A stretch of DNA of 64,000 nucleotides. Source: Harriotta raleighana. Taxonomy: Eukaryota. Made by a program: the position numbers and the translations under genes. The DNA lies in contig JBNZDD010013665.1 of assembly GCA_050575255.1 (NCBI GenBank), forward strand, positions 1,496,135-1,560,134, in the 5' to 3' direction. The notes beneath the pieces are model-generated. The model did no database searches. It saw only the letters and a list, made by a program, of their open reading frames with translations, and was not told where the DNA came from. Of this stretch, positions 1 through 64,000 are shown in pieces (positions within the stretch are counted from its first letter, which is position 1; each line of letters opens with the position of its first letter).

Positions 1-1
1 A

Positions 2-202
2 GAAAAACTCCAGATGTATCAAACAGGAAAGAGGCTTCGAAGAGAAACAAGTCACATCATTTCAACTATTTATGACCAGCCCGAGAGTATTGATCAGGGC
101 GACATGTTGCTTCGGAGGCAGCCGGTAAACAGCATGAAATACAGAGAGGATGTTGCCTTTATAAAGGGTGCAGGTGTTACATATCAATTGGTCGCATCGT
201 AG
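2..202 (+). CDS. GPATCH3: G-patch domain-containing protein 3, last coding exon (5' part outside window)
   Basis: Translation EKLQMYQTGKRLRRETSHIISTIYDQPESIDQGDMLLRRQPVNSMKYREDVAFIKG* resembles the GPATCH3 C-terminus (EKLQ...LISTIYDEP...LLRRQPPTSMKFR). It lies directly upstream of GPN2 on the same strand, as in mammals. AATAAA near 258 and 910. Confidence 0.85.
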   Translation, partial: EKLQMYQTGKRLRRETSHIISTIYDQPESIDQGDMLLRRQPVNSMKYREDVAFIKGAGVTYQLVAS

Positions 203-616
203 TGAGGAACGGCCAGCCCTCATTGGAGATTGTCATTGGAGATCAGTCGTCATTCAAAATAAAATCTTAACTGGTCATTTGTTAATCTTTCTCTTGACGC
301 TGAAATTGTTCTGCTGCAAACTTTCTCCCCTCAAACATGTTTCTATTTTTTTTTCAAAGACAAAGAGGTACATTCTGCGAGTCGCAGTGCCTCTAGTATT
401 CTGGAAAAATCAAATGTTTTCACGTCTGTGCCTTGACAATGAAGATGGGCATCAATCAGGTGATGGGTGCATCCCAGCCATGACTGTTCTCACCTGATAT
501 GTAGCTACACCTGCAGCAAGGGGTTCCATCCATGAAAGTGATCAGAAGTGGGAATCTGTGCTAATTTGTCCTCTCACTAGCTCAACCTGACTGCTACCCT
601 GGTTCAGAACAGTTTC

Positions 617-785
617 TCAGCACAAAACAGAATTACTCCCTGGAAAAAAACTCAGAAGTTGCTGGGGAAACTCAGAAAGACTCACTTTCCTTTCTCCATG
701 GATGCTGCCTGACTTGCTGAGTTTCCCCAGCAACTTCTGAGTTTTTTTTTCAGATTCCCAGTATCTGCAGTATTTTGTGTTCTGT
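617..785. repeat. Hairpin-forming inverted repeat (palindromic interspersed repeat)
   Basis: AAAAAAACTCAGAAGTTGCTGGGGAAACTCAG (~644-675) is the reverse complement of CTGAGTTTCCCCAGCAACTTCTGAGTTTTTTT (~717-748); weaker outer arms. Confidence 0.7.
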
Positions 786-1384
786 TTACTCCCTGGCATG
801 TCTTCTCTGTGGCTTTGTGCTCCACCTGGAGGCACCTGTACTTACTCGCGCTCAGTGGGATTGCTGATGTTTGTTTGAAACTGAATGACATTCCTTCTAT
901 TTGGAGAACAATAAATCGGCAGCAACAGTGTTTAATCTAGGGAAGTGTAAATTTTTACTGTACATAAAAAAATATTTTTGTGGATACTTGCGAAATAGTG
1001 TATTTATTTAATTATCGGGGGCTGTAGGAGTGCTGGATCCTTCTCGTCAAAACATAACTCCAAATGATTCTGATGCCTTCTGTCATGTTTGCAGATCTAG
1101 GTCAAAGTAGACCATTGAGGCTGAAAGTGACAAAAACAACTTGTATTTACTTAGCACCCCAATTGTGGGAGGACAGATCAGTCACTGGGAGCAGGGAAAC
1201 ATACAGTTAATCCTACAAGCCAAAGATCTAATGGGTAGAATGGTGCTAGCTGGACAAGCAGTGGAGTCCTTCAGCTCTAGTTAAAGCAATTGTCTCGCAA
1301 GAGAGAGACCTGGGTTTGATTCCTGGCAGGGTGAAACCTTGGACAAGTTTCCTTACTCCACACACTTGATAATCTCTCAAGAAA

Positions 1385-1790
1385 AAAAGGAGGGCTTTGA
1401 AAGCGAGGACCAGGATCTTGAATCCTCTGGGTGATGGGGAGCCAATGGCCTCGGACGAGGGTGGGGCTGATTGGGTCATGGAGCAGGAGAGGACATACGC
1501 TGCAGAGTTCGGGATGATCTGCATCCTATAGAGGGAGGATCTGGGAAGGCCAACAGGTAGGACGTTGGCGTAGTCCAGCCTGGAGCGATGAAGGCACGAA
1601 TGAGAGTTTCAGCGGCCTGAGGGCGGGGGGGCAGTGGCGGGGTCGGGCGATGTTGAGGGAAGCGGTGAGGGCAGGCAGAGCGAGGGGGGGGGGTCAGGGC
1701 TGGGATGTGGGGGAGGAAAAGACAGTCGAGGATCGAACAAGCCCCCGGGGTTCCGGGCTGGTGGGTTTCCGCACGTGGCAGGAACAAGGC
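1385..1790 (-). mobile_element. L2/CR1-clade LINE 3' fragment
   Basis: Degenerate ORF2 C-terminal motifs (QIIPNSAA, FKILVLAFKAL) on the minus strand, similar to the 9603-10142 fragment. Confidence 0.7.
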
Positions 1791-1859
1791 AGAAGAGCAC
1801 CCCCCACCCCCACCCCCTAAATCAACAAATTACAGTTAGCTTTTACACAACAACAACAA

Positions 1860-2300
1860 GAGGGAGAGGGCATTACAGCGACGGCGCATGCTCAGTGCAC
1901 CCGCGGCAGCCTGAGGCCTACACCGGGGTTGCGGAGCTGTGGAGCCGCGCTATCAGCAGGTGTTTGTCCGGGTTCATAATGGGTCAGCCCAGGGGGGGGG
2001 GGGGGAAATGTCGGCCGTGAAGCGGTAGAGAGAGACGCCCGACGGGCGGTGGGACCAGTACAGGCCCGAGTCTCCGGCGCACCGTGAGACACGCAGCCCG
2101 GCCTGGGCTCTCTCTACTCCCGGCAGCAGCTCAGCTGGCCGCCTGACCGCATGCCGGCCCCTGGGCTCGGGAGGGGAATCGGCCGGGGGTGGAGCTGCTA
2201 CAGGTGGTGGGTCGGGGGGCCCGCGGGCTGAGTGTGAGCCGGAGTGTGGCCCATTGGGCTGAGTATGGCCCGCGGGCCGGATGTGGCCCATTGGGCTGAG
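1860..2300 (+). promoter_or_regulatory. GC/CpG-rich promoter and probable non-coding first exon of GPN2
   Basis: CpG-dense segment with a GCGCATGC (NRF1-like) motif near 1884 and GC boxes; a CT-rich acceptor (tccttcag at 2351-2358) precedes the first coding exon. Confidence 0.6.
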
Positions 2301-2423
2301 TGTACTTCAGTTTGTGATGATCTCCCCCTCTCTCTCTCTCTCTCTGTCTGTCCTTCAGGTCAGTGCTGCCTGTGCTGACGGCGATGAGTGACTGAGGTAG
2401 TGACTGGGGGAGGCTGTGTCAGG

Positions 2424-5400
2424 ATGTCTGTGGAGCCCAGGACTCCTGGCCTGGCTTTCGGCCAGGTGGTGATCGGCCCACCCGGCTCAGGGAAGACCAC
2501 CTACTGCTCGGGGATGCAGGAGTTTCTCTCCAAAATGGGCCGCAAGGTAGCTGTGGTGAACCTGGACCCAGCCAATGACAGAACCCCCTATCAGTGCAGT
2601 GTGGACATTGCTGAGCTGGTGACTCTGGACGATGTGATGGACAATCTGAAGTTGGGACCTAATGGGGGCCTGATTTATTGCATGGAATACTTGGAGGCAA
2701 ACTTTGACTGGCTGCAGGAGAAACTGGGGCAATACAGAGATCATTACTTCCTCTTTGATCTCCCTGGTCAGGTGGAGCTCTACACCCATCATTCCTCAGT
2801 CAAGAATATGGTCGCACAATTAACCAAGTGGAATTTCAGAGTGAGTTCATGTTCAGCTGCTAACAATTGGAGCAATAATTGAAGACTTTCTCTTTGTACC
2901 TCTCCAGTTAGTTACTGTCTCCTTCTCTGCCCCTTGCAACCAGTTTCTAGCCTCTATTTACCATTTTTCGTGGGGTCCTGTAGCTCAGTGGTTAGAGCAC
3001 TCGCCTTACAAGCGTTAAACCTGTGTTCAAATCCAGTCAGGTCAGGGTGAAACCTTGGACAAATTTCCTTTGATAATAATCGCTCCCCCCAAAAAACTAA
3101 GAAAAATTTGTCATTTCAATCCATGACTGTTTGTGGGACACAGCAGTGTGCAATTGGCTGCTGCGTTTCGCCCTCAAATATATAGTCAATTCACTTTACA
3201 GTATATTCTGTGAAGCTCTTTTTGACATCTAGAAGACATGAAAAAGTGCTATATCAAGTGCAAGGATTATTATTATTTTTAAAATATTATATATGACCTT
3301 TTGTTTTTGTTCCAGCGTCTTGGGACGTCCTCCTGAAGTGAAAGACGCTATACAAGTGTAATTTTGGTGGTGTTGGATTTGTGGATTCTTGTAGAGTATT
3401 GGTTAGAGCACTCACCTCACAAGCGAGAGGACATGTGTAGAGTAAAGAAAAGTTGCTTAAAGTTTCCTTTACACTTCTCTGTTTCCCAGCAGTAAGTAGG
3501 AATCCAGTTGTTGGCAGATTGGTTTTTGGAGGTACAGTAAAACCTTGTTTTTCTGGTACTCAACCAAACGACATACTCAACCAACCGGTTCTCCCAATAC
3601 AATTCACCATTTAGATTTATAGAATCATAGAATTTTACTGCACAAAAGGAGGCCATTCGGCCCATCTAGTCTGTGCTGGCAACTGGATTCTAGATTCAGC
3701 AACTGGATCTCATACCGTAGCCATCCAGGATACTCGCTATGCTCGCGGTATGCTCACTTTGCGCATGTAGGTCCATCGCTACCTTTATGTGAACTAGGGG
3801 GTTGCCTAGGGCTCTGGATCCACATATTAACAGCTGCAACGGATGGGGGGATAGTACCTGAAATCCCGCCTCCCCTCTTGCTCTCTGTACACTGATTGGC
3901 TAACAGTCCCCGCTAGTCACATCAACCCAGTGTCCCATTGGTCACCACTCACGTCAATCAGACGGGTGTTCACGCCCCACCAACACATTAGGTTGAATTC
4001 ACTTTTAACGGCCTGCCCTCAAGCATGCTCGCACCCTTTGCTATTGACAATCAATTAATAAGGTTAGTTCACTTTTTAAATAAAATAATAATTATACATA
4101 TACAGTAAAACCGTTGTTATCCGGCACCCTTCAATCAATGAATTAAAGTTACATTTATATAGCGCATTTCACATTGGGAAGACGCACCAAGGCCCTGGGA
4201 CCTGACCGGTGCCAATGAATCCAATATGCCGGATATTCGAGTGGCAAGTTGCCGAAAATCCAACAAAAAAAAACTTATTTTAAAACATATTAATAATACA
4301 CTAAATAATAACAGAATATTGTATCTCGAAGCATGATACAAATAAAACAACCATTATCGGGGATGCGGAGTGGGGGGAGACGAAGGAAGCTGTTCTTTAT
4401 CAAACACTGGAATGCTTTTTTACCTATCATTTTACCGAGTGTGATGGAATGCTTTATTGTTAAGTATCCATACAATATTCTGTTATTATTTAGTCTATTA
4501 TTAATATGGTATGTTTTAAAATTAATCGGCACAGATCAGGTCCTGAGGGTGCTGGATAACGAAGGATTTACTGTATTAATATCTCCCCAAAAAAGTGTTC
4601 ACTCAAACCCCAAGTGTTTGTGGGACTCTGCTACTCTCAATTTGCTGTTGTGTTTCAACCACAAAATACAGCCAATATACTTTTCAGTTATGTTCTGAAG
4701 CGCTTTGAGATGTCTGAACATCATGATAAAGAGCTATATCAAATGCAAGCATTAGTTTATTATTATCTCACTCTATAACCATCTCTATATGTTACTCTCC
4801 AGTTAGCTGCTGTTCACCTGGTTGACTCGCACTACTGTACTGATGCTTCCAAGTTCATCTCGATACTCTGCACATCACTGTCAACTATGCTGAATGTGGA
4901 GCTACCACACATCAATATCCTGTCCAAAATGGATCTTATTGAACAGTTTGGGAAGCTTGGTAAGCTTTTGAGACGCCCAATAAGTAAAGGAGAAGAGGTT
5001 GTGGAGAAGCAGTACTTTGTGTTAACTGCCATTATTCCTCCTGTTAAAACTGGAATGTGGGAAAGTGCAAACATGGATATTTTCCTCTGTTTGTATCACG
5101 GGGCATCCACAGAAACATTGAAGTGTTTTGATGCTCCAAAATTTAAGAGCAAAGTTCATTCTATTTTCTTTAGAATGTCCTTGTTGTTCATGTCTAAGCC
5201 ACATTTCCTCCTACCAGATTTGTCGTTGCTGTACTAAGAGCAGAGAAATGGCCTGTGAAGTGGGTAATATTTTGATTCTTATTTTTTAGCCTTTAATCTG
5301 GATTATTACACTGAGGTTCTGGACCTCTCCTACTTGTTGGATCACTTGGCCAGCGACCCTTTCTTCAAAAACTTCAAACGATTAAACAGCAAATTGGTGG

Positions 5401-7622
5401 AGGTGGTTGAAGATTACGGCTTGGTCTCATTTCTACCCTTAAATGTGCAGGTGAGAACTCATACCAGTTTGAGAACAATAACTCGTGTAAATACTGCAGC
5501 GAGTTTGGCAGGATGCACTCGTGGGATTGTTTCGCCCACAATTCACTTAACAATATATTCTGTGAAGTGGTGAAATGTCTCAATAATGTGTTAAAGCACT
5601 ATATCAAGGATCATTATTTTTGGGGAGTGAACACTGCAAGTCCGGGGGTTGCTGTGTATGTGCTGAATGACATTTGACAGAGTTTGTATTGATCTTCCTG
5701 ACAGGATAAGGAAAGCATGAAGCACGTGATGCTGGCGGTGGACAAGGCGAATGGCTACTGTTTTGGGAAAGAGGAACAGCAAAGCCTGGAGGCCATGATG
5801 TCAGTAGCAGTAGGTGGAGATTTCCAGTTCAGAGCGTATCCTTCAGTTGTGACCTCTCTGTTTGGGATCAGCGGCTCTGCTCGTCTTCGATTTCCCCCAT
5901 TTTCTAGTGCTGAGTGGGAGGGGGAATTGTTCAGTCTTCACATGAGTTGGGGCACTGATGTCTGAGCTCTTTGATCATGGAATGCTTTTGTAGCTGAGGA
6001 TTGACAGATTTAGAACACCACCCACATTGGGTTGGCTAAATAACCTGTTTCTGAGCTGTACAATGTACAACTCTACTGGGAATCAACCTCACATTAGAAC
6101 GCACCCCACCATGGTTGAGGTCTATCAACAAACGTGGTACCTTGGGTCTAGGGCTCAATCAGTTTGATCTTTGTACTTCAAAAATATTTTTGTTCTTCAC
6201 ACACTATTTAGCTACATTAGGAGTAAATGCAAAAGTGAAGTTGGCCCGAGCTATCAGTGAGGTATTTTATATGTGTCTGTGTGCAACAATGACAACTTGC
6301 TATAACTATAGTATCCTCCGCGCAGGGTAGATGATAAAGAAGGTTGTCAGATGGGACTTAAACAAGGGGATGGAGAGGACAAGGCAGAGGGTTTGTGGGA
6401 GAGTGTTCCAGAGTTTTGAGGTATAGTGGAAGAATGAGTGACCTCCAATAGTAGAACGGAGGGAGCGAGGGAAGCAGGAGGCCGGACCTAGTCAAGGGGA
6501 GATACCAGGTGGTGGATTGGGGAGTGAGGAGGTTGGAGAGTGATGGTGGATTGAGGAGTGATGGAGTGTGAGGATCTTGAAATTGATCCATTCACTGATA
6601 GGGAGACAGTGTAGTCTGGCCAGAAACTGGTAAAATGGGGGTATGGAATTTCATCCGGGTAAGTACGTGGGAAGCAGAATTCTGAATTAACTGGATTTTT
6701 TGGATAGAGGAACTGGGCAAGTCCGGCGAAGAGTGCGTTGGAGTAATCCAAGTGGGAGGTGACAAACGCATGTGCAAGGGTTTTGGTTGCATTTTGGGAA
6801 AGCTACAATAGGCAGTAGGCAATGTGATGGAGGTGAAGAAAGGCAGTCCTGGTTCGGGACCGGATGTGGGGAAAGAAGGACAGCTGAAGGTCAATCCAGA
6901 CACCTAGATTGCGCACTGGTTCAGTGAGTGTGGGGGAAAGGCTGAAGGTAATTTAGGGGGTCATATCCGCAGGAGTGAAGACATTGTCAGGAGCCAAGGA
7001 ATATGTCTTCCGTCTGGCCCACATTCAGCTGCAGGAAGTTTGCACTCGGCCTGCCAGACAAACTGATACAACATCAGCCTAGACCAGGAGTCACAGCTGG
7101 ACGAGGCAAAGTAGATTTGGGTGTTATCCTCGTATATGCGCAATTTAGATGTTTCGCCCAACAAATAAACAGTCAATTCACTTTACAGTATATTCTGTGA
7201 ATATACTTTGAGACGTCGATAAGATGTGGAAAGCGCTATATCAAAATGCAGGGATTATTATTATGTGGGTGTTTACAGAAGATATCACCAAGAGGGGGCA
7301 ATATGACTGGGTCTTTACTTGAGTAGCTCAAGGTACATGGATAGAGATACAAACACAAGAGTTACGGAGTGATCCACACACAACTGAAAACCACATTATT
7401 TTCATATCTGCCGGATGTCCCTAATTAGTGCAGATGACATTACTCGACTGTCCTACGCTCTGGGCCTTACTAGGCAAATGCAAGGTTTTCTTGCAAACAT
7501 TTCTAACACATGTTGTTCGGCAAGAGTTTGTTTCCTTAGCAGTCATCAGAGCCATGGATGCTCAAGAGAAATATGTGAGCCCGATTGACAAGTCAGTGAC
7601 AGAAGAAGCCATGGATCTCTAG
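2424..7622 (+). CDS. GPN2: GPN-loop GTPase 2; exons 2424-2840, 4803-4959, 5290-5450, 5705-5835, 7550-7622
   Basis: P-loop [23 protein letters not shown] (GPN loop), [14 protein letters not shown]-terminus QEKYV...EEAMDL*. Splice phases are consistent. AATAAA near 7900. Confidence 0.96.
2972..3277 (+). mobile_element. tRNA-derived SINE with L2-like 3' tail
   Basis: Head GTCCTGTAGCTCAGTGGTTAGAGCACTCGCC (A box), B-box-like GTTCAAATCC, body shared with many other copies in the window, (TTA)n tail. Confidence 0.85.
3535..4573. mobile_element. Tc1/mariner (Tigger/pogo-like) non-autonomous DNA transposon remnants (two left ends, at 3535 and 4103)
   Basis: TA-CAGTAAAACC termini at 3535 and 4103, right end ...GGATAACGAAGGATTTACTG-TA at 4573; internal 4426-4520 is nearly identical to 29897-29990. 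Confidence 0.7.
5836..7549 (+). other. U12-type (minor spliceosome) GT-AG intron in GPN2
   Basis: 5' splice site GTATCCTT at 5836; branch-site-like TTCCTTAGC at 7532-7540, close to the AG at 7548-7549; splicing here restores the frame. Confidence 0.85.
6330..7130 (-). mobile_element. L2-clade LINE fragment (RT C-terminal region)
   Basis: Minus-strand motifs [20 protein letters not shown] and YEDNTQIY (degenerate YADDTQLY). Confidence 0.75.
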
Positions 7623-7944
7623 ATGGTCGGGAGAGACGCGTTGCAAGGCATGGTGACATTCAGCTGAGTACGATGTTTAAGCCCAGAAGTTTGAACGTGA
7701 AAGATGTGTGATGAGCGGAGTCAGCGCCCGGCAGGCTGTGCAGTGTCGACTGCAACGTCGGGACCTATTGTGTCTCTTGCCCGGCAAGTCGACCGCTGAG
7801 TGCAGCGTTTGAATAATCCGGATGGGAGATGGCAAATGCATGTCATGTGGGTTTCGGTTGCATTTGAGGTTTGGTCAATACAGTCGGAGGTGGTTCTTTA
7901 ATAAAAATTGTAATTAAAGTCAAATTATTTGTTTGTTTGAATTC

Positions 7945-8320
7945 ACGATCCTAGTCCTCACCTTCAAAGCACTCCATGGCCTTCCCCCAGCCTACCTCTG
8001 CGACCTCCTAACCTACCAACCTGTCGTCTCCCTTCACTCACCAGGCTCCGGCCTGCTCCATGTCCCCGGGCCCACGATCGACAGGTGAGCCTTCAGCCAC
8101 TCTGCCCCCCCCACCTTCGGAATTCCATCCTGCAATCCCTCCACCTTGCCTCCCTTGCCTCCTTCAAGACTCGCCTCAAGACCCTTCTCTTCAACGGTCA
8201 GTCCCCTTCCCCTCCATTTCCTCCACCCTCCCTGATCCCGAGTCTGAAATACTGATTGTCCAGCACCTTAGGACGTTCTCCCAACATGAAAGCCGCTTTC
8301 AAATGTAATTTTGTTGTTTG
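7945..8320 (+). mobile_element. L2-derived 3' end repeat with (TTG)n tail
   Basis: Ends in GAAAGCCGCTTTCAAATGTAATTTTGTTGTT; same family as 22740-22975, 40690-41027 and 59640-59880. Confidence 0.65.
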
Positions 8321-8487
8321 TATAATCGGTGTTCAGTTTATCTGCCCCACTTCCTGTGACAAGCCCCCAACATTCCTAGGCCACACCTTCCTCACTGGCA
8401 ATGCTTCAACTCTTGACAATTTGGCTGATCGTTAACTCTCTAGACATGGGGGCTGTTATTTGGATGTAGTGTTGGGTGAGGGTCGAG

Positions 8488-11400
8488 ATGTCAAAGTCTT
8501 ATTGGCTTCAGAAGATGGGTGGACAGGACGAGGACACGGAGCACATTTGTAAACATAAAATTGCCATGTACTCGATGGACGATGGTGATTTCGAATTGCT
8601 AGACTCGGGCTTCCTGTCTATGGGAGAGGATTTCAACATCTCTCCACAGAATAGAGTTATCCACTGTTTGCAGCAACTGCAAGAGTTTCAGGGTAAGTCT
8701 CTGCTGAGTTCAACTTTTTGCTTGTAACTAACTAGGAGCAGGGTGTGGGGACTGGGTGACCAGGTTTGGTTTACAGTGAAATGCAAGGTTTATATAAAAT
8801 ATTTCTCATTGATTGTTTTTATTCAGAGAAGAAATGAAGTGAACGGTCGCTGCTTCCGTTTTGGATTCTGTCCAAAAGCCCCCAGATTTCCCAGCCACTT
8901 GCTAACCTGACACAACAGTCACCACACCACAGCTCTGACACTCAGGCTCTGACACTCTGACTGCGGGGTGGGTGCATTCCTCTTCTGTCTTATTAACACA
9001 AGGCAACCAATTCTGGTCACATCTTAAACCTCTGTAGAACAAACTACTGGGATCTTTCCTGACTCCAAAGATAAAAGTAAACACCTTATTAATTCATTAT
9101 GGGCTTTGACACGTCCAGAAGATGTGAGAAGCTTAATAACAAATACAAGGATTATTATTAAGTTCATCATTATCAGCAGCTGACACTAAAAGGTGTCAAC
9201 AGCATTAAAGCAATGTCATCAAGTGTCAGGAAGAGAGAGGTGTAAGTTTCAACTCCTGAGACCAGAGTACAGATAAAGTTAAACGAAGAATAGCAGAAGA
9301 AAGAGCTGCACAAAGCTCTCCCTCTCTCCCTACCTCCCTCCTTCGAGAAAACAACAACAATATAATTACACTTGCATAGCGCCTTTCACATTAGGAGGAT
9401 GTCCCAAGACTGGACAGTCATTGTTTCAGATCCGAGGGGTCAGAGACAGGGAGGGTGGACAGAAAGGGGGGAATTTTGGGTGGCCGGTGGGACCATTGAA
9501 CAGGGGTGTCTTGAGGGGAGACTTGAAGGAGTTCAGGAACTGAGGGATGGAGTTCCAGACATTGAGATCAGACTGGCTGAAAGCTCGCTCACCAATGGTG
9601 GTTCAGGGGATGTGGAGCAGGCAGGATCCTGCTGAGTGGAGGTGGCTGGCAGGATAGTAGGGGGTTAGGAGATCGCAGAGGTAGGGTGGGGCGAGGCTAT
9701 AGAGAGCTTTGAATGTGAGTACAAGGACCTTGAATTGGATCCTCTGGGTGATGGTGAGCCAATGGAGTTGGGCGAAGATGGGGGGGATGGTCACGAAGCT
9801 TGGAGCATGGGCCGCAGAGTTCTGAATTATCTGCAAACTATGGAGGGAGGAATTGGGAAGGCCGACAAGCAAGGCATTGGAGCCGGAATGTGATGAAGAC
9901 ATGAATGAGGGTTTCAGCAGCCTGGGGGTGAGGTAATGGCAGAGACAGGCAATATTGCAGAGGTGAGGGAAGGCAGAGTGAGTCATTGCTTGGATGCAGG
10001 GGAGGAAAGACATTTGAGAATCGAACAAGACACCTAGATTCCTGACTGGCTTGGTGAGCTGGAGGTTGATGCTGGTAGAGCCTGATGTGTGAAGGCTCTG
10101 GATCGAGCCAACCAGGAGGGCCTCGGTCTTGTTGACATTCAACTGTAGAAAGTTAGCTCACATCCATGACTTGATGTCTGACTGGCAGTCTGTCAGGACA
10201 GCAGTGGTCCTGGAGTCCAGGGTAGAGTTGGGTGTCATGCACATACATGTGGAAGTTAACCCCATGTCTGTGGATGATGTCACCAAGTGAGAGCAGGTAG
10301 ATGTTAAAATGTAGGGGGCCAAGGACAGTGTCCTGGGGGTTGCCACAGCTGACAGTGCGTGGGCTGGAAGAGAAGCCTTTGGTGGCAACAATGAGAAAGG
10401 TAACAGTTGAACCAAGCGAGGGCAGGTCCGCAGAGTTTGAGCTGGGAGGAGAGATGGTATAGGAGGATGGAGTGGTTGACAGTGTTGAAGGCAGCAGATA
10501 TGTTGAGGAGGACAAGGAGGCAGAGAGTGACCTGATCACAGATGTTTAGAATGTTATTAGAGACTTTTACCAGGGCTGTCTCTGTACTATGGGCAGCATA
10601 GAAGCCAGATTGCAGAGGATCGAGGAGGGAGTGGCGAGAGAGAAAGGAGCAAAGTTGGGAAGCAACGATTCATTCCAGGGCCTTGGAGAGGAATGGGAAG
10701 TTGGAAATGGGGGGTAGCTGCAGAGTAGGGGTGGGTCCAGTGAATGTTTTTTCAATATAGGAGGGATGGCAGCAGTTTTTAGAGGAGTGGGAACAGTCCA
10801 GTGGATAGGAAGAGGTTGATGACATCAGTTAGGAAGGGGGCTAGGAGATGGAGCTGGAAGATGAGGAGAGATAATAATAATAATAATAATAATAATCCTT
10901 GCATTTGATATAGCGCTTTTCACATCTTATCAACGTCCCAAAGCGCTTCACAGAATGTATTGTAAAGTGAATTGACTGTATATTTGTGGGAAGAACGCGG
11001 CAGCCAATTGCGCACAGCAGTGTCCCACAAACAGTCGTGGATTGAAATGACCAAATTTTATTATTGTGGTTTTTTGGAGGGATTATTATTAGGCAAGTGG
11101 AGTAAGGAAACTTGCCCAAGGTTTCGCCCTGATCTGCCTGGATTCGAACACAGGTCTCATGCTTGTAAGGCATGTAAGGCGAGTGCTCTAACCACTGAGC
11201 CACAGGAGCTCCAGGAGATGGGGATGTGGTCAAGGAAGCAGGTGGTGGGTTTCATTTTTTGGATGAGAGCAGAGAGGGTTGGGAGAGAGATAGAGTCAAA
11301 GGTGTGTAGTGGGGGTTGAGAGTGGGGTGGATCCTGGGGGAGAGGTTATGGGACGGTAGTGATGGACGGGGTAGAGGTGGCTGAACATATCCCCTCGATT

Positions 11401-14400
11401 TTTGATTCAAGGAAGTCCAGTATCTCCTTGCAGTTGAAGTTGAAGGATAGGATGGGTAAGATGTGGGAGGAAACGGTTTGTGGTGGAGAAGAGGAGCCTG
11501 GGGTTATCCTTGGCCTCTAAGATTAATTTGGAGTAATAGGAGGACTTGATGGGGGCAAGGGCGGAGCAATAGGCTTTAGTGTGATCCAGCCAAATCTGCC
11601 GATGGACGATTAGTTTGGATTTGGTCCAGCTGCGTTCGGCAGCTCACAATTGTGCCTTGAAGGTTCAGAGTCATTTAGATGACTCAAGGGCAGCAAAGAG
11701 GGAGGGGGGAGAATTTTTTTCTGTGGGCAATAGGTGATGGTAGAGGATTGAGTAGTGGGAAAGGGGAATAGAGTCGTTGAGGGAGATGGTGATATCTTGT
11801 CGGTTATGGTGATTTCAAAGCAGTGAGGGCAAGTCAAGCGGGTGGCCATGGATGTGGGTGGTGGAGTGGATGTGGAGGAATAGATTAACGGACGTGAGGA
11901 GGGAGGAGAAGTCACTGGAGCTAGAGCAGGAAGAGGTGAAGTGGAGGTTTAAGATAAGCAGTCTTTCAGAGCAAAGGAGGGGAAAACAGGAGGGGGGGGA
12001 GATGTCCGAGAGGAAGGTGGAGGAGGGCTTGGGGGGGATGATAGACAAGGAGAATTTTGAGGGGGAGACTGGAGGGTTGGTAGAGAGTAAGGTTTTCAAA
12101 GAAAGGGGAGGTTCCAGAGGAGTAAGGGGAAAGGCCAAGGATTGGGAGATTGGGAGTCAAACCACCATCACGACAGAGGGTTGGGCCGTGGGTTTTGGTG
12201 AAAGCCGTTAAGTGTGACCTCGATCAGAGGGAAAGTGTCACCTGGGGTAACCCAGGTTTCTGTCAAGGTGAGGATGTCGATGTTTTCATGGATGATGAGG
12301 TTGTGGATGGTGAGTGTCTTGTGAGACAGGGAGCGGACATTTTGCAGACCGATGTGGAGGAGACCGTTGGTGGTGGAGAATTGTGCAAGATGAGGAGGAG
12401 GGTTGACAGTGAGGGTGGGGATATGGATGAGGAAGGAGAGGTTGGCCACCAGGGAAAGGGACCGATGGATCTTGTGGCGAGAGTGGGGGATATGGCAATC
12501 AGGGTGGGTGCTGTCAGGCAGCCGGTGGATCATCCAAACACATCAGAATAAGAATAATAAATAATAATATTTGTTTTTGATATAGCCCTTCATCATGCCA
12601 TTGAGTCATTTCAAAGCAATTTGCAGAATATATTGTAAAGTGGATTGATTGTATTTTGTGGGCACAAACAGTCATGGATTGATTGATCCAATTTTTTTGG
12701 AAGAGGGAATATTCCTGGAAAGTAATAATCCCACTGTCTTCAATTGAATGGAGATAAATTCACAACAAATCTGTAGAAACATTACTTCCAGGGAGCGAGT
12801 AGTAAACCTATGGAACAGGCTCCTTAAGGAGGTGGTGGAAGCAGAAAGTGTTGATGTTTTCAAGAACAAATTAGATAGTCTTCTGTTAGGAAATAATCTT
12901 GGAAGACAATATATAGTTTGGGACAAGACATATCAAGTGATTGCCGGGATGAAGGAAGGCAAAATAGAGTGGATGGATCTTTTGCCAAGAAAATTCTTAT
13001 TTTCTTTTGAAACGTTAAGGTTTTTTTGTGTTTTATGTCTTTGTGGAGGTGACATTGGGCCATTACTACAGCAGCTGAAGCCGGAGCTGAAGTTGGGAGC
13101 CTCTCTCTGCACCAGTTCCGGGTGTGTAACAAACAAAGAGTGGTTGCAGGAGTTGGAAGATCTATGTACGCTTGGAGGCAAGATCCACATGGAGGTTTCA
13201 AAAGCTCTGATGCGTGTGAGCAATGAATATTTATCCAGCATTAGCCTGGAAAGTTTCCAGAACATTTATTCGGATTTACTGCAACAAGATCAAAATATAG
13301 GTACAATATTATTTTCACATCCTTGTGTGTGTGGGGCGGGGGGGGGGNGGGAGCGGACATTTTGCAGACCGATGTGGAGGAGACCGTTGGTGGTGGAGAA
13401 TTGTGCAAGATGAGGAGGAGGGTTGACAGTGAGGGTGGGGATATGGATGAGGAAGGAGAGGTTGGCCACCAGGGAAAGGGACCGATGGATCTTGTGGCGA
13501 GAGTGGGGGATATGGCAATCAGGGTGGGTGCTGTCAGGCAGCCGGTGGATCATCCAAACACATCAGAATAAGAATAATAAATAATAATATTTGTTTTTGA
13601 TATAGCCCTTCATCATGCCATTGAGTCATTTCAAAGCAATTTGCAGAATATATTGTAAAGTGGATTGATTGTATTTTGTGGGCACAAACAGTCATGGATT
13701 GATTGATCCAATTTTTTTGGAAGAGGGAATATTCCTGGAAAGTAATAATCCCACTGTCTTCAATTGAATGGAGATAAATTCACAACAAATCTGTAGAAAC
13801 ATTACTTCCAGGGAGCGAGTAGTAAACCTATGGAACAGGCTCCTTAAGGAGGTGGTGGAAGCAGAAAGTGTTGATGTTTTCAAGAACAAATTAGATAGTC
13901 TTCTGTTAGGAAATAATCTTGGAAGACAATATATAGTTTGGGACAAGACATATCAAGTGATTGCCGGGATGAAGGAAGGCAAAATAGAGTGGATGGATCT
14001 TTTGCCAAGAAAATTCTTATTTTCTTTTGAAACGTTAAGGTTTTTTTGTGTTTTATGTCTTTGTGGAGGTGACATTGGGCCATTACTACAGCAGCTGAAG
14101 CCGGAGCTGAAGTTGGGAGCCTCTCTCTGCACCAGTTCCGGGTGTGTAACAAACAAAGAGTGGTTGCAGGAGTTGGAAGATCTATGTACGCTTGGAGGCA
14201 AGATCCACATGGAGGTTTCAAAAGCTCTGATGCGTGTGAGCAATGAATATTTATCCAGCATTAGCCTGGAAAGTTTCCAGAACATTTATTCGGATTTACT
14301 GCAACAAGATCAAAATATAGGTACAATATTATTTTCACATCCTTGTGTGTGTGGGGCGGGGGGGGGGTGAGAGTGAGGTGCGGGTGTCGTTGCAGGAGAG

Positions 14401-17400
14401 AGGCAGGCATGGACTCCATTTGGGATCTTAGATTAGGAATCGCCAATGCCAGCAAATCCCTAAGAGTATGATTGCACTAATGTTTCCTTTCCATCAGGTA
14501 AACTGTTACAGACATCTGTCGAAAGAGCTGGAAGTTTGGATGTCAATATGTTGGACCTGCATCTCTTTGCTTCCTTGATCGCTTGTTGCCCCAAATTCCC
14601 TGAAGGCATGAGGGATCTCGTGAAGCGCTGGATCACAGAGAAGAAAGGAGACTTTTACTGGGAGCTGTTTCAGATGCTACAGGAGGAATGGTTCTGCTCG
14701 ATTCCGGAGGACGAAGTGCAGTGGTGTAGACGGGAGCTGCTGCATGCACTCCTTGTGTCTCTGAAGCGACCTCACCAGAGATACCTAACCTTTCATCATC
14801 TCCATGGACATGAAATCTTCCTGCCCGTAACTCTGGGTAACTCCACGCTCGTCTTCTCAATGCGCTTCAAGCTTTTCGCTGGCCAGTGATTTAACTTGTT
14901 TCATTCTCTTTAGGCTTCAGATGGGCCAAGACGGTTAATAATGCTAACATGCTACTCCAAGAGCATGCCTTTATCACGGTGAGTTAACTTTCTCGCTCCA
15001 GGTGCTTCTGGAGGTGAATCCTTGTGTTTGATGTGGATTTGTTTTCTAACTATCTCCCGGTTTATCTGGAGAATTGTTGACCGTGAGGAATATGAGGAAC
15101 AGATTTCTTGGTTTGACATCTCGTCTGAAAGACAACACGTCTGACAATGCAGCATTCCCTTTTAATCCTTAAAGTGTCTGCTTGGACATGAGGTTAAGTC
15201 CTCAGACACCTTGAACCCACAACCTTCTTTGAAAGAACCATCCAACTCGTCCCACTCCCCAGTTCTTACCCCGTAGTCCTGCAAATGTTTTCTTATTAGG
15301 TCCCTATCCAATTCTCTTTGGAAACCTACAATCGAATCTGCTTCTACAACCCTTTGAAGGCAGTGCATTCCAGACCATAGAATCATTCAAGTGTGTCTTT
15401 CTGTGAAGAATGTGACAGGGAGGGGAGAGGTTTGAGATCCTAGCTCCTGCTCACTGCCAGACACCTAGAAACTCACAATATTTATTTATCTTTGCTTCTT
15501 CTGCAGGAGCGATACCATATGAAGTCATTTTCAAAGATGGCAGCTCAGAAGACAGACATGGTGATGTGGTATGGTCCTGTGGCAGCCAACGCCTTCCTCA
15601 CACTCTGCTCGGCCCGAGGCTTTCCACACATCAGCCGGCAGCTGAGGAGCAGCTATCCTGACACCATAGCTCTACACCAAACTGCGAGTGAGTGTGTGCA
15701 TTTTGCAAGTGTGTTCAACAGCAGCATTGATACAGCACCCATCACACCAGGAGAGTCCCATTGCGCTCAAGAATAACGGACTACAGAGCCGAGGGGCAGG
15801 GGAGAGGTGACCATCGTCACGGTCAAATAGCATAGTCTTCAGGCGCGATCTGAAGATAAGGAAGGAAGGGGCAAGGACAGAGGAAGAGTGTGCGAAAGTG
15901 CGACCACCGTGAGAGCAAGCGAGGATGAGAAAACGTGAGAAGTTGGTGTCAGAAAATGTGTAAGTGTGAGACAAGTGTAAGTGATTCACTGTAAACTATT
16001 TTTCACCTTTGTGTAGTGACTGTGCTGGATCCTGACTCAGACAACCTTCCCCACATCCCACGACACGCAAAGCACCCTCTGAAATCAATTCATCGGAATC
16101 ACGAAGGTTTCAAAACCTGTTCCCTCGCTGAGCCCTGGCTGTTCCGATTGTCAGGGGCTCTATCCAACGAGTGGACAACAGTGGCCAGAGACCTTGATTT
16201 CAGTGATCAAGACATTGAGGAGACAGCAAGGAATTCCTGGTACAACCATCAGCAACGAATGTTCCATCTTCTGAAGAGAATGATTGAGGTTCGCTGTGTG
16301 ACATTCACAGAGTTATGCCTCCTCCTGCTTTCCAAAGGCCAAGAATACAAGTGCTATCCACAGCTAAACCTGGTGGTGGGGGCAGCATTGGCTGTTGGTA
16401 TGTAATTCTATACATATATATATATATACAGTATTTTAATAATCATCCTTGCATTTGATATAGTGCCTCTGCACGTCTCCCAAGCCCTCAAAGGACTTCA
16501 CAGAATATACTGTAAATATACTGTACTGTACAGCAACCAGTTGCACACAGAGACATCCTATAAACAGTTGAGGATTGAGTGGCCACATTTTTCCAAGGGA
16601 TTATTACCCCCTGGAATAGCAATCCTCTAATAATACTTTTATTTGATTAAAACGTCTCTAACATTTAAATATGTCTGATAGTGCATGCCGTGTAATCGTT
16701 GTCAAGTATAGATACCGTGCATTTTGTAGACAAAAGTTGCAGTCAATTTGCACACAACCAACATCCCACAGATGATCAATCAATTTTTGGGGTGATTGTT
16801 GGTCAGGACACTCGCTAGTGTCTTCTTTCAGATGTGGTTTCAAACATGGGCATAATCCGAGTGATTGATGAGAAGCAAGGCTGTAAGCGGCAGCGTACGT
16901 CCAAGCAGCAAGACGGGTGAGTGATCTGGAGCTACCGGCTCAGTTACTGTTTATACAAACAGCGATTTGTAAATGTAGCAAAGCCTAGAATCAACTGAAA
17001 CTCTGTAGGATCCTGATCAGGATAAATGGACTGTACCATTTTACAAGAAACATTTTCACACAAACAGTAGTGGAAACCTAGGACTCCCTCCCTCCCCTAA
17101 ATAGCTGTGGATGCTGGAACTATTACAATTTTCAAGACTGGAAAATGTAGGTAATTGTGAGCAGGCGTGATCTAATAGAAAGACAAACCAGGCTTGAGGG
17201 GCTGAATTGCTATTTCTGTTCCCATGTTCCTAAACAGAAACAAGATGTCCAGTTGGAATAGGACAGCCAACTTGTCTTAACAACATTGGGAAAGTCTTTT
17301 ATAAAAAAGTATTCAGTATTTTTTAACAAAAAATAAAAGTATCTCCCTCCAATGTAGTTTGTGCTGGAGGACAGTTCCATGTGCATTAATCGTGTCAAAT

Positions 17401-20400
17401 GGGCAATGGCTTTGGTTCGTCGCTATGGTTGGGTAAGTGTGTGGCATTGTGTTTTTCAATGTGTTCCTGCTCTGATGATAGGCATCAACCAGTAGTCACA
17501 CTGGTCCATGGCAACCTTGGTCTCATTTGTGATTATTGTAACAAATCATTGAATGTTAGCGAGATAAAGGTGGAGGAGATGGATCATTTCTTGGGCCAGA
17601 TGTCACTGGCGGGACCAGCCTTTAGCCTAGAAACAGATGCTCCTGGGACATACATGCTGCTGTTTCTTCCCAAATACCCCTCATCTTCAGGTGAGCATCA
17701 CAGACACTGACCCTCAAGTTAAACCATTTAACGTAACATTTGTCTCCGTTTAATAAAAGTATCTGATAAAAGATGATGGAAGGAACTGGTTTGCTCTTAA
17801 TGCCAGCGTCTCATTTTGAAAGTGTGGTAGTAATTAAATGGTTTTATATATGTTTAACAAAGAGAATGTAATGTCAGATGTCACACTATTCCTCTGGTGG
17901 AGTCCTGTAGCTCAGTGGTTAGAGCACTCACCTGACAAGTGTGAGATCTGTGTTCTGAATCCAGGCAGGTCAAGGCGAAACATTGGGCAAGTTTCCTTAC
18001 TCCACACGCCTAATAATAATTACTCAAAAAAGCCACATTAATAAAATTGGTCATTTCAATCCACGACTGTATGTGGGACCCTGATGTGCCCAATCGGCTG
18101 CCGCATTTCGCTCACAATTATAGTCAATTCACTTTACAATATATTCTGTGAAGCGCTTTCAGACATTGATAAGATGTGAAAAAAGTGCCTAATCAAATTC
18201 AAGGATTATTATTATTATTGTGTATACTGCTAGAGTCTGCTACAGGGTGTCTGAGTGGCCAGAATGACTCCAATGTAGCGTTGGACATTCAGCCCCGATC
18301 CTGGGCTAACTTTGCTCCCGGATTTGTACATTTCTGAGTGTTCTCTCGTACATGTTGTAAACAAATGTTTCCAGCATCATACAAGGATGGATGAGTTTAT
18401 AAATCTCTCATCTATAATACTGATAATAATCCTTGTATTGTATTTGATATAGCTGCTTTATCAGGTGGTTGACTTGTCTCAAAGCACTTCATAATTCACT
18501 ATTGTATTTTGCGGGCGAAACGCAGCAGCCAGTTGCGCCCAGCAGTGTCCCACATACAGCCATGGATTGGGTGACCACATCTGTATTGCTCTGAAAGTTT
18601 ATTACCCTCAGAAAGCAGTAAACAGAGGTGCATGATGTACAAAAACTTAAAATTGAGTGTTTTCCCCACCAGGGAATTGAACCCTAATCTTCTCACTTGT
18701 GAGGGGATTTCACTGCATTAACATTAGGGGAAGGCACACTGTAAGTTGGTCTTTTGACAAAGAGTGGGAAGGAATAGCCCACTGCAGCTAGAGAGACTTT
18801 GATCCAGGACTCTTTCCGTTGGGTGTTAATTTAAGGGCTTTACTCTTACAGGAAGCTGCATCACCCCTTCTACCATCAAAGACAATCTGGAGCTTTTCTT
18901 CCGGGAGGAATATCTGAATCTAAAAAATTCTTTATTGGAGAAGCTGCAGAAAGTGTTCGATAATGAAGAGTGGGAGGTACGGATTTCATTTTGATTAGTG
19001 CCCCCGTTCCAGCACTTGGTGCAGCTAAAATCAGTTACTGGACATGCATACCACATCTATTTGTGTAGGCTGGGCAAGAGTTTGAGGGTAAAAACTACCA
19101 ATCCAGTGTCTCCTGTTTTGATTGTGAAATTGAAATCAAATGGATTAGGATCTTTGGGACAGGAGGAGGCTATTCAGGTAACCAAGCCTTATTGAATCAC
19201 GTCAGAACTTTCAATACTATTTCTTTGGCTTCATCACCACTCTCAATATTCACCTGGCAAAGGACAACTCACTCCTGATGAAACTTATTGAATCACGTCA
19301 GAACTTTCAATACTATTTCTTTGGCTTCATCACCACTCTCAATATTCACCTGGCAAAGGACAACTCACTCCTGATGAAAGCCTCGCTGGTGACTGAGGTC
19401 TGCTCTGTGCCAGACTTTTTTTCCCTAATACTTTCAATATCCCATCAATTGTTGGAAACGACGATGTGAATCCAGAGTGTTAATGTCGTCCACAGCGTGT
19501 GTGCAGTTGCCTGGAGCTGAATGATACTAGTGCTGTTGTTGACCTAACTCTGTCCAAAGGAGGGCAAGCGTTGGAGTTGTTGTGGGATTTTGTGAAGGAG
19601 ACTGGAGCCCTGATCAGGGACTGGCCTCAACTGCATTGCAATGGACTTCACAGCAGCACAGGTATTTCACTCTCAACCGTAACTCACCTGAGAATTCATT
19701 CACCTGATATTTTCCCCACTTTTTGACTTCTGATTGACCGAGATGTTATTCCTCCCTCCCCAGTTCAAATCGCACACACTGTAGATGGGAATGTCGAGTT
19801 GTTCCTGCCGTTCGCTGACACTAAGTCTCATGTCTGGGTTCTTCTGGACTCCTGTTCCTTGGTCATGTTGGTCAAGCGTTTGACCAATTGGAATATATGT
19901 GAGGCTTACTGTCTGCTCTACAAGCCCGTGGGCCGGGATTACATTCAAAACAAAATGGTTATGTTTTTTTATCTGATCCGAAAAAAAGATGGCGTGATTG
20001 AGGTACCTCTATTCATCTTCTGCTACCTTTAGACTAGATTCTGTGTATAAACTAAAACCCTGGTTAACTGGACTGATGAGGAGGGGATGGTGGGAGGAGA
20101 TCTGGCCCCACGAGTCAGAATTTCTGGTATCAGCAATGTAATTGTTTGAATCCTATGAGGAGATAGATAATAATAATCCTTGCATTTGATATAGTTTTAG
20201 CACCTTGTTGAGAACATCTTGAAGCACTTCACAGAATATATGGAGTTCTGTAGCTCAGTATTTAAAGCATTCACCTTACAAGCGAGAGACCTGGATTTAA
20301 TTCCTGGCATGGCAAAACCTTAGGCAAGTTTCCTTACTCCACACGCCTAATAATAATCCCTTTTTAAAAAGATTGATAATTTCAATCCACAACTGTTTGT

Positions 20401-23400
20401 GTTGACAACAAAAGTCAATTCACTTTCCAGTATATTCTCTGAAGTGCATTGAGATATCTGGAGGACCTGAAAAGCGCTATCGCAAATGCCAGGACTATTA
20501 TTATTAATATTATTATATTGTAAAGTGGATTGACTGTATTTCAAGGGAGAAATCTAGCAGGCAACAACAAAATTAAACTTGTATAAACCAATTGCACACA
20601 ATATTGTCCCACAAACATTCATGGATAGAGTGACCAAATTATTTTTGGTGGGAGCGGGATTATTTATTACCTCTAGAAAGCAATCTGCCAATCGACTAAC
20701 TGGGTTCCAATGTATTGCTAGGTAAACAAATGTGTGTGTAGTATGGAAACTTGCCAAAAGTTTTGCCCTACTTGGGAATCAAACCTGGGTTCTCCCACTT
20801 GTTTTTTTTAAAGCCCCACCATCTTCCCTCCATCCAAGAATAAGATCTCTTCTGCTTGTGGGATTCAAACTGAATTAAAGTTGATTTCCCTGGCCACTGA
20901 AGGCCAGCGAGGGTGTGTGTTAGGACAGTGAGCCAGTGGGAGACCAGACATGTGCCTGTGGATGGATGTTTCTGTTTCTGGCCAGTCCCCCTGGGCAAGT
21001 TTATTACTCAAATTTGATAATTACAGCAATTTATTACACATTGAAGCACTGTGTATTGTATTCTTTACGGCATGGATTACTTGGATTCTGTTCCATCCAT
21101 CCCCAGAAATTGAACAAACAGCACAAAGGTCATGAGCAAGTGTTCAAAGAAAATGTCTGTGTGGCCAGAAACATGTTCTACAAACTTTGTGTTGATTCTC
21201 AGATAAAAACGAACTTCATCTCTATTATACCACAGGTAAATTATTGATGTTATGTACTGAATGGATGACACTGAGTCTGTACATTGCTGTTACATATTGA
21301 ATTCTCTCGATCTTTACTCCCTCACTCCCTCACCCCCAACCCCGAAAAAGGACAAAGGCTTTCTCACAGTCCAGGGTTCTCAGTGAAGATTGCGGAGGAA
21401 TAAACCTATCAACAGCAAATTGGATAGCCCCAATGGAGTCCCTTCAGGCAGGGATTTGAGTGAGACAAACTCACCAAACCACTATTAAGCGCTCTGGAGA
21501 GACTCTATCCTCCTTGGAGGATACTATTTAAGTGCAAGTTGTTGTTGTTTAATAAATTCTGTTACTAGGAACTGAAGTTCAATACGGAGATGATGTTTAC
21601 ACTGTACCTGAAGCAGTCACAGTTCACTGCCTGGCCCATTCAGCTCCAACTGGTTCAAAACAATGATGGTCAGTCTGTGTTCAACAAGGTCCTCACTGAG
21701 ACGATGCTTCAGCATGAAAAGAAAGGTATTCCTGTCTATCATCCTCTATTCAGTGCTCCCAACAATCCCATCCCTACTTTAGAACTATATTTGTATCTAT
21801 TAGCTGTCACTTATGGTTGGATTTCATTACGGAGGGGAGAAATATAACAGGAGTAGGCCACTCAGCCCCTCAGGCCTGTTCCGCCATTATATATGACATC
21901 ATGGCTAATCTGTGCCTCAACTCCAAAATTGAGAAATGAACAGGTACCATTCCAGGCCAATTGGCAGCTGCACAGAAGGATTTCTTCAGGTCAGTGTCTT
22001 TCAGAGACTGATTCAAAAGAGCAACAGACTAATTTCCCAAGCCCTTTTTATTTCCTGTAGATTATATCTTGGTCGAAGTCCACGGGGAGCAGCACTGTGT
22101 CCTGACAATCCATCGTGAAATCACTTATGAGCAATTTCGCACTGGACTGGATTTGACATTCCCAGAGAAAAACCTTGCTGTGTATTATAAAGAAAAAGGT
22201 GATCTCAGAACCTCCCACCTCTCTCACCCCCCGATCTCAAAGCCTCCCACACCATCCACCCCCTGATCTTGCAGCATCCCACCTCTCGATCTTGCAGCCT
22301 CCCACCCCTACCACCCCCAATTGTTGAGTGGCTCTCAGTGTACCAGTCACTGCATTTTTTGACCTACATGTTTCGTGCTGCTCATTTACAAATAAACATT
22401 CGTCATATTTTGGCAGGTCCTCCTGTGTGTATCAACCAGCAAAACAGTATTGACTACATCCTCGGGGAGATACCTCAGGGTAATATTGTTCTCAAGGCTG
22501 AAGGTGATGTGATTTCAGTATTGATCAACTCTTTTCTGTATAATGCGTTGATTACAAAGTTCTGAGACTCTCTTGTTTGTGACAAGATAATTGGGGTCTC
22601 GTTGTAGGCAACAGAATGCGTAGTCCAGTTCCTGAGCCATATGGGTCCACATTATTCCCGGGCACTACTGATGACCACAGTCAGCTTGGCTCATTGGCAG
22701 GATCTCAAAGGGCAAACCAGTCACTGACGGCAGGTAATCACACCTCTCAGCTCCTTCAGCCACATTGCCCCCAACCTCTGGAACTCCATCCCGGAGTCCC
22801 TCCACCTTGCACACTCCCTGGCCTTCTTCAAGTCTCGCCTCAAGACTCTCCTCTTTGATGAACCCATCGGCAACTCCTTATTCCCCACCTTCCCTCCCCT
22901 GCCCTGTCCTCAGCTCGTGTCTGAAGCAGTACCGAACATGAAAGGCGCTATACAAGTGTAATTTTGTTGTTGGTGGTAGTTGTTAACCCTGAAAGCCAAA
23001 TCCCTAATGGGTTCAAAGATATGATAACGTACTATATCAAATGCAATGATTATTATATTCTCATTTACCTACGAATCAGTCATTATGCTTGGCAATACAT
23101 ACTGTGAAGCATTTTGAGATATTTTCACACAAGTGCTGTGAAAATTTGGAGTCTTGTAGCTCAGTGGTTAGAGCACTCGCCTTGCAAGTGAAAGACGGTT
23201 CGATTCCAGGCAGAGTGAATCCTTGGCAAATTTCCTTTCTCGACACGCCTGATAATAATCCCTCGATAAAACACGATAAATAGTGGGTTATTTCAATCCA
23301 CGACTGTTTTTGGGACACTGATGTGTGCAATTAGCTGCCGTGTTTCTCCCACAAATATAGTCAATTCACTTTACAGCATATTCTGTGAAGCATTTTTAGA

Positions 23401-23900
23401 GATGTCTAGGAAGACGTGAAAAGTGCTATAGCAAATGCAAGGATTATTAAGAATTCAACTTTCCCACAACGAGTGAAGCCAGCCATAGCTATGGGCACAT
23501 TTTATAGTCGTTTGCTTCCACAGATGTGAGACAGCTGATTGCAAAGCCAGGCAGACACTTCCTGCAGAGAAACAAGGCAACCCTGATCTCCAGAATCACT
23601 GAGATCAGAAGTTTGATCGAAGAGCTGCAAGACCAGGAAATCCTCAATCCGGTAGAGTACGAGATGCTGATCAGTGTCAGCCCCCTGACACACCAAGTCC
23701 GAGAGACCCTGAACTGTGTGATTAAAAAAGGGAATCAGGCAATGGATATTTTTCACAGCCTGCTTGAGAAGCACCAGCCATACCTGCTTAAAGAAATAGA
23801 GAGCGCAGAGCTATCACATTCGAATTATGATCCAGGACAGAGTTCGAACCCACAGCTTTTACAATGTGGTGGACACAAAAGCAATGATATTATGTTGTAA
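8488..23900 (+). CDS. Uncharacterised multi-death-fold FIIND protein (PYD-like, DD, FIIND with CARD-like insert, PB1-like, CARD; CARD8/NLRP1-related), about 1061 aa. Exons: 8488-8692, 14069-14320 (duplicate 13049-13300), 14498-14826, 15507-15687, 16017-16397, 16832-16916, 17482-17690, 18852-18976, 19496-19661, 19764-20002, 21107-21235, 21569-21725, 22061-22198, 22417-22503, 22608-22733, 23524-23900
   Basis: All 15 introns are GT-AG and the phases chain without a stop (3186 nt total). The C-terminal CARD, FIIND motifs and death domain are recognisable by eye. AATAAA at 24055. Exon 1 and the exon 2 acceptor (GAG) are the least certain parts. Confidence 0.8.
9345..12545 (-). mobile_element. Degenerate long L2-clade LINE (APE endonuclease plus RT remnants)
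   Basis: Endonuclease N-terminus LQNVRSL...IDILTLTETW (12168-12533); RT motifs GNPQDTVLGPLHFNIY and HMYVHDTQLY (10153-10539); LNVNKTEALL, FKVLVLTFKAL; (TTG)n tail near 9350. Many frameshifts. Confidence 0.88.
10872..11212 (-). mobile_element. tRNA-derived SINE inserted into the L2 element
   Basis: Reverse-complement head GGAGCTCCTGTGGCTCAGTGGTTAGAGCACTCGCC, B box GTTCGAATCC, long (TTA)n tail at 10872-10896. Confidence 0.85.
12329..14368. repeat. Apparently identical 1020-bp tandem duplication (probable assembly artefact)
   Basis: 12329-13347 and 13349-14368 look identical, with a single N at the junction (13348) after a G run. Confidence 0.85.
15225..15385 (-). mobile_element. CR1 LINE 3' fragment
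   Basis: Minus-strand LWSGMHCLQRVVEADSIVGFQRELD resembles the CR1 ORF2 C-terminus; similar fragments at 12790-12890 and 34000-34140. Confidence 0.65.
16017..16397 (+). CDS. Death-domain-encoding exon of the novel gene
   Basis: WLFRLSGALSNEWTTVARDLDFSDQDIEETARNSWYNHQQRMFHLLKRMIEVRCVTFTELCLLL fits the death domain pattern (W..LAR.L.FS..DI...Q...LL..W....T...L...L); phase 1-1 exon. Confidence 0.8.
17482..21725 (+). CDS. FIIND (ZU5-UPA) region of the novel gene, interrupted by a CARD-like cassette
   Basis: MSLAGPAFSLETDAPGTYMLLFLPKY resembles NLRP1 [62 protein letters not shown] resembles [45 protein letters not shown] resembles FHLYLI, and ISIIPQ|ELKF resembles LEILPK|ELEL. Confidence 0.75.
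17899..18220 (+). mobile_element. tRNA-derived SINE
   Basis: GGAGTCCTGTAGCTCAGTGGTTAGAGCACTC head, family body, (TTA)n tail. Confidence 0.85.
19188..19379. repeat. 96-bp tandem duplication (2 copies)
   Basis: CTTATTGAATCACGTCAGAAC...CACTCCTGATGAAA occurs at 19188 and 19284. Confidence 0.85.
20242..20505 (+). mobile_element. tRNA-derived SINE (with flanking reverse-orientation SINE pieces to about 20800)
   Basis: GGAGTTCTGTAGCTCAGT head, family body and TTA tail. Confidence 0.75.
22061..22503 (+). CDS. PB1-like (beta-grasp) domain exons of the novel gene
   Basis: DYILVEVHGEQHCVLTIHREITYEQFRTGLDLTFPEKNLAVYYKEKGPPVCINQQNSIDYILGEIPQGNIVLKAE has PB1-like beta-beta-alpha-beta-beta-alpha-beta patterning. 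Confidence 0.55.
23148..23449 (+). mobile_element. tRNA-derived SINE
   Basis: GGAGTCTTGTAGCTCAGTGGTTAGAGCACTCGCC, GGTTCGATTCC B box, family tail. Confidence 0.85.
23524..23900 (+). CDS. Terminal exon encoding an ASC/NLRP1/CARD8-type CARD
   Basis: HFLQRNKATLISRITEIRSLIEELQDQEILNPVEYEMLISVSPLTHQVRETLNCVIKKGNQAMDIFHSLLEKHQPYLLKEIE matches the CARD consensus (HF..R...LI.R......L..L....L..E.Y...KG..A...F...L....PYL..EL). Confidence 0.9.
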
Positions 23901-24189
23901 CACCTCTACACTTTCTACGTCCCCTCATCCCAACCCTCAGCTCGAGTCCAAATCCCTGACTGTCCAGCACTTGGGACGACCTCCCAACATGAAAGATGCT
24001 ACACAATGTAATTTGTGGTTGTTAGAATATATATTTTTTTTTACGCAGACAGGGAATAAAAATTCTTGGGTCTGAAATCTGGTCTTTTCTTGCCGTTGTT
24101 GATCTTTGCCTCTGGGTTTAATGATTGGGGTATTTACACAGCTCCCATTCATGACAATGGTTGTGGACACTGACTCAGATTTGGAGAGC

Positions 24190-24495
24190 TGGGAATCCTG
24201 TAGCTCTGAATCCTGTAGCACAGTGGTTGGAGAGCATTCGTCTTACAAGCGAGAGTTGGGTTTGATTCCAGGGAGGGCGAAACCTTGGGCAAGTTTCCTT
24301 ATTCCACAATAAGAATTCCTCAAGAAAAAAAAAGGGTCACTTCAATCCACTACATGTTTGTGGGACACTGTGTGAATCGCTGCCTTGTTTCGCCCACAAT
24401 TACAGTCAATTCACTTTACAGTGTACTCTGTGAAGCACTTTGAGACGTCTAGAAGACGTAAAAAGCGCAATTTCAAATGCAAGGATTATTATTAT
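24190..24495 (+). mobile_element. tRNA-derived SINE
   Basis: Same head, body and tail as the other copies, with a small head duplication. Confidence 0.8.
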
Positions 24496-27400
24496 AGTTG
24501 GGACAAAAGGACAAGTGATTACTGAATCTGGAATGCTGGTCACACATTCTGCGTTTCCCTGTTGAGTCAGGCTGAGGTGGTTCTTTGAAATGGTTGAAAA
24601 TACTGACTTTGAAACAACTAATGCCCTGTATTAATTTATTTATTGCTGTGGTTACATGACTGTATGAGTGAACAGAGGCATCTGATTTCTAGGAAGCAGT
24701 TGCAGAAGGCACTTTATATAGAACACCCGAAGCAACAAACTACACCAAACAGAATTGGTGAATAAATAATCATATTGTGACGTTAAAGTAAAGGTTTCAC
24801 CGACACTCTCTTCCTCCCTTCCCGAACAGTCACCTTCACGGAATAAATCTAACGCACTTTCCACTGCAAGATGCAGGCCTGCCTCACCACCAGCTAAACC
24901 AGCTCAGGTCAGACAGGTGCCGGGAGATGTCCTGAAAAGCTTCTGAACATTTCAGAGCCACAAGCAGATCTGCAGTTCCGGGGTTCATGGTACCAGCCTC
25001 TGCCATCAGCTTCCTCTTTGCCTACTTTACTGGCACGGAATGACTTTGCATGGTGAGTTTAAGAAACGTTATTCAGATAATAAATGATAGCGTCTCTAAA
25101 CCTGTTAAAACATCGGTGAGTAAGAAGCGTTGATTTATTACCTGCACTTTGTCCTGATCACTCTCACTCTCAGCTCCATCCTTGCCGACACCAACTGGGT
25201 GGCAGATAGACACTCCCTTCTCTGACAGGGTGAAGCAGTCATTTAGTTGCAGAACAGGGTGATGGTGCCTGTACTATTGTAGCCTGAGTCAGGAAAGGAA
25301 CTACATTAAGATACATTAAGGTTATTAGATTGAGGCAGAACATAGCTTTGCACCTTCTAAATGAAGATCCTGTAGTCTAGTCACTGTCCTGCCGATTCAC
25401 TTGGTGCAATACTGCTCTCTCTGCAGCTTCCCTCTCTGGCACTGATCAGCCTCATGTCCGGCGGTCAGAAACTCCAGTCAAACACTGAGCATTTACCACT
25501 GCTCCCGGCACACAAAACCAGAAGGCCTCATATCAGGTAGCTGGTGAGCAACAGACCCCAACCCACCGCAGGCACCGCTGGGAAGGGCTGGGCAGACTCC
25601 AGCAATGCTAACAGGCTGGGAGACTAGGCGTTGAGTTTCAGCGGTTCCGTACCTTTCCCTTGAGAGCGAGGGCTTGGAGACTGGGAGCTGTTCGCTTTCT
25701 CTGGATCAGGTTTGATTGGATTCAGTGCACACAGACCGGTCTGGAAAAGCCACTTAGCGCCTTGGACGCCGCAGTGGCCCTGGTCACACTGCATCACATT
25801 GAGAAGCAGACGGAGGGACGGAGAGGGGGAATGAGGGAGGGAGGGATTGGGAGCGGGAGGGAGGGGTAAGGATAGGAGCAGAGAGAAGAAGACAAGAGAA
25901 TAAGAAGTTAGTAACATGTGAACAGAGTGGATCAGAGAGCAGCAAGAAACGAGGCTCAGAGTGCACTCAGGGTTTTACTCTGTTACAAATTGGCTTTCCT
26001 CTTGCTAACCACCACTGAAATAAAGCAGAAGGGTCGGGATGATTGGGATCTAATTGAGGCTTCAAAATTCTGAAAGGTTTGAAAGGTTTTGAGGATAAAT
26101 AATGAAGATTATTTCCATGAGTGGGAGAATCTGTTAGCAGCAGGTACAAGGCCCGGATTACTGGAGGGTTAAAGGGTTAGAAGAAACTTTTAAAAGCAGA
26201 GAGTTATTGCAACACAGAATGCCTTGCTCTAGACGGCTGTTGAGACTGAGAACACAACCAATTTTAAAGGTAAATTGGATACGAAATTGAAGAGAAACTG
26301 TATGAAGATGTCTTGGTAAACCACAGGGATTGGGATCAGAGAAGGGAAGGAGCCCAGGTTTGATGGGCCAAATGGCGTCACCTTGTGCTGAAATGTCTGG
26401 CGAGGTCAACGTACAGTATGGAAAGAGAATGGGATAATGACAGGGCAACTTACAGGCAATGTAAGGACGCACGATAGACAGACTCCACAGCACCTCACAC
26501 ACAGTGACCAGCAGAGAGGGACTCAGGCTCACAGCTACCGCTAGGTTGGACAATCCATCCTCTACCATCAGCAACAGCATCACAGTGTGCAACGTTCTGG
26601 GATGAATTACAGACCGGCTGTTGAACAATGACAGTAATAGCCATTCCTGCTCCATACTTTACACCTGTCAGTTGGATAGCCAAGGGAGCTGTGCTACCAA
26701 CACCCAATAAATACTCCCTTTGCCTCAAAAGAACAGGCCGGGCCCATAGCAAACTACCTCTGACAACTGATGGCTGTGAGCTCTGCAGTCTCAATTATAG
26801 CGTGGAGCAGAGAGAAATGTGAGAGGAGACAAAACTAAACTTTTCACCTGAAGAAAATGTGAGAGGAGAACCATAGGCTGAGATCGGGACAGGGGATTAT
26901 AATGAGAAGTCTACCTCCCCTCATTATAATGGGGCAAAATTAATACCACAATTTTGGAGTCTAAGCAATAGCTTTCCTGCCTGGGACATTTGGCTCCAGA
27001 AAAAGTTGTTTACATAATGTCGCAGCATTCACACCACTGTACAGCGACCAACACCCAAACCACTCACACTGTACAGGAGTATCTGTCTCTGTGTCTGTCT
27101 TTCAACATCTCAAGTTCTCGGTCACAAGTTAGAAATGGAAACTCCATGATAGGAGTGAATTGTGAGGAGCAACAGTGTAAAGTACAGGCAGAGGGCCGCG
27201 GAACTGCCTGACAGAAGTCTCATACCCAATGTCGTGCCACCCACATGCAATGCTGTGGCTAATGGAGATGGTGCCCTGGGGCAGAGCCTTACCCGCTATA
27301 AACTCTGACAAAGAAGTTCAATCTGCACCTCTACCTCCATCACGCTGAACATGAAACTGCAAACGCCTCACAAATTTCCTAGGAAAACAAACACTAAGCA

Positions 27401-29193
27401 TTACTCACTCCCCAACCTTCACGCACTCCACTCGCTCGACGCTTACACAGCCGTCAAGTGTCAACGTTGGCAGGTGGGGCTGGTAGCATTGCATTAACTC
27501 CTCTTCCAACTCATCTGGGTTCATGTTTCTAAACAGTTTGAGCATTCGATATTGTAGATTGTATTTGCTGTCTATCTGATTGTCTGGCAAAGACCACCAA
27601 GCACCCACTCCCATCTGACCTCCACATCAGACAATAACTCCCGATGTGAAAGGCTTTACATCAATGCAATTTATTGTTGTTGTTGTAACGTGGGGTTCTG
27701 CTTGACCACGCCATTCCATTCATAGACTCCTCCGCTTCCCAATCAGCAGTCACACACAAAACACAGTTAGAATGGGGGTTGCCTAACCACAAATGGTCGT
27801 TGAAGACGGATCTCCTGACTACACTTAGGAGTAAATCAGAGAATGACTGAGAAAAACAGTATTACAGGCTGTGGGAAAGAGCAGGGTTTAACGTAGTGAG
27901 CACTACCACACTACCACACACAGCGGGGGGAAAGAGCAGGGAACAGAATTAGAGTGGAGAGCTTTAGTGAGGAGTGAGTACCAGCACAGACAACAAAGAA
28001 TGAAATGGCCTCCGCCTTCATTACAACATTTTTCTTGCTGTCAATTTGCTGCATGTGTTGAGTGGCATCTGCTGTGGCTTCGTACTCCAGTAGCACTCAG
28101 CTACCGCTCAATCTTGGCTGTATTGCCTCCTCCCTCCAATCCCTCATGCTCCAATTCCCGCATTCACGATACTCTTAAGCATCTCCCGCCCGCCCCCACC
28201 TCCCCCTATCCAGTGTTTGTGTTGCCATGTAATAGTCTCACATTGATTTTACACTATTTATTCTTCCACACATCTCTTGGGAACCACGAAAATAGCAACA
28301 AGAGGGATTGGAGAGGGACTGAAGACTGTGCACAGACAGAGAGTTACCCGGAGGACGAATAACCCACTGTGAGCTGAACCCACAGGCCGTGCCGTGTGTC
28401 TGACGCAGCAGTGACCAGATCGATGGACAGAGGAAGCAAAGTACCTGCTGCACCCTCACTGGACCAGAGACACGCACTGCGCATCACCTGCCGGGCAAAG
28501 CAGCATTCTGTTGTGTGCACACGCTTCACAAGCAGCACAGCTCTACAGCAAGTTGCTCAGAGCTCCAATGGGGGAGTGAGCACCAGCACAGACACCCCAC
28601 CCCACCCACACAACATTCAATGCCCATATTTCGTTCCTTACAAACCAGCCATGTACAAGATCCCATAAATCGGCTCCGACTTTGATTGCGGTATTGCCTG
28701 GATCTTGATATCACGGTGAAGCTGCCTGTGTTAGCAGACATCAGGCCGGAGACCGCTTCCCAAACAGTCCCCAGAATAAATACATACACTTGGGAAACAT
28801 GCCCGAAACACCATACAGAAAGAATTATGTACACAGCTCTGCGTTCGCTCGTGATATCTTTGGCAAGACGAAGCCCAGTCATCGTGATCACTGCTTCTGG
28901 CTCTCAATGAGTGCAGTACCGAGGAGTCCGGACCGGGACAGCCTGTCCTGGGGTAGCTCTGGGCTCGCCCGCACTGGCAGACAGCAATCTCTGCTCCAGG
29001 CTGTCTCTCCTCCCTGCTCCTGTGATGATCCTCAGCCACACCGAGGAGATCAGCTCCAATATTCCCACTACAGGTCGTACCCGGCGCCTCAATCTCCCAT
29101 CTCCTCGGCCATTCGGGTGGGGAGGGGGGAAAGGATAAGAGGATGAGAGGAGCTGGAGCCACTACTCGGGAAAGACATTAATTCACAATAGGG

Positions 29194-32100
29194 TTAGAGA
29201 GCACATCCTACCAGGTTAGCTTCTGTTCCAGTTCTTTGCGATGCCGGGCTGCACTTGTGTCCAGGCTGTTGCTCAGTGTTCATCTCCAGGTAGCCTCGTC
29301 TGTCAATTAAACTGGAGAAACAGGACATGGCGAGTGAGTCACAGAATGACACAGCAGTACACTGCTCAATGTTACCAATTGTCATATATTCCGTGAATTG
29401 CTTTGAAGGGTCTTAAAGTTGTGATAAGGCACTGTATCAAATGCTAGGATTATTATTACTATATTGAACACAGACCCACAGAATGGGATTCTCTCGCACA
29501 GGTACTAACGTCAGTTGGCTGTGTGTTACCTGGGTGGCATGGGGCCACACAGCACGGCACAGCAGTTGGTGAGAGCACTGTTGTAACTGTATGGGTTACC
29601 AGTCTCCTCACAGCCTCGCTTTGTAGTCCAAGAGCCTTTAATCTGTCATAAAATAATAAAAGGGCATTAGACAAAAAGCTACAAACAAATAAAAATAATA
29701 GTACAGTAAAACCTTGTTTATCCGGTACCAAACCAACCGGCATACTCAACCAACTGGTGGTAGCTCCCAATTGTATCTCCCAATATGTACAAATTGTATT
29801 GGGAGATCCGGGACCCTCGCAGTTTGCTCATTTTGCACATGCGCGGTGCATCCGCACTTTACTAAAGTTACCCAAATCTAGAATGCTTTTATACTGATCA
29901 TTTTAGCGAGTGTACTGGAATGCTTTATTGGTAAGTATCCAAACAATATTCTTTAATTATTTAGTCTATTATTAATATGGTATGTTTTAAAACTAAGCTA
30001 TATTTTTTGGGTAGGATTTTCAGCAAAATAACGAATATCCAGCGTAATTGACTAACCGGCACCAGGCAGGTCACGAGGGTGCCAGATAACAAAGGCTTTA
30101 CTGTACTATAATTTGGTCACTCTACCCATGACAATTCGTGGGACGCTGCTGTGTACAATTGGCTGTCCCGAGTTTTGCCCACAAAAATTCAGTCAATTTA
30201 CTTTACAGTATATTCTGCAAAACACTTACAGGCATCTCAACGACATGATAACGCGCTTTATCAAATGAAATGATTATTATTGTAAACAAAATAGCAATAC
30301 AAAGGATTGTTTGTGTTGTGTACTGTCATCAGGTTGATACAGAATCTGTCGCTGCTCCCTTGAGCAGAGACAGAGTGATCAAACAGGGCAGCATGGCAGG
30401 TGAGTGCATAAATGGCACTGAGATACAGAGAGAATCCTAGTTCTACTATGGTGTTAAACATGTCTTTGCATTCAGCTGTACTTACATCTTCATTGGTCGT
30501 CAGATTGGAAGCCACAAGGTACGTGTGGAAGCCAGAGAGACCGAGAATGGACCAGACAGAGAAAAAGCAGATCAGCAACTCGAGGGCAGTGAGAGTGTCA
30601 AGGAAAGTGGCATATAATGTAATATAACTGCTCCACACATTGACACGTATGCATGCATATATACACGCGCACATACACACACAGATACACGCTGACCCAC
30701 ATACCCACATGCACTCACTGACAACCAAGTGTACACTCTCGCTGAGGAGTGTGGAAGGATATCTGGCTGGAGACTCCTGGAGGACATTTAACAACCCAAT
30801 TCTTTGAGATCCTGGAAGAAGAGTTAAAAAAATTGTGAAAGGTTAATAGCTGCTTCCATATTGTTTAACCACCATCCCCGCTACCCCCAATCCTTACCTC
30901 GCCTGACACATTCATCCACACTTATAACAAATTCCATTCATTATTGACCTGCTCACCTCTTCCTTTCTAGAGAATATAACCCTAATTAACTTTGTTCCAC
31001 ATAAACTGGTGAATTGTTGCTGGACACCCTCCGGGAATCTACCTAAAATCCAATATGTACACAACAGTTCACGAGGTGTGAGTGACAACTTCTGTATCTT
31101 ATGTCCTAGACCAGCTTCTTATAAAGTCCAGTATCCCATTCGCCTTAATAACTAACAAGTGAGAGTAAAGCACTTACTCAGTGTGAGGTGTGTTATCACA
31201 CACGCAAAGATGAAAGCAGTGAGGAATGAGAGCGAGAGTAGAAACATGTAGAAGAATCTGTAATTCCGTTTCCCCACACAGTTTCCAACCCAGGGGCAGT
31301 GGTGGTCAAATCGCTCTGAGGGGAAAATAACATTCAGATCAGACCAATAAAACTCACCAATAAAACATAGGTCAATTCAGTTTACAGTATATTCTGGAAG
31401 CACTTTGAGACCAGGTCTCGAAGACTTGATGAGGTGCTCTATCAAATGCAAGGATTATTATTCTGATTAAAACTCAAACCATGGGCCACATGACAGACAG
31501 AGCACATCCCTGCCTGGGCCAAGGCTGCTACTCACCCACACAGTTGTCACACAAGCTGCAGTGTGAAGTGCGTGGTGGCCGAAACATTTTGCAACTGAAA
31601 CAGTACTTGAGTTTGACGGGCTGCCCGTTGATCAGCACCTCTCTGGTGCGTGGTGGCCGGTAACTAGATCCCCCGGAGTTATCTGAAACAGAGGTTCAGT
31701 CAGTCGCAGGACATCGACAGTGAAGCTCACAGGCCCAGAGCAGGCCAGTTTTAAGTGAAATATTAAAAACCCCATCAGATTAAAAATATTTCTACCAACT
31801 TGTGGGTAAAATGATGCCCCTATGCCAGTTACCCCACAATTCTATATGGCTCAAAATGTGGATCATGGATCAGCAAACTTGTATTGAATACGCAATCCTT
31901 GTATTTAACTTGTATTTGGTACACTGCTGACACACACAGGGATACAATAAAGCACCTTGTTCTGCGCAAAGCTGCTCCTGGCTCTGGCACATATCCCACG
32001 GCTACTGAATCTCAGTGTGACGAAAGCTAAAACCGCTCTGCGCTGTCCGCTGCCCGGCCAGTTACCTATCTGTCTCTCCAGGTGAGCTGCCTCCTCGGGT

Positions 32101-33039
32101 GTGGCGCGGGGCAGGATCCCGGGATCACTGAGGGTGGTGTGAAGTAAGGCGCTGATCACAAACAGGAAGAGGCAGCCAGCGATGATCGGGATGGCGAGAG
32201 TCAGGTGCTGTGTCAGGTAAGGACAGCTGCAAACGGAAATAATCTGGTTACAGTATCTGAAAACACTCGACTCGAGACCCCCCCAACTGGGTCACATACA
32301 GATCTGAATAAAGCTCCTCGTCTCAATTCCTGGCAGGGAGAAACCATGGGTAAGTTTCCTTACTCCTTACGTCTGATAATAATCCAGAGAGAGAGAGAGA
32401 AAAAAAACAATAACAAATTGGTCAATTCAATCCACGACTGTTTGTGGGGACAACAACAACGACAACTTGGACCTATCCAGCGGCCTCCACACCGGATGGA
32501 GTCTGAGTGCTGTGCGCAATTGTCTGCTGCGTTTCGCCAACAAATAAACAGTCAATTCATTTTACGGTATATCCTGTGAAGCGCTTTGAGACGTCTAGAA
32601 GACGTGAAAGGTTTATTGTTGTTGTTATTATTAAGGGCCGAGTGGCCTCCCTCTCTCTGCACAGTAACATTTCTCTGAATGATCAGCAGGTCTCCCAGCC
32701 TGGATCAGTCGATCTCTCATCAGGAGGGTGTTCAAGGCCTGATCACAGGCTGCCTGAGGGACATTACTACACACACAGTCACTACACTGGACAGGGGCCG
32801 ACTTTCACTCACTCAAAGGCAAAGAAGAGGCCGCTGGTGGCGAGGATGAGGCCCAGGGTCAGGTAGAAGGCGCCGCTCAGGCGGCCGCTCATCAGACGCC
32901 CATTACAGCAGAAGCGGTTCCTGCCCGGAAACGTCTCCCACTTCCTGCGGAGAGTCCGCTTCCCGGGAACAGCGCCCGGAACCGAGGCCGAGGCTGAGGC
33001 CGGGCCTAGCGCGATCTGCCGGTACTCGCACTCCTTCAT
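29194..33039 (-). CDS. ZDHHC18: Palmitoyltransferase ZDHHC18; exons 33039-32813, 32226-32066, 31682-31536, 31315-31178, 30811-30763, 30588-30486, 29642-29530, 29311-29194
   Basis: MKECEYRQI start, [59 protein letters not shown] (DHHC), NLTTNEDIK, SLIDRRG. Synteny with PIGV and GPN2 supports ZDHHC18 over ZDHHC14. Confidence 0.93.
29704..30103. mobile_element. Tigger/pogo-like MITE
   Basis: TA|CAGTAAAACCTTGTTTATCCGGTACC ... GGGTGCCAGATAACAAAGGCTTTACTG|TA imperfect terminal inverted repeats with TA flanks. Confidence 0.8.
30589..30762 (-). other. U12-type AT-AC intron in ZDHHC18
   Basis: Minus strand: 5' site ATATCCTT, branch site TTCCTTGAC, 3' end ...ACTCTCAC; removal joins ESPAS to ALELLICFF in frame. 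Confidence 0.92.
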
Positions 33040-33199
33040 GGCGCCAGTCTGAGCATGGCTCCCGGTCTCCTTGCCCCCAGTCTCTCTCTCTCTCTCTCCC
33101 CCCGAGGGAAGTCACTGGCTCTTGTCTCGGAGCAGACCCCAAATCCCGGGCGCGGCTCCGGCTCCAGGTCTCACCGCGAACAGCAGAAGCCCGGCCCCG

Positions 33200-33302
33200 G
33201 AGTCACAGCGCCACCCCGCGGCTCCCCACCGTCACAGCGCCACCCCGCGGCCCCTCACTGTCACAGCGCCACCCCGCGGCCCCTCACTGTCACAGCGCCA
33301 CC
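33200..33302. repeat. GC-rich minisatellite (about 29-bp unit) upstream of the ZDHHC18 start, running into an assembly gap
   Basis: GTCACAGCGCCACCCCGCGGCCCCTCACT repeated about 3.5 times before the N run. Confidence 0.85.
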
Positions 33303-35239
33303 NNNNNNNNNNNNNNNNNNNNNNNNNNNNNNNNNNNNNNNNNNNNNNNNNNNNNNNNNNNNNNNNNNNNNNNNNNNNNNNNNNNNNNNNNNNNNNNNNN
33401 NNNNNNNNNNNNNNNNNNNNNNNNNNNNNNNNNNNNNNNNNNNNNNNNNNNNNNNNNNNNNNNNNNNNNNNNNNNNNNNNNNNNNNNNNNNNNNNNNNNN
33501 NNNNNNNNNNNNNNNNNNNNNNNNNNNNNNNNNNNNNNNNNNNNNNNNNNNNNNNNNNNNNNNNNNNNNNNNNNNNNNNNNNNNNNNNNNNNNNNNNNNN
33601 NNNNNNNNNNNNNNNNNNNNNNNNNNNNNNNNNNNNNNNNNNNNNNNNNNNNNNNNNNNNNNNNNNNNNNNNNNNNNNNNNNNNNNNNNNNNNNNNNNNN
33701 NNNNNNNNNNNNNNNNNNNNNNNNNNNNNNNNNNNNNNNNNNNNNNNNNNNNNNNNNNNNNNNNNNNNNNNNNNNNNNNNNNNNNNNNNNNNNNNNNNNN
33801 NNNNNNNNNNNNNNNNNNNNNNNNNNNNNNNNNNNNNNNNNNNNNNNNNNNNNNNNNNNNNNNNNNNNNNNNNNNNNNNNNNNNNNNNNNNNNNNNNNNN
33901 NNNNNNNNNNNNNNNNNNNNNNNNNNNNNNNNNNNNNNNNNNNNNNNNNNNNNNNNNNNNNNNNNNNNNNNNNNNNNNNNNNNNNTCATAGATTCATAGA
34001 AGTTTACGGCACAAAAGGAGGCCATTCGGCCCATCTAGTCTGTGCCGGCTCTTTGAAAAGAGCGATTTAATCCCACTGCCCTGCTCGCTCCCCATAGCCT
34101 AATAGACCTGTTCTCCCTAAATAAAGATCTAATTCCCTTTTAAAAGTTATGTCCCACAAAGACAACAATAAAATGACATGTGTAATTACATGACGTCCCA
34201 AGGTGCTGGGCAGTCTGTTTCGGACCTGAGCTGGGGTCGGGATTGGAGAGGGTGGAGGGGATTTGTGGTGACTGATGGAACCGTCGAAGAGGTGGGTCCT
34301 GAGGCAGGACTTGAGGGAGGCCAAGGAGAGGGCGAGGCGGAGGGATTACAGGATGGAATTCCAAAGGTTGGGGGCAGAGTGGCTGAAGGCTCACCTACCG
34401 ATGGTGGGGCAAGGATATGGAGCAGGCTGCTGAGCAGAGGGACTGGACAGATTGGTAGGGGGTCAATAGGTCACAGAGTTAGGGTGGGGAAAAGCCATGG
34501 AGGGCTTTAAAGGTGAGGATCAAACAGCCAAAATATTGAGAATTGTTGCCCAGTAAACTGTGTTTAAAAACTCCCTTCTCTGTTCCGATTATGTCATAAA
34601 AGCTTTGAAGTAAAAACTGCTTCCAAATGTTTTCTTGAAAACACCTTCAACAATGCAGCACTCTCCCAGCCCTGGGCTGAAGTGTCAACACAGTCCATGA
34701 GTTCAACATCTGATATAAGCCTTGAACCCAACATATCAAAAGTAAAATGCTACCAACTGAGCTAAGCTATTTAATACCAGTGGTGTTTTGTTAAAAGAGG
34801 GGAAGCATTGTATTGTCAGTCATTGTCCTTCAAATGAGATGTTAATCCAAACACTCATCAGGTGGGAGTTAAAGACTCAACACCATGTTTGGAGAGGAAG
34901 AGGGATATAACTCAGCTCTTTAAAATATTGACATAGATTTCATAACTGAAGGAAAGTGTTTGATTTAGAATGAGAGAAAATGTTTGCTGCTGCCTTTTAA
35001 GGTCTCTAAATCCAGCCAACAATGGTTTCTCTGCATTTAGATTCCATGACAAGTCAGTGTGACATAATGGAGACCCAAGAACTTTGATCCAAGTTCCTCT
35101 TTACAAGGATCTTTTCAGATCCCAGTTGTAGTCTGTGTGAATAAAATATGGAGCCCTCATCAACATCCAACATCCACAAAACAGAGCCAATAAGCATTGA
35201 TCCTGTAGAGACGAATTAATAGAAATTATCCTGGCAGTG

Positions 35240-35600
35240 GAGTCCTGTAGCTCAGTGGTTAGAGCACTCGTCTCACAAGTGAGAAAACCTGGGTTTGATT
35301 CCCAGCAGGGTGAAACGTTGGGCAAGTTTCCTTATTCCACACACCTTTGTTTACCTAGCAGTAAGTAGGAGCCTGATTGTTAGTCATTTGGTGGATCACT
35401 TTTCTGGGGGCAATAATGCCTTAAAAAAAATTAGTCACTTTAATCCAAACTATTTGTGTGACACTCCTGTGCACATTTGGCTGCTGTTTTTCTCCCACAA
35501 AATGTAGTCAATTCACTTTACGGTATACTTAAAAGTGTGTTCTGTGAAGTGCTTTGAGACATCTTGAAGACTTGATAAGGCACTATATGACATGCAAAGA
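35240..35600 (+). mobile_element. tRNA-derived SINE
   Basis: GGAGTCCTGTAGCTCAGTGGTTAGAGCACTCG head and family body. Confidence 0.8.
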
Positions 35601-37026
35601 TTAACATACACTAAAAATACAAGATTTTCTGCACTGTGTACTGCCGCCAGGCTGATACAGAGTCTGTCTTTCTGTTCCAACAGGGAAGGGGTAGAATGAT
35701 CAAACAGGCCAGCATGGCTTGTGAGTCAGTACAGAGTTGCTTCCAGCACTAGGATTAGTTGTTAAACATGCTCTACTCATATCATTCTTATTTGAATCTC
35801 ATTGAACACTAAAATAGTGCTTGAATTTGATCTTGCAAGTCATGAGTGCACATTGTTTTTAAATCCTAATCTTGTCTCATCAAACATTGAAACACTAACA
35901 TTATGAAATCATGCTGCATAGTGAGCGATTGGAACCAAAAAACAAGGCATCTCCACACCAGAGGGCACTCTCACTCTGTGTTCCCCATTACTATCACAGC
36001 TGTAAATCACATTTGGTGCAATCTGCAGCTTCAACAGACTAAACTCATTGGTGTAAAGTGGTGACTCATTGCAATCCTAGTGTAAACCATGTGGCCAGTC
36101 GCATAACCTGCTTGTCCAGATTTACTCAAGACTGTAGTACAAATGGATAAGAGATGTAATCTCGGCTGAGTTTATAGTGGAATATGCTGGGCCAAATGGC
36201 CTAGTACTGCTGGCAATGCTCACAATAAGCTAGGAGAAAAATCTGTTTTCTGCAGATAGGGGGTGTGCTCTGAAGTGCTGTAGAGCTCCAGGTGTTAGTG
36301 TAGTGTGTCCTGGTCCCTGATACAATTTCCCTCCTTCCCTATGGTGGTAGCTGCAGAATTCTGCTGGGCGACGCCCTTCACTTTATACTGTGAGCAAGCA
36401 CCACTGGCCATCAATATCTCAGTGTAATCAGTACCAATATTAGCATATTGCCTTGCTCTCATTTTAATTTCCCTTTCTATTGCTGATACCCTGATCAGCA
36501 ACACCCTGTTACAAGCAATCACAATTGGAGGTTGAACAGCTCCTGTTCGAATGGTAACTCAGACATTAAGTGTGCCCCAGCTTTTGGATAAATATGTACA
36601 TGCATCCACCCATACACGAACAATGTCTGTGGCAGTCCCAGTTATTACCGTGAGATTGTATGTCAGATATCCATCAATAAGAGTCAGACGGATGTGAAGA
36701 CTCTCCCCAACAGCAGTGACAGAAGCGTCAAAGGAACTTTTTATTACCATTATTTATTTACTCCCATCTCTCCAAATACATAAATCATTCTGCAGTAAGT
36801 TAGTGCGAGCCACCCAAGTCTCGAACCCAACCACCAACCTGCCCCATGGGCAGCACCGGCGCCTTCGGACGTCCTCCTGCCGTGAAAGGTGCTCCATAAA
36901 AGTAATTTTGTTGTTGTTATAGAACTTAACCCACACACAGCCAAGAGCACTGAGTCTGTTCCACATATTGTCCTGGATGTGGAATGGAACATATTGAGCA
37001 AATGAATGTCTGAAACACTCTGAGGC

Positions 37027-40000
37027 TCATGTCCACGGGAGGAAGTTACAATGCAGTAACAGACCAAGGAGCCAGTACAACAGGAAGTAAGCCAGAAGCC
37101 AGCGAGTGGTTGGGCTTCGCTTTCTCCAGTCCAGAAGCAGTTCCGTCAGGAGATTTTTGGGGAACACGGGGTGAGTGGGGGCAGCAACACTGCTCCGCGA
37201 GGCATGTTCAGCCTCCGCTTTCTGAATCAGGTGAGCACAGAACCAATACAGGACAGGAGATGATGAGGCCAGGAATCTAGTCAAAACCTGCATAAAGGAA
37301 GATGGAGGTTAATGCACCCTCTAAAGGAAATCAAACCACATGCAGGAAGCTCCACCTCCTCAGCTTAGTCTTCACCCAGTATTAGCAGCACTGCATGAGG
37401 TATACTTCCTCTCATCTTGAAAAGCATTGACTTTTTACTGGCAAATAGAAGCAGCTGCCTCTGGTACGTTGCCAAAGTACTGACAGTGAATTGTCACAAT
37501 GAAGGTTATTGGTTTATTAGATTTGAGGGAACATGACCCAGATATCCACAACCATCTTTCGGCAATGGTCTTGGGATAGATATCAAGAGCGAGCACCCTG
37601 GCTGATTTTCCCATTCTGATACTGTAACTCTGAAGCCAAATGTTAGCCAACTGTTGTGTCAGCTGCAATTGGAGTCAATTGTTGGACAGTCAGTCGCTGG
37701 CATGTCACAATCCTCAGTCAGATTTCTGGTGCCTTGGTCTTACCTGAATGTGCATGAAGCACACGGCAAACGCAAGCAGCCCTGTCATGTGCACGAGATA
37801 GACGAACACCCCCGGGCTGTGAAACCCGTTTGCTGGCTTCTTCTCTCCCACCTCCATTCTCCTCTTGCTGACCAGTCCCAGCCGCACACAATACCAGAGA
37901 TCAGCAGCCACATATTGCCAGGCAGCCCACCCACCCAGGAGGGCAGCTGGGAGTGCCAGCAGGAAGTTGGGCAGCTGTCGCAGTTGGTAATACTTCAGGA
38001 AGCCCAGATTCCAGTACACTTTCTGGATGTAGGAGTAGATCAGGGGGAAGTGGTAAGAGCACCAAGTCGGCAGTGCCATGTCCGTATTACGGACCCTGTA
38101 GCCCTTCTCCCTGGCAAGCTGTAAGAGAGTCTGAGGGATGTCCTGCCCTAGGGTCACAGCTGGTGTGCAGAAGGTCAGGTAGCCATAATACTGGAAGAGT
38201 GCAAAGGGCAACATGATTGCGATCGTGCCCCCGGCCACTATCAGCACTGACTGAGCAACTACATGGAACCAACACCATGTCTGAGGTCCATTCACTGCCG
38301 ACTTCATCACCATCCTCATGTGCCTCCCACTGCGCTTCAGCTCCAAGTAAATGAGGAATCCAACGTTCACCGTCCCATTGGAGCGTGTGGCTGTGGCCAA
38401 GGCAAAAAAAACACAGCCCAGCACTGACCGTCCCATCTCCAGCTGCCACATCCCCACCAGTGCCAGCAGCACAAACATACTTTCCGAGTAAGCAGCTGAC
38501 ATGAAGACACCAACCGGAGTCAGGCAAAAGAGCAAGCTGGCAAGGGTGGCCATGCTGTTGTCCTTCAGCACTGCACAACTCAGCTTGTACAGGACTCCGG
38601 CTGCCAGCGTAAATAGAGCCATGTTTAACAGCACACCTGAGAGCAGCAGGCGGCTGTAGAGGCTGAGACATCCTGCGCACGGTAAGGCAAGAGTTTCCGC
38701 CACTATCCGCATACACCCTGGAAACAAGGGCAGGAAGGCAAAGTTGTGCTCATAGACATAGCCAAACTCCGCAATGAACAGAAAGTGCTGTGCATCCCAG
38801 CGGGAAAACCCACTGAGCAGGGTTTGCACTATCACATCTCCCAACGTGAAATTGTGGAGCTGGGGTGGACTGAAGGCATCGGCATTGTGATCAGGAATGA
38901 GGGAATTAAACAGAACCTAGAACAGAAAAATGAATACATTAACATCGCTATCATTACCTAATACATCCGCCCCCCACCGCCCCAGCAAAGTGGAGCGGCG
39001 ACGGGCATCTGAAATATCGGCCCATGAGGCACAGGATATTTCCAAATCATCCTGAGAATATCACAGGTTACTGCCGGGAAATTCAACCCAAGGTGTATCC
39101 TTGACAGCAAGGGCACAGCATTCCTGATGGGGCAGCGCTCTTTAATACAAATAATTAATCAATTAAAATTTTAATTGCCAGGAAATTAAACTGAAGCAGC
39201 AGCTGCTAATCCCGGGAGCAGTCAGAACAACTCCCAGTCACCTCGCCGGCAGTGATCTCATCCAGTCATAGATGCACACATACAGAGAAGTGGCAGATAT
39301 CAGAAACCTCCTCTGCAGCTCACTCAGCACAAAGCTGCTACACACAGAATCACTTCCCCTCTATAATCTTTTGCTTCCTCCGCTAACACTCACCACACTT
39401 TACAATACAGATTTTTTTTAATTTTTTTTTTAAATGTTCTCTATCAAGCAAATTCTGACTCCCCTCTACTAGGGACAATTAATTCCACGGATACCCTCAG
39501 TTGCCTTCCCAGATGAACATTCTTCACATACGAGTTCAGTCAGACAGTCAGCAAGTCAGCCAGCAGATTACAAACCACAGAGAACTCAGTCCTGATGCTG
39601 ATTTCCCCCAACACACACATATTTTCCAATAGAGAATCATAGAGATTAGGAACACAGAACCATAGCTAGTTTTCACTCTTCAGGCCCATGGTCCTGTGGC
39701 CAAATGCAGTATCAATTATGATCAACCAACCAGCCCAGGTTGGAACGTGTACTTAAGTTCAGCTGTGTAACATAGTGCTATGACAAATATACTGTCAGTT
39801 TTCCTGCTCTCCTTCCCCTACCCAACCCCTCCCCGTGCAATCTTTCTCCCCTAACACCATTTCCATGACTGTTTGTGGGACACTGCTGTGCGCAATTTGG
39901 CTGCCCCGTTTCGCCCACAAATATTCAGTCAATTTTCCTACGCTCCTTCCCCCTATTCCCCCCACCCCTGCTCTGATCCCTACTTGACTGTTCAGCACCT

Positions 40001-40499
40001 TGGGACGTCCTCCCGACGTGAAAGGTTCTATATAAATGTAATTATTGATATTGATTGATACTGATGACACACAATGTTATTAACCACACAGTTCCCAGGA
40101 AAACAATTCAACCAATATTTACACTTCTAGCTCTGGACAAAACCATTATTGAGTTGTGCAAGATGGGGAAGTAGGAGCACACAAAGACAATGAATGGTGC
40201 AAGCAGACTGGGCTGTGCCTTAATGTGGGGAAGAAGTGTAGTGTGCAGAAAGAGATGTTTATGTATGTTAAGAATCACATCTCAAGACTCCAAATGGCAG
40301 GATTATAAGTAGTGTATCACTGATTTGACCTAAGGGCCAGGTATTAGAAACATACTAGCTATGATCCAGTCCACAAGTAGATTAAACATTGAAGCATTTG
40401 CAGCATTGATTCACACTTGGAACTGACCTGCAAGAGGACAGTGAGGATTCTGGAGTATAAAGCAAACAGCATCACACTCCAAATGCCGTAAACTTCCAT
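37027..40499 (-). CDS. PIGV: GPI mannosyltransferase 2 (PIG-V); exons 40499-40428, 38916-37744, 37287-37027
   Basis: FNSLIPDHNADAF, LSGFSRWDAQHFLFIAEFGYVYEHNFAFLPLFP, AYSES, RSNG, YSYIQKVYWNLGFLKYY, QLPNFLLA, MHIQ|VLTRFL, NFLPWT*. Confidence 0.96.
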
Positions 40500-40689
40500 C
40501 CGGCAGAGTGACTGGATAAGGCACTCCGCCTCTTTATGATGTTGGGACACCTGAAGGGAGACAGATTGCAGAGGACTTAGTTACTGTACAGCACAAAACA
40601 CTTGGCTCAACCCACAGGGGGTGCAAAGTGTAGACACTGAGGCATTACATGCAGTCATTTATTTGCTTTATTTACTGCCCATCAGCCTG

Positions 40690-41027
40690 CCCGCACTCTC
40701 CGTTCAACAGACTCAGGCCTGCTCTACGTCCACCACCCAACCATCAGTGGCCAGGCTTTCAGCCTCTCTGCCCCCACACTGTGGAACTCCATCCCGCAGT
40801 CCCTTCATCTTGCTTCCTCCCTTTTCTCCTTCAAGGCCGGTCTCAAAACCTTCCTCTTTGACTGCACCTTCAGGTCCCCCCCAACTCTTCCCTCTCTCCT
40901 TCCCCCTGCCCATACCCCTGACCCCCCCCCCCACTGCTCGGGTCCGACTAGATTGTTCAGCACTTTGAGACGTCCTCCCGATGTGAAAGGCGCTATACAA
41001 ATGTAATTTTGTTGTTGTTGTTGTTGT
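40690..41027 (+). mobile_element. L2-derived 3' end repeat
   Basis: Ends in GAAAGGCGCTATACAAATGTAATTTTGTTGTTGTTG. Confidence 0.7.
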
Positions 41028-41759
41028 ACCTACGGCTGGGGTCCAATCAGAGTTCCTGCCTCCAGCAGACGCATATAGTGCATCTCAGCACATGCATCAT
41101 CGCAGACCATTTAAATTGAGCTAATCTGCAGATTCAGTGCTTCATTCCCAGCCCAAGTCAGATTCGCTCAGATAGATACACCCCCAGCCCGAATCCAGGC
41201 ATCAGTCCAATCAGACTGGTTGAGACCAAGATCCAAATCAACTAAAAACTCTTGACAAGATTTCTTAAATAGTGACTTGTCAAGAGACGATGCACCCAAT
41301 GGGTGTACAGCGCAGTCTCTGTGCTGGGAATCTGGCACTGCTCTACCAGCTCAGCCTTCAATTGGTGTGGGAGAATGGCTGATTGATTGGACTGTATTTG
41401 CTGTTTGTTCATTGGGATTTTGGAATATTCACAGAAGCCGAGAATGTGTCAGGGCTCAAAAGGTTATCCGTCAAAAGGCCCTGCTCTGGTCACCGGGCCT
41501 TCGGTCACCCTCCTACCCTCCCCGCCCTCCTGATCTCAACCAGCAGCTCGGGTGGGGTTCATTGACTGTCCAACGCCTCGGGACGTCCTTCCATCTGACT
41601 TGAAAGGCGCTGCGCAAATGCAATCTGTTGTTGTTGTTTACAACCTCACGTCAAGATTTACATTACCATCAGAGACTATTAGTGGGGGGGGGGTGGGAGG
41701 GTAGTGAGGGGGGAGCGGGAATTAATCTGGGTTTATTAATCTGCTCTGGATGTGCCTGA

Positions 41760-42130
41760 GCCTGATATGAAGCTCAAAATGGCGGCGGTGACGGCGCTGA
41801 CTGACTGACTGCGCGCGCAGCGGCTGGCTGACCTGGCGCGCTGGGGCCCTCCAACTGCCACTTCCGTTTTTAAAAAAAACCGCGGCACCCGCCTCCGCGT
41901 CGCTATGGAAACACGTCCTGTTCCCGCGTCTCCTCCCTCCCGCCCCCTCCCCCACTCTCTCCCTCCCGCCCGCCCGCCCGCCCAGCCCTCAGCAATGGAG
42001 GCCGTGCGCGTCCCCTACCAATCGCTTCTGCGACACTTGACTTGACGTGAGCTGCTCGACAAACAAATGCGGGGACTCGCAGGATGTAAAGGCCACAGCC
42101 GAGAGAGGGAGGCGGGGCGGGAGAGAAAGA
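41760..42130 (-). promoter_or_regulatory. CpG-rich promoter and probable non-coding first exon of PIGV
   Basis: CpG island with a YY1-like AAAATGGCGG (41776), ETS CACTTCCG (41859), CCAAT (42018), CRE-like TGACGT (42043) and GC boxes; candidate donor CAG|GTCAG near 41832 on the minus strand. Confidence 0.65.
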
Positions 42131-45100
42131 GGGAGGAGGTGACAAGGGGGTGGGGGGAGGAAATGAAGGGGGTGGGGTGTGAGGAGATGAAGGGGGGCGG
42201 AGGTGAAGGGAGGTGGGGGGGAATGGATGACGGGGTGGGGAAAAGGAGGATATGATGATGGAGGGAGATGTGGGTGGGGGGAGAGGAGATGACTGGGGGA
42301 GGGTGGGAGGAGAGGTGACTTTCCCGCTCTAAAACAGCAGATTGTGTTATATTTTTCTGAGCTGATTCCCTTCGGGATTAGCCTCGGGAATGTCAGGGTC
42401 TCGCAAAGGAAACGCTTTTTTTTAAATAAAAAAAGAGAATATGTAAATCACAGGATAGGGCGCCGAGGTCACACGTGGATACGAAAAAAAACATTATAAA
42501 CAGCCAAACCTTACCTGTTAGCAGGTCCCCCGGCCTCACTGACACACACGCTTCCTGGTTTGGGATATTCCATATTATTTAGGGAACAGATTCCTGTCTC
42601 TCAGTTCCTGCTGCCTGTTATTCCATCTCCCTCCAGTCGCCCATACTCCCAAGACAACCCGCCCGCCCCTACACCCGCCTGTAAAGACATTTAACACCCC
42701 TCCCCCCCCCCCAATGCTGCTGGCAGACAGAACGTGGCATCTTATCGCAGCTTTCGGATGATATAAGGTAAACTGGAGGTCATGGCGTTTCTTTAAATGT
42801 TCCCGGAGATATTCTGCATTTGGGCATCTCGCCTCAACAAGCAAACGGAAGAACCCGTCCGTACATTGCTCAATTTGGATGGATACGGAAAAGGTGCCTA
42901 CCACAGCAAAGCATTACCAGTATTTTCCACTCCAGTCTTGTGCTGTGGTAGCCTTTGGGTCAGAAGGTTGTGCTTTCAAACTCAATGTCAACTTAGGCAC
43001 TTATCTGCCCAGTACTGTTCTGGGTGAGCACTGTGTGGTCGTGCGGTTGAAACATTGAAGTTCCATCTGTCCAAATGACCTGAAAGATCTAGCCCTGTCC
43101 AGTCAACAATTCTCATCAGAAATTGGTTATTCATCTAACAACTTGCATTTATACAGCACACAGGGTAGCTTGTCAGAGCGTGGAACGAAGCCTGACACGA
43201 AGCGGCGGGGGAAACTGTAGGCACAGTTGGAGAGCAAGGCCTTAAATAAATGCGGAAAGAGAAGGCGAGGTTGAGGGAGAGTTCCAGGTGTATTGGCTGA
43301 AAGCACGGCCAGCGCTGTTGGAACAAAGACAATTTCGTGGGACTTTTCTGGGCCAGATTTCCCTTCTGTCATTTCACTTAACAGCAAATACTGCTCCAGC
43401 CTTGTTCAAATAAGCTGAGAATGGTCCTGGCTTTTAACCATTAGGTCAGTATTGCTGCCACTCAGCTGGGAAAGCAAATTTAGCCAAGACTGTGGCTGAA
43501 TGTAGGTACACTTATTGGAGTAATACATCCACTTGAGGAGCTGAAGCCTAAATATCTGGTTACTCAGCTAAGAAAAAACACAATGGTAGCAGCAGAATAG
43601 CACTTAGTACCCAAAGAGAGAGTAAATACACTGATGGGACTTGAAAGCAGTTTGCCATTCAGTGGTTAGTCTGCCTCATACAAACACAGCAGTGTTGCGA
43701 CAGACAACAGGTGGGAAAGCAGAGGCAATCAGCAGTGCTCAGTTCTCTCTTTCTGCCCCCTTCCATGAGGCAAAAAAGCTTATATTTTGTTAGCATTTTA
43801 TTGCATTGAAACACCTTGAAAGCACTTCATTCAGTTCAATACAGTCAAGTTAAGTGGTTTTTCTGTTAAGTGTTGCTGCCGTTTTTATAGCAAAGTTCTA
43901 CAAACAGCTATGGGGTGATTAAATTTTTGGAATATTGTTGGCTAGCTCACCAAGAGAAATTGCGCTTTCTTTTCCAATAAATCTATGTCCACCTGAATAA
44001 GCCACTTCAGTTTACATCTCATCTGAAGATCAAAATCTGCCAAAGTGGCCTTCCCCAGAACTGCAATAGTGTCAGCCTAGACTTTCCACTCCGGTCTAGA
44101 TGTGGGGCTTGAATTCAAAACCTAGTGGGAGAGTACTACTAACTGAGCCAGTGGCTCCTTGCCTTGATACCAAGCATAAGCAAGCTTGAATAGTTAGTTG
44201 GAGCTCAGTCAAACGCAATCCCACTAACCTGATATGGCAGATTCAGCAGTGATCCAAAGTAGGAAGCCGAGTAGATTTCTCCAGCCAGAGAACACCAAGG
44301 CTTCAGTATTATCCACATGCTGCTGCATCTTATGTAACACCATAGGAAAGGGATATTTGGTCCAACTCATCCGTACTAGTGTTTAACTTCCACATGTGTA
44401 CCCACCGCTTCTAATCTCAAAGTGGACCGCTGGAGCAAACCCAAGCTCTTCAGTTTAATGTGACTAAGCACCTAAACATGTACTTACCCACCAAACCATC
44501 AAGGTGCATTTGTTTCCAGAAGAATAAACCTCTACAACAATATTACTTTCAAAGAGTGCACAGATCTTTCACAAATTATTTCAAAAGGCATTGTGTCTCC
44601 ACAAGCATAAACCCACTTAGAATTCAAGAAATTAACTGTCTTACATAACTAACTTAATATTTAATAAATTACCTTCTGGTGAAAGCTGCATGCAAGTTGT
44701 AATAGTAATCATTTTATTCTCTGGAAATCTCTATTTTCAGAAGCAAACCCTGCAAGAAGCAAGTTTTTTAAAAAGTTTTCTTTTGAGATTAAATTCCCTC
44801 AAAATATAAAATTAACAGAAGTCTTAAACTGAGTGATTTCATTGTAGAAACCATCAGTTATTTGATTTCACAAAAAATGATAACTGCTTGTGAGTCAGTA
44901 AGCTTCAGTTTGAGACATTTTCATCATAACAGAACCTCAGAACTGCCTCTCCAGTTGGTGAATCGTTATCAGGGTTTACACACCACAGCTTTCCAAAAGA
45001 AATCGGTTAAAGCCAAAGCCACAAGTACTCAGAGCAGTTTAGTGTCTAAACCAAGGAGGAGTTGCATGCCAGAAACAAACTGTAAAACAGCTTACTGAAG

Positions 45101-46996
45101 TCACGGAGACCAAGTGCAAGAATGCCCAAGTAATGTACTCAGTGAGGTGCAGAAACAGGTCTCTGAACCAGAGTGCGAGGATATGATTACATTACAGAAT
45201 CCAATCAGTGATTGATTCATTGATCATCTGCTTCCACATCCTTGGTATACGAAATTCTTCTTAAATATTTTTTACACTCAGCCACCCTTGGCAGAGACAC
45301 ACGAATGGTGGAAAGATGCCAACAGTGACTAGCAAAGTTGGTATAACACAAAATACAAGAGTACCGATTTGGTTTAAATGGTAAAATCCAATTTATAAAT
45401 TCTAAAGTAAACTTTCTTCTTGCCAATTTTCACCAAGTGTAAAATTTTAATTCTGTTAATTTGTAAGTAAATCTACTGTTGAACAAGAAAATATTGATCG
45501 CAAGTTTCATTCCATGTTGATCAGTTCTTCAGCTTTACAGATAGGGAGATGCAAACCCCCGGAATAAAAACTCACCGGATTATTAACAGAAACTTGGCTC
45601 TGTCCTATGGTAGAGATCATCTGCCAAACGTTTGCCGATACATTTTGAAGTTAACATTTATCAGCATTATCTGGATTTCTTAACCTCAATCATTTTCTCC
45701 CCTTTTTTAAAATCTGGTGCTCGAATAGAGCTGTTCAGGTAGAAGATATAATTCTGATCCCAGTTTTCATTTTCTGCCATTCTGTACATGAATTGACATG
45801 ATAGGAGGCTTACCAACAAGATACCTATCGCCATAGTCCCTTCAAAACAGGTGAGAAATGAATGAAAGCNNNNNNNNNNNNNNNNNNNNNNNNNNNNNNN
45901 NNNNNNNNNNNNNNNNNNNNNNNNNNNNNNNNNNNNNNNNNNNNNNNNNNNNNNNNNNNNNNNNNNNNNNNNNNNNNNNNNNNNNNNNNNNNNNNNNNNN
46001 NNNNNNNNNNNNNNNNNNNNAATATGCAGATTTTATAGCATTGAAAAATCTCAAATTGTGTTTCTTCATCATTTTCGTGAGCTTCAACTGAATCTAAACT
46101 TTTTTTTCCACACCTTGATTATAAAGGAAAACGTGATCACGTGCTCTCCTCGAAACAGAGCACAACTTTATACATACAGAAACTTGTACATCACCCTCAG
46201 AGGAGATATGGCCGATGGAAATAAAAGCTATAGTCACTTCTCGCTTGACCATGTCATGAAAATTGTAAACCTCATTCTACAGGAGAAGAAAAAAAACCAC
46301 CAAATCAGAGGGTATGTGTAATGTACAACTTCTATATACATCACAGCTCTCAGGCTGCAGCGGAAGGTTCAAACCAGTTAGGAGGTGAATCAGGGAAGTT
46401 CATACAGTCAAGGGGAAGAGGTCAGGGTGTTGTAGATACACATGATACTTGGGGGAGGGAAAGCTTTTCACGTTTACTGTAAACTAAAAAGTTTAAAACT
46501 ACAGTTTGCTGCCAAACCAGTGTTTCTCAATGTGAAACATCATCATGTTTACAGCTGATTGAGGGTTACATACATCTAGGATCTACTGCACAGGCCTTCT
46601 CCTGAATGGCGTAGCAGAGCTTCCCACGAGGCACCTTCCAGTGCTCCTTACGTCTCTCAAGAGTACAGCACGGAACCACGGGAGTTCCAAGTCACTTCGC
46701 TTCCAAAATTACCATAAAAACCTCAAAGTGGTGCGCTTCAGGGGACCGTCTGCCTCCCAAACTCACCGTAAACGAGACAGCAACTTTGGTTAAAACATTT
46801 CAGACTTACACAGGCAGCAAACATTAATTTTTTTTCCTCGGTACTTGATCAAAATGACTACAATATCCTTCCATTGTTAAGAGTTGGGTGGGGACAGATT
46901 TTGGGAAGAGAGGTGGTTTTTGCATAAATAAGGACAGAAACAGTCGATTCAAAGATCTCCACTCACGCACACACACGGTCAGGTCCCCAACAGCTG

Positions 46997-61216
<14,220 letters not shown>

Positions 61217-62584
61217 CTACAAAGCCAGAAGGTGAATGTAGTTAGATAATGTTTCCCTCCTGTAATGAAACTTCATGTAAAATACTGTTTTTTTCAAACT
61301 AATAAATTGGAACCATCTCCCTCCTATCCCCATTCCCCCCCTCCCCCCCGCTCCCCCCAAAGTACTGCAAAACTAAATGTTAACAGCATAGAATCAAAGC
61401 TACTGTAGGCATCATGTAGAGCTGAGGCTCGTCAGCTGCTCAAAACACAAGCCACAGTTTCCTTATTAACGATAGGAAGCGATGGCTTCAGTTATTGCAC
61501 GGCTTCTAGATGTACAGCAATTTCCCCGCCCGCACCCAACACCTACTCAACACACTGTCCTGCCACATGGTAACAACAATTTACATTTATATAGTCCCTA
61601 ACAGCCCTACACAATACAAAAATAAACTGAGCAAAACATCACAGAAACTAAAATACAGTACTTTTAAACTACACAAAATGGTGGGTTGAAACAACTGAAG
61701 AAAATGGCGTGGGTAAACCAGCAGCCTCACACTGCAGCCTGGAGTTACTCTGCAGATATAGCCCAGTGACTGTACCAAAACATTGATTACAAATATATAG
61801 AAGTTAAAATTCTAACTGCCTTGCAACCCAACAGCAAAGGCACAGTTTCATATTGTACTACGTGCACACATACTCAAATTTGTGTTGATGTGATTAAATG
61901 ACATACACATTTGCTGAAACTGATGTGAAAGCTTTGAGTGATCAGTTGGGATCTGAATTAATTACTGGGCCAGACAGTGATGTGGTAGTAAGTAATCTGT
62001 CCCATTGATATCGTCAAAATATCTAAATACTCATTTTGCCAAATCCACGTCACTGATACAAAGCCTTTGCAGCTTGCATTCCCAATGGCAGTGCAGTGTC
62101 AGCCATAGGGAAAGGAGGGCTGGAGTATCTGTCCGGGTGATGTCCTCACCCTGGCAGTTTTACATTTGCATTTGTAAACAATAACAGAGCAAGCTCTGAG
62201 TGTGTTCTCACTCACGTGCCCTCCATGTGCTTTCGATTTATTGCCCATCTGCCATTACCATCAAAATACTGGAATTGGTCCAAGTATTTCACACTAAATC
62301 TTGGACTCCTCGCTGGCTCTCTAACAAAGCCTGCGCTTTTCTTTGAAATGCTGCCCAGTTTTATTTTGGGCTCTGACCTCCTGAATGAGTGTTGATTACT
62401 ATGTGCTGTGATTCACCGATGCTGTGTCAGGGCATGTATACCATGTCCTGTTGCACGTGTGGGCTCCACACATTTCGAAGAAACTATAACCTGAAGCATC
62501 CCTGTACACAACCGCATTCAGGCCAGCTTGCTCACAATCCCACCCTCGTCTACACTACTAGCCTTTAGGACTATTTGTTTCTCC

Positions 62585-62677
<93 letters not shown>

Positions 62678-64000
62678 NNNNNNNNNNNNNNNNNNNNNNN
62701 NNNNNNNNNNNNNNNNNNNNNNNNNNNNNNNNNNNNNNNNNNNNNNNNNNNNNNNNNNNNNNNNNNNNNNNNNNNNNNNNNNNNNNNNNNNNNNNNNNNN
62801 NNNNNNNNNNNNNNNNNNNNNNNNNNNNNNNNNNNNNNNNNNNNNNNNNNNNNNNNNNNNNNNNNNNNNNNNNNNNNNNNNNNNNNNNNNNNNNNNNNNN
62901 NNNNNNNNNNNNNNNNNNNNNNNNNNNNNNNNNNNNNNNNNNNNNNNNNNNNNNNNNNNNNNNNNNNNNNNNNNNNNNNNNNNNNNNNNNNNNNNNNNNN
63001 NNNNNNNNNNNNNNNNNNNNNNNNNNNNNNNNNNNNNNNNNNNNNNNNNNNNNNNNNNNNNNNNNNNNNNNNNNNNNNNNNNNNNNNNNNNNNNNNNNNN
63101 NNNNNNNNNNNNNNNNNNNNNNNNNNNNNNNNNNNNNNNNNNNNNNNNNNNNNNNNNNNNNNNNNNNNNNNNNNNNNNNNNNNNNNNNNNNNNNNNNNNN
63201 NNNNNNNNNNNNNNNNNNNNNNNNNNNNNNNNNNNNNNNNNNNNNNNNNNNNNNNNNNNNNNNNNNNNNNNNNNNNNNNNNNNNNNNNNNNNNNNNNNNN
63301 NNNNNNNNNNNNNNNNNNNNNNNNNNNNNNNNNNNNNNNNNNNNNNNNNNNNNNNNNNNNNNNNNNNNNNNNNNNNNNNNNNNNNNNNNNNNNNNNNNNN
63401 NNNNNNNNNNNNNNNNNNNNNNNNNNNNNNNNNNNNNNNNNNNNNNNNNNNNNNNNNNNNNNNNNNNNNNNNNNNNNNNNNNNNNNNNNNNNNNNNNNCC
63501 CCCCCCCCCCCCCCCCACACAGCCCCTACACCACCTTCGATTCCCCTTTCCATTGCAATTTTTAAAATATATATATTATATAAAAATAAAAATAATGGGA
63601 AGCTGTGTGTTTAAGATGCCAGACTCTGTGTGCCTGAACTAAGTTCAGAATGGCTTCTTCAGACAAAACCCTATAACAGCAACAATAACATGTATCTATA
63701 TAGAACCAGAAAGGGGAGAAAGCTCAAGCTGGGTACTGCCCGAGTGGCTGTAACACAATGTTGGCGATTACCGAATACCACACAGAGCAAGGATCAGCTT
63801 CTGCATCTTTCAGATACATTCCCATTCAATCCATTCTGGGATGATTCATGCTCTGCACTTTATAAGTGGGAGCAGACATGAAATTCTTCCAGGTTAGGTC
63901 ATCCACACTCACACTGAGCTCTCAGAAGACAATTGCCTCTCTTTCTCTCCCCCTTCTGTGTGATGCCAGGCTTGTAATGGATGCTCACTGTACCCGCAGC

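Follow-up and report, generated by a model that had tools for sequence, protein, structure and literature searches.

A predicted CARD-like insert inside the ZU5 subdomain of a probably non-cleaving FIIND family of cartilaginous fishes

A gene on the forward strand of the analysed window (64,000 nucleotides of Harriotta raleighana contig JBNZDD010013665.1) encodes a FIIND protein whose ZU5 subdomain is interrupted, a few residues ahead of the catalytic histidine codon, by a 97-residue module that is predicted to form a death fold. As the initial annotation of this DNA had proposed, the module is symmetric, with phase 1-1 boundaries. The explanation favoured here, with moderate confidence, is that the insert is CARD-derived and a permanent part of a FIIND that likely does not cleave itself, the protein serving as a scaffold or brake built of several death folds and not as a sensor that acts through a released fragment. 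All positions refer to the window.

The spliced gene model comprises 15 exons (14498-23900) and is open over 933 aa. Two further 5' exons were located by tblastn with the elephant-shark ortholog (P0055), with approximate limits (Table 1). The second of these has a duplicate at 13049-13300, probably an assembly artefact. From the N-terminus, the protein consists of a degron motif, a helical region, a death domain, the N-terminal half of ZU5, the insert, the C-terminal half of ZU5 with UPA, a PB1-like domain and a CARD. No NACHT or LRR was found by Pfam. Of 12 aligned proteins, 3 gave a weak Pfam match to PB1, the best at E 0.0067, and the terminal CARD is intact. Profile comparison did not support a PYD in the region 14498-15687 (probability 0.6%), and a candidate exon at 17358-17432 was discarded, the true ZU5 exon starting at 17482.

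Table 1. Features of the insert-bearing FIIND gene, in window coordinates.
Feature	Position	Strand	Remarks
Probable first coding exon	8488-8692	+	tblastn E 7e-6 to P0055; start ATG uncertain
DSGFLS beta-TrCP-type degron motif	8602-8619	+	inside probable first coding exon
Probable second coding exon, helical	14069-14320	+	
Conserved helical region, three exons	14498-14836, 14914-14978, 15507-15687	+	without Pfam match
Death-domain exon, phase 1-1	16017-16397	+	Pfam Death E 0.0029; hhalign 94% to same-genome death domains
Linker exon joining death domain to ZU5	16832-16916	+	
ZU5 N-half exon, phase 2-1	17482-17690	+	ends LAGPAF...FLPKYPSSS; hhalign E 4e-4 to ordinary ZU5 N-halves
Insert exon 1, phase 1-0	18852-18976 (125 nt)	+	predicted death-fold helices 1-2 and start of helix 3
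Insert exon 2, phase 0-1	19496-19661 (166 nt)	+	predicted helices 3-6, CARD-like VDL..SKG
ZU5 C-half and UPA start	19764-20002	+	Pfam FIIND E 0.026 (FIIND positions 89-129)
Catalytic His codon	19775-19777	+	aligns with NLRP1 H1186, CARD8 H270
Degenerate cleavage motif D-S-C-S	19847-19858	+	
UPA exon	21107-21235	+	
UPA exon	21569-21725	+	
PB1-like exon 1, phase 1-1	22061-22198	+	weak
PB1-like exon 2, phase 1-1	22417-22503	+	
Linker exon, phase 1-1	22608-22733	+	missing in some relatives' models
C-terminal CARD exon including stop codon	23524-23900	+	Pfam CARD E 4.8e-11

Homology of the ZU5 and UPA regions to ordinary FIINDs was found with phmmer, where protein P0002 matched the ordinary elephant-shark FIIND P0039 at E 3e-4. 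A profile that itself contained two ordinary FIINDs (A2) matched the rat and human NLRP1 FIIND at E 8e-10 and 2e-9, respectively. Pfam FIIND was matched by the elephant-shark ortholog at E 9e-4, under the cut-off.

Both insert exons lie inside the ZU5 half where they had been placed by the initial annotation, with AG/GT ends and 291 nt (97 codons) in total; the outer introns are of phase 1 on both sides and the internal intron is of phase 0. The insert sequence quoted in that annotation was too short, as the full insert starts GSCITPSTIKDN and finishes PQLHCNGLHSST. In the ZU5 exons of ordinary FIINDs from the same genome, a phase-1 donor lies just past the LP-H-F strand in six of six cases. 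The exon end at 17690 matches this donor position exactly, so the module sits in an ancestral intron, and the arrangement is that of a class 1-1 shuffled module, phase-1 introns flanking the insert within an ancestral phase-1 intron.

The spacing between LP-x or LP-His and the catalytic His is 107 residues with the insert and would be 10 without it, against 17-19 in ordinary genes (five exon pairs from the same genome) and 18 in human NLRP1. Skipping both insert exons, which had been suggested to yield an uninterrupted FIIND, does keep the frame, but the resulting ZU5 connector would lack 7-9 residues and the product differs from a normal FIIND; skipping either exon alone leads to a premature stop. 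In ordinary paralogs several further residues ahead of the His strand come from the following exon. Here the final ~8 residues of insert exon 2 stand in for the usual connector, and because the tail of the insert has replaced it, inclusion is argued to be obligatory. On this sequence evidence the insert is likely a constitutive part of the protein.

No donor gene was found, the genome holding no second copy of the insert. Two weak genome matches (E 0.3 and 4.7) are short frames with stops nearby. A likeness to the CARD L035 that was noted by eye scored no more than 7 bits. Split CARDs elsewhere in the genome have phase-0 introns a few codons off the position of the internal intron of the insert.

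The insert had been read initially as a divergent CARD, and this agrees with its leaning among profiles and, at the level of a death fold, with its predicted structure, but not with Pfam, which does not call a CARD: with PF00619, 0 of 10 insert sequences matched at E<=10, neither exon matched alone, and the gathering cut-off was not reached. Nor did the insert profile find a CARD among PDB sequences. Profile-profile comparison against CARDs of the same genome gave probabilities of 47-71% (E 4e-5 to 2e-4), for helices 3-6 only. With the own CARD removed, the hhalign score was 26.8 for CARDs, with death domains at 13.5, PYD at 11.7 and the ZU5 N-half at 10.2, and a score of 26.8 was reached by 0 of 100 column shuffles (maximum 15.9). 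An HMM of the insert ranked 21 CARDs over 36 other domains (p 2e-5), CARDs filling 10-11 of the top 12 places. The CARDs of the ordinary paralogs were among the best genome CARDs for the insert profile, at a weak 12-15 bits.

Structure prediction of the insert with AlphaFold2 from a 10-sequence alignment yielded a model made up of helices only, at pLDDT 76.8, in which helix 1 is fused to helix 2. In the full-length model of the ortholog the insert forms six helices amid beta strands; mean pLDDT there is 43 and the FIIND part lies below 50 and is unreliable, including for any closure of ZU5 around the insert. Foldseek on the full-length model returned CARDs and death domains, with the CARD8 CARD as best match and none at E<=0.001; these rows came without model ranges and were thus not used for the insert.

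The death-fold similarity expected of the insert itself did not appear in Foldseek at E<=0.001 and did appear with VIA-align. There the best 30 rows of 48,161 chains were all death folds, namely 18 CARD, 9 PYD (two of them classed by entry titles and residue ranges), 2 DED and 1 bacterial death-like. The best rows were the CARD8 CARD (Z 7.9, rmsd 3.4, 83 aligned), NOD1 (Z 7.8) and ARC (Z 7.6, rmsd 2.4). CARD and PYD were tied within 1 Z (7.9 vs 7.4), and according to the tool a Z below 8 may reflect a mere shared helical arrangement; the signal therefore lies in the class enrichment and not in any single score. In its full-length context the insert is thus predicted as a bundle of six helices, and its own model can be superposed on experimental death-fold structures at Z <8. 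Taken from these models, the insert is very probably a death fold, and with somewhat less confidence we regard it as CARD-derived.

Some evidence points to a helical bundle of another kind or to a decayed internal duplicate of a ZU5 strand. HMMER and MAFFT lay the ordinary FIIND stretch AGPLxDI...HLPHF over GAIVDL...HLLW of the insert, and a search by features in the Atlas pointed to clusters of FIIND/ZU5 (0.89, a lead only) and to none of CARDs, with no usable match once those families were skipped; the structural scores below 8 can be read in the same direction. An alignment that included ordinary FIINDs (A4) was dropped for folding since MAFFT had put the ZU5 strand on the insert. The ZU5 N-half profile, however, matches the upstream exon at E 4e-4 and the insert at 0.33, which identifies the upstream exon as its real counterpart. 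The all-helical model and the 30 of 30 death folds among the best structural rows also speak against these two readings, which we consider very improbable. A similarly small chance is given to the insert as an alternatively spliced cassette that switches between an active and an interrupted FIIND, as had been inferred from the in-frame skip across the symmetric phase 1-1 boundaries. The polypyrimidine tracts of the two insert acceptors are indeed somewhat weaker (0.61 and 0.56 vs 0.56-0.89 gene-wide), but 0 of 19 annotated relatives skip the insert although the death-domain or linker exon is skipped there, the connector would be too short after the skip, and skipping would not restore the degenerate cleavage motif.

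All 19 annotated relatives that cover the region (18 aligned proteins and P0058, all predicted RefSeq models) carry the insert, with lengths of 91-101 aa; they represent 10 genes from 8 chondrichthyan species of the genera Callorhinchus, Heterodontus, Scyliorhinus (two species), Stegostoma, Cetorhinus, Mustelus and Carcharodon. P0011, at 192 aa too short to extend to the insert, is not counted here. A later elephant-shark model of this locus has 192 aa only. The relatives are annotated as 'uncharacterized' or carry generic CARD or ASC-like names. Among their models, horn-shark isoform X3 is without the death-domain exon, the linker exon is missing in some, and three S. torazame isoforms have an extra 28 aa directly after the insert.

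Identity of the insert to that of the Harriotta gene is 79% in the elephant-shark ortholog, whose insert is also 97 aa long with identical sequence at both joints, 40-44% in shark orthologs, 32% in the elephant-shark paralog and 13-16% in shark paralogs. Conservation of the insert is above chance, as horn-shark identity is 44% in the insert (18/42 identical residues in exon 1 and 25/55 in exon 2) beside 46% in the preceding ZU5 exon, 56% in the following exon and 34% in the remaining UPA. The C-terminal R-x-W-P of the insert and the neighbouring leucines are invariant across the family.

In a tree of the ZU5-C/UPA region (19 rows, insert excluded, midpoint root), the 11 insert-bearing rows all fall on one side of a branch with support 100/99, and the second paralog clade unites chimaera and sharks (89/87). 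Protein identity and tree placement agree in making the source of the window a holocephalan related to the elephant shark. On this topology the insertion probably predates both the family duplication and the chimaera-shark split. This split dates to ~400 million years ago. A phmmer search against 1.84 billion representatives gave 41 matches, of which the 5 at E<=1e-30 were all chondrichthyan and most others were CARD-only. The profile search for the family scored the top 8000 candidates, and an apparent restriction to chondrichthyans applies within that scope.

The self-cleavage motif S-F/S (the slash marking the cut) was not found in this family: the Harriotta gene has S-C-S, and Phe is missing in 11 of 11 insert-bearing genes, where P1 is occupied by Cys in 6 genes, by His in 4 and by Leu in 1. 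The nucleophile Ser is retained in all 11. The catalytic His is retained in 8 of 11, including the Harriotta gene, and is Gln in the other 3; the change F>H occurs in four sharks, three of which also have His>Gln at the catalytic position. The equivalents of His252 and Glu279 (CARD8 numbering) are K/T/S and F/V/L, respectively, in all 11 genes, the Harriotta gene having Lys at the His252 position, which was placed through an 18-residue spacing. Ordinary paralogs have Phe in 5/6, the catalytic His in 6/6 and LP/FP-His in 6/6; Glu is also missing in 5/6 of them, and the loss of Glu279 is thus uninformative. For CARD8, cleavage is described as needing Phe296, Ser297, His252, His270 and partly Glu279, and the mutant F296H as severely cleavage-defective (PMC3210808). 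For rat NLRP1, His942 is described as catalytic and Phe968 as the anchor of the site (10.1101/2020.08.13.250241). With its altered self-cutting motif the protein likely stays uncut, and from the sequence, efficient cleavage of the Harriotta gene product appears unlikely. The earlier suggestion that cleavage would leave the insert on the N-terminal fragment is accordingly doubtful, given the S-C-S motif and the missing Phe in 11/11 genes.

The motif DSG(F/Y)xS is found at the N-terminus of the Harriotta gene product and in 7 of 11 clade-A models, the other 4 beginning downstream. It fits the beta-TrCP phosphodegron consensus as given in PMC13097077. The DSGxxS motif is missing in the second paralog clade. 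At the position equivalent to NLRP1 L1193, Glu is present in all 11 genes; Leu1193 is reported to lie in the DPP9 interface of NLRP1, and LL1193EE to block binding (10.1101/2020.08.14.246132).

These residues bear on two further explanations. A cleaving sensor with a cap would be cut between Cys and Ser, with the nested CARD on the N-terminal fragment covering the C-terminal CARD until degron-triggered loss frees the UPA-PB1-CARD part. The retained Ser, the catalytic His in most genes, the N-terminal DSGxxS and the intact terminal CARD would suit such a sensor. It is nevertheless rather improbable in view of the Phe lost throughout, the F>H change in four sharks joined by His>Gln in three of these, the crippling effect described for F296H in CARD8 (PMC3210808) and the lost His252 equivalent. 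We give about as little weight to an insert that was derived from a CARD and is now structural only, which would enlarge ZU5 and either stabilise it or sterically exclude DPP9, with no homotypic binding. Such a role would agree with divergence beyond Pfam recognition, with 13-16% identity to the shark paralog clade while R-x-W-P and the nearby leucines stay invariant, and with Glu in place of L1193, the DPP9-binding defect of LL1193EE being the reported parallel (10.1101/2020.08.14.246132). Against it, the insert is about as conserved within the ortholog clade as ZU5 (40-44% vs 46-53%), and the whole six-helix pattern is kept.

On the favoured explanation of a permanent insert in an uncut FIIND, a CARD module would have been inserted in the phase-1 intron of ZU5 at a time that preceded both the duplication of the family and the divergence of chimaeras and sharks, and its tail would have taken over the 7-9-residue ZU5 connector, making inclusion obligatory. 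Without cleavage, ZU5 would remain on UPA and block UPA-driven filaments, so that the C-terminal CARD stays unreleased. The death domain, the nested CARD-like module, the PB1-like domain and the terminal CARD could then offer docking surfaces, with ASC, caspase-1 and the ordinary FIIND-CARD paralogs as candidate partners that are held or dampened. Through the N-terminal DSGxxS of the clade, a kinase signal might remove the whole protein. For NLRP1, an attached ZU5 is reported to prevent UPA polymerisation, and the uncleavable S1213A to suppress killing by the free C-terminal fragment (10.1101/2020.08.14.246132). The analogy with this brake is only partial, because the suppression acts via DPP9, which the insert family may not bind. 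A more far-reaching version, which we put forward tentatively and at clearly lower confidence, is a family of pseudo-protease FIINDs in which the nested CARD and the beta-TrCP degron replace self-cleavage, giving a degradable uncut brake on FIIND-CARD inflammasomes that has been kept since before the chimaera-shark split.

Like CARD8 and NLRP1, the Harriotta gene has ZU5-UPA followed by a C-terminal CARD, with catalytic His and Ser at aligned positions, and the CARD of CARD8 is the best structural match of both the insert and the full-length model. Unlike them, it has a 97-aa predicted death fold within ZU5, its UPA is separated from the CARD by a PB1-like domain, and the insert family carries an upstream death domain and helical region, as well as S-C-S or S-H-S instead of S-F-S. 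The ordinary chimaera FIIND-CARD paralogs (cluster on contig C13602; P0039 in the elephant shark) share the phase-1 intron past the LP-x-F strand but have no insert and are separated from the insert family by a long branch. PIDD1, UNC5 and the ankyrins combine a ZU5-UPA core with a death fold, the death domain being placed after UPA, and UNC5 and the ankyrins use the core as an uncut scaffold. In the insert family, by comparison, the ZU5-UPA core is preceded, interrupted and followed by death folds. The family is a homolog of the CARD8 and NLRP1 FIINDs that lacks the S-F/S motif and resembles a ZU5-UPA-death-fold scaffold. No publication on the insert family was found in a search, mainly of literature outside subscription journals, for FIIND in sharks and other chondrichthyans.

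FIIND is usually viewed as a self-cleaving switch. In the insert family, ZU5 appears to accommodate an entire predicted death fold close to the catalytic strand, and F>H, a laboratory change that blocks cleavage of CARD8, has become fixed in nature. The insert is a clear case of a domain within a domain, with the recipient intron still seen in paralogs. The family may thus serve as a natural test of how an uncut FIIND-CARD protein behaves, and its members, so far uncharacterised, are candidates for regulating the innate immunity of cartilaginous fishes.

The FIIND gene of the window, which carries a two-exon CARD-like insert in its ZU5 subdomain, lies among neighbours (listed below) that make up the GPN2-ZDHHC18-PIGV-ARID1A block, in which it occupies the spot held by SFN in human. 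A tandem copy doubles one of its coding exons and is probably an assembly overlap artefact, and a decayed reverse-transcriptase-like repeat sits within the first intron.

Features of the FIIND gene, its neighbours and ordinary FIIND genes (window positions unless a contig of assembly G000 is named)
Feature	Position	Strand	Remarks
DSGFLS motif	8602-8619		probable first coding exon
Reverse-transcriptase-like repeat, decayed	9606-10545	minus	Pfam RVT_1, E 0.021
Tandem copies	12329-13347, 13349-14367		identical at 1019/1019 bases, single N between
Conserved helical region	14069-15687		~280 aa; low-confidence model
Perfect tandem repeat, 2 x 96 bp	19188-19379		internal intron of ZU5 insert
PB1-like domain	22061-22503		between UPA and CARD; weak Pfam PB1 match
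Neighbouring genes	2388-2879, 28734-33111, 37717-38916, 48834-50603		GPN-type GTPase, DHHC palmitoyltransferase, PIG-V (Pfam); ARID1A-like (by eye)
FIIND-CARD cluster	C13602:99614-156607		domain matches L002, L004-L008, L010-L013, L015, L018, L021, L022
Ordinary FIIND with S-L-S motif	C13729:12.208-12.215 Mb		matches L003, L009, L061

Elsewhere in the genome, FIIND genes lacking the insert were found on two contigs. The cluster on C13602 is a tandem array of at least five FIIND-CARD genes in which the F-S motif is intact; an internal stop interrupts one of the CARD matches. In the C13729 gene, the FIIND is followed by a death-domain match in place of a CARD match.

Pfam gave no convincing match for the helical region, which may hide further death folds. 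The PB1-like domain is 51-68% identical to its orthologs, and Pfam PB1 was matched weakly in three of 12 aligned proteins.

By sequence comparison, the N-terminal DSG(F/Y)xS motif has no counterpart in the paralog clade (the second insert-bearing chimaera and shark group) and is kept in elephant shark and three shark species, all of the clade orthologous to the window gene. DSGFLS, a candidate degron, fits the beta-TrCP phosphodegron consensus (PMC13097077).

Follow-up and report, generated by a model that had tools for sequence, protein, structure and literature searches.

A Death-ZU5-UPA-PB1-CARD protein of cartilaginous fishes carrying a predicted variant FIIND cleavage site, SC|SL, in Harriotta raleighana

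Human NLRP1 and CARD8 cut themselves within their FIIND, and the rules of this self-cleavage rest so far on three mammalian proteins. The original prediction for the 64,000-nucleotide window of Harriotta raleighana DNA analysed here (contig JBNZDD010013665.1) held that 19764-19870 encodes a variant of the FIIND autoproteolysis site, in which the conserved His is kept and SF|S is replaced by SC|SL. This raises the question of what kind of protein carries the site and whether that protein might still be cut. The codons are as claimed: His CAC at 19775, Ser TCC at 19850, Cys TGT at 19853, Ser TCC at 19856 and Leu TTG at 19859 lie in one + frame. The SC|SL motif alone is of modest interest, and most of the interest is carried by the protein that surrounds it.

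A gene of 17 coding exons at 8515-23900, encoding 1077 amino acids with no internal stop, was predicted from tblastn matches of homologues from sharks and Callorhinchus together with GT-AG junctions; all parts of the gene described below lie on the + strand, and positions are numbered from the first letter of the window. Coding exons 1 to 9 occupy 8515-8692 (with the predicted start ATG), 14069-14320, 14498-14836, 14914-14978, 15507-15687, 16017-16397, 16832-16916, 17482-17690 and 18852-18976, and exons 10 to 17 occupy 19496-19661, 19764-20002, 21107-21235, 21569-21725, 22061-22198, 22417-22503, 22608-22733 and 23524-23900. Exon 11, which contains the site, starts at 19764 behind a polypyrimidine tract and AG, and GT follows its end at 20002. 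The protein shares 74.5% identity with Callorhinchus milii XP_007893193.1 and 42-47% with the shark orthologues. Its branch is long (0.30, compared with 0.07 for the Callorhinchus orthologue), as might be expected of a decaying or unexpressed remnant in which the motif has no meaning; however, the 17 exons with canonical junctions, the 1077 stop-free codons and the identities to Callorhinchus and sharks speak against such a remnant, which has very little probability.

Close relatives were found in cartilaginous fishes only, in the searches run. A word-indexed protein search yielded 7 proteins of 5070 candidates, every one from a shark, and a profile search that covered 1.84 billion representatives returned six matches, five of them chondrichthyan and one an ordinary teleost FIIND protein (E 2.8e-4); skates and rays gave no match among these representatives, where their sequences may hide within clusters. 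After isoforms and a fragment (rows P0001, P0010, P0012 and P0015-P0019) were left out and P0007 and P0020 were taken as one gene, the family counts 11 genes from 9 species, which are related and hence not independent. In the tree, subfamily A comprises Harriotta, C. milii, Heterodontus, Stegostoma and two Scyliorhinus genes, and subfamily B comprises the second C. milii gene, two genes of Cetorhinus and those of Carcharodon and Mustelus; long branches come together in the B grouping, which is less certain. The duplication looks older than the split between chimaeras and sharks, because each subfamily holds a chimaera together with sharks.

From the N- to the C-terminus, the Harriotta protein consists of a DSGFLS motif, a helical region, a Death domain, a ZU5 that is split by an insert, a UPA subdomain, a PB1 domain and a CARD. 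The helical region (amino acids 60-340, 14069-15687) shares 28-41% identity with shark relatives, is modelled at low pLDDT and has no significant match in a Pfam scan. The Death domain (amino acids 377-465, 16130-16396) is encoded by a single phase 1-1 exon and is the most conserved part of the protein, with 56-62% identity to sharks; Pfam Death matches it below the cut-off (E 0.0034), and the model of the C. milii orthologue resembles the ankyrin G death domain (Z 10.8, rmsd 2.5, 91 aligned residues). A colinear AGP...LxLP motif marks the putative N-terminal half of the ZU5 (17483-17690), which is a weak match, with 14.7% in hhalign and 1.2 bits in an HMM comparison in which shuffled sequences reach 2.7. 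The UPA subdomain (19859-21718) takes up the rest of exon 11 and exons 12 and 13. It is modelled confidently on the catshark orthologue, from an input alignment that included teleost fragments. When this model is compared with 48,161 chains, the five best matches are the solved ZU5-UPA proteins, namely the rat NLRP1 FIIND (Z 13.2, rmsd 3.2, 138 aligned), CARD8 (Z 11.7), human NLRP1 (Z 10.7), ankyrin B (Z 10.3) and UNC5B (Z 10.2), with the next chain at Z 6.6; Foldseek gave an E of 6e-6.

The PB1 domain (amino acids 836-910, 22061-22503) lies between UPA and CARD and is encoded by two phase 1-1 exons; in the model of the Callorhinchus orthologue it resembles MEKK-type PB1 chains (Z 11.3, rmsd 2.0-2.3, 78-79 aligned), and in Stegostoma Pfam PB1 is matched below the cut-off (E 0.0067). 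The C-terminal CARD (amino acids 962-1047, 23550-23807) is matched by Pfam with an E of 1e-10, and its closest fold, in the model of the C. milii orthologue, is the CARD of CARD8 (Z 15.7, rmsd 1.1, 87 aligned). For Death, UPA, PB1 and CARD alike, the fold is thus seen in predicted models of orthologues. None of the full-length chondrichthyan family members scanned has a Pfam match to NACHT or LRR, and the N-terminal 340 amino acids are too short to accommodate both, which supports the absence of these domains from the chondrichthyan family. The chondrichthyan protein is of an immune type and is related to the self-cutting human sensors NLRP1 and CARD8, but heavily rebuilt.

By direct comparison, the FIIND is faint. 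Exon 11 alone reaches 14.6-16.3 bits against Pfam FIIND and the family members scanned reach 14.3-22.1 bits, all of them under the gathering score of 25.8, and PDB sequence searches with the exon, two shark proteins and a five-sequence FIIND profile gave no FIIND match. The family profile from the His to the UPA matches the teleost FIIND profile with a hhalign probability of 96.4% (E 1e-9), and with a profile of the family plus teleosts the His and the Ser fall on their counterparts in human NLRP1 (domain E 1.2e-4), CARD8 and rat NLRP1, with no gap in the stretch between the two residues; the link to NLRP1 and CARD8 runs through teleost FIIND, and teleost sequences form part of the aligning profile. 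The alignment with NLRP1 and CARD8 FIINDs that had been proposed as a check thereby places the site at the FIIND cleavage position, with the His and the nucleophilic Ser in register, as predicted. By this alignment, His665 (19775-19777) is the equivalent of NLRP1 H1186 and CARD8 H270, and the predicted scissile site Ser690-Cys691/Ser692-Leu693 (19850-19861) falls into the register of both proteins; the spacing of 27 codons between His and Ser is the same in NLRP1 (H1186/S1213) and CARD8 (H270/S297). That the cut is followed by SP in NLRP1 and by SL in CARD8 is visible in the alignments as well.

Between His and Ser, Glu672 (His+7, 19796-19798) is Glu in 11/11 family genes and 109/122 teleost FIIND domains, and His683 (His+18, 19829-19831) is His in 11/11 and 116/122, respectively; in the alignment, the latter position is His in human NLRP1 and Phe in rat NLRP1. 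The mammalian Glu at His+9 (NLRP1 E1195, CARD8 E279) corresponds to Phe674 in Harriotta, which has Glu at His+7 as teleosts do. The position of CARD8 His252 is occupied by Lys558 (17672-17674), in a register that comes from the weak alignment of the ZU5 N-terminal half; this position, in the LPH motif, is His in 120/122 teleost domains and in none of the 11 family genes, which have Lys, Ser or Thr. The structural placement of the site, where a position outside the cleavage loop had been named beforehand as refuting, falls in a part of the fold that is modelled at low confidence, since the ZU5, including the His and the Ser of the site, has a pLDDT <50 in both AlphaFold models (Callorhinchus and catshark orthologues).

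Across the family, the two serines of the site, Ser690 and Ser692, are invariant in all 11 genes of both subfamilies, against a background of 55 invariant columns among 424 (13%) and 4 among the 28 Ser columns; in the zone from His to Ser, 8 of 40 columns are invariant. The His had been described as conserved; it is present in the Harriotta protein but not invariant in the family, where eight genes have His and three have Gln. His is present in all six genes with Cys at P1 and, more generally, in every gene with Cys or Leu there. The three Gln-bearing genes, all from sharks, have His at P1, keep Ser-Pro and share about 80% identity between their FIIND regions, and they are exactly the genes with His at P3.

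For comparison, 122 teleost FIIND domains from 111 of 114 proteins were examined, the sample being skewed towards relatives of a single characiform protein. Their P1 residue is Leu in 111 domains, Phe in 10, Ser in one and Cys in none, and SF|S can therefore not be taken as the norm for vertebrates; Ser at P2 occurs in 2/122. In the chondrichthyan family, P1 is Cys in six genes, distributed over both subfamilies, His in four and Leu in one, and Phe in none, which does not agree with the simple change from Phe to Cys that had been assumed; SC|S is a family trait with Cys as an old family state, and not a private substitution. The likeness to CARD8 that was seen in the SL after the cut did not hold up either: P2' is Pro in nine family genes, Leu in one and Ile in one (SI, in the Callorhinchus orthologue), and among teleosts SL occurs most often (Leu 56, Ile 29 and Pro 7 of 122). 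Judged from the sequences, SL arose late from SP in chimaeras and has little bearing on likeness to CARD8.

The occurrence of Cys at P1 in this family (six of 11 genes in both subfamilies, 0/122 teleost domains), and the report that Cys serves as the nucleophile in other autoproteolytic proteins (PMC3210808), could be taken to mean that Cys691 has a special role, either as a redox switch or as a nucleophile of its own that cuts one residue earlier. However, the register makes Cys691 the buried anchor residue and not the nucleophile, and five of the 11 relatives have His or Leu in its place. A special role for Cys691 is therefore highly improbable, and the redox sensitivity that had been considered for the site finds no support here, the P1 residue of CARD8 and rat NLRP1 facing a hydrophobic pocket.

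What the remaining differences might mean for cleavage can be read from mutagenesis of the mammalian proteins, as given in the accessible parts of the respective papers. In CARD8, S297A abolishes cleavage and F296H severely impairs it, H252 and H270 are crucial, E279 has a modulating effect and the P1 residue is directed into a hydrophobic pocket (PMC3210808). In rat NLRP1, the catalytic His is H942, and F968 serves as a buried anchor (bioRxiv 2020.08.13.250241); for NLRP1, a triad of E1195-H1186-S1213 has been described (PMC9700037), and the F1212A variant is cleavage-deficient (PMC7483925). Measured against these rules, the Harriotta protein keeps the two catalytic residues and has lost three helpers. 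The three Gln-bearing shark orthologues look dead by the same rules, and if they are, conservation of the Ser is no evidence of cleavage. Either the Ser has been retained for structural reasons, or cleavage in this family proceeds by a relaxed or different chemistry.

The first of these options leads to the main alternative, according to which the protein is not cut at all and acts as a one-chain autoinhibited adaptor that joins Death, PB1 and CARD partners in NF-kB or cell-death signalling. Its model would be the ZU5-UPA-death module of UNC5B and ankyrins, with Ser-x-Ser kept for structural reasons. This would account for the loss of the P1 Phe and of the H252 equivalent in all 11 genes, of the Glu at His+9 and of the catalytic His in three of 11, since such mutations are reported to impair CARD8, and it would suit a protein that has extra interaction domains and in which the Death domain is best conserved; a naturally uncleaved allele, mouse Nlrp1b allele 3, has been described (PMC3334886, PMC7483925). 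It fits less well with the retention of the nucleophilic Ser and, mostly, of the following Pro in both subfamilies, and with the presence of His wherever P1 is Cys or Leu. The putative N-terminal degron discussed below would in that case lead to loss of the entire protein, a possible outcome that has less explanatory power. We consider an uncut adaptor a real though not a leading possibility.

The second option, in a strong form, would be that the whole family cleaves with the Ser activated by another residue, either His683 or the P3 and P1 His of the Gln-bearing sharks, an arrangement that would resemble the HF|S sites of PIDD1 and Nup98. His683 is invariant in the family and kept in nearly all teleost domains, and the coincidence of Gln with a His at P3 is in line with this idea; on the other hand, the Gln/His combination occurs in two lineages only, the equivalent of His683 is Phe in rat NLRP1, and the ZU5 geometry on which the idea would depend has the low pLDDT given above. 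Such a re-wired chemistry appears improbable.

The reading that we prefer, at a probability of roughly 0.45, is that the Harriotta protein is still a self-cleaving, degradation-triggered sensor of the CARD8/NLRP1 kind with a diverged FIIND. It is favoured by the exact 27-residue register, by the serines that are invariant in all 11 genes and by the His in eight of them. The Pro that follows the Ser in nine of 11 genes favours it further, since this is the NLRP1-type neo-N-terminus, and the available text of bioRxiv 2021.01.13.426575 describes the DPP9 active site as entered by the neo-N-terminus of NLRP1 and not by that of CARD8; by analogy, the family might bind DPP9. Teleost FIINDs typically have a smaller hydrophobic residue, Leu, at P1, the C-terminal CARD is closest to that of CARD8, and an N-terminal motif resembling a degron fits a design that needs a cut chain, as activation of NLRP1 is reported to proceed by degradation of the N-terminal fragment (PMC7483925); all three points favour the same reading. 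It is weakened by the absence of Phe at P1, given the reported defects of NLRP1 F1212A and CARD8 F296H, by the missing H252 equivalent in 11/11 genes together with the 97-amino-acid domain that follows directly and the Phe in place of the His+9 Glu, and by the three shark genes that combine Gln at the His position with a P1 His of the F296H type. In the literature covered, the accessible text of PMC4932187 and PMC12436146 included, no test of cleavage at the teleost Leu-type sites was found.

In the self-cleaving reading, His665 would activate Ser692, which would attack the Cys691-Ser692 bond, and Cys691 would simply occupy the buried pocket in which mammals have Phe and teleosts Leu; cleavage would probably be less efficient. 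The resulting N-terminal piece of 79 kDa, with degron, helical region, Death domain and ZU5 plus insert, would stay bound to the 44.5 kDa UPA-PB1-CARD piece. Upon destruction of the N-terminal piece, UPA-PB1-CARD would be freed, polymerise and recruit a caspase or ASC, possibly with the output of an inflammasome.

A possible trigger lies in the first exon, where DSGFLS (amino acids 30-35, 8602-8619) matches DSG-hydrophobic-x-S, the consensus of beta-TrCP phosphodegrons, which have been described as being of the DSGxxS type (PMC13097077; PMC4324316). DSG[FY]xS is present in all five subfamily A genes that have an N-terminus, with four of six motif columns invariant and none of the 24 ungapped flanking columns, and in 0/5 genes of subfamily B, one of which lacks an N-terminus. 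Among the 114 teleost proteins, DSG[FY]xS is absent and the looser DSGxxS is found in 29. The conservation suggests a putative degron of the beta-TrCP type and, through it, a kinase as the trigger, and kinase-triggered activation is reported for human NLRP1 (PMC9623368). The motif could possibly be a caspase site instead (xLD/SG, with the cut after D) and no degron, but this would leave the conserved aromatic residue and the second Ser unexplained. In the accessible part of the one paper examined on NLRP1, CARD8 and TrCP, beta-TrCP appears only as a viral target.

The second unusual feature is the insert of 97 amino acids (564-660, 18852-19661) inside the ZU5, which comprises six helices and is encoded by two exons with phase-1 introns on both sides. 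It accounts for a distance from LPx to the His of 101-112 amino acids in the chondrichthyan family, compared with about 16-18 in teleosts, and is modelled at a pLDDT of about 80 in Callorhinchus. Against a profile of the C-terminal CARDs of the chondrichthyan family itself, the insert scores 11.6 bits, which none of 5000 shuffled sequences matched, the best of 376 other windows scoring 3.8 bits; when both chimaera CARDs are removed from the profile, 9.4 bits remain. Seven of the 11 inserts reach 3.6-11.6 bits against the family profile, and the other four, which score <0, are the subfamily B shark inserts. Four other profiles, including Pfam and teleost CARD, gave no match to the insert, and in hhalign against Death, CARD, PYD and PB1 profiles neither the insert nor the N-terminal helical region exceeded a probability of 7.5%. 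The top 50 matches to the second, catshark model contain no death-fold chain down to the lowest Z of 5.6, these lists being filled by UPA matches, and in the protein atlas the insert had scores of 0.80 or less only. A mixed alignment with full-length teleost proteins, which placed their ZU5 N-terminal halves in the insert, was left out of the folding. From its sequence, the insert is possibly a degenerate CARD.

It is tempting to combine both features into a kinase-operated inflammasome of cartilaginous fishes, in which the IkB-like DSG degron would be phosphorylated and recognised by SCF-beta-TrCP, the N-terminal fragment of a self-cleaved FIIND would be degraded and UPA-PB1-CARD released. 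PB1 would serve as an additional module for polymerisation or for partners, and the CARD-like domain nested in the ZU5 as a built-in brake. As a whole this proposal is doubtful; if true, NF-kB-type signalling would be linked directly to functional degradation, and Cys at P1 would be shown to support FIIND cleavage.

Compared with known systems, the Harriotta protein shares with human CARD8 a ZU5-UPA followed by a C-terminal CARD without NACHT or LRR, the His and Ser in register and the SL after the site, which is derived here; it differs in the P1 Cys in place of Phe, the absent equivalents of H252 and E279 and the ZU5 insert. In addition, CARD8 has a disordered N-terminus and a FIIND directly before the CARD, whereas Harriotta has a Death domain and a helical region and carries PB1 in between. 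Human and rat NLRP1 are similar in the UPA fold, which gave the best match, in the His...Ser spacing and in the SP of most relatives, whereas the chondrichthyan family, in which no NACHT or LRR was found, has another N-terminus and contains the insert and PB1. The teleost FIIND-CARD fusions (GBP-, GIMAP-, MORC-, TRIM- and NACHT-FIIND-CARD) have the closest pattern between His and Ser (Asn+5, Glu+7, Pro+11, His+18) and likewise a P1 other than Phe; however, they keep the H252 equivalent, lack the insert, have Leu at P1 and rarely Ser at P2, and no PB1 was found among their precomputed Pfam domains. PIDD1, UNC5B and ankyrins share the UPA fold and a Death domain in the same chain, which stands after the UPA in these proteins and before the ZU5 in Harriotta, where the chain ends with PB1-CARD. 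PIDD1, which is reported to be cut at HF|S (PMC3210808), has such HF|S sites, two ZU5 and a C-terminal Death domain, and Harriotta one SC|S site.

In the literature searched by title and the start of the abstract, with most subscription papers and the supplements outside the scope, no shark or other cartilaginous fish FIIND protein like that of Harriotta was found; within a scope that likewise excluded most subscription papers, there was no report on a PB1 domain together with CARD, ZU5 and UPA. The searches run did not turn up this architecture, in which Death, split ZU5, UPA, PB1 and CARD are joined to a beta-TrCP-type motif at the N-terminus; it would be a new wiring of a degradation-triggered sensor in the oldest lineage of jawed vertebrates. 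Moreover, the family provides a natural series on one scaffold, in which P1 varies between Cys, His and Leu, the base between His and Gln, and P2' between Pro, Leu and Ile; such a series could reveal the residues that are truly needed for cleavage and whether a FIIND-CARD protein is able to function without being cut.

The Harriotta gene has as its neighbours a GPN-type GTPase (2388-5237), a DHHC palmitoyltransferase exon (31155-31376), PIGV (37027-38916) and an ARID1-type gene (46997-48721). In the human genome, SFN sits between GPN2 and ZDHHC18, and we know of no FIIND gene in this interval. The homologues of the Harriotta protein are annotated as uncharacterised throughout, with the single exception of one that is labelled ASC-like.

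Glutamine takes the place of the catalytic histidine of the FIIND (His665 in the Harriotta protein) in three shark orthologues from Heterodontus and Scyliorhinus (P0002, P0003 and P0004), which are exactly the genes with a histidine at P3 of the predicted cleavage site. The pairing of these two exchanges possibly reflects compensation, or a coincidence of two lineages. The Stegostoma orthologue retains the catalytic histidine and carries an arginine at P3. Among 122 FIIND domains of teleost FIIND-CARD fusion proteins, the catalytic histidine is absent from 11; these fusion proteins carry many different N-terminal domains, including GIMAP, MORC, GBP, TRIM, STAT, SP100, caspase and NACHT domains. 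The second Callorhinchus gene (P0009) is annotated as ASC-like; its predicted form lacks the N-terminus and most of PB1, and it may be a partial gene model.

The helical module inside ZU5 is encoded by two exons within 18852-19661 (phase 1-1) and weakly resembles the CARD of the same protein. In the intron separating these exons, a unit of about 96 bases is directly duplicated in tandem (19188-19379). In Scyliorhinus torazame, some predicted isoforms (P0016-P0018) possess 28 additional residues immediately ahead of the His strand, an addition that falls at the intron closing the ZU5 insert.

The first coding exon of the FIIND gene encodes a conserved DSG[FY]xS motif (8602-8619), which could alternatively be read as a caspase site. 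Around coding exon 2, a block of 1025 bases is present twice (12329-13353 and 13349-14373); the copies are 99.8% identical, the duplication spans a single N at 13348, and the block contains an identical second copy of exon 2 at 13049-13300. This duplication, together with the second exon 2 copy, is most likely an assembly artefact.

The FIIND gene is accompanied by a GPN-type GTPase (2388-5237, forward strand) and, on the reverse strand, by a DHHC palmitoyltransferase exon (31155-31376), PIGV (37027-38916) and an ARID1-type gene (46997-48721). In mammals, the corresponding place is occupied by SFN. One short interspersed repeat occurs in many copies across the window (for instance, at 17897-18219, 20167-20518 and 23140-23449), and LINE fragments are also scattered in it.

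Follow-up and report, generated by a model that had tools for sequence, protein, structure and literature searches.

NLRP1 and CARD8, the closest described systems, share a ZU5-UPA-CARD core, in which the oligomeric UPA surrounds the CARD filament via a flexible linker of 17–25 residues and lowers the threshold, as described in the available part of PMC7794386. Cleavage of CARD8 requires Ser297, is severely impaired by F296H, depends crucially on His252 and His270, and is modulated by Glu279 (PMC3210808, available text), and F1212A of NLRP1 is listed as cleavage-deficient in the accessible portion of PMC7483925. In PIDD and UNC5, ZU5-UPA is likewise joined to death-fold domains (PMC3210808, available text). 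PB1 pairing has been described for p67phox, whose Lys355 and Lys382 are set against four OPCA acids of p40phox (D289, E291, D293, D302); mutation of Lys355 abolishes p40phox binding, and NOXA1 of mammals, whose retained PB1 is devoid of both lysines, fails to bind p40phox (PMC2121648, in the part available).

The window (the whole stretch of 64,000 nucleotides of Harriotta raleighana that was analysed, to which all coordinates refer unless otherwise stated) contains a gene for which a 17-exon model (8488–23900, + strand) was open over 1086 residues with all introns canonical. Its domain order is a helical N-terminus, a death domain, a ZU5 split by an insert, UPA, a PB1-like domain, a linker, and a CARD. 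The core, the exon phases of the genome's conventional FIIND-CARD genes, the Ser nucleophile, and the His-270 equivalent are common to this gene and NLRP1/CARD8, and its CARD profile ranks NLRP1, ASC, and CARD8 first in the PDB. In contrast to NLRP1 and CARD8, 117 residues with a folded domain lie between UPA and CARD instead of a 17–25-residue linker, ZU5 carries an insert, P1 is not Phe, and a death domain and helical N-terminus take the place of NACHT-LRR or a disordered region. Unlike PIDD and UNC5, the protein has its death domain before ZU5, a C-terminal CARD, and no HF/S motif.

Homologues were searched for with HMMER, using the FIIND exon as query against 1.84 billion representatives, which gave five matches, four of them real; the fifth (P0005) was dropped as a repeat protein. 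Queried with individual exons (PB1 exon 1, N-terminal, CARD), a protein word index limited to longer proteins gave no match. The match clusters comprised uncharacterized proteins of Scyliorhinus torazame, S. canicula, Carcharodon carcharias, Cetorhinus maximus, and Mustelus asterias, and a Callorhinchus milii homologue is labelled ASC in the database, the names of family entries being either uncharacterized or ASC-like. Aligned to the model, the homologues cover it from the N-terminal region through the CARD (entries of Callorhinchus and S. canicula are shorter at the N-terminus), and this alignment along the full model confirms the exon chain. All homologue entries were produced by computational gene prediction; where an entry comes with several isoforms, some support by transcripts is probable. 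In a tree of ZU5b-UPA, the seven family members grouped in a single clade, apart from the six ordinary FIIND sequences of the genome (100/99). This clade holds at least two shark lineages, and the window protein, nearest to the catsharks by identity (44–45% vs. 29–30%), has a long branch that the tree does not resolve. The family is a previously undescribed FIIND-CARD variant of cartilaginous fish whose PB1 is conserved, though degenerate. The gene is not described in the covered literature on FIIND with PB1, shark, elephant shark, or cartilaginous fish, which was judged partly by title or the start of the abstract and lay outside supplements and most subscription papers; sharks are not mentioned in the available part of PMC11760013.

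Pfam was applied to 13 single exons and matched the terminal CARD exon (23524–23900, +; CARD, E 9.1e-11), the death domain exon (16017–16397, +, phases 1-1; Death, E 0.0028, below the cut-off; 52/86 residues identical to catshark P0001), and the exon with the end of ZU5 and the start of UPA (19764–20002, +; FIIND, E 0.0062). NACHT and LRR were found neither in the scanned exons of the gene nor in the full-length homologues; this absence and the ZU5 insert were not part of the original prediction. The linker exon 16832–16916 and the first ZU5 half 17482–17690 (together 16832–17690, +) were placed by alignment to the other FIIND genes of the genome, with which the first ZU5 exon shares the phase-1 intron, and the UPA exons 21107–21235 and 21569–21725 (21107–21725, +) have the same phases as those of the FIIND paralogues. 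Upstream, the first coding exon (8488–8692, +; start codon uncertain) is open, has a strong donor, and weakly matches the catshark N-terminus. It is followed by two 1-1 exons, the first of the N-terminal helical region (14069–14320, +; 33/76 identical to P0001) and the second at 14498–14836 (+; 42/98 identical to P0001), and by the exons 14914–14978 and 15507–15687 (14914–15687, +; phases 1-0-1). As a whole, 14069–15687 encodes about 270 residues that are mostly helical and 35–43% identical in sharks. Pfam gave no convincing family for exon 14069–14320, and neither Pfam nor the Atlas gave one for exon 14498–14836; the Atlas search with the N-terminal exon returned unnamed bacterial clusters at low recognition, and the single-sequence AF2 model of this exon (pLDDT 49) was too poor to use. 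Exons 14914–15687 are at best faintly death-fold-like (CARD HMM: 4.6 bits, 2/3000 shuffles, and 3.6 bits, 12/3000 shuffles, in a second run; HHalign probability 10%). Assignment of the N-terminal region as DED or PYD was tested and gained no support.

The gene looks single-copy in the genome, and a genome search with a second-lineage shark protein returned only this locus and one unrelated CARD match. Its neighbours are genes that we take to be GPN2 on one side and ZDHHC18/PIGV/ARID1A on the other; the interval between the GPN2-like and the ZDHHC18-like gene presumably corresponds to the SFN site in human. A direct duplication of 1025 bases (12329–14373, 99.8%) around a single N copies one exon (copy at about 13049–13300, near-identical to 14069–14320) and is probably an assembly overlap. 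A perfect 96-base tandem repeat is located at 19188–19379.

The PB1-like domain is encoded by two exons (22061–22198, +, 138 nt; 22417–22503, +, 87 nt) that are both phase 1-1 with GT-AG borders, comprise 75 codons in total, and sit in the UPA-CARD intron, i.e., between the end of the UPA exon at 21725 and the start of the CARD exon at 23524. The original prediction of two phase 1-1 exons for a segment of about 75 aa was accurate in coordinates and sequence, including the motifs it had quoted. With a small splice matrix (derived from 21 donor and 19 acceptor sites in other genes of the same genome), the four PB1 splice sites ranked in the 98th–99th percentile of all GT/AG within 8000–24500. 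The domain is contiguous, in the same place, and complete in database proteins of five shark species, with 39/75 and 41/75 identical residues in two catsharks and 25–27/71 in three other sharks. About 43 of its residues are missing from the elephant-shark model P0003, and it is absent only from a Mustelus isoform that is also without CARD. Crude scans of six paralogue intervals revealed no PB1-like exon separating UPA from CARD. Identity to the catshark amounts to 52% for the PB1-like domain (39/75), 58% for the CARD (49/84), 42% for ZU5b/UPA (73/174), and 26% for the linker (10/39, against P0001); at the sequence level, the PB1-like domain is maintained by selection and the linker is not. The linker exon (22608–22733, +, 126 nt, 42 codons, phase 1-1) is flexible and skippable, and catshark isoform model P0008 lacks, relative to P0007, exactly 42 residues at the linker, which is the size of this exon. 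The low-complexity linker exon that had been predicted is thus present, but its poorly conserved sequence is Ser/Gly/Pro-rich and not strictly of low complexity.

A PB1-like fold, as first proposed for this segment, is favoured by sequence profiles and by the intron pattern, although its scores all remained under the Pfam cut-off (first member 14.4 bits vs. 23.6 for PF00564). Pfam PB1 was the family match in 4/5 shark domains (4/7 rows of the alignment; best E 0.0024), Pfam searches with the single PB1-like exons gave no match, and the locus was not among the 12 matches of a PF00564 search of the genome. As a reference set, nine PB1 domains were reconstructed from the same genome; their gene labels (TFG-, aPKC-, p62-type, etc.) are our presumed assignments, apart from the oxidase-type domain, which matches the p67phox chain 1OEY (E 0.029). 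The window domain scored 9.5 bits on the HMM of the genome's own PB1 domains (1/5000 shuffles) and reached z 4.9–6.1 in pairwise comparisons with the oxidase-type PB1 (6.1 in one test). When the homologue profile was aligned to the nine domains, HHalign gave a probability of 81% (E 1.3e-5); individually, the p67phox/NOXA1-type PB1 scored 17.3 bits and the TFG-type PB1 9.8 bits (0/1000 shuffles each), six of the nine PB1s were at ≤30/1000 shuffles, and the three PARD6-type PB1s scored at chance level.

Another beta-grasp domain (CIDE-N, TDP-43-N, or ubiquitin-like) or an unfolded segment appears very improbable, since, of seven sequences of the CIDE-N, TDP-43-N, and ubiquitin-like types, not one scored above chance on the homologue profile, compared to six of nine PB1s at ≤30/1000 shuffles, and the introns match those of PB1 genes. 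For such a fold speak Atlas entries for TDP-43-N, GRHL1-C, and CIDE-N at 0.80–0.83, a DFF/CIDE half-domain favoured in one of four pairwise settings (z 4.2), and a PDB profile search that returned no PB1 structure and a sole match to N-myc-interactor (E 1.1). The top three Atlas clusters for the window domain were PB1 (0.89, 0.85, 0.84), which serve as leads only. No informative match came from searching PDB sequences exon by exon, the single-sequence AF2 model of PB1 exon 1 alone (pLDDT 55) was too poor to use, and a prediction of the two PB1 exon peptides as separate chains of a complex scored 0.02, which speaks neither for nor against the fold. Judged from the profiles, the domain resembles PB1 more than the other beta-grasp families compared, and a PB1-derived beta-grasp fold is predicted with high confidence.

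A phase-1 intron placed within the beta3-beta4 loop and a second exon of phases 1-1 are common to the window gene and the TFG-, aPKC-, and p62-type genes, whose second PB1 exons measure 84, 90, and 96 nt, respectively, compared to 87 nt in the window gene; a beta2-alpha1 motif is also TFG-like. In contrast, the intron of the oxidase-gene PB1 is in phase 2 before the beta3 Tyr and thus differs from the window intron in position and phase. As PB1 donor, the sequence favours the p67phox/NOXA1 type, and the position of the intron favours TFG or aPKC. Phase-1 exon shuffling may have put a PB1 of the p67phox/NOXA1 or TFG type into the UPA-CARD intron of a FIIND-CARD gene.

Pairing faces were examined by mapping the Lys355 and Lys382 columns of p67phox via 1OEY. 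The Lys355 column holds Glu in the window (Glu850, 22075–22077), Thr/Met in the catsharks, Arg in three sharks, and Asn in the elephant-shark model, so that Lys occurs in 0/7 and the conserved basic residue in strand 1 expected among orthologs is not seen (Arg in 3/7). The Lys382 column reads T,T,T,M,M,H, with Thr in the window and the catsharks and Lys in 0/6. The D-x-D/E-G-D motif of OPCA was found in 0/6 full domains; its absence from the window domain had been noted from the start and is confirmed. Lysines occupy the OPCA loop of the window copy, in a register that is uncertain by one residue. Conserved in 6/6 full domains are a beta2 Cys, Ile-His, Phe-Pro, and a beta3 Lys. The lack of an OPCA motif is a feature shared with the top-scoring PB1 of p67phox (NCF2)/NOXA1, from which the window domain differs by being without Lys355 and Lys382; from the TFG/aPKC PB1 it differs by being without the acidic OPCA cluster and the beta1 Lys. 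By its residues at these positions, the window copy is neither a type I nor a type II PB1.

These columns bear on a working type II PB1 that would bind p40phox, p62, aPKC, or MEK5 and couple the CARD fragment to signalling through oxidase, autophagy, or kinase pathways. We consider this improbable, although the nearest PB1 is of the p67phox/NOXA1 type and the three sharks of the second lineage combine Arg in the Lys355 column with more basic residues in the beta1-beta2 hairpin. A possible basic face is kept in the white-shark lineage only. At the two lysine positions, the window has Glu and Thr and the catsharks have Thr/Met and Thr, and p40phox binding is lost on mutation of Lys355 (PMC2121648, available part). 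The coupling to p62, aPKC/MEKK, or NADPH-oxidase proteins via PB1 pairing that had been suggested for the active fragment finds no support in the window copy, in which the beta1 Lys and the OPCA acids are absent. Slightly less probable again is head-to-tail self-polymerisation through a charge-swapped or otherwise non-canonical surface that would be orthogonal to other PB1 proteins. It would fit the acid at the basic beta1 position, the lysines in the OPCA loop, and the residues kept in all full domains, but the Glu swap is confined to the window copy and the loop register carries the uncertainty given above.

With the charged pairing residues lost in the window copy, the domain more likely serves as a structural or clustering unit than as a connection to proteins of autophagy or the oxidase. 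Our preferred reading, to which we assign a probability of about 0.5 by analogy with NLRP1 and CARD8, is that the conserved, likely PB1 domain without both pairing faces would act as a rigid extension of UPA that helps to cluster a flexibly tethered CARD of the NLRP1/CARD8 type, and not by docking onto PB1 proteins. The PB1-like domain adjoins UPA without a spacer, this junction is conserved, and the variable, skippable linker lies between PB1 and CARD. Since PB1 abuts UPA and a linker is placed only before the CARD, UPA and PB1 would form one collar around the CARD filament, as UPA alone does in NLRP1 and CARD8. The CARD tethered behind this clustering unit would recruit ASC or caspase-1, which are the likely targets because the family CARD profile ranks NLRP1, ASC, and CARD8 first. 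Such a UPA-PB1-CARD unit could either be freed by self-cleavage or signal within an uncut scaffold.

The ZU5 preceding the cleavage site is interrupted by two exons (18852–18976 and 19496–19661; 18852–19661, +; phases 1-0-1) of about 97 residues, which occupy its conserved phase-1 intron. Normal skipping of these exons was rejected, as every homologue model, from the sharks and from the elephant shark, includes them. The insert is helical and weakly CARD-like (CARD HMM: 9.2 bits, 1/3000 shuffles, and 7.9 bits, 2/3000 shuffles, in a second run), with an HHalign probability of only 13%, and is split at phase 0 like the genome's CARDs that we assume to be of caspase-9 and Apaf-1 type. It is possibly more unusual than the PB1 itself.

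FIIND scores of the family were below the cut-off, with the Pfam E of 0.0062 here, values down to 1.3e-4 in the homologues, 12.5–16.8 bits on the paralogue HMM, and UPA-FIIND matches at E 0.026–0.064 in two homologues. The spacing from His674 (19775–19777) to P1 in the Ser-Cys/Ser site (19850–19858) is 26, as for H270/F296 of CARD8. Both cleavage-site serines are invariant (7/7), and the P1 column reads C,H,H,C,C,C,L, i.e., Phe in 0/7, with S-C/S in the window. The His270 equivalent is kept at the same spacing in five of the seven; it is Gln in the catsharks, which also have His at P1. At the His252 position, Lys, Ser, or Thr was read from the alignment in all sequences, and Glu279 is absent from the family sequences. 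If cleaved, the fragment would start at Ser701 and comprise 386 residues, and in 6/7 sequences the N-terminus created by the cut would read Ser-Pro. The released UPA-PB1-CARD fragment of the original prediction is therefore uncertain: both serines and His674 are in place, but the Phe of the SF/S site is missing from all seven sequences. From these residues, the odds are somewhat against self-cleavage of the window copy and further against it in the catsharks, of which P0001 and P0009 are likely natural non-cleaving FIINDs. Two in-frame acceptors 21 bases apart (19743 and 19764) are available for the cleavage-site exon; the homologue models mostly fit 19764, and three catshark isoform models extend this exon by 28 residues.

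An uncleaved scaffold with several death folds in the manner of PIDD/UNC5, in which death domain, insert, and CARD would bridge partners and the PB1 would be a spacer or a site for a non-PB1 ligand, is unlikely but deserves consideration. It overlaps with the clustering reading and differs from it on cleavage and on the role of PB1. The 97-residue insert splitting ZU5, a P1 that is never Phe, the combination of His at P1 and Gln at His-270 in the catsharks, and the Lys/Ser/Thr at the His-252 position are in its favour, given the severe effect of F296H and the crucial role of His-252 and His-270 in CARD8 (PMC3210808, available text); against it stand the invariant serines, the His-270 equivalent at unchanged spacing in most sequences, the Ser-Pro N-terminus, and a CARD of the NLRP1/CARD8/ASC type. 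Somewhat more doubtful is a distinct inflammasome scaffold of cartilaginous fish with a rebuilt FIIND, in which a death-fold insert splits ZU5, cleavage is weakened or lost by lineage, and the captured PB1 would add a non-canonical polymerising or partner surface driving the CARD filament, while the Arg face of one shark lineage might still dock p40phox- or p62-type partners.

The family, which is kept in sharks and the elephant shark, amounts to a natural experiment: its UPA-CARD linker contains a folded domain, its ZU5 carries an insert, and its cleavage motif is lost by degrees. With it, it can be tested whether a FIIND must cleave to signal and what the UPA-CARD interval tolerates. It also offers an example of a PB1 fold that is conserved in the absence of both pairing faces.

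Among the other FIIND genes of the genome, one is also without the P1 Phe and another is without both Phe and His, so decay of the cleavage site is not unique to this gene. At least six FIIND(-CARD) copies are clustered on G000:C13602 at about 96,000–157,000 (L027–L033). Two of these copies are preceded, at distances of about 3 and 6 kb, by ubiquitin-family exons (Pfam E 5.6e-9 for a single one, 8e-27 for a tandem pair), of which the tandem exon has a phase-1 donor at its end; ubiquitin-like-FIIND-CARD sensors are possible there. On G000:C13729 (about 12,208,000–12,215,200; L036–L037), a FIIND gene with Leu at P1 is followed by a death-domain-like exon, without CARD.
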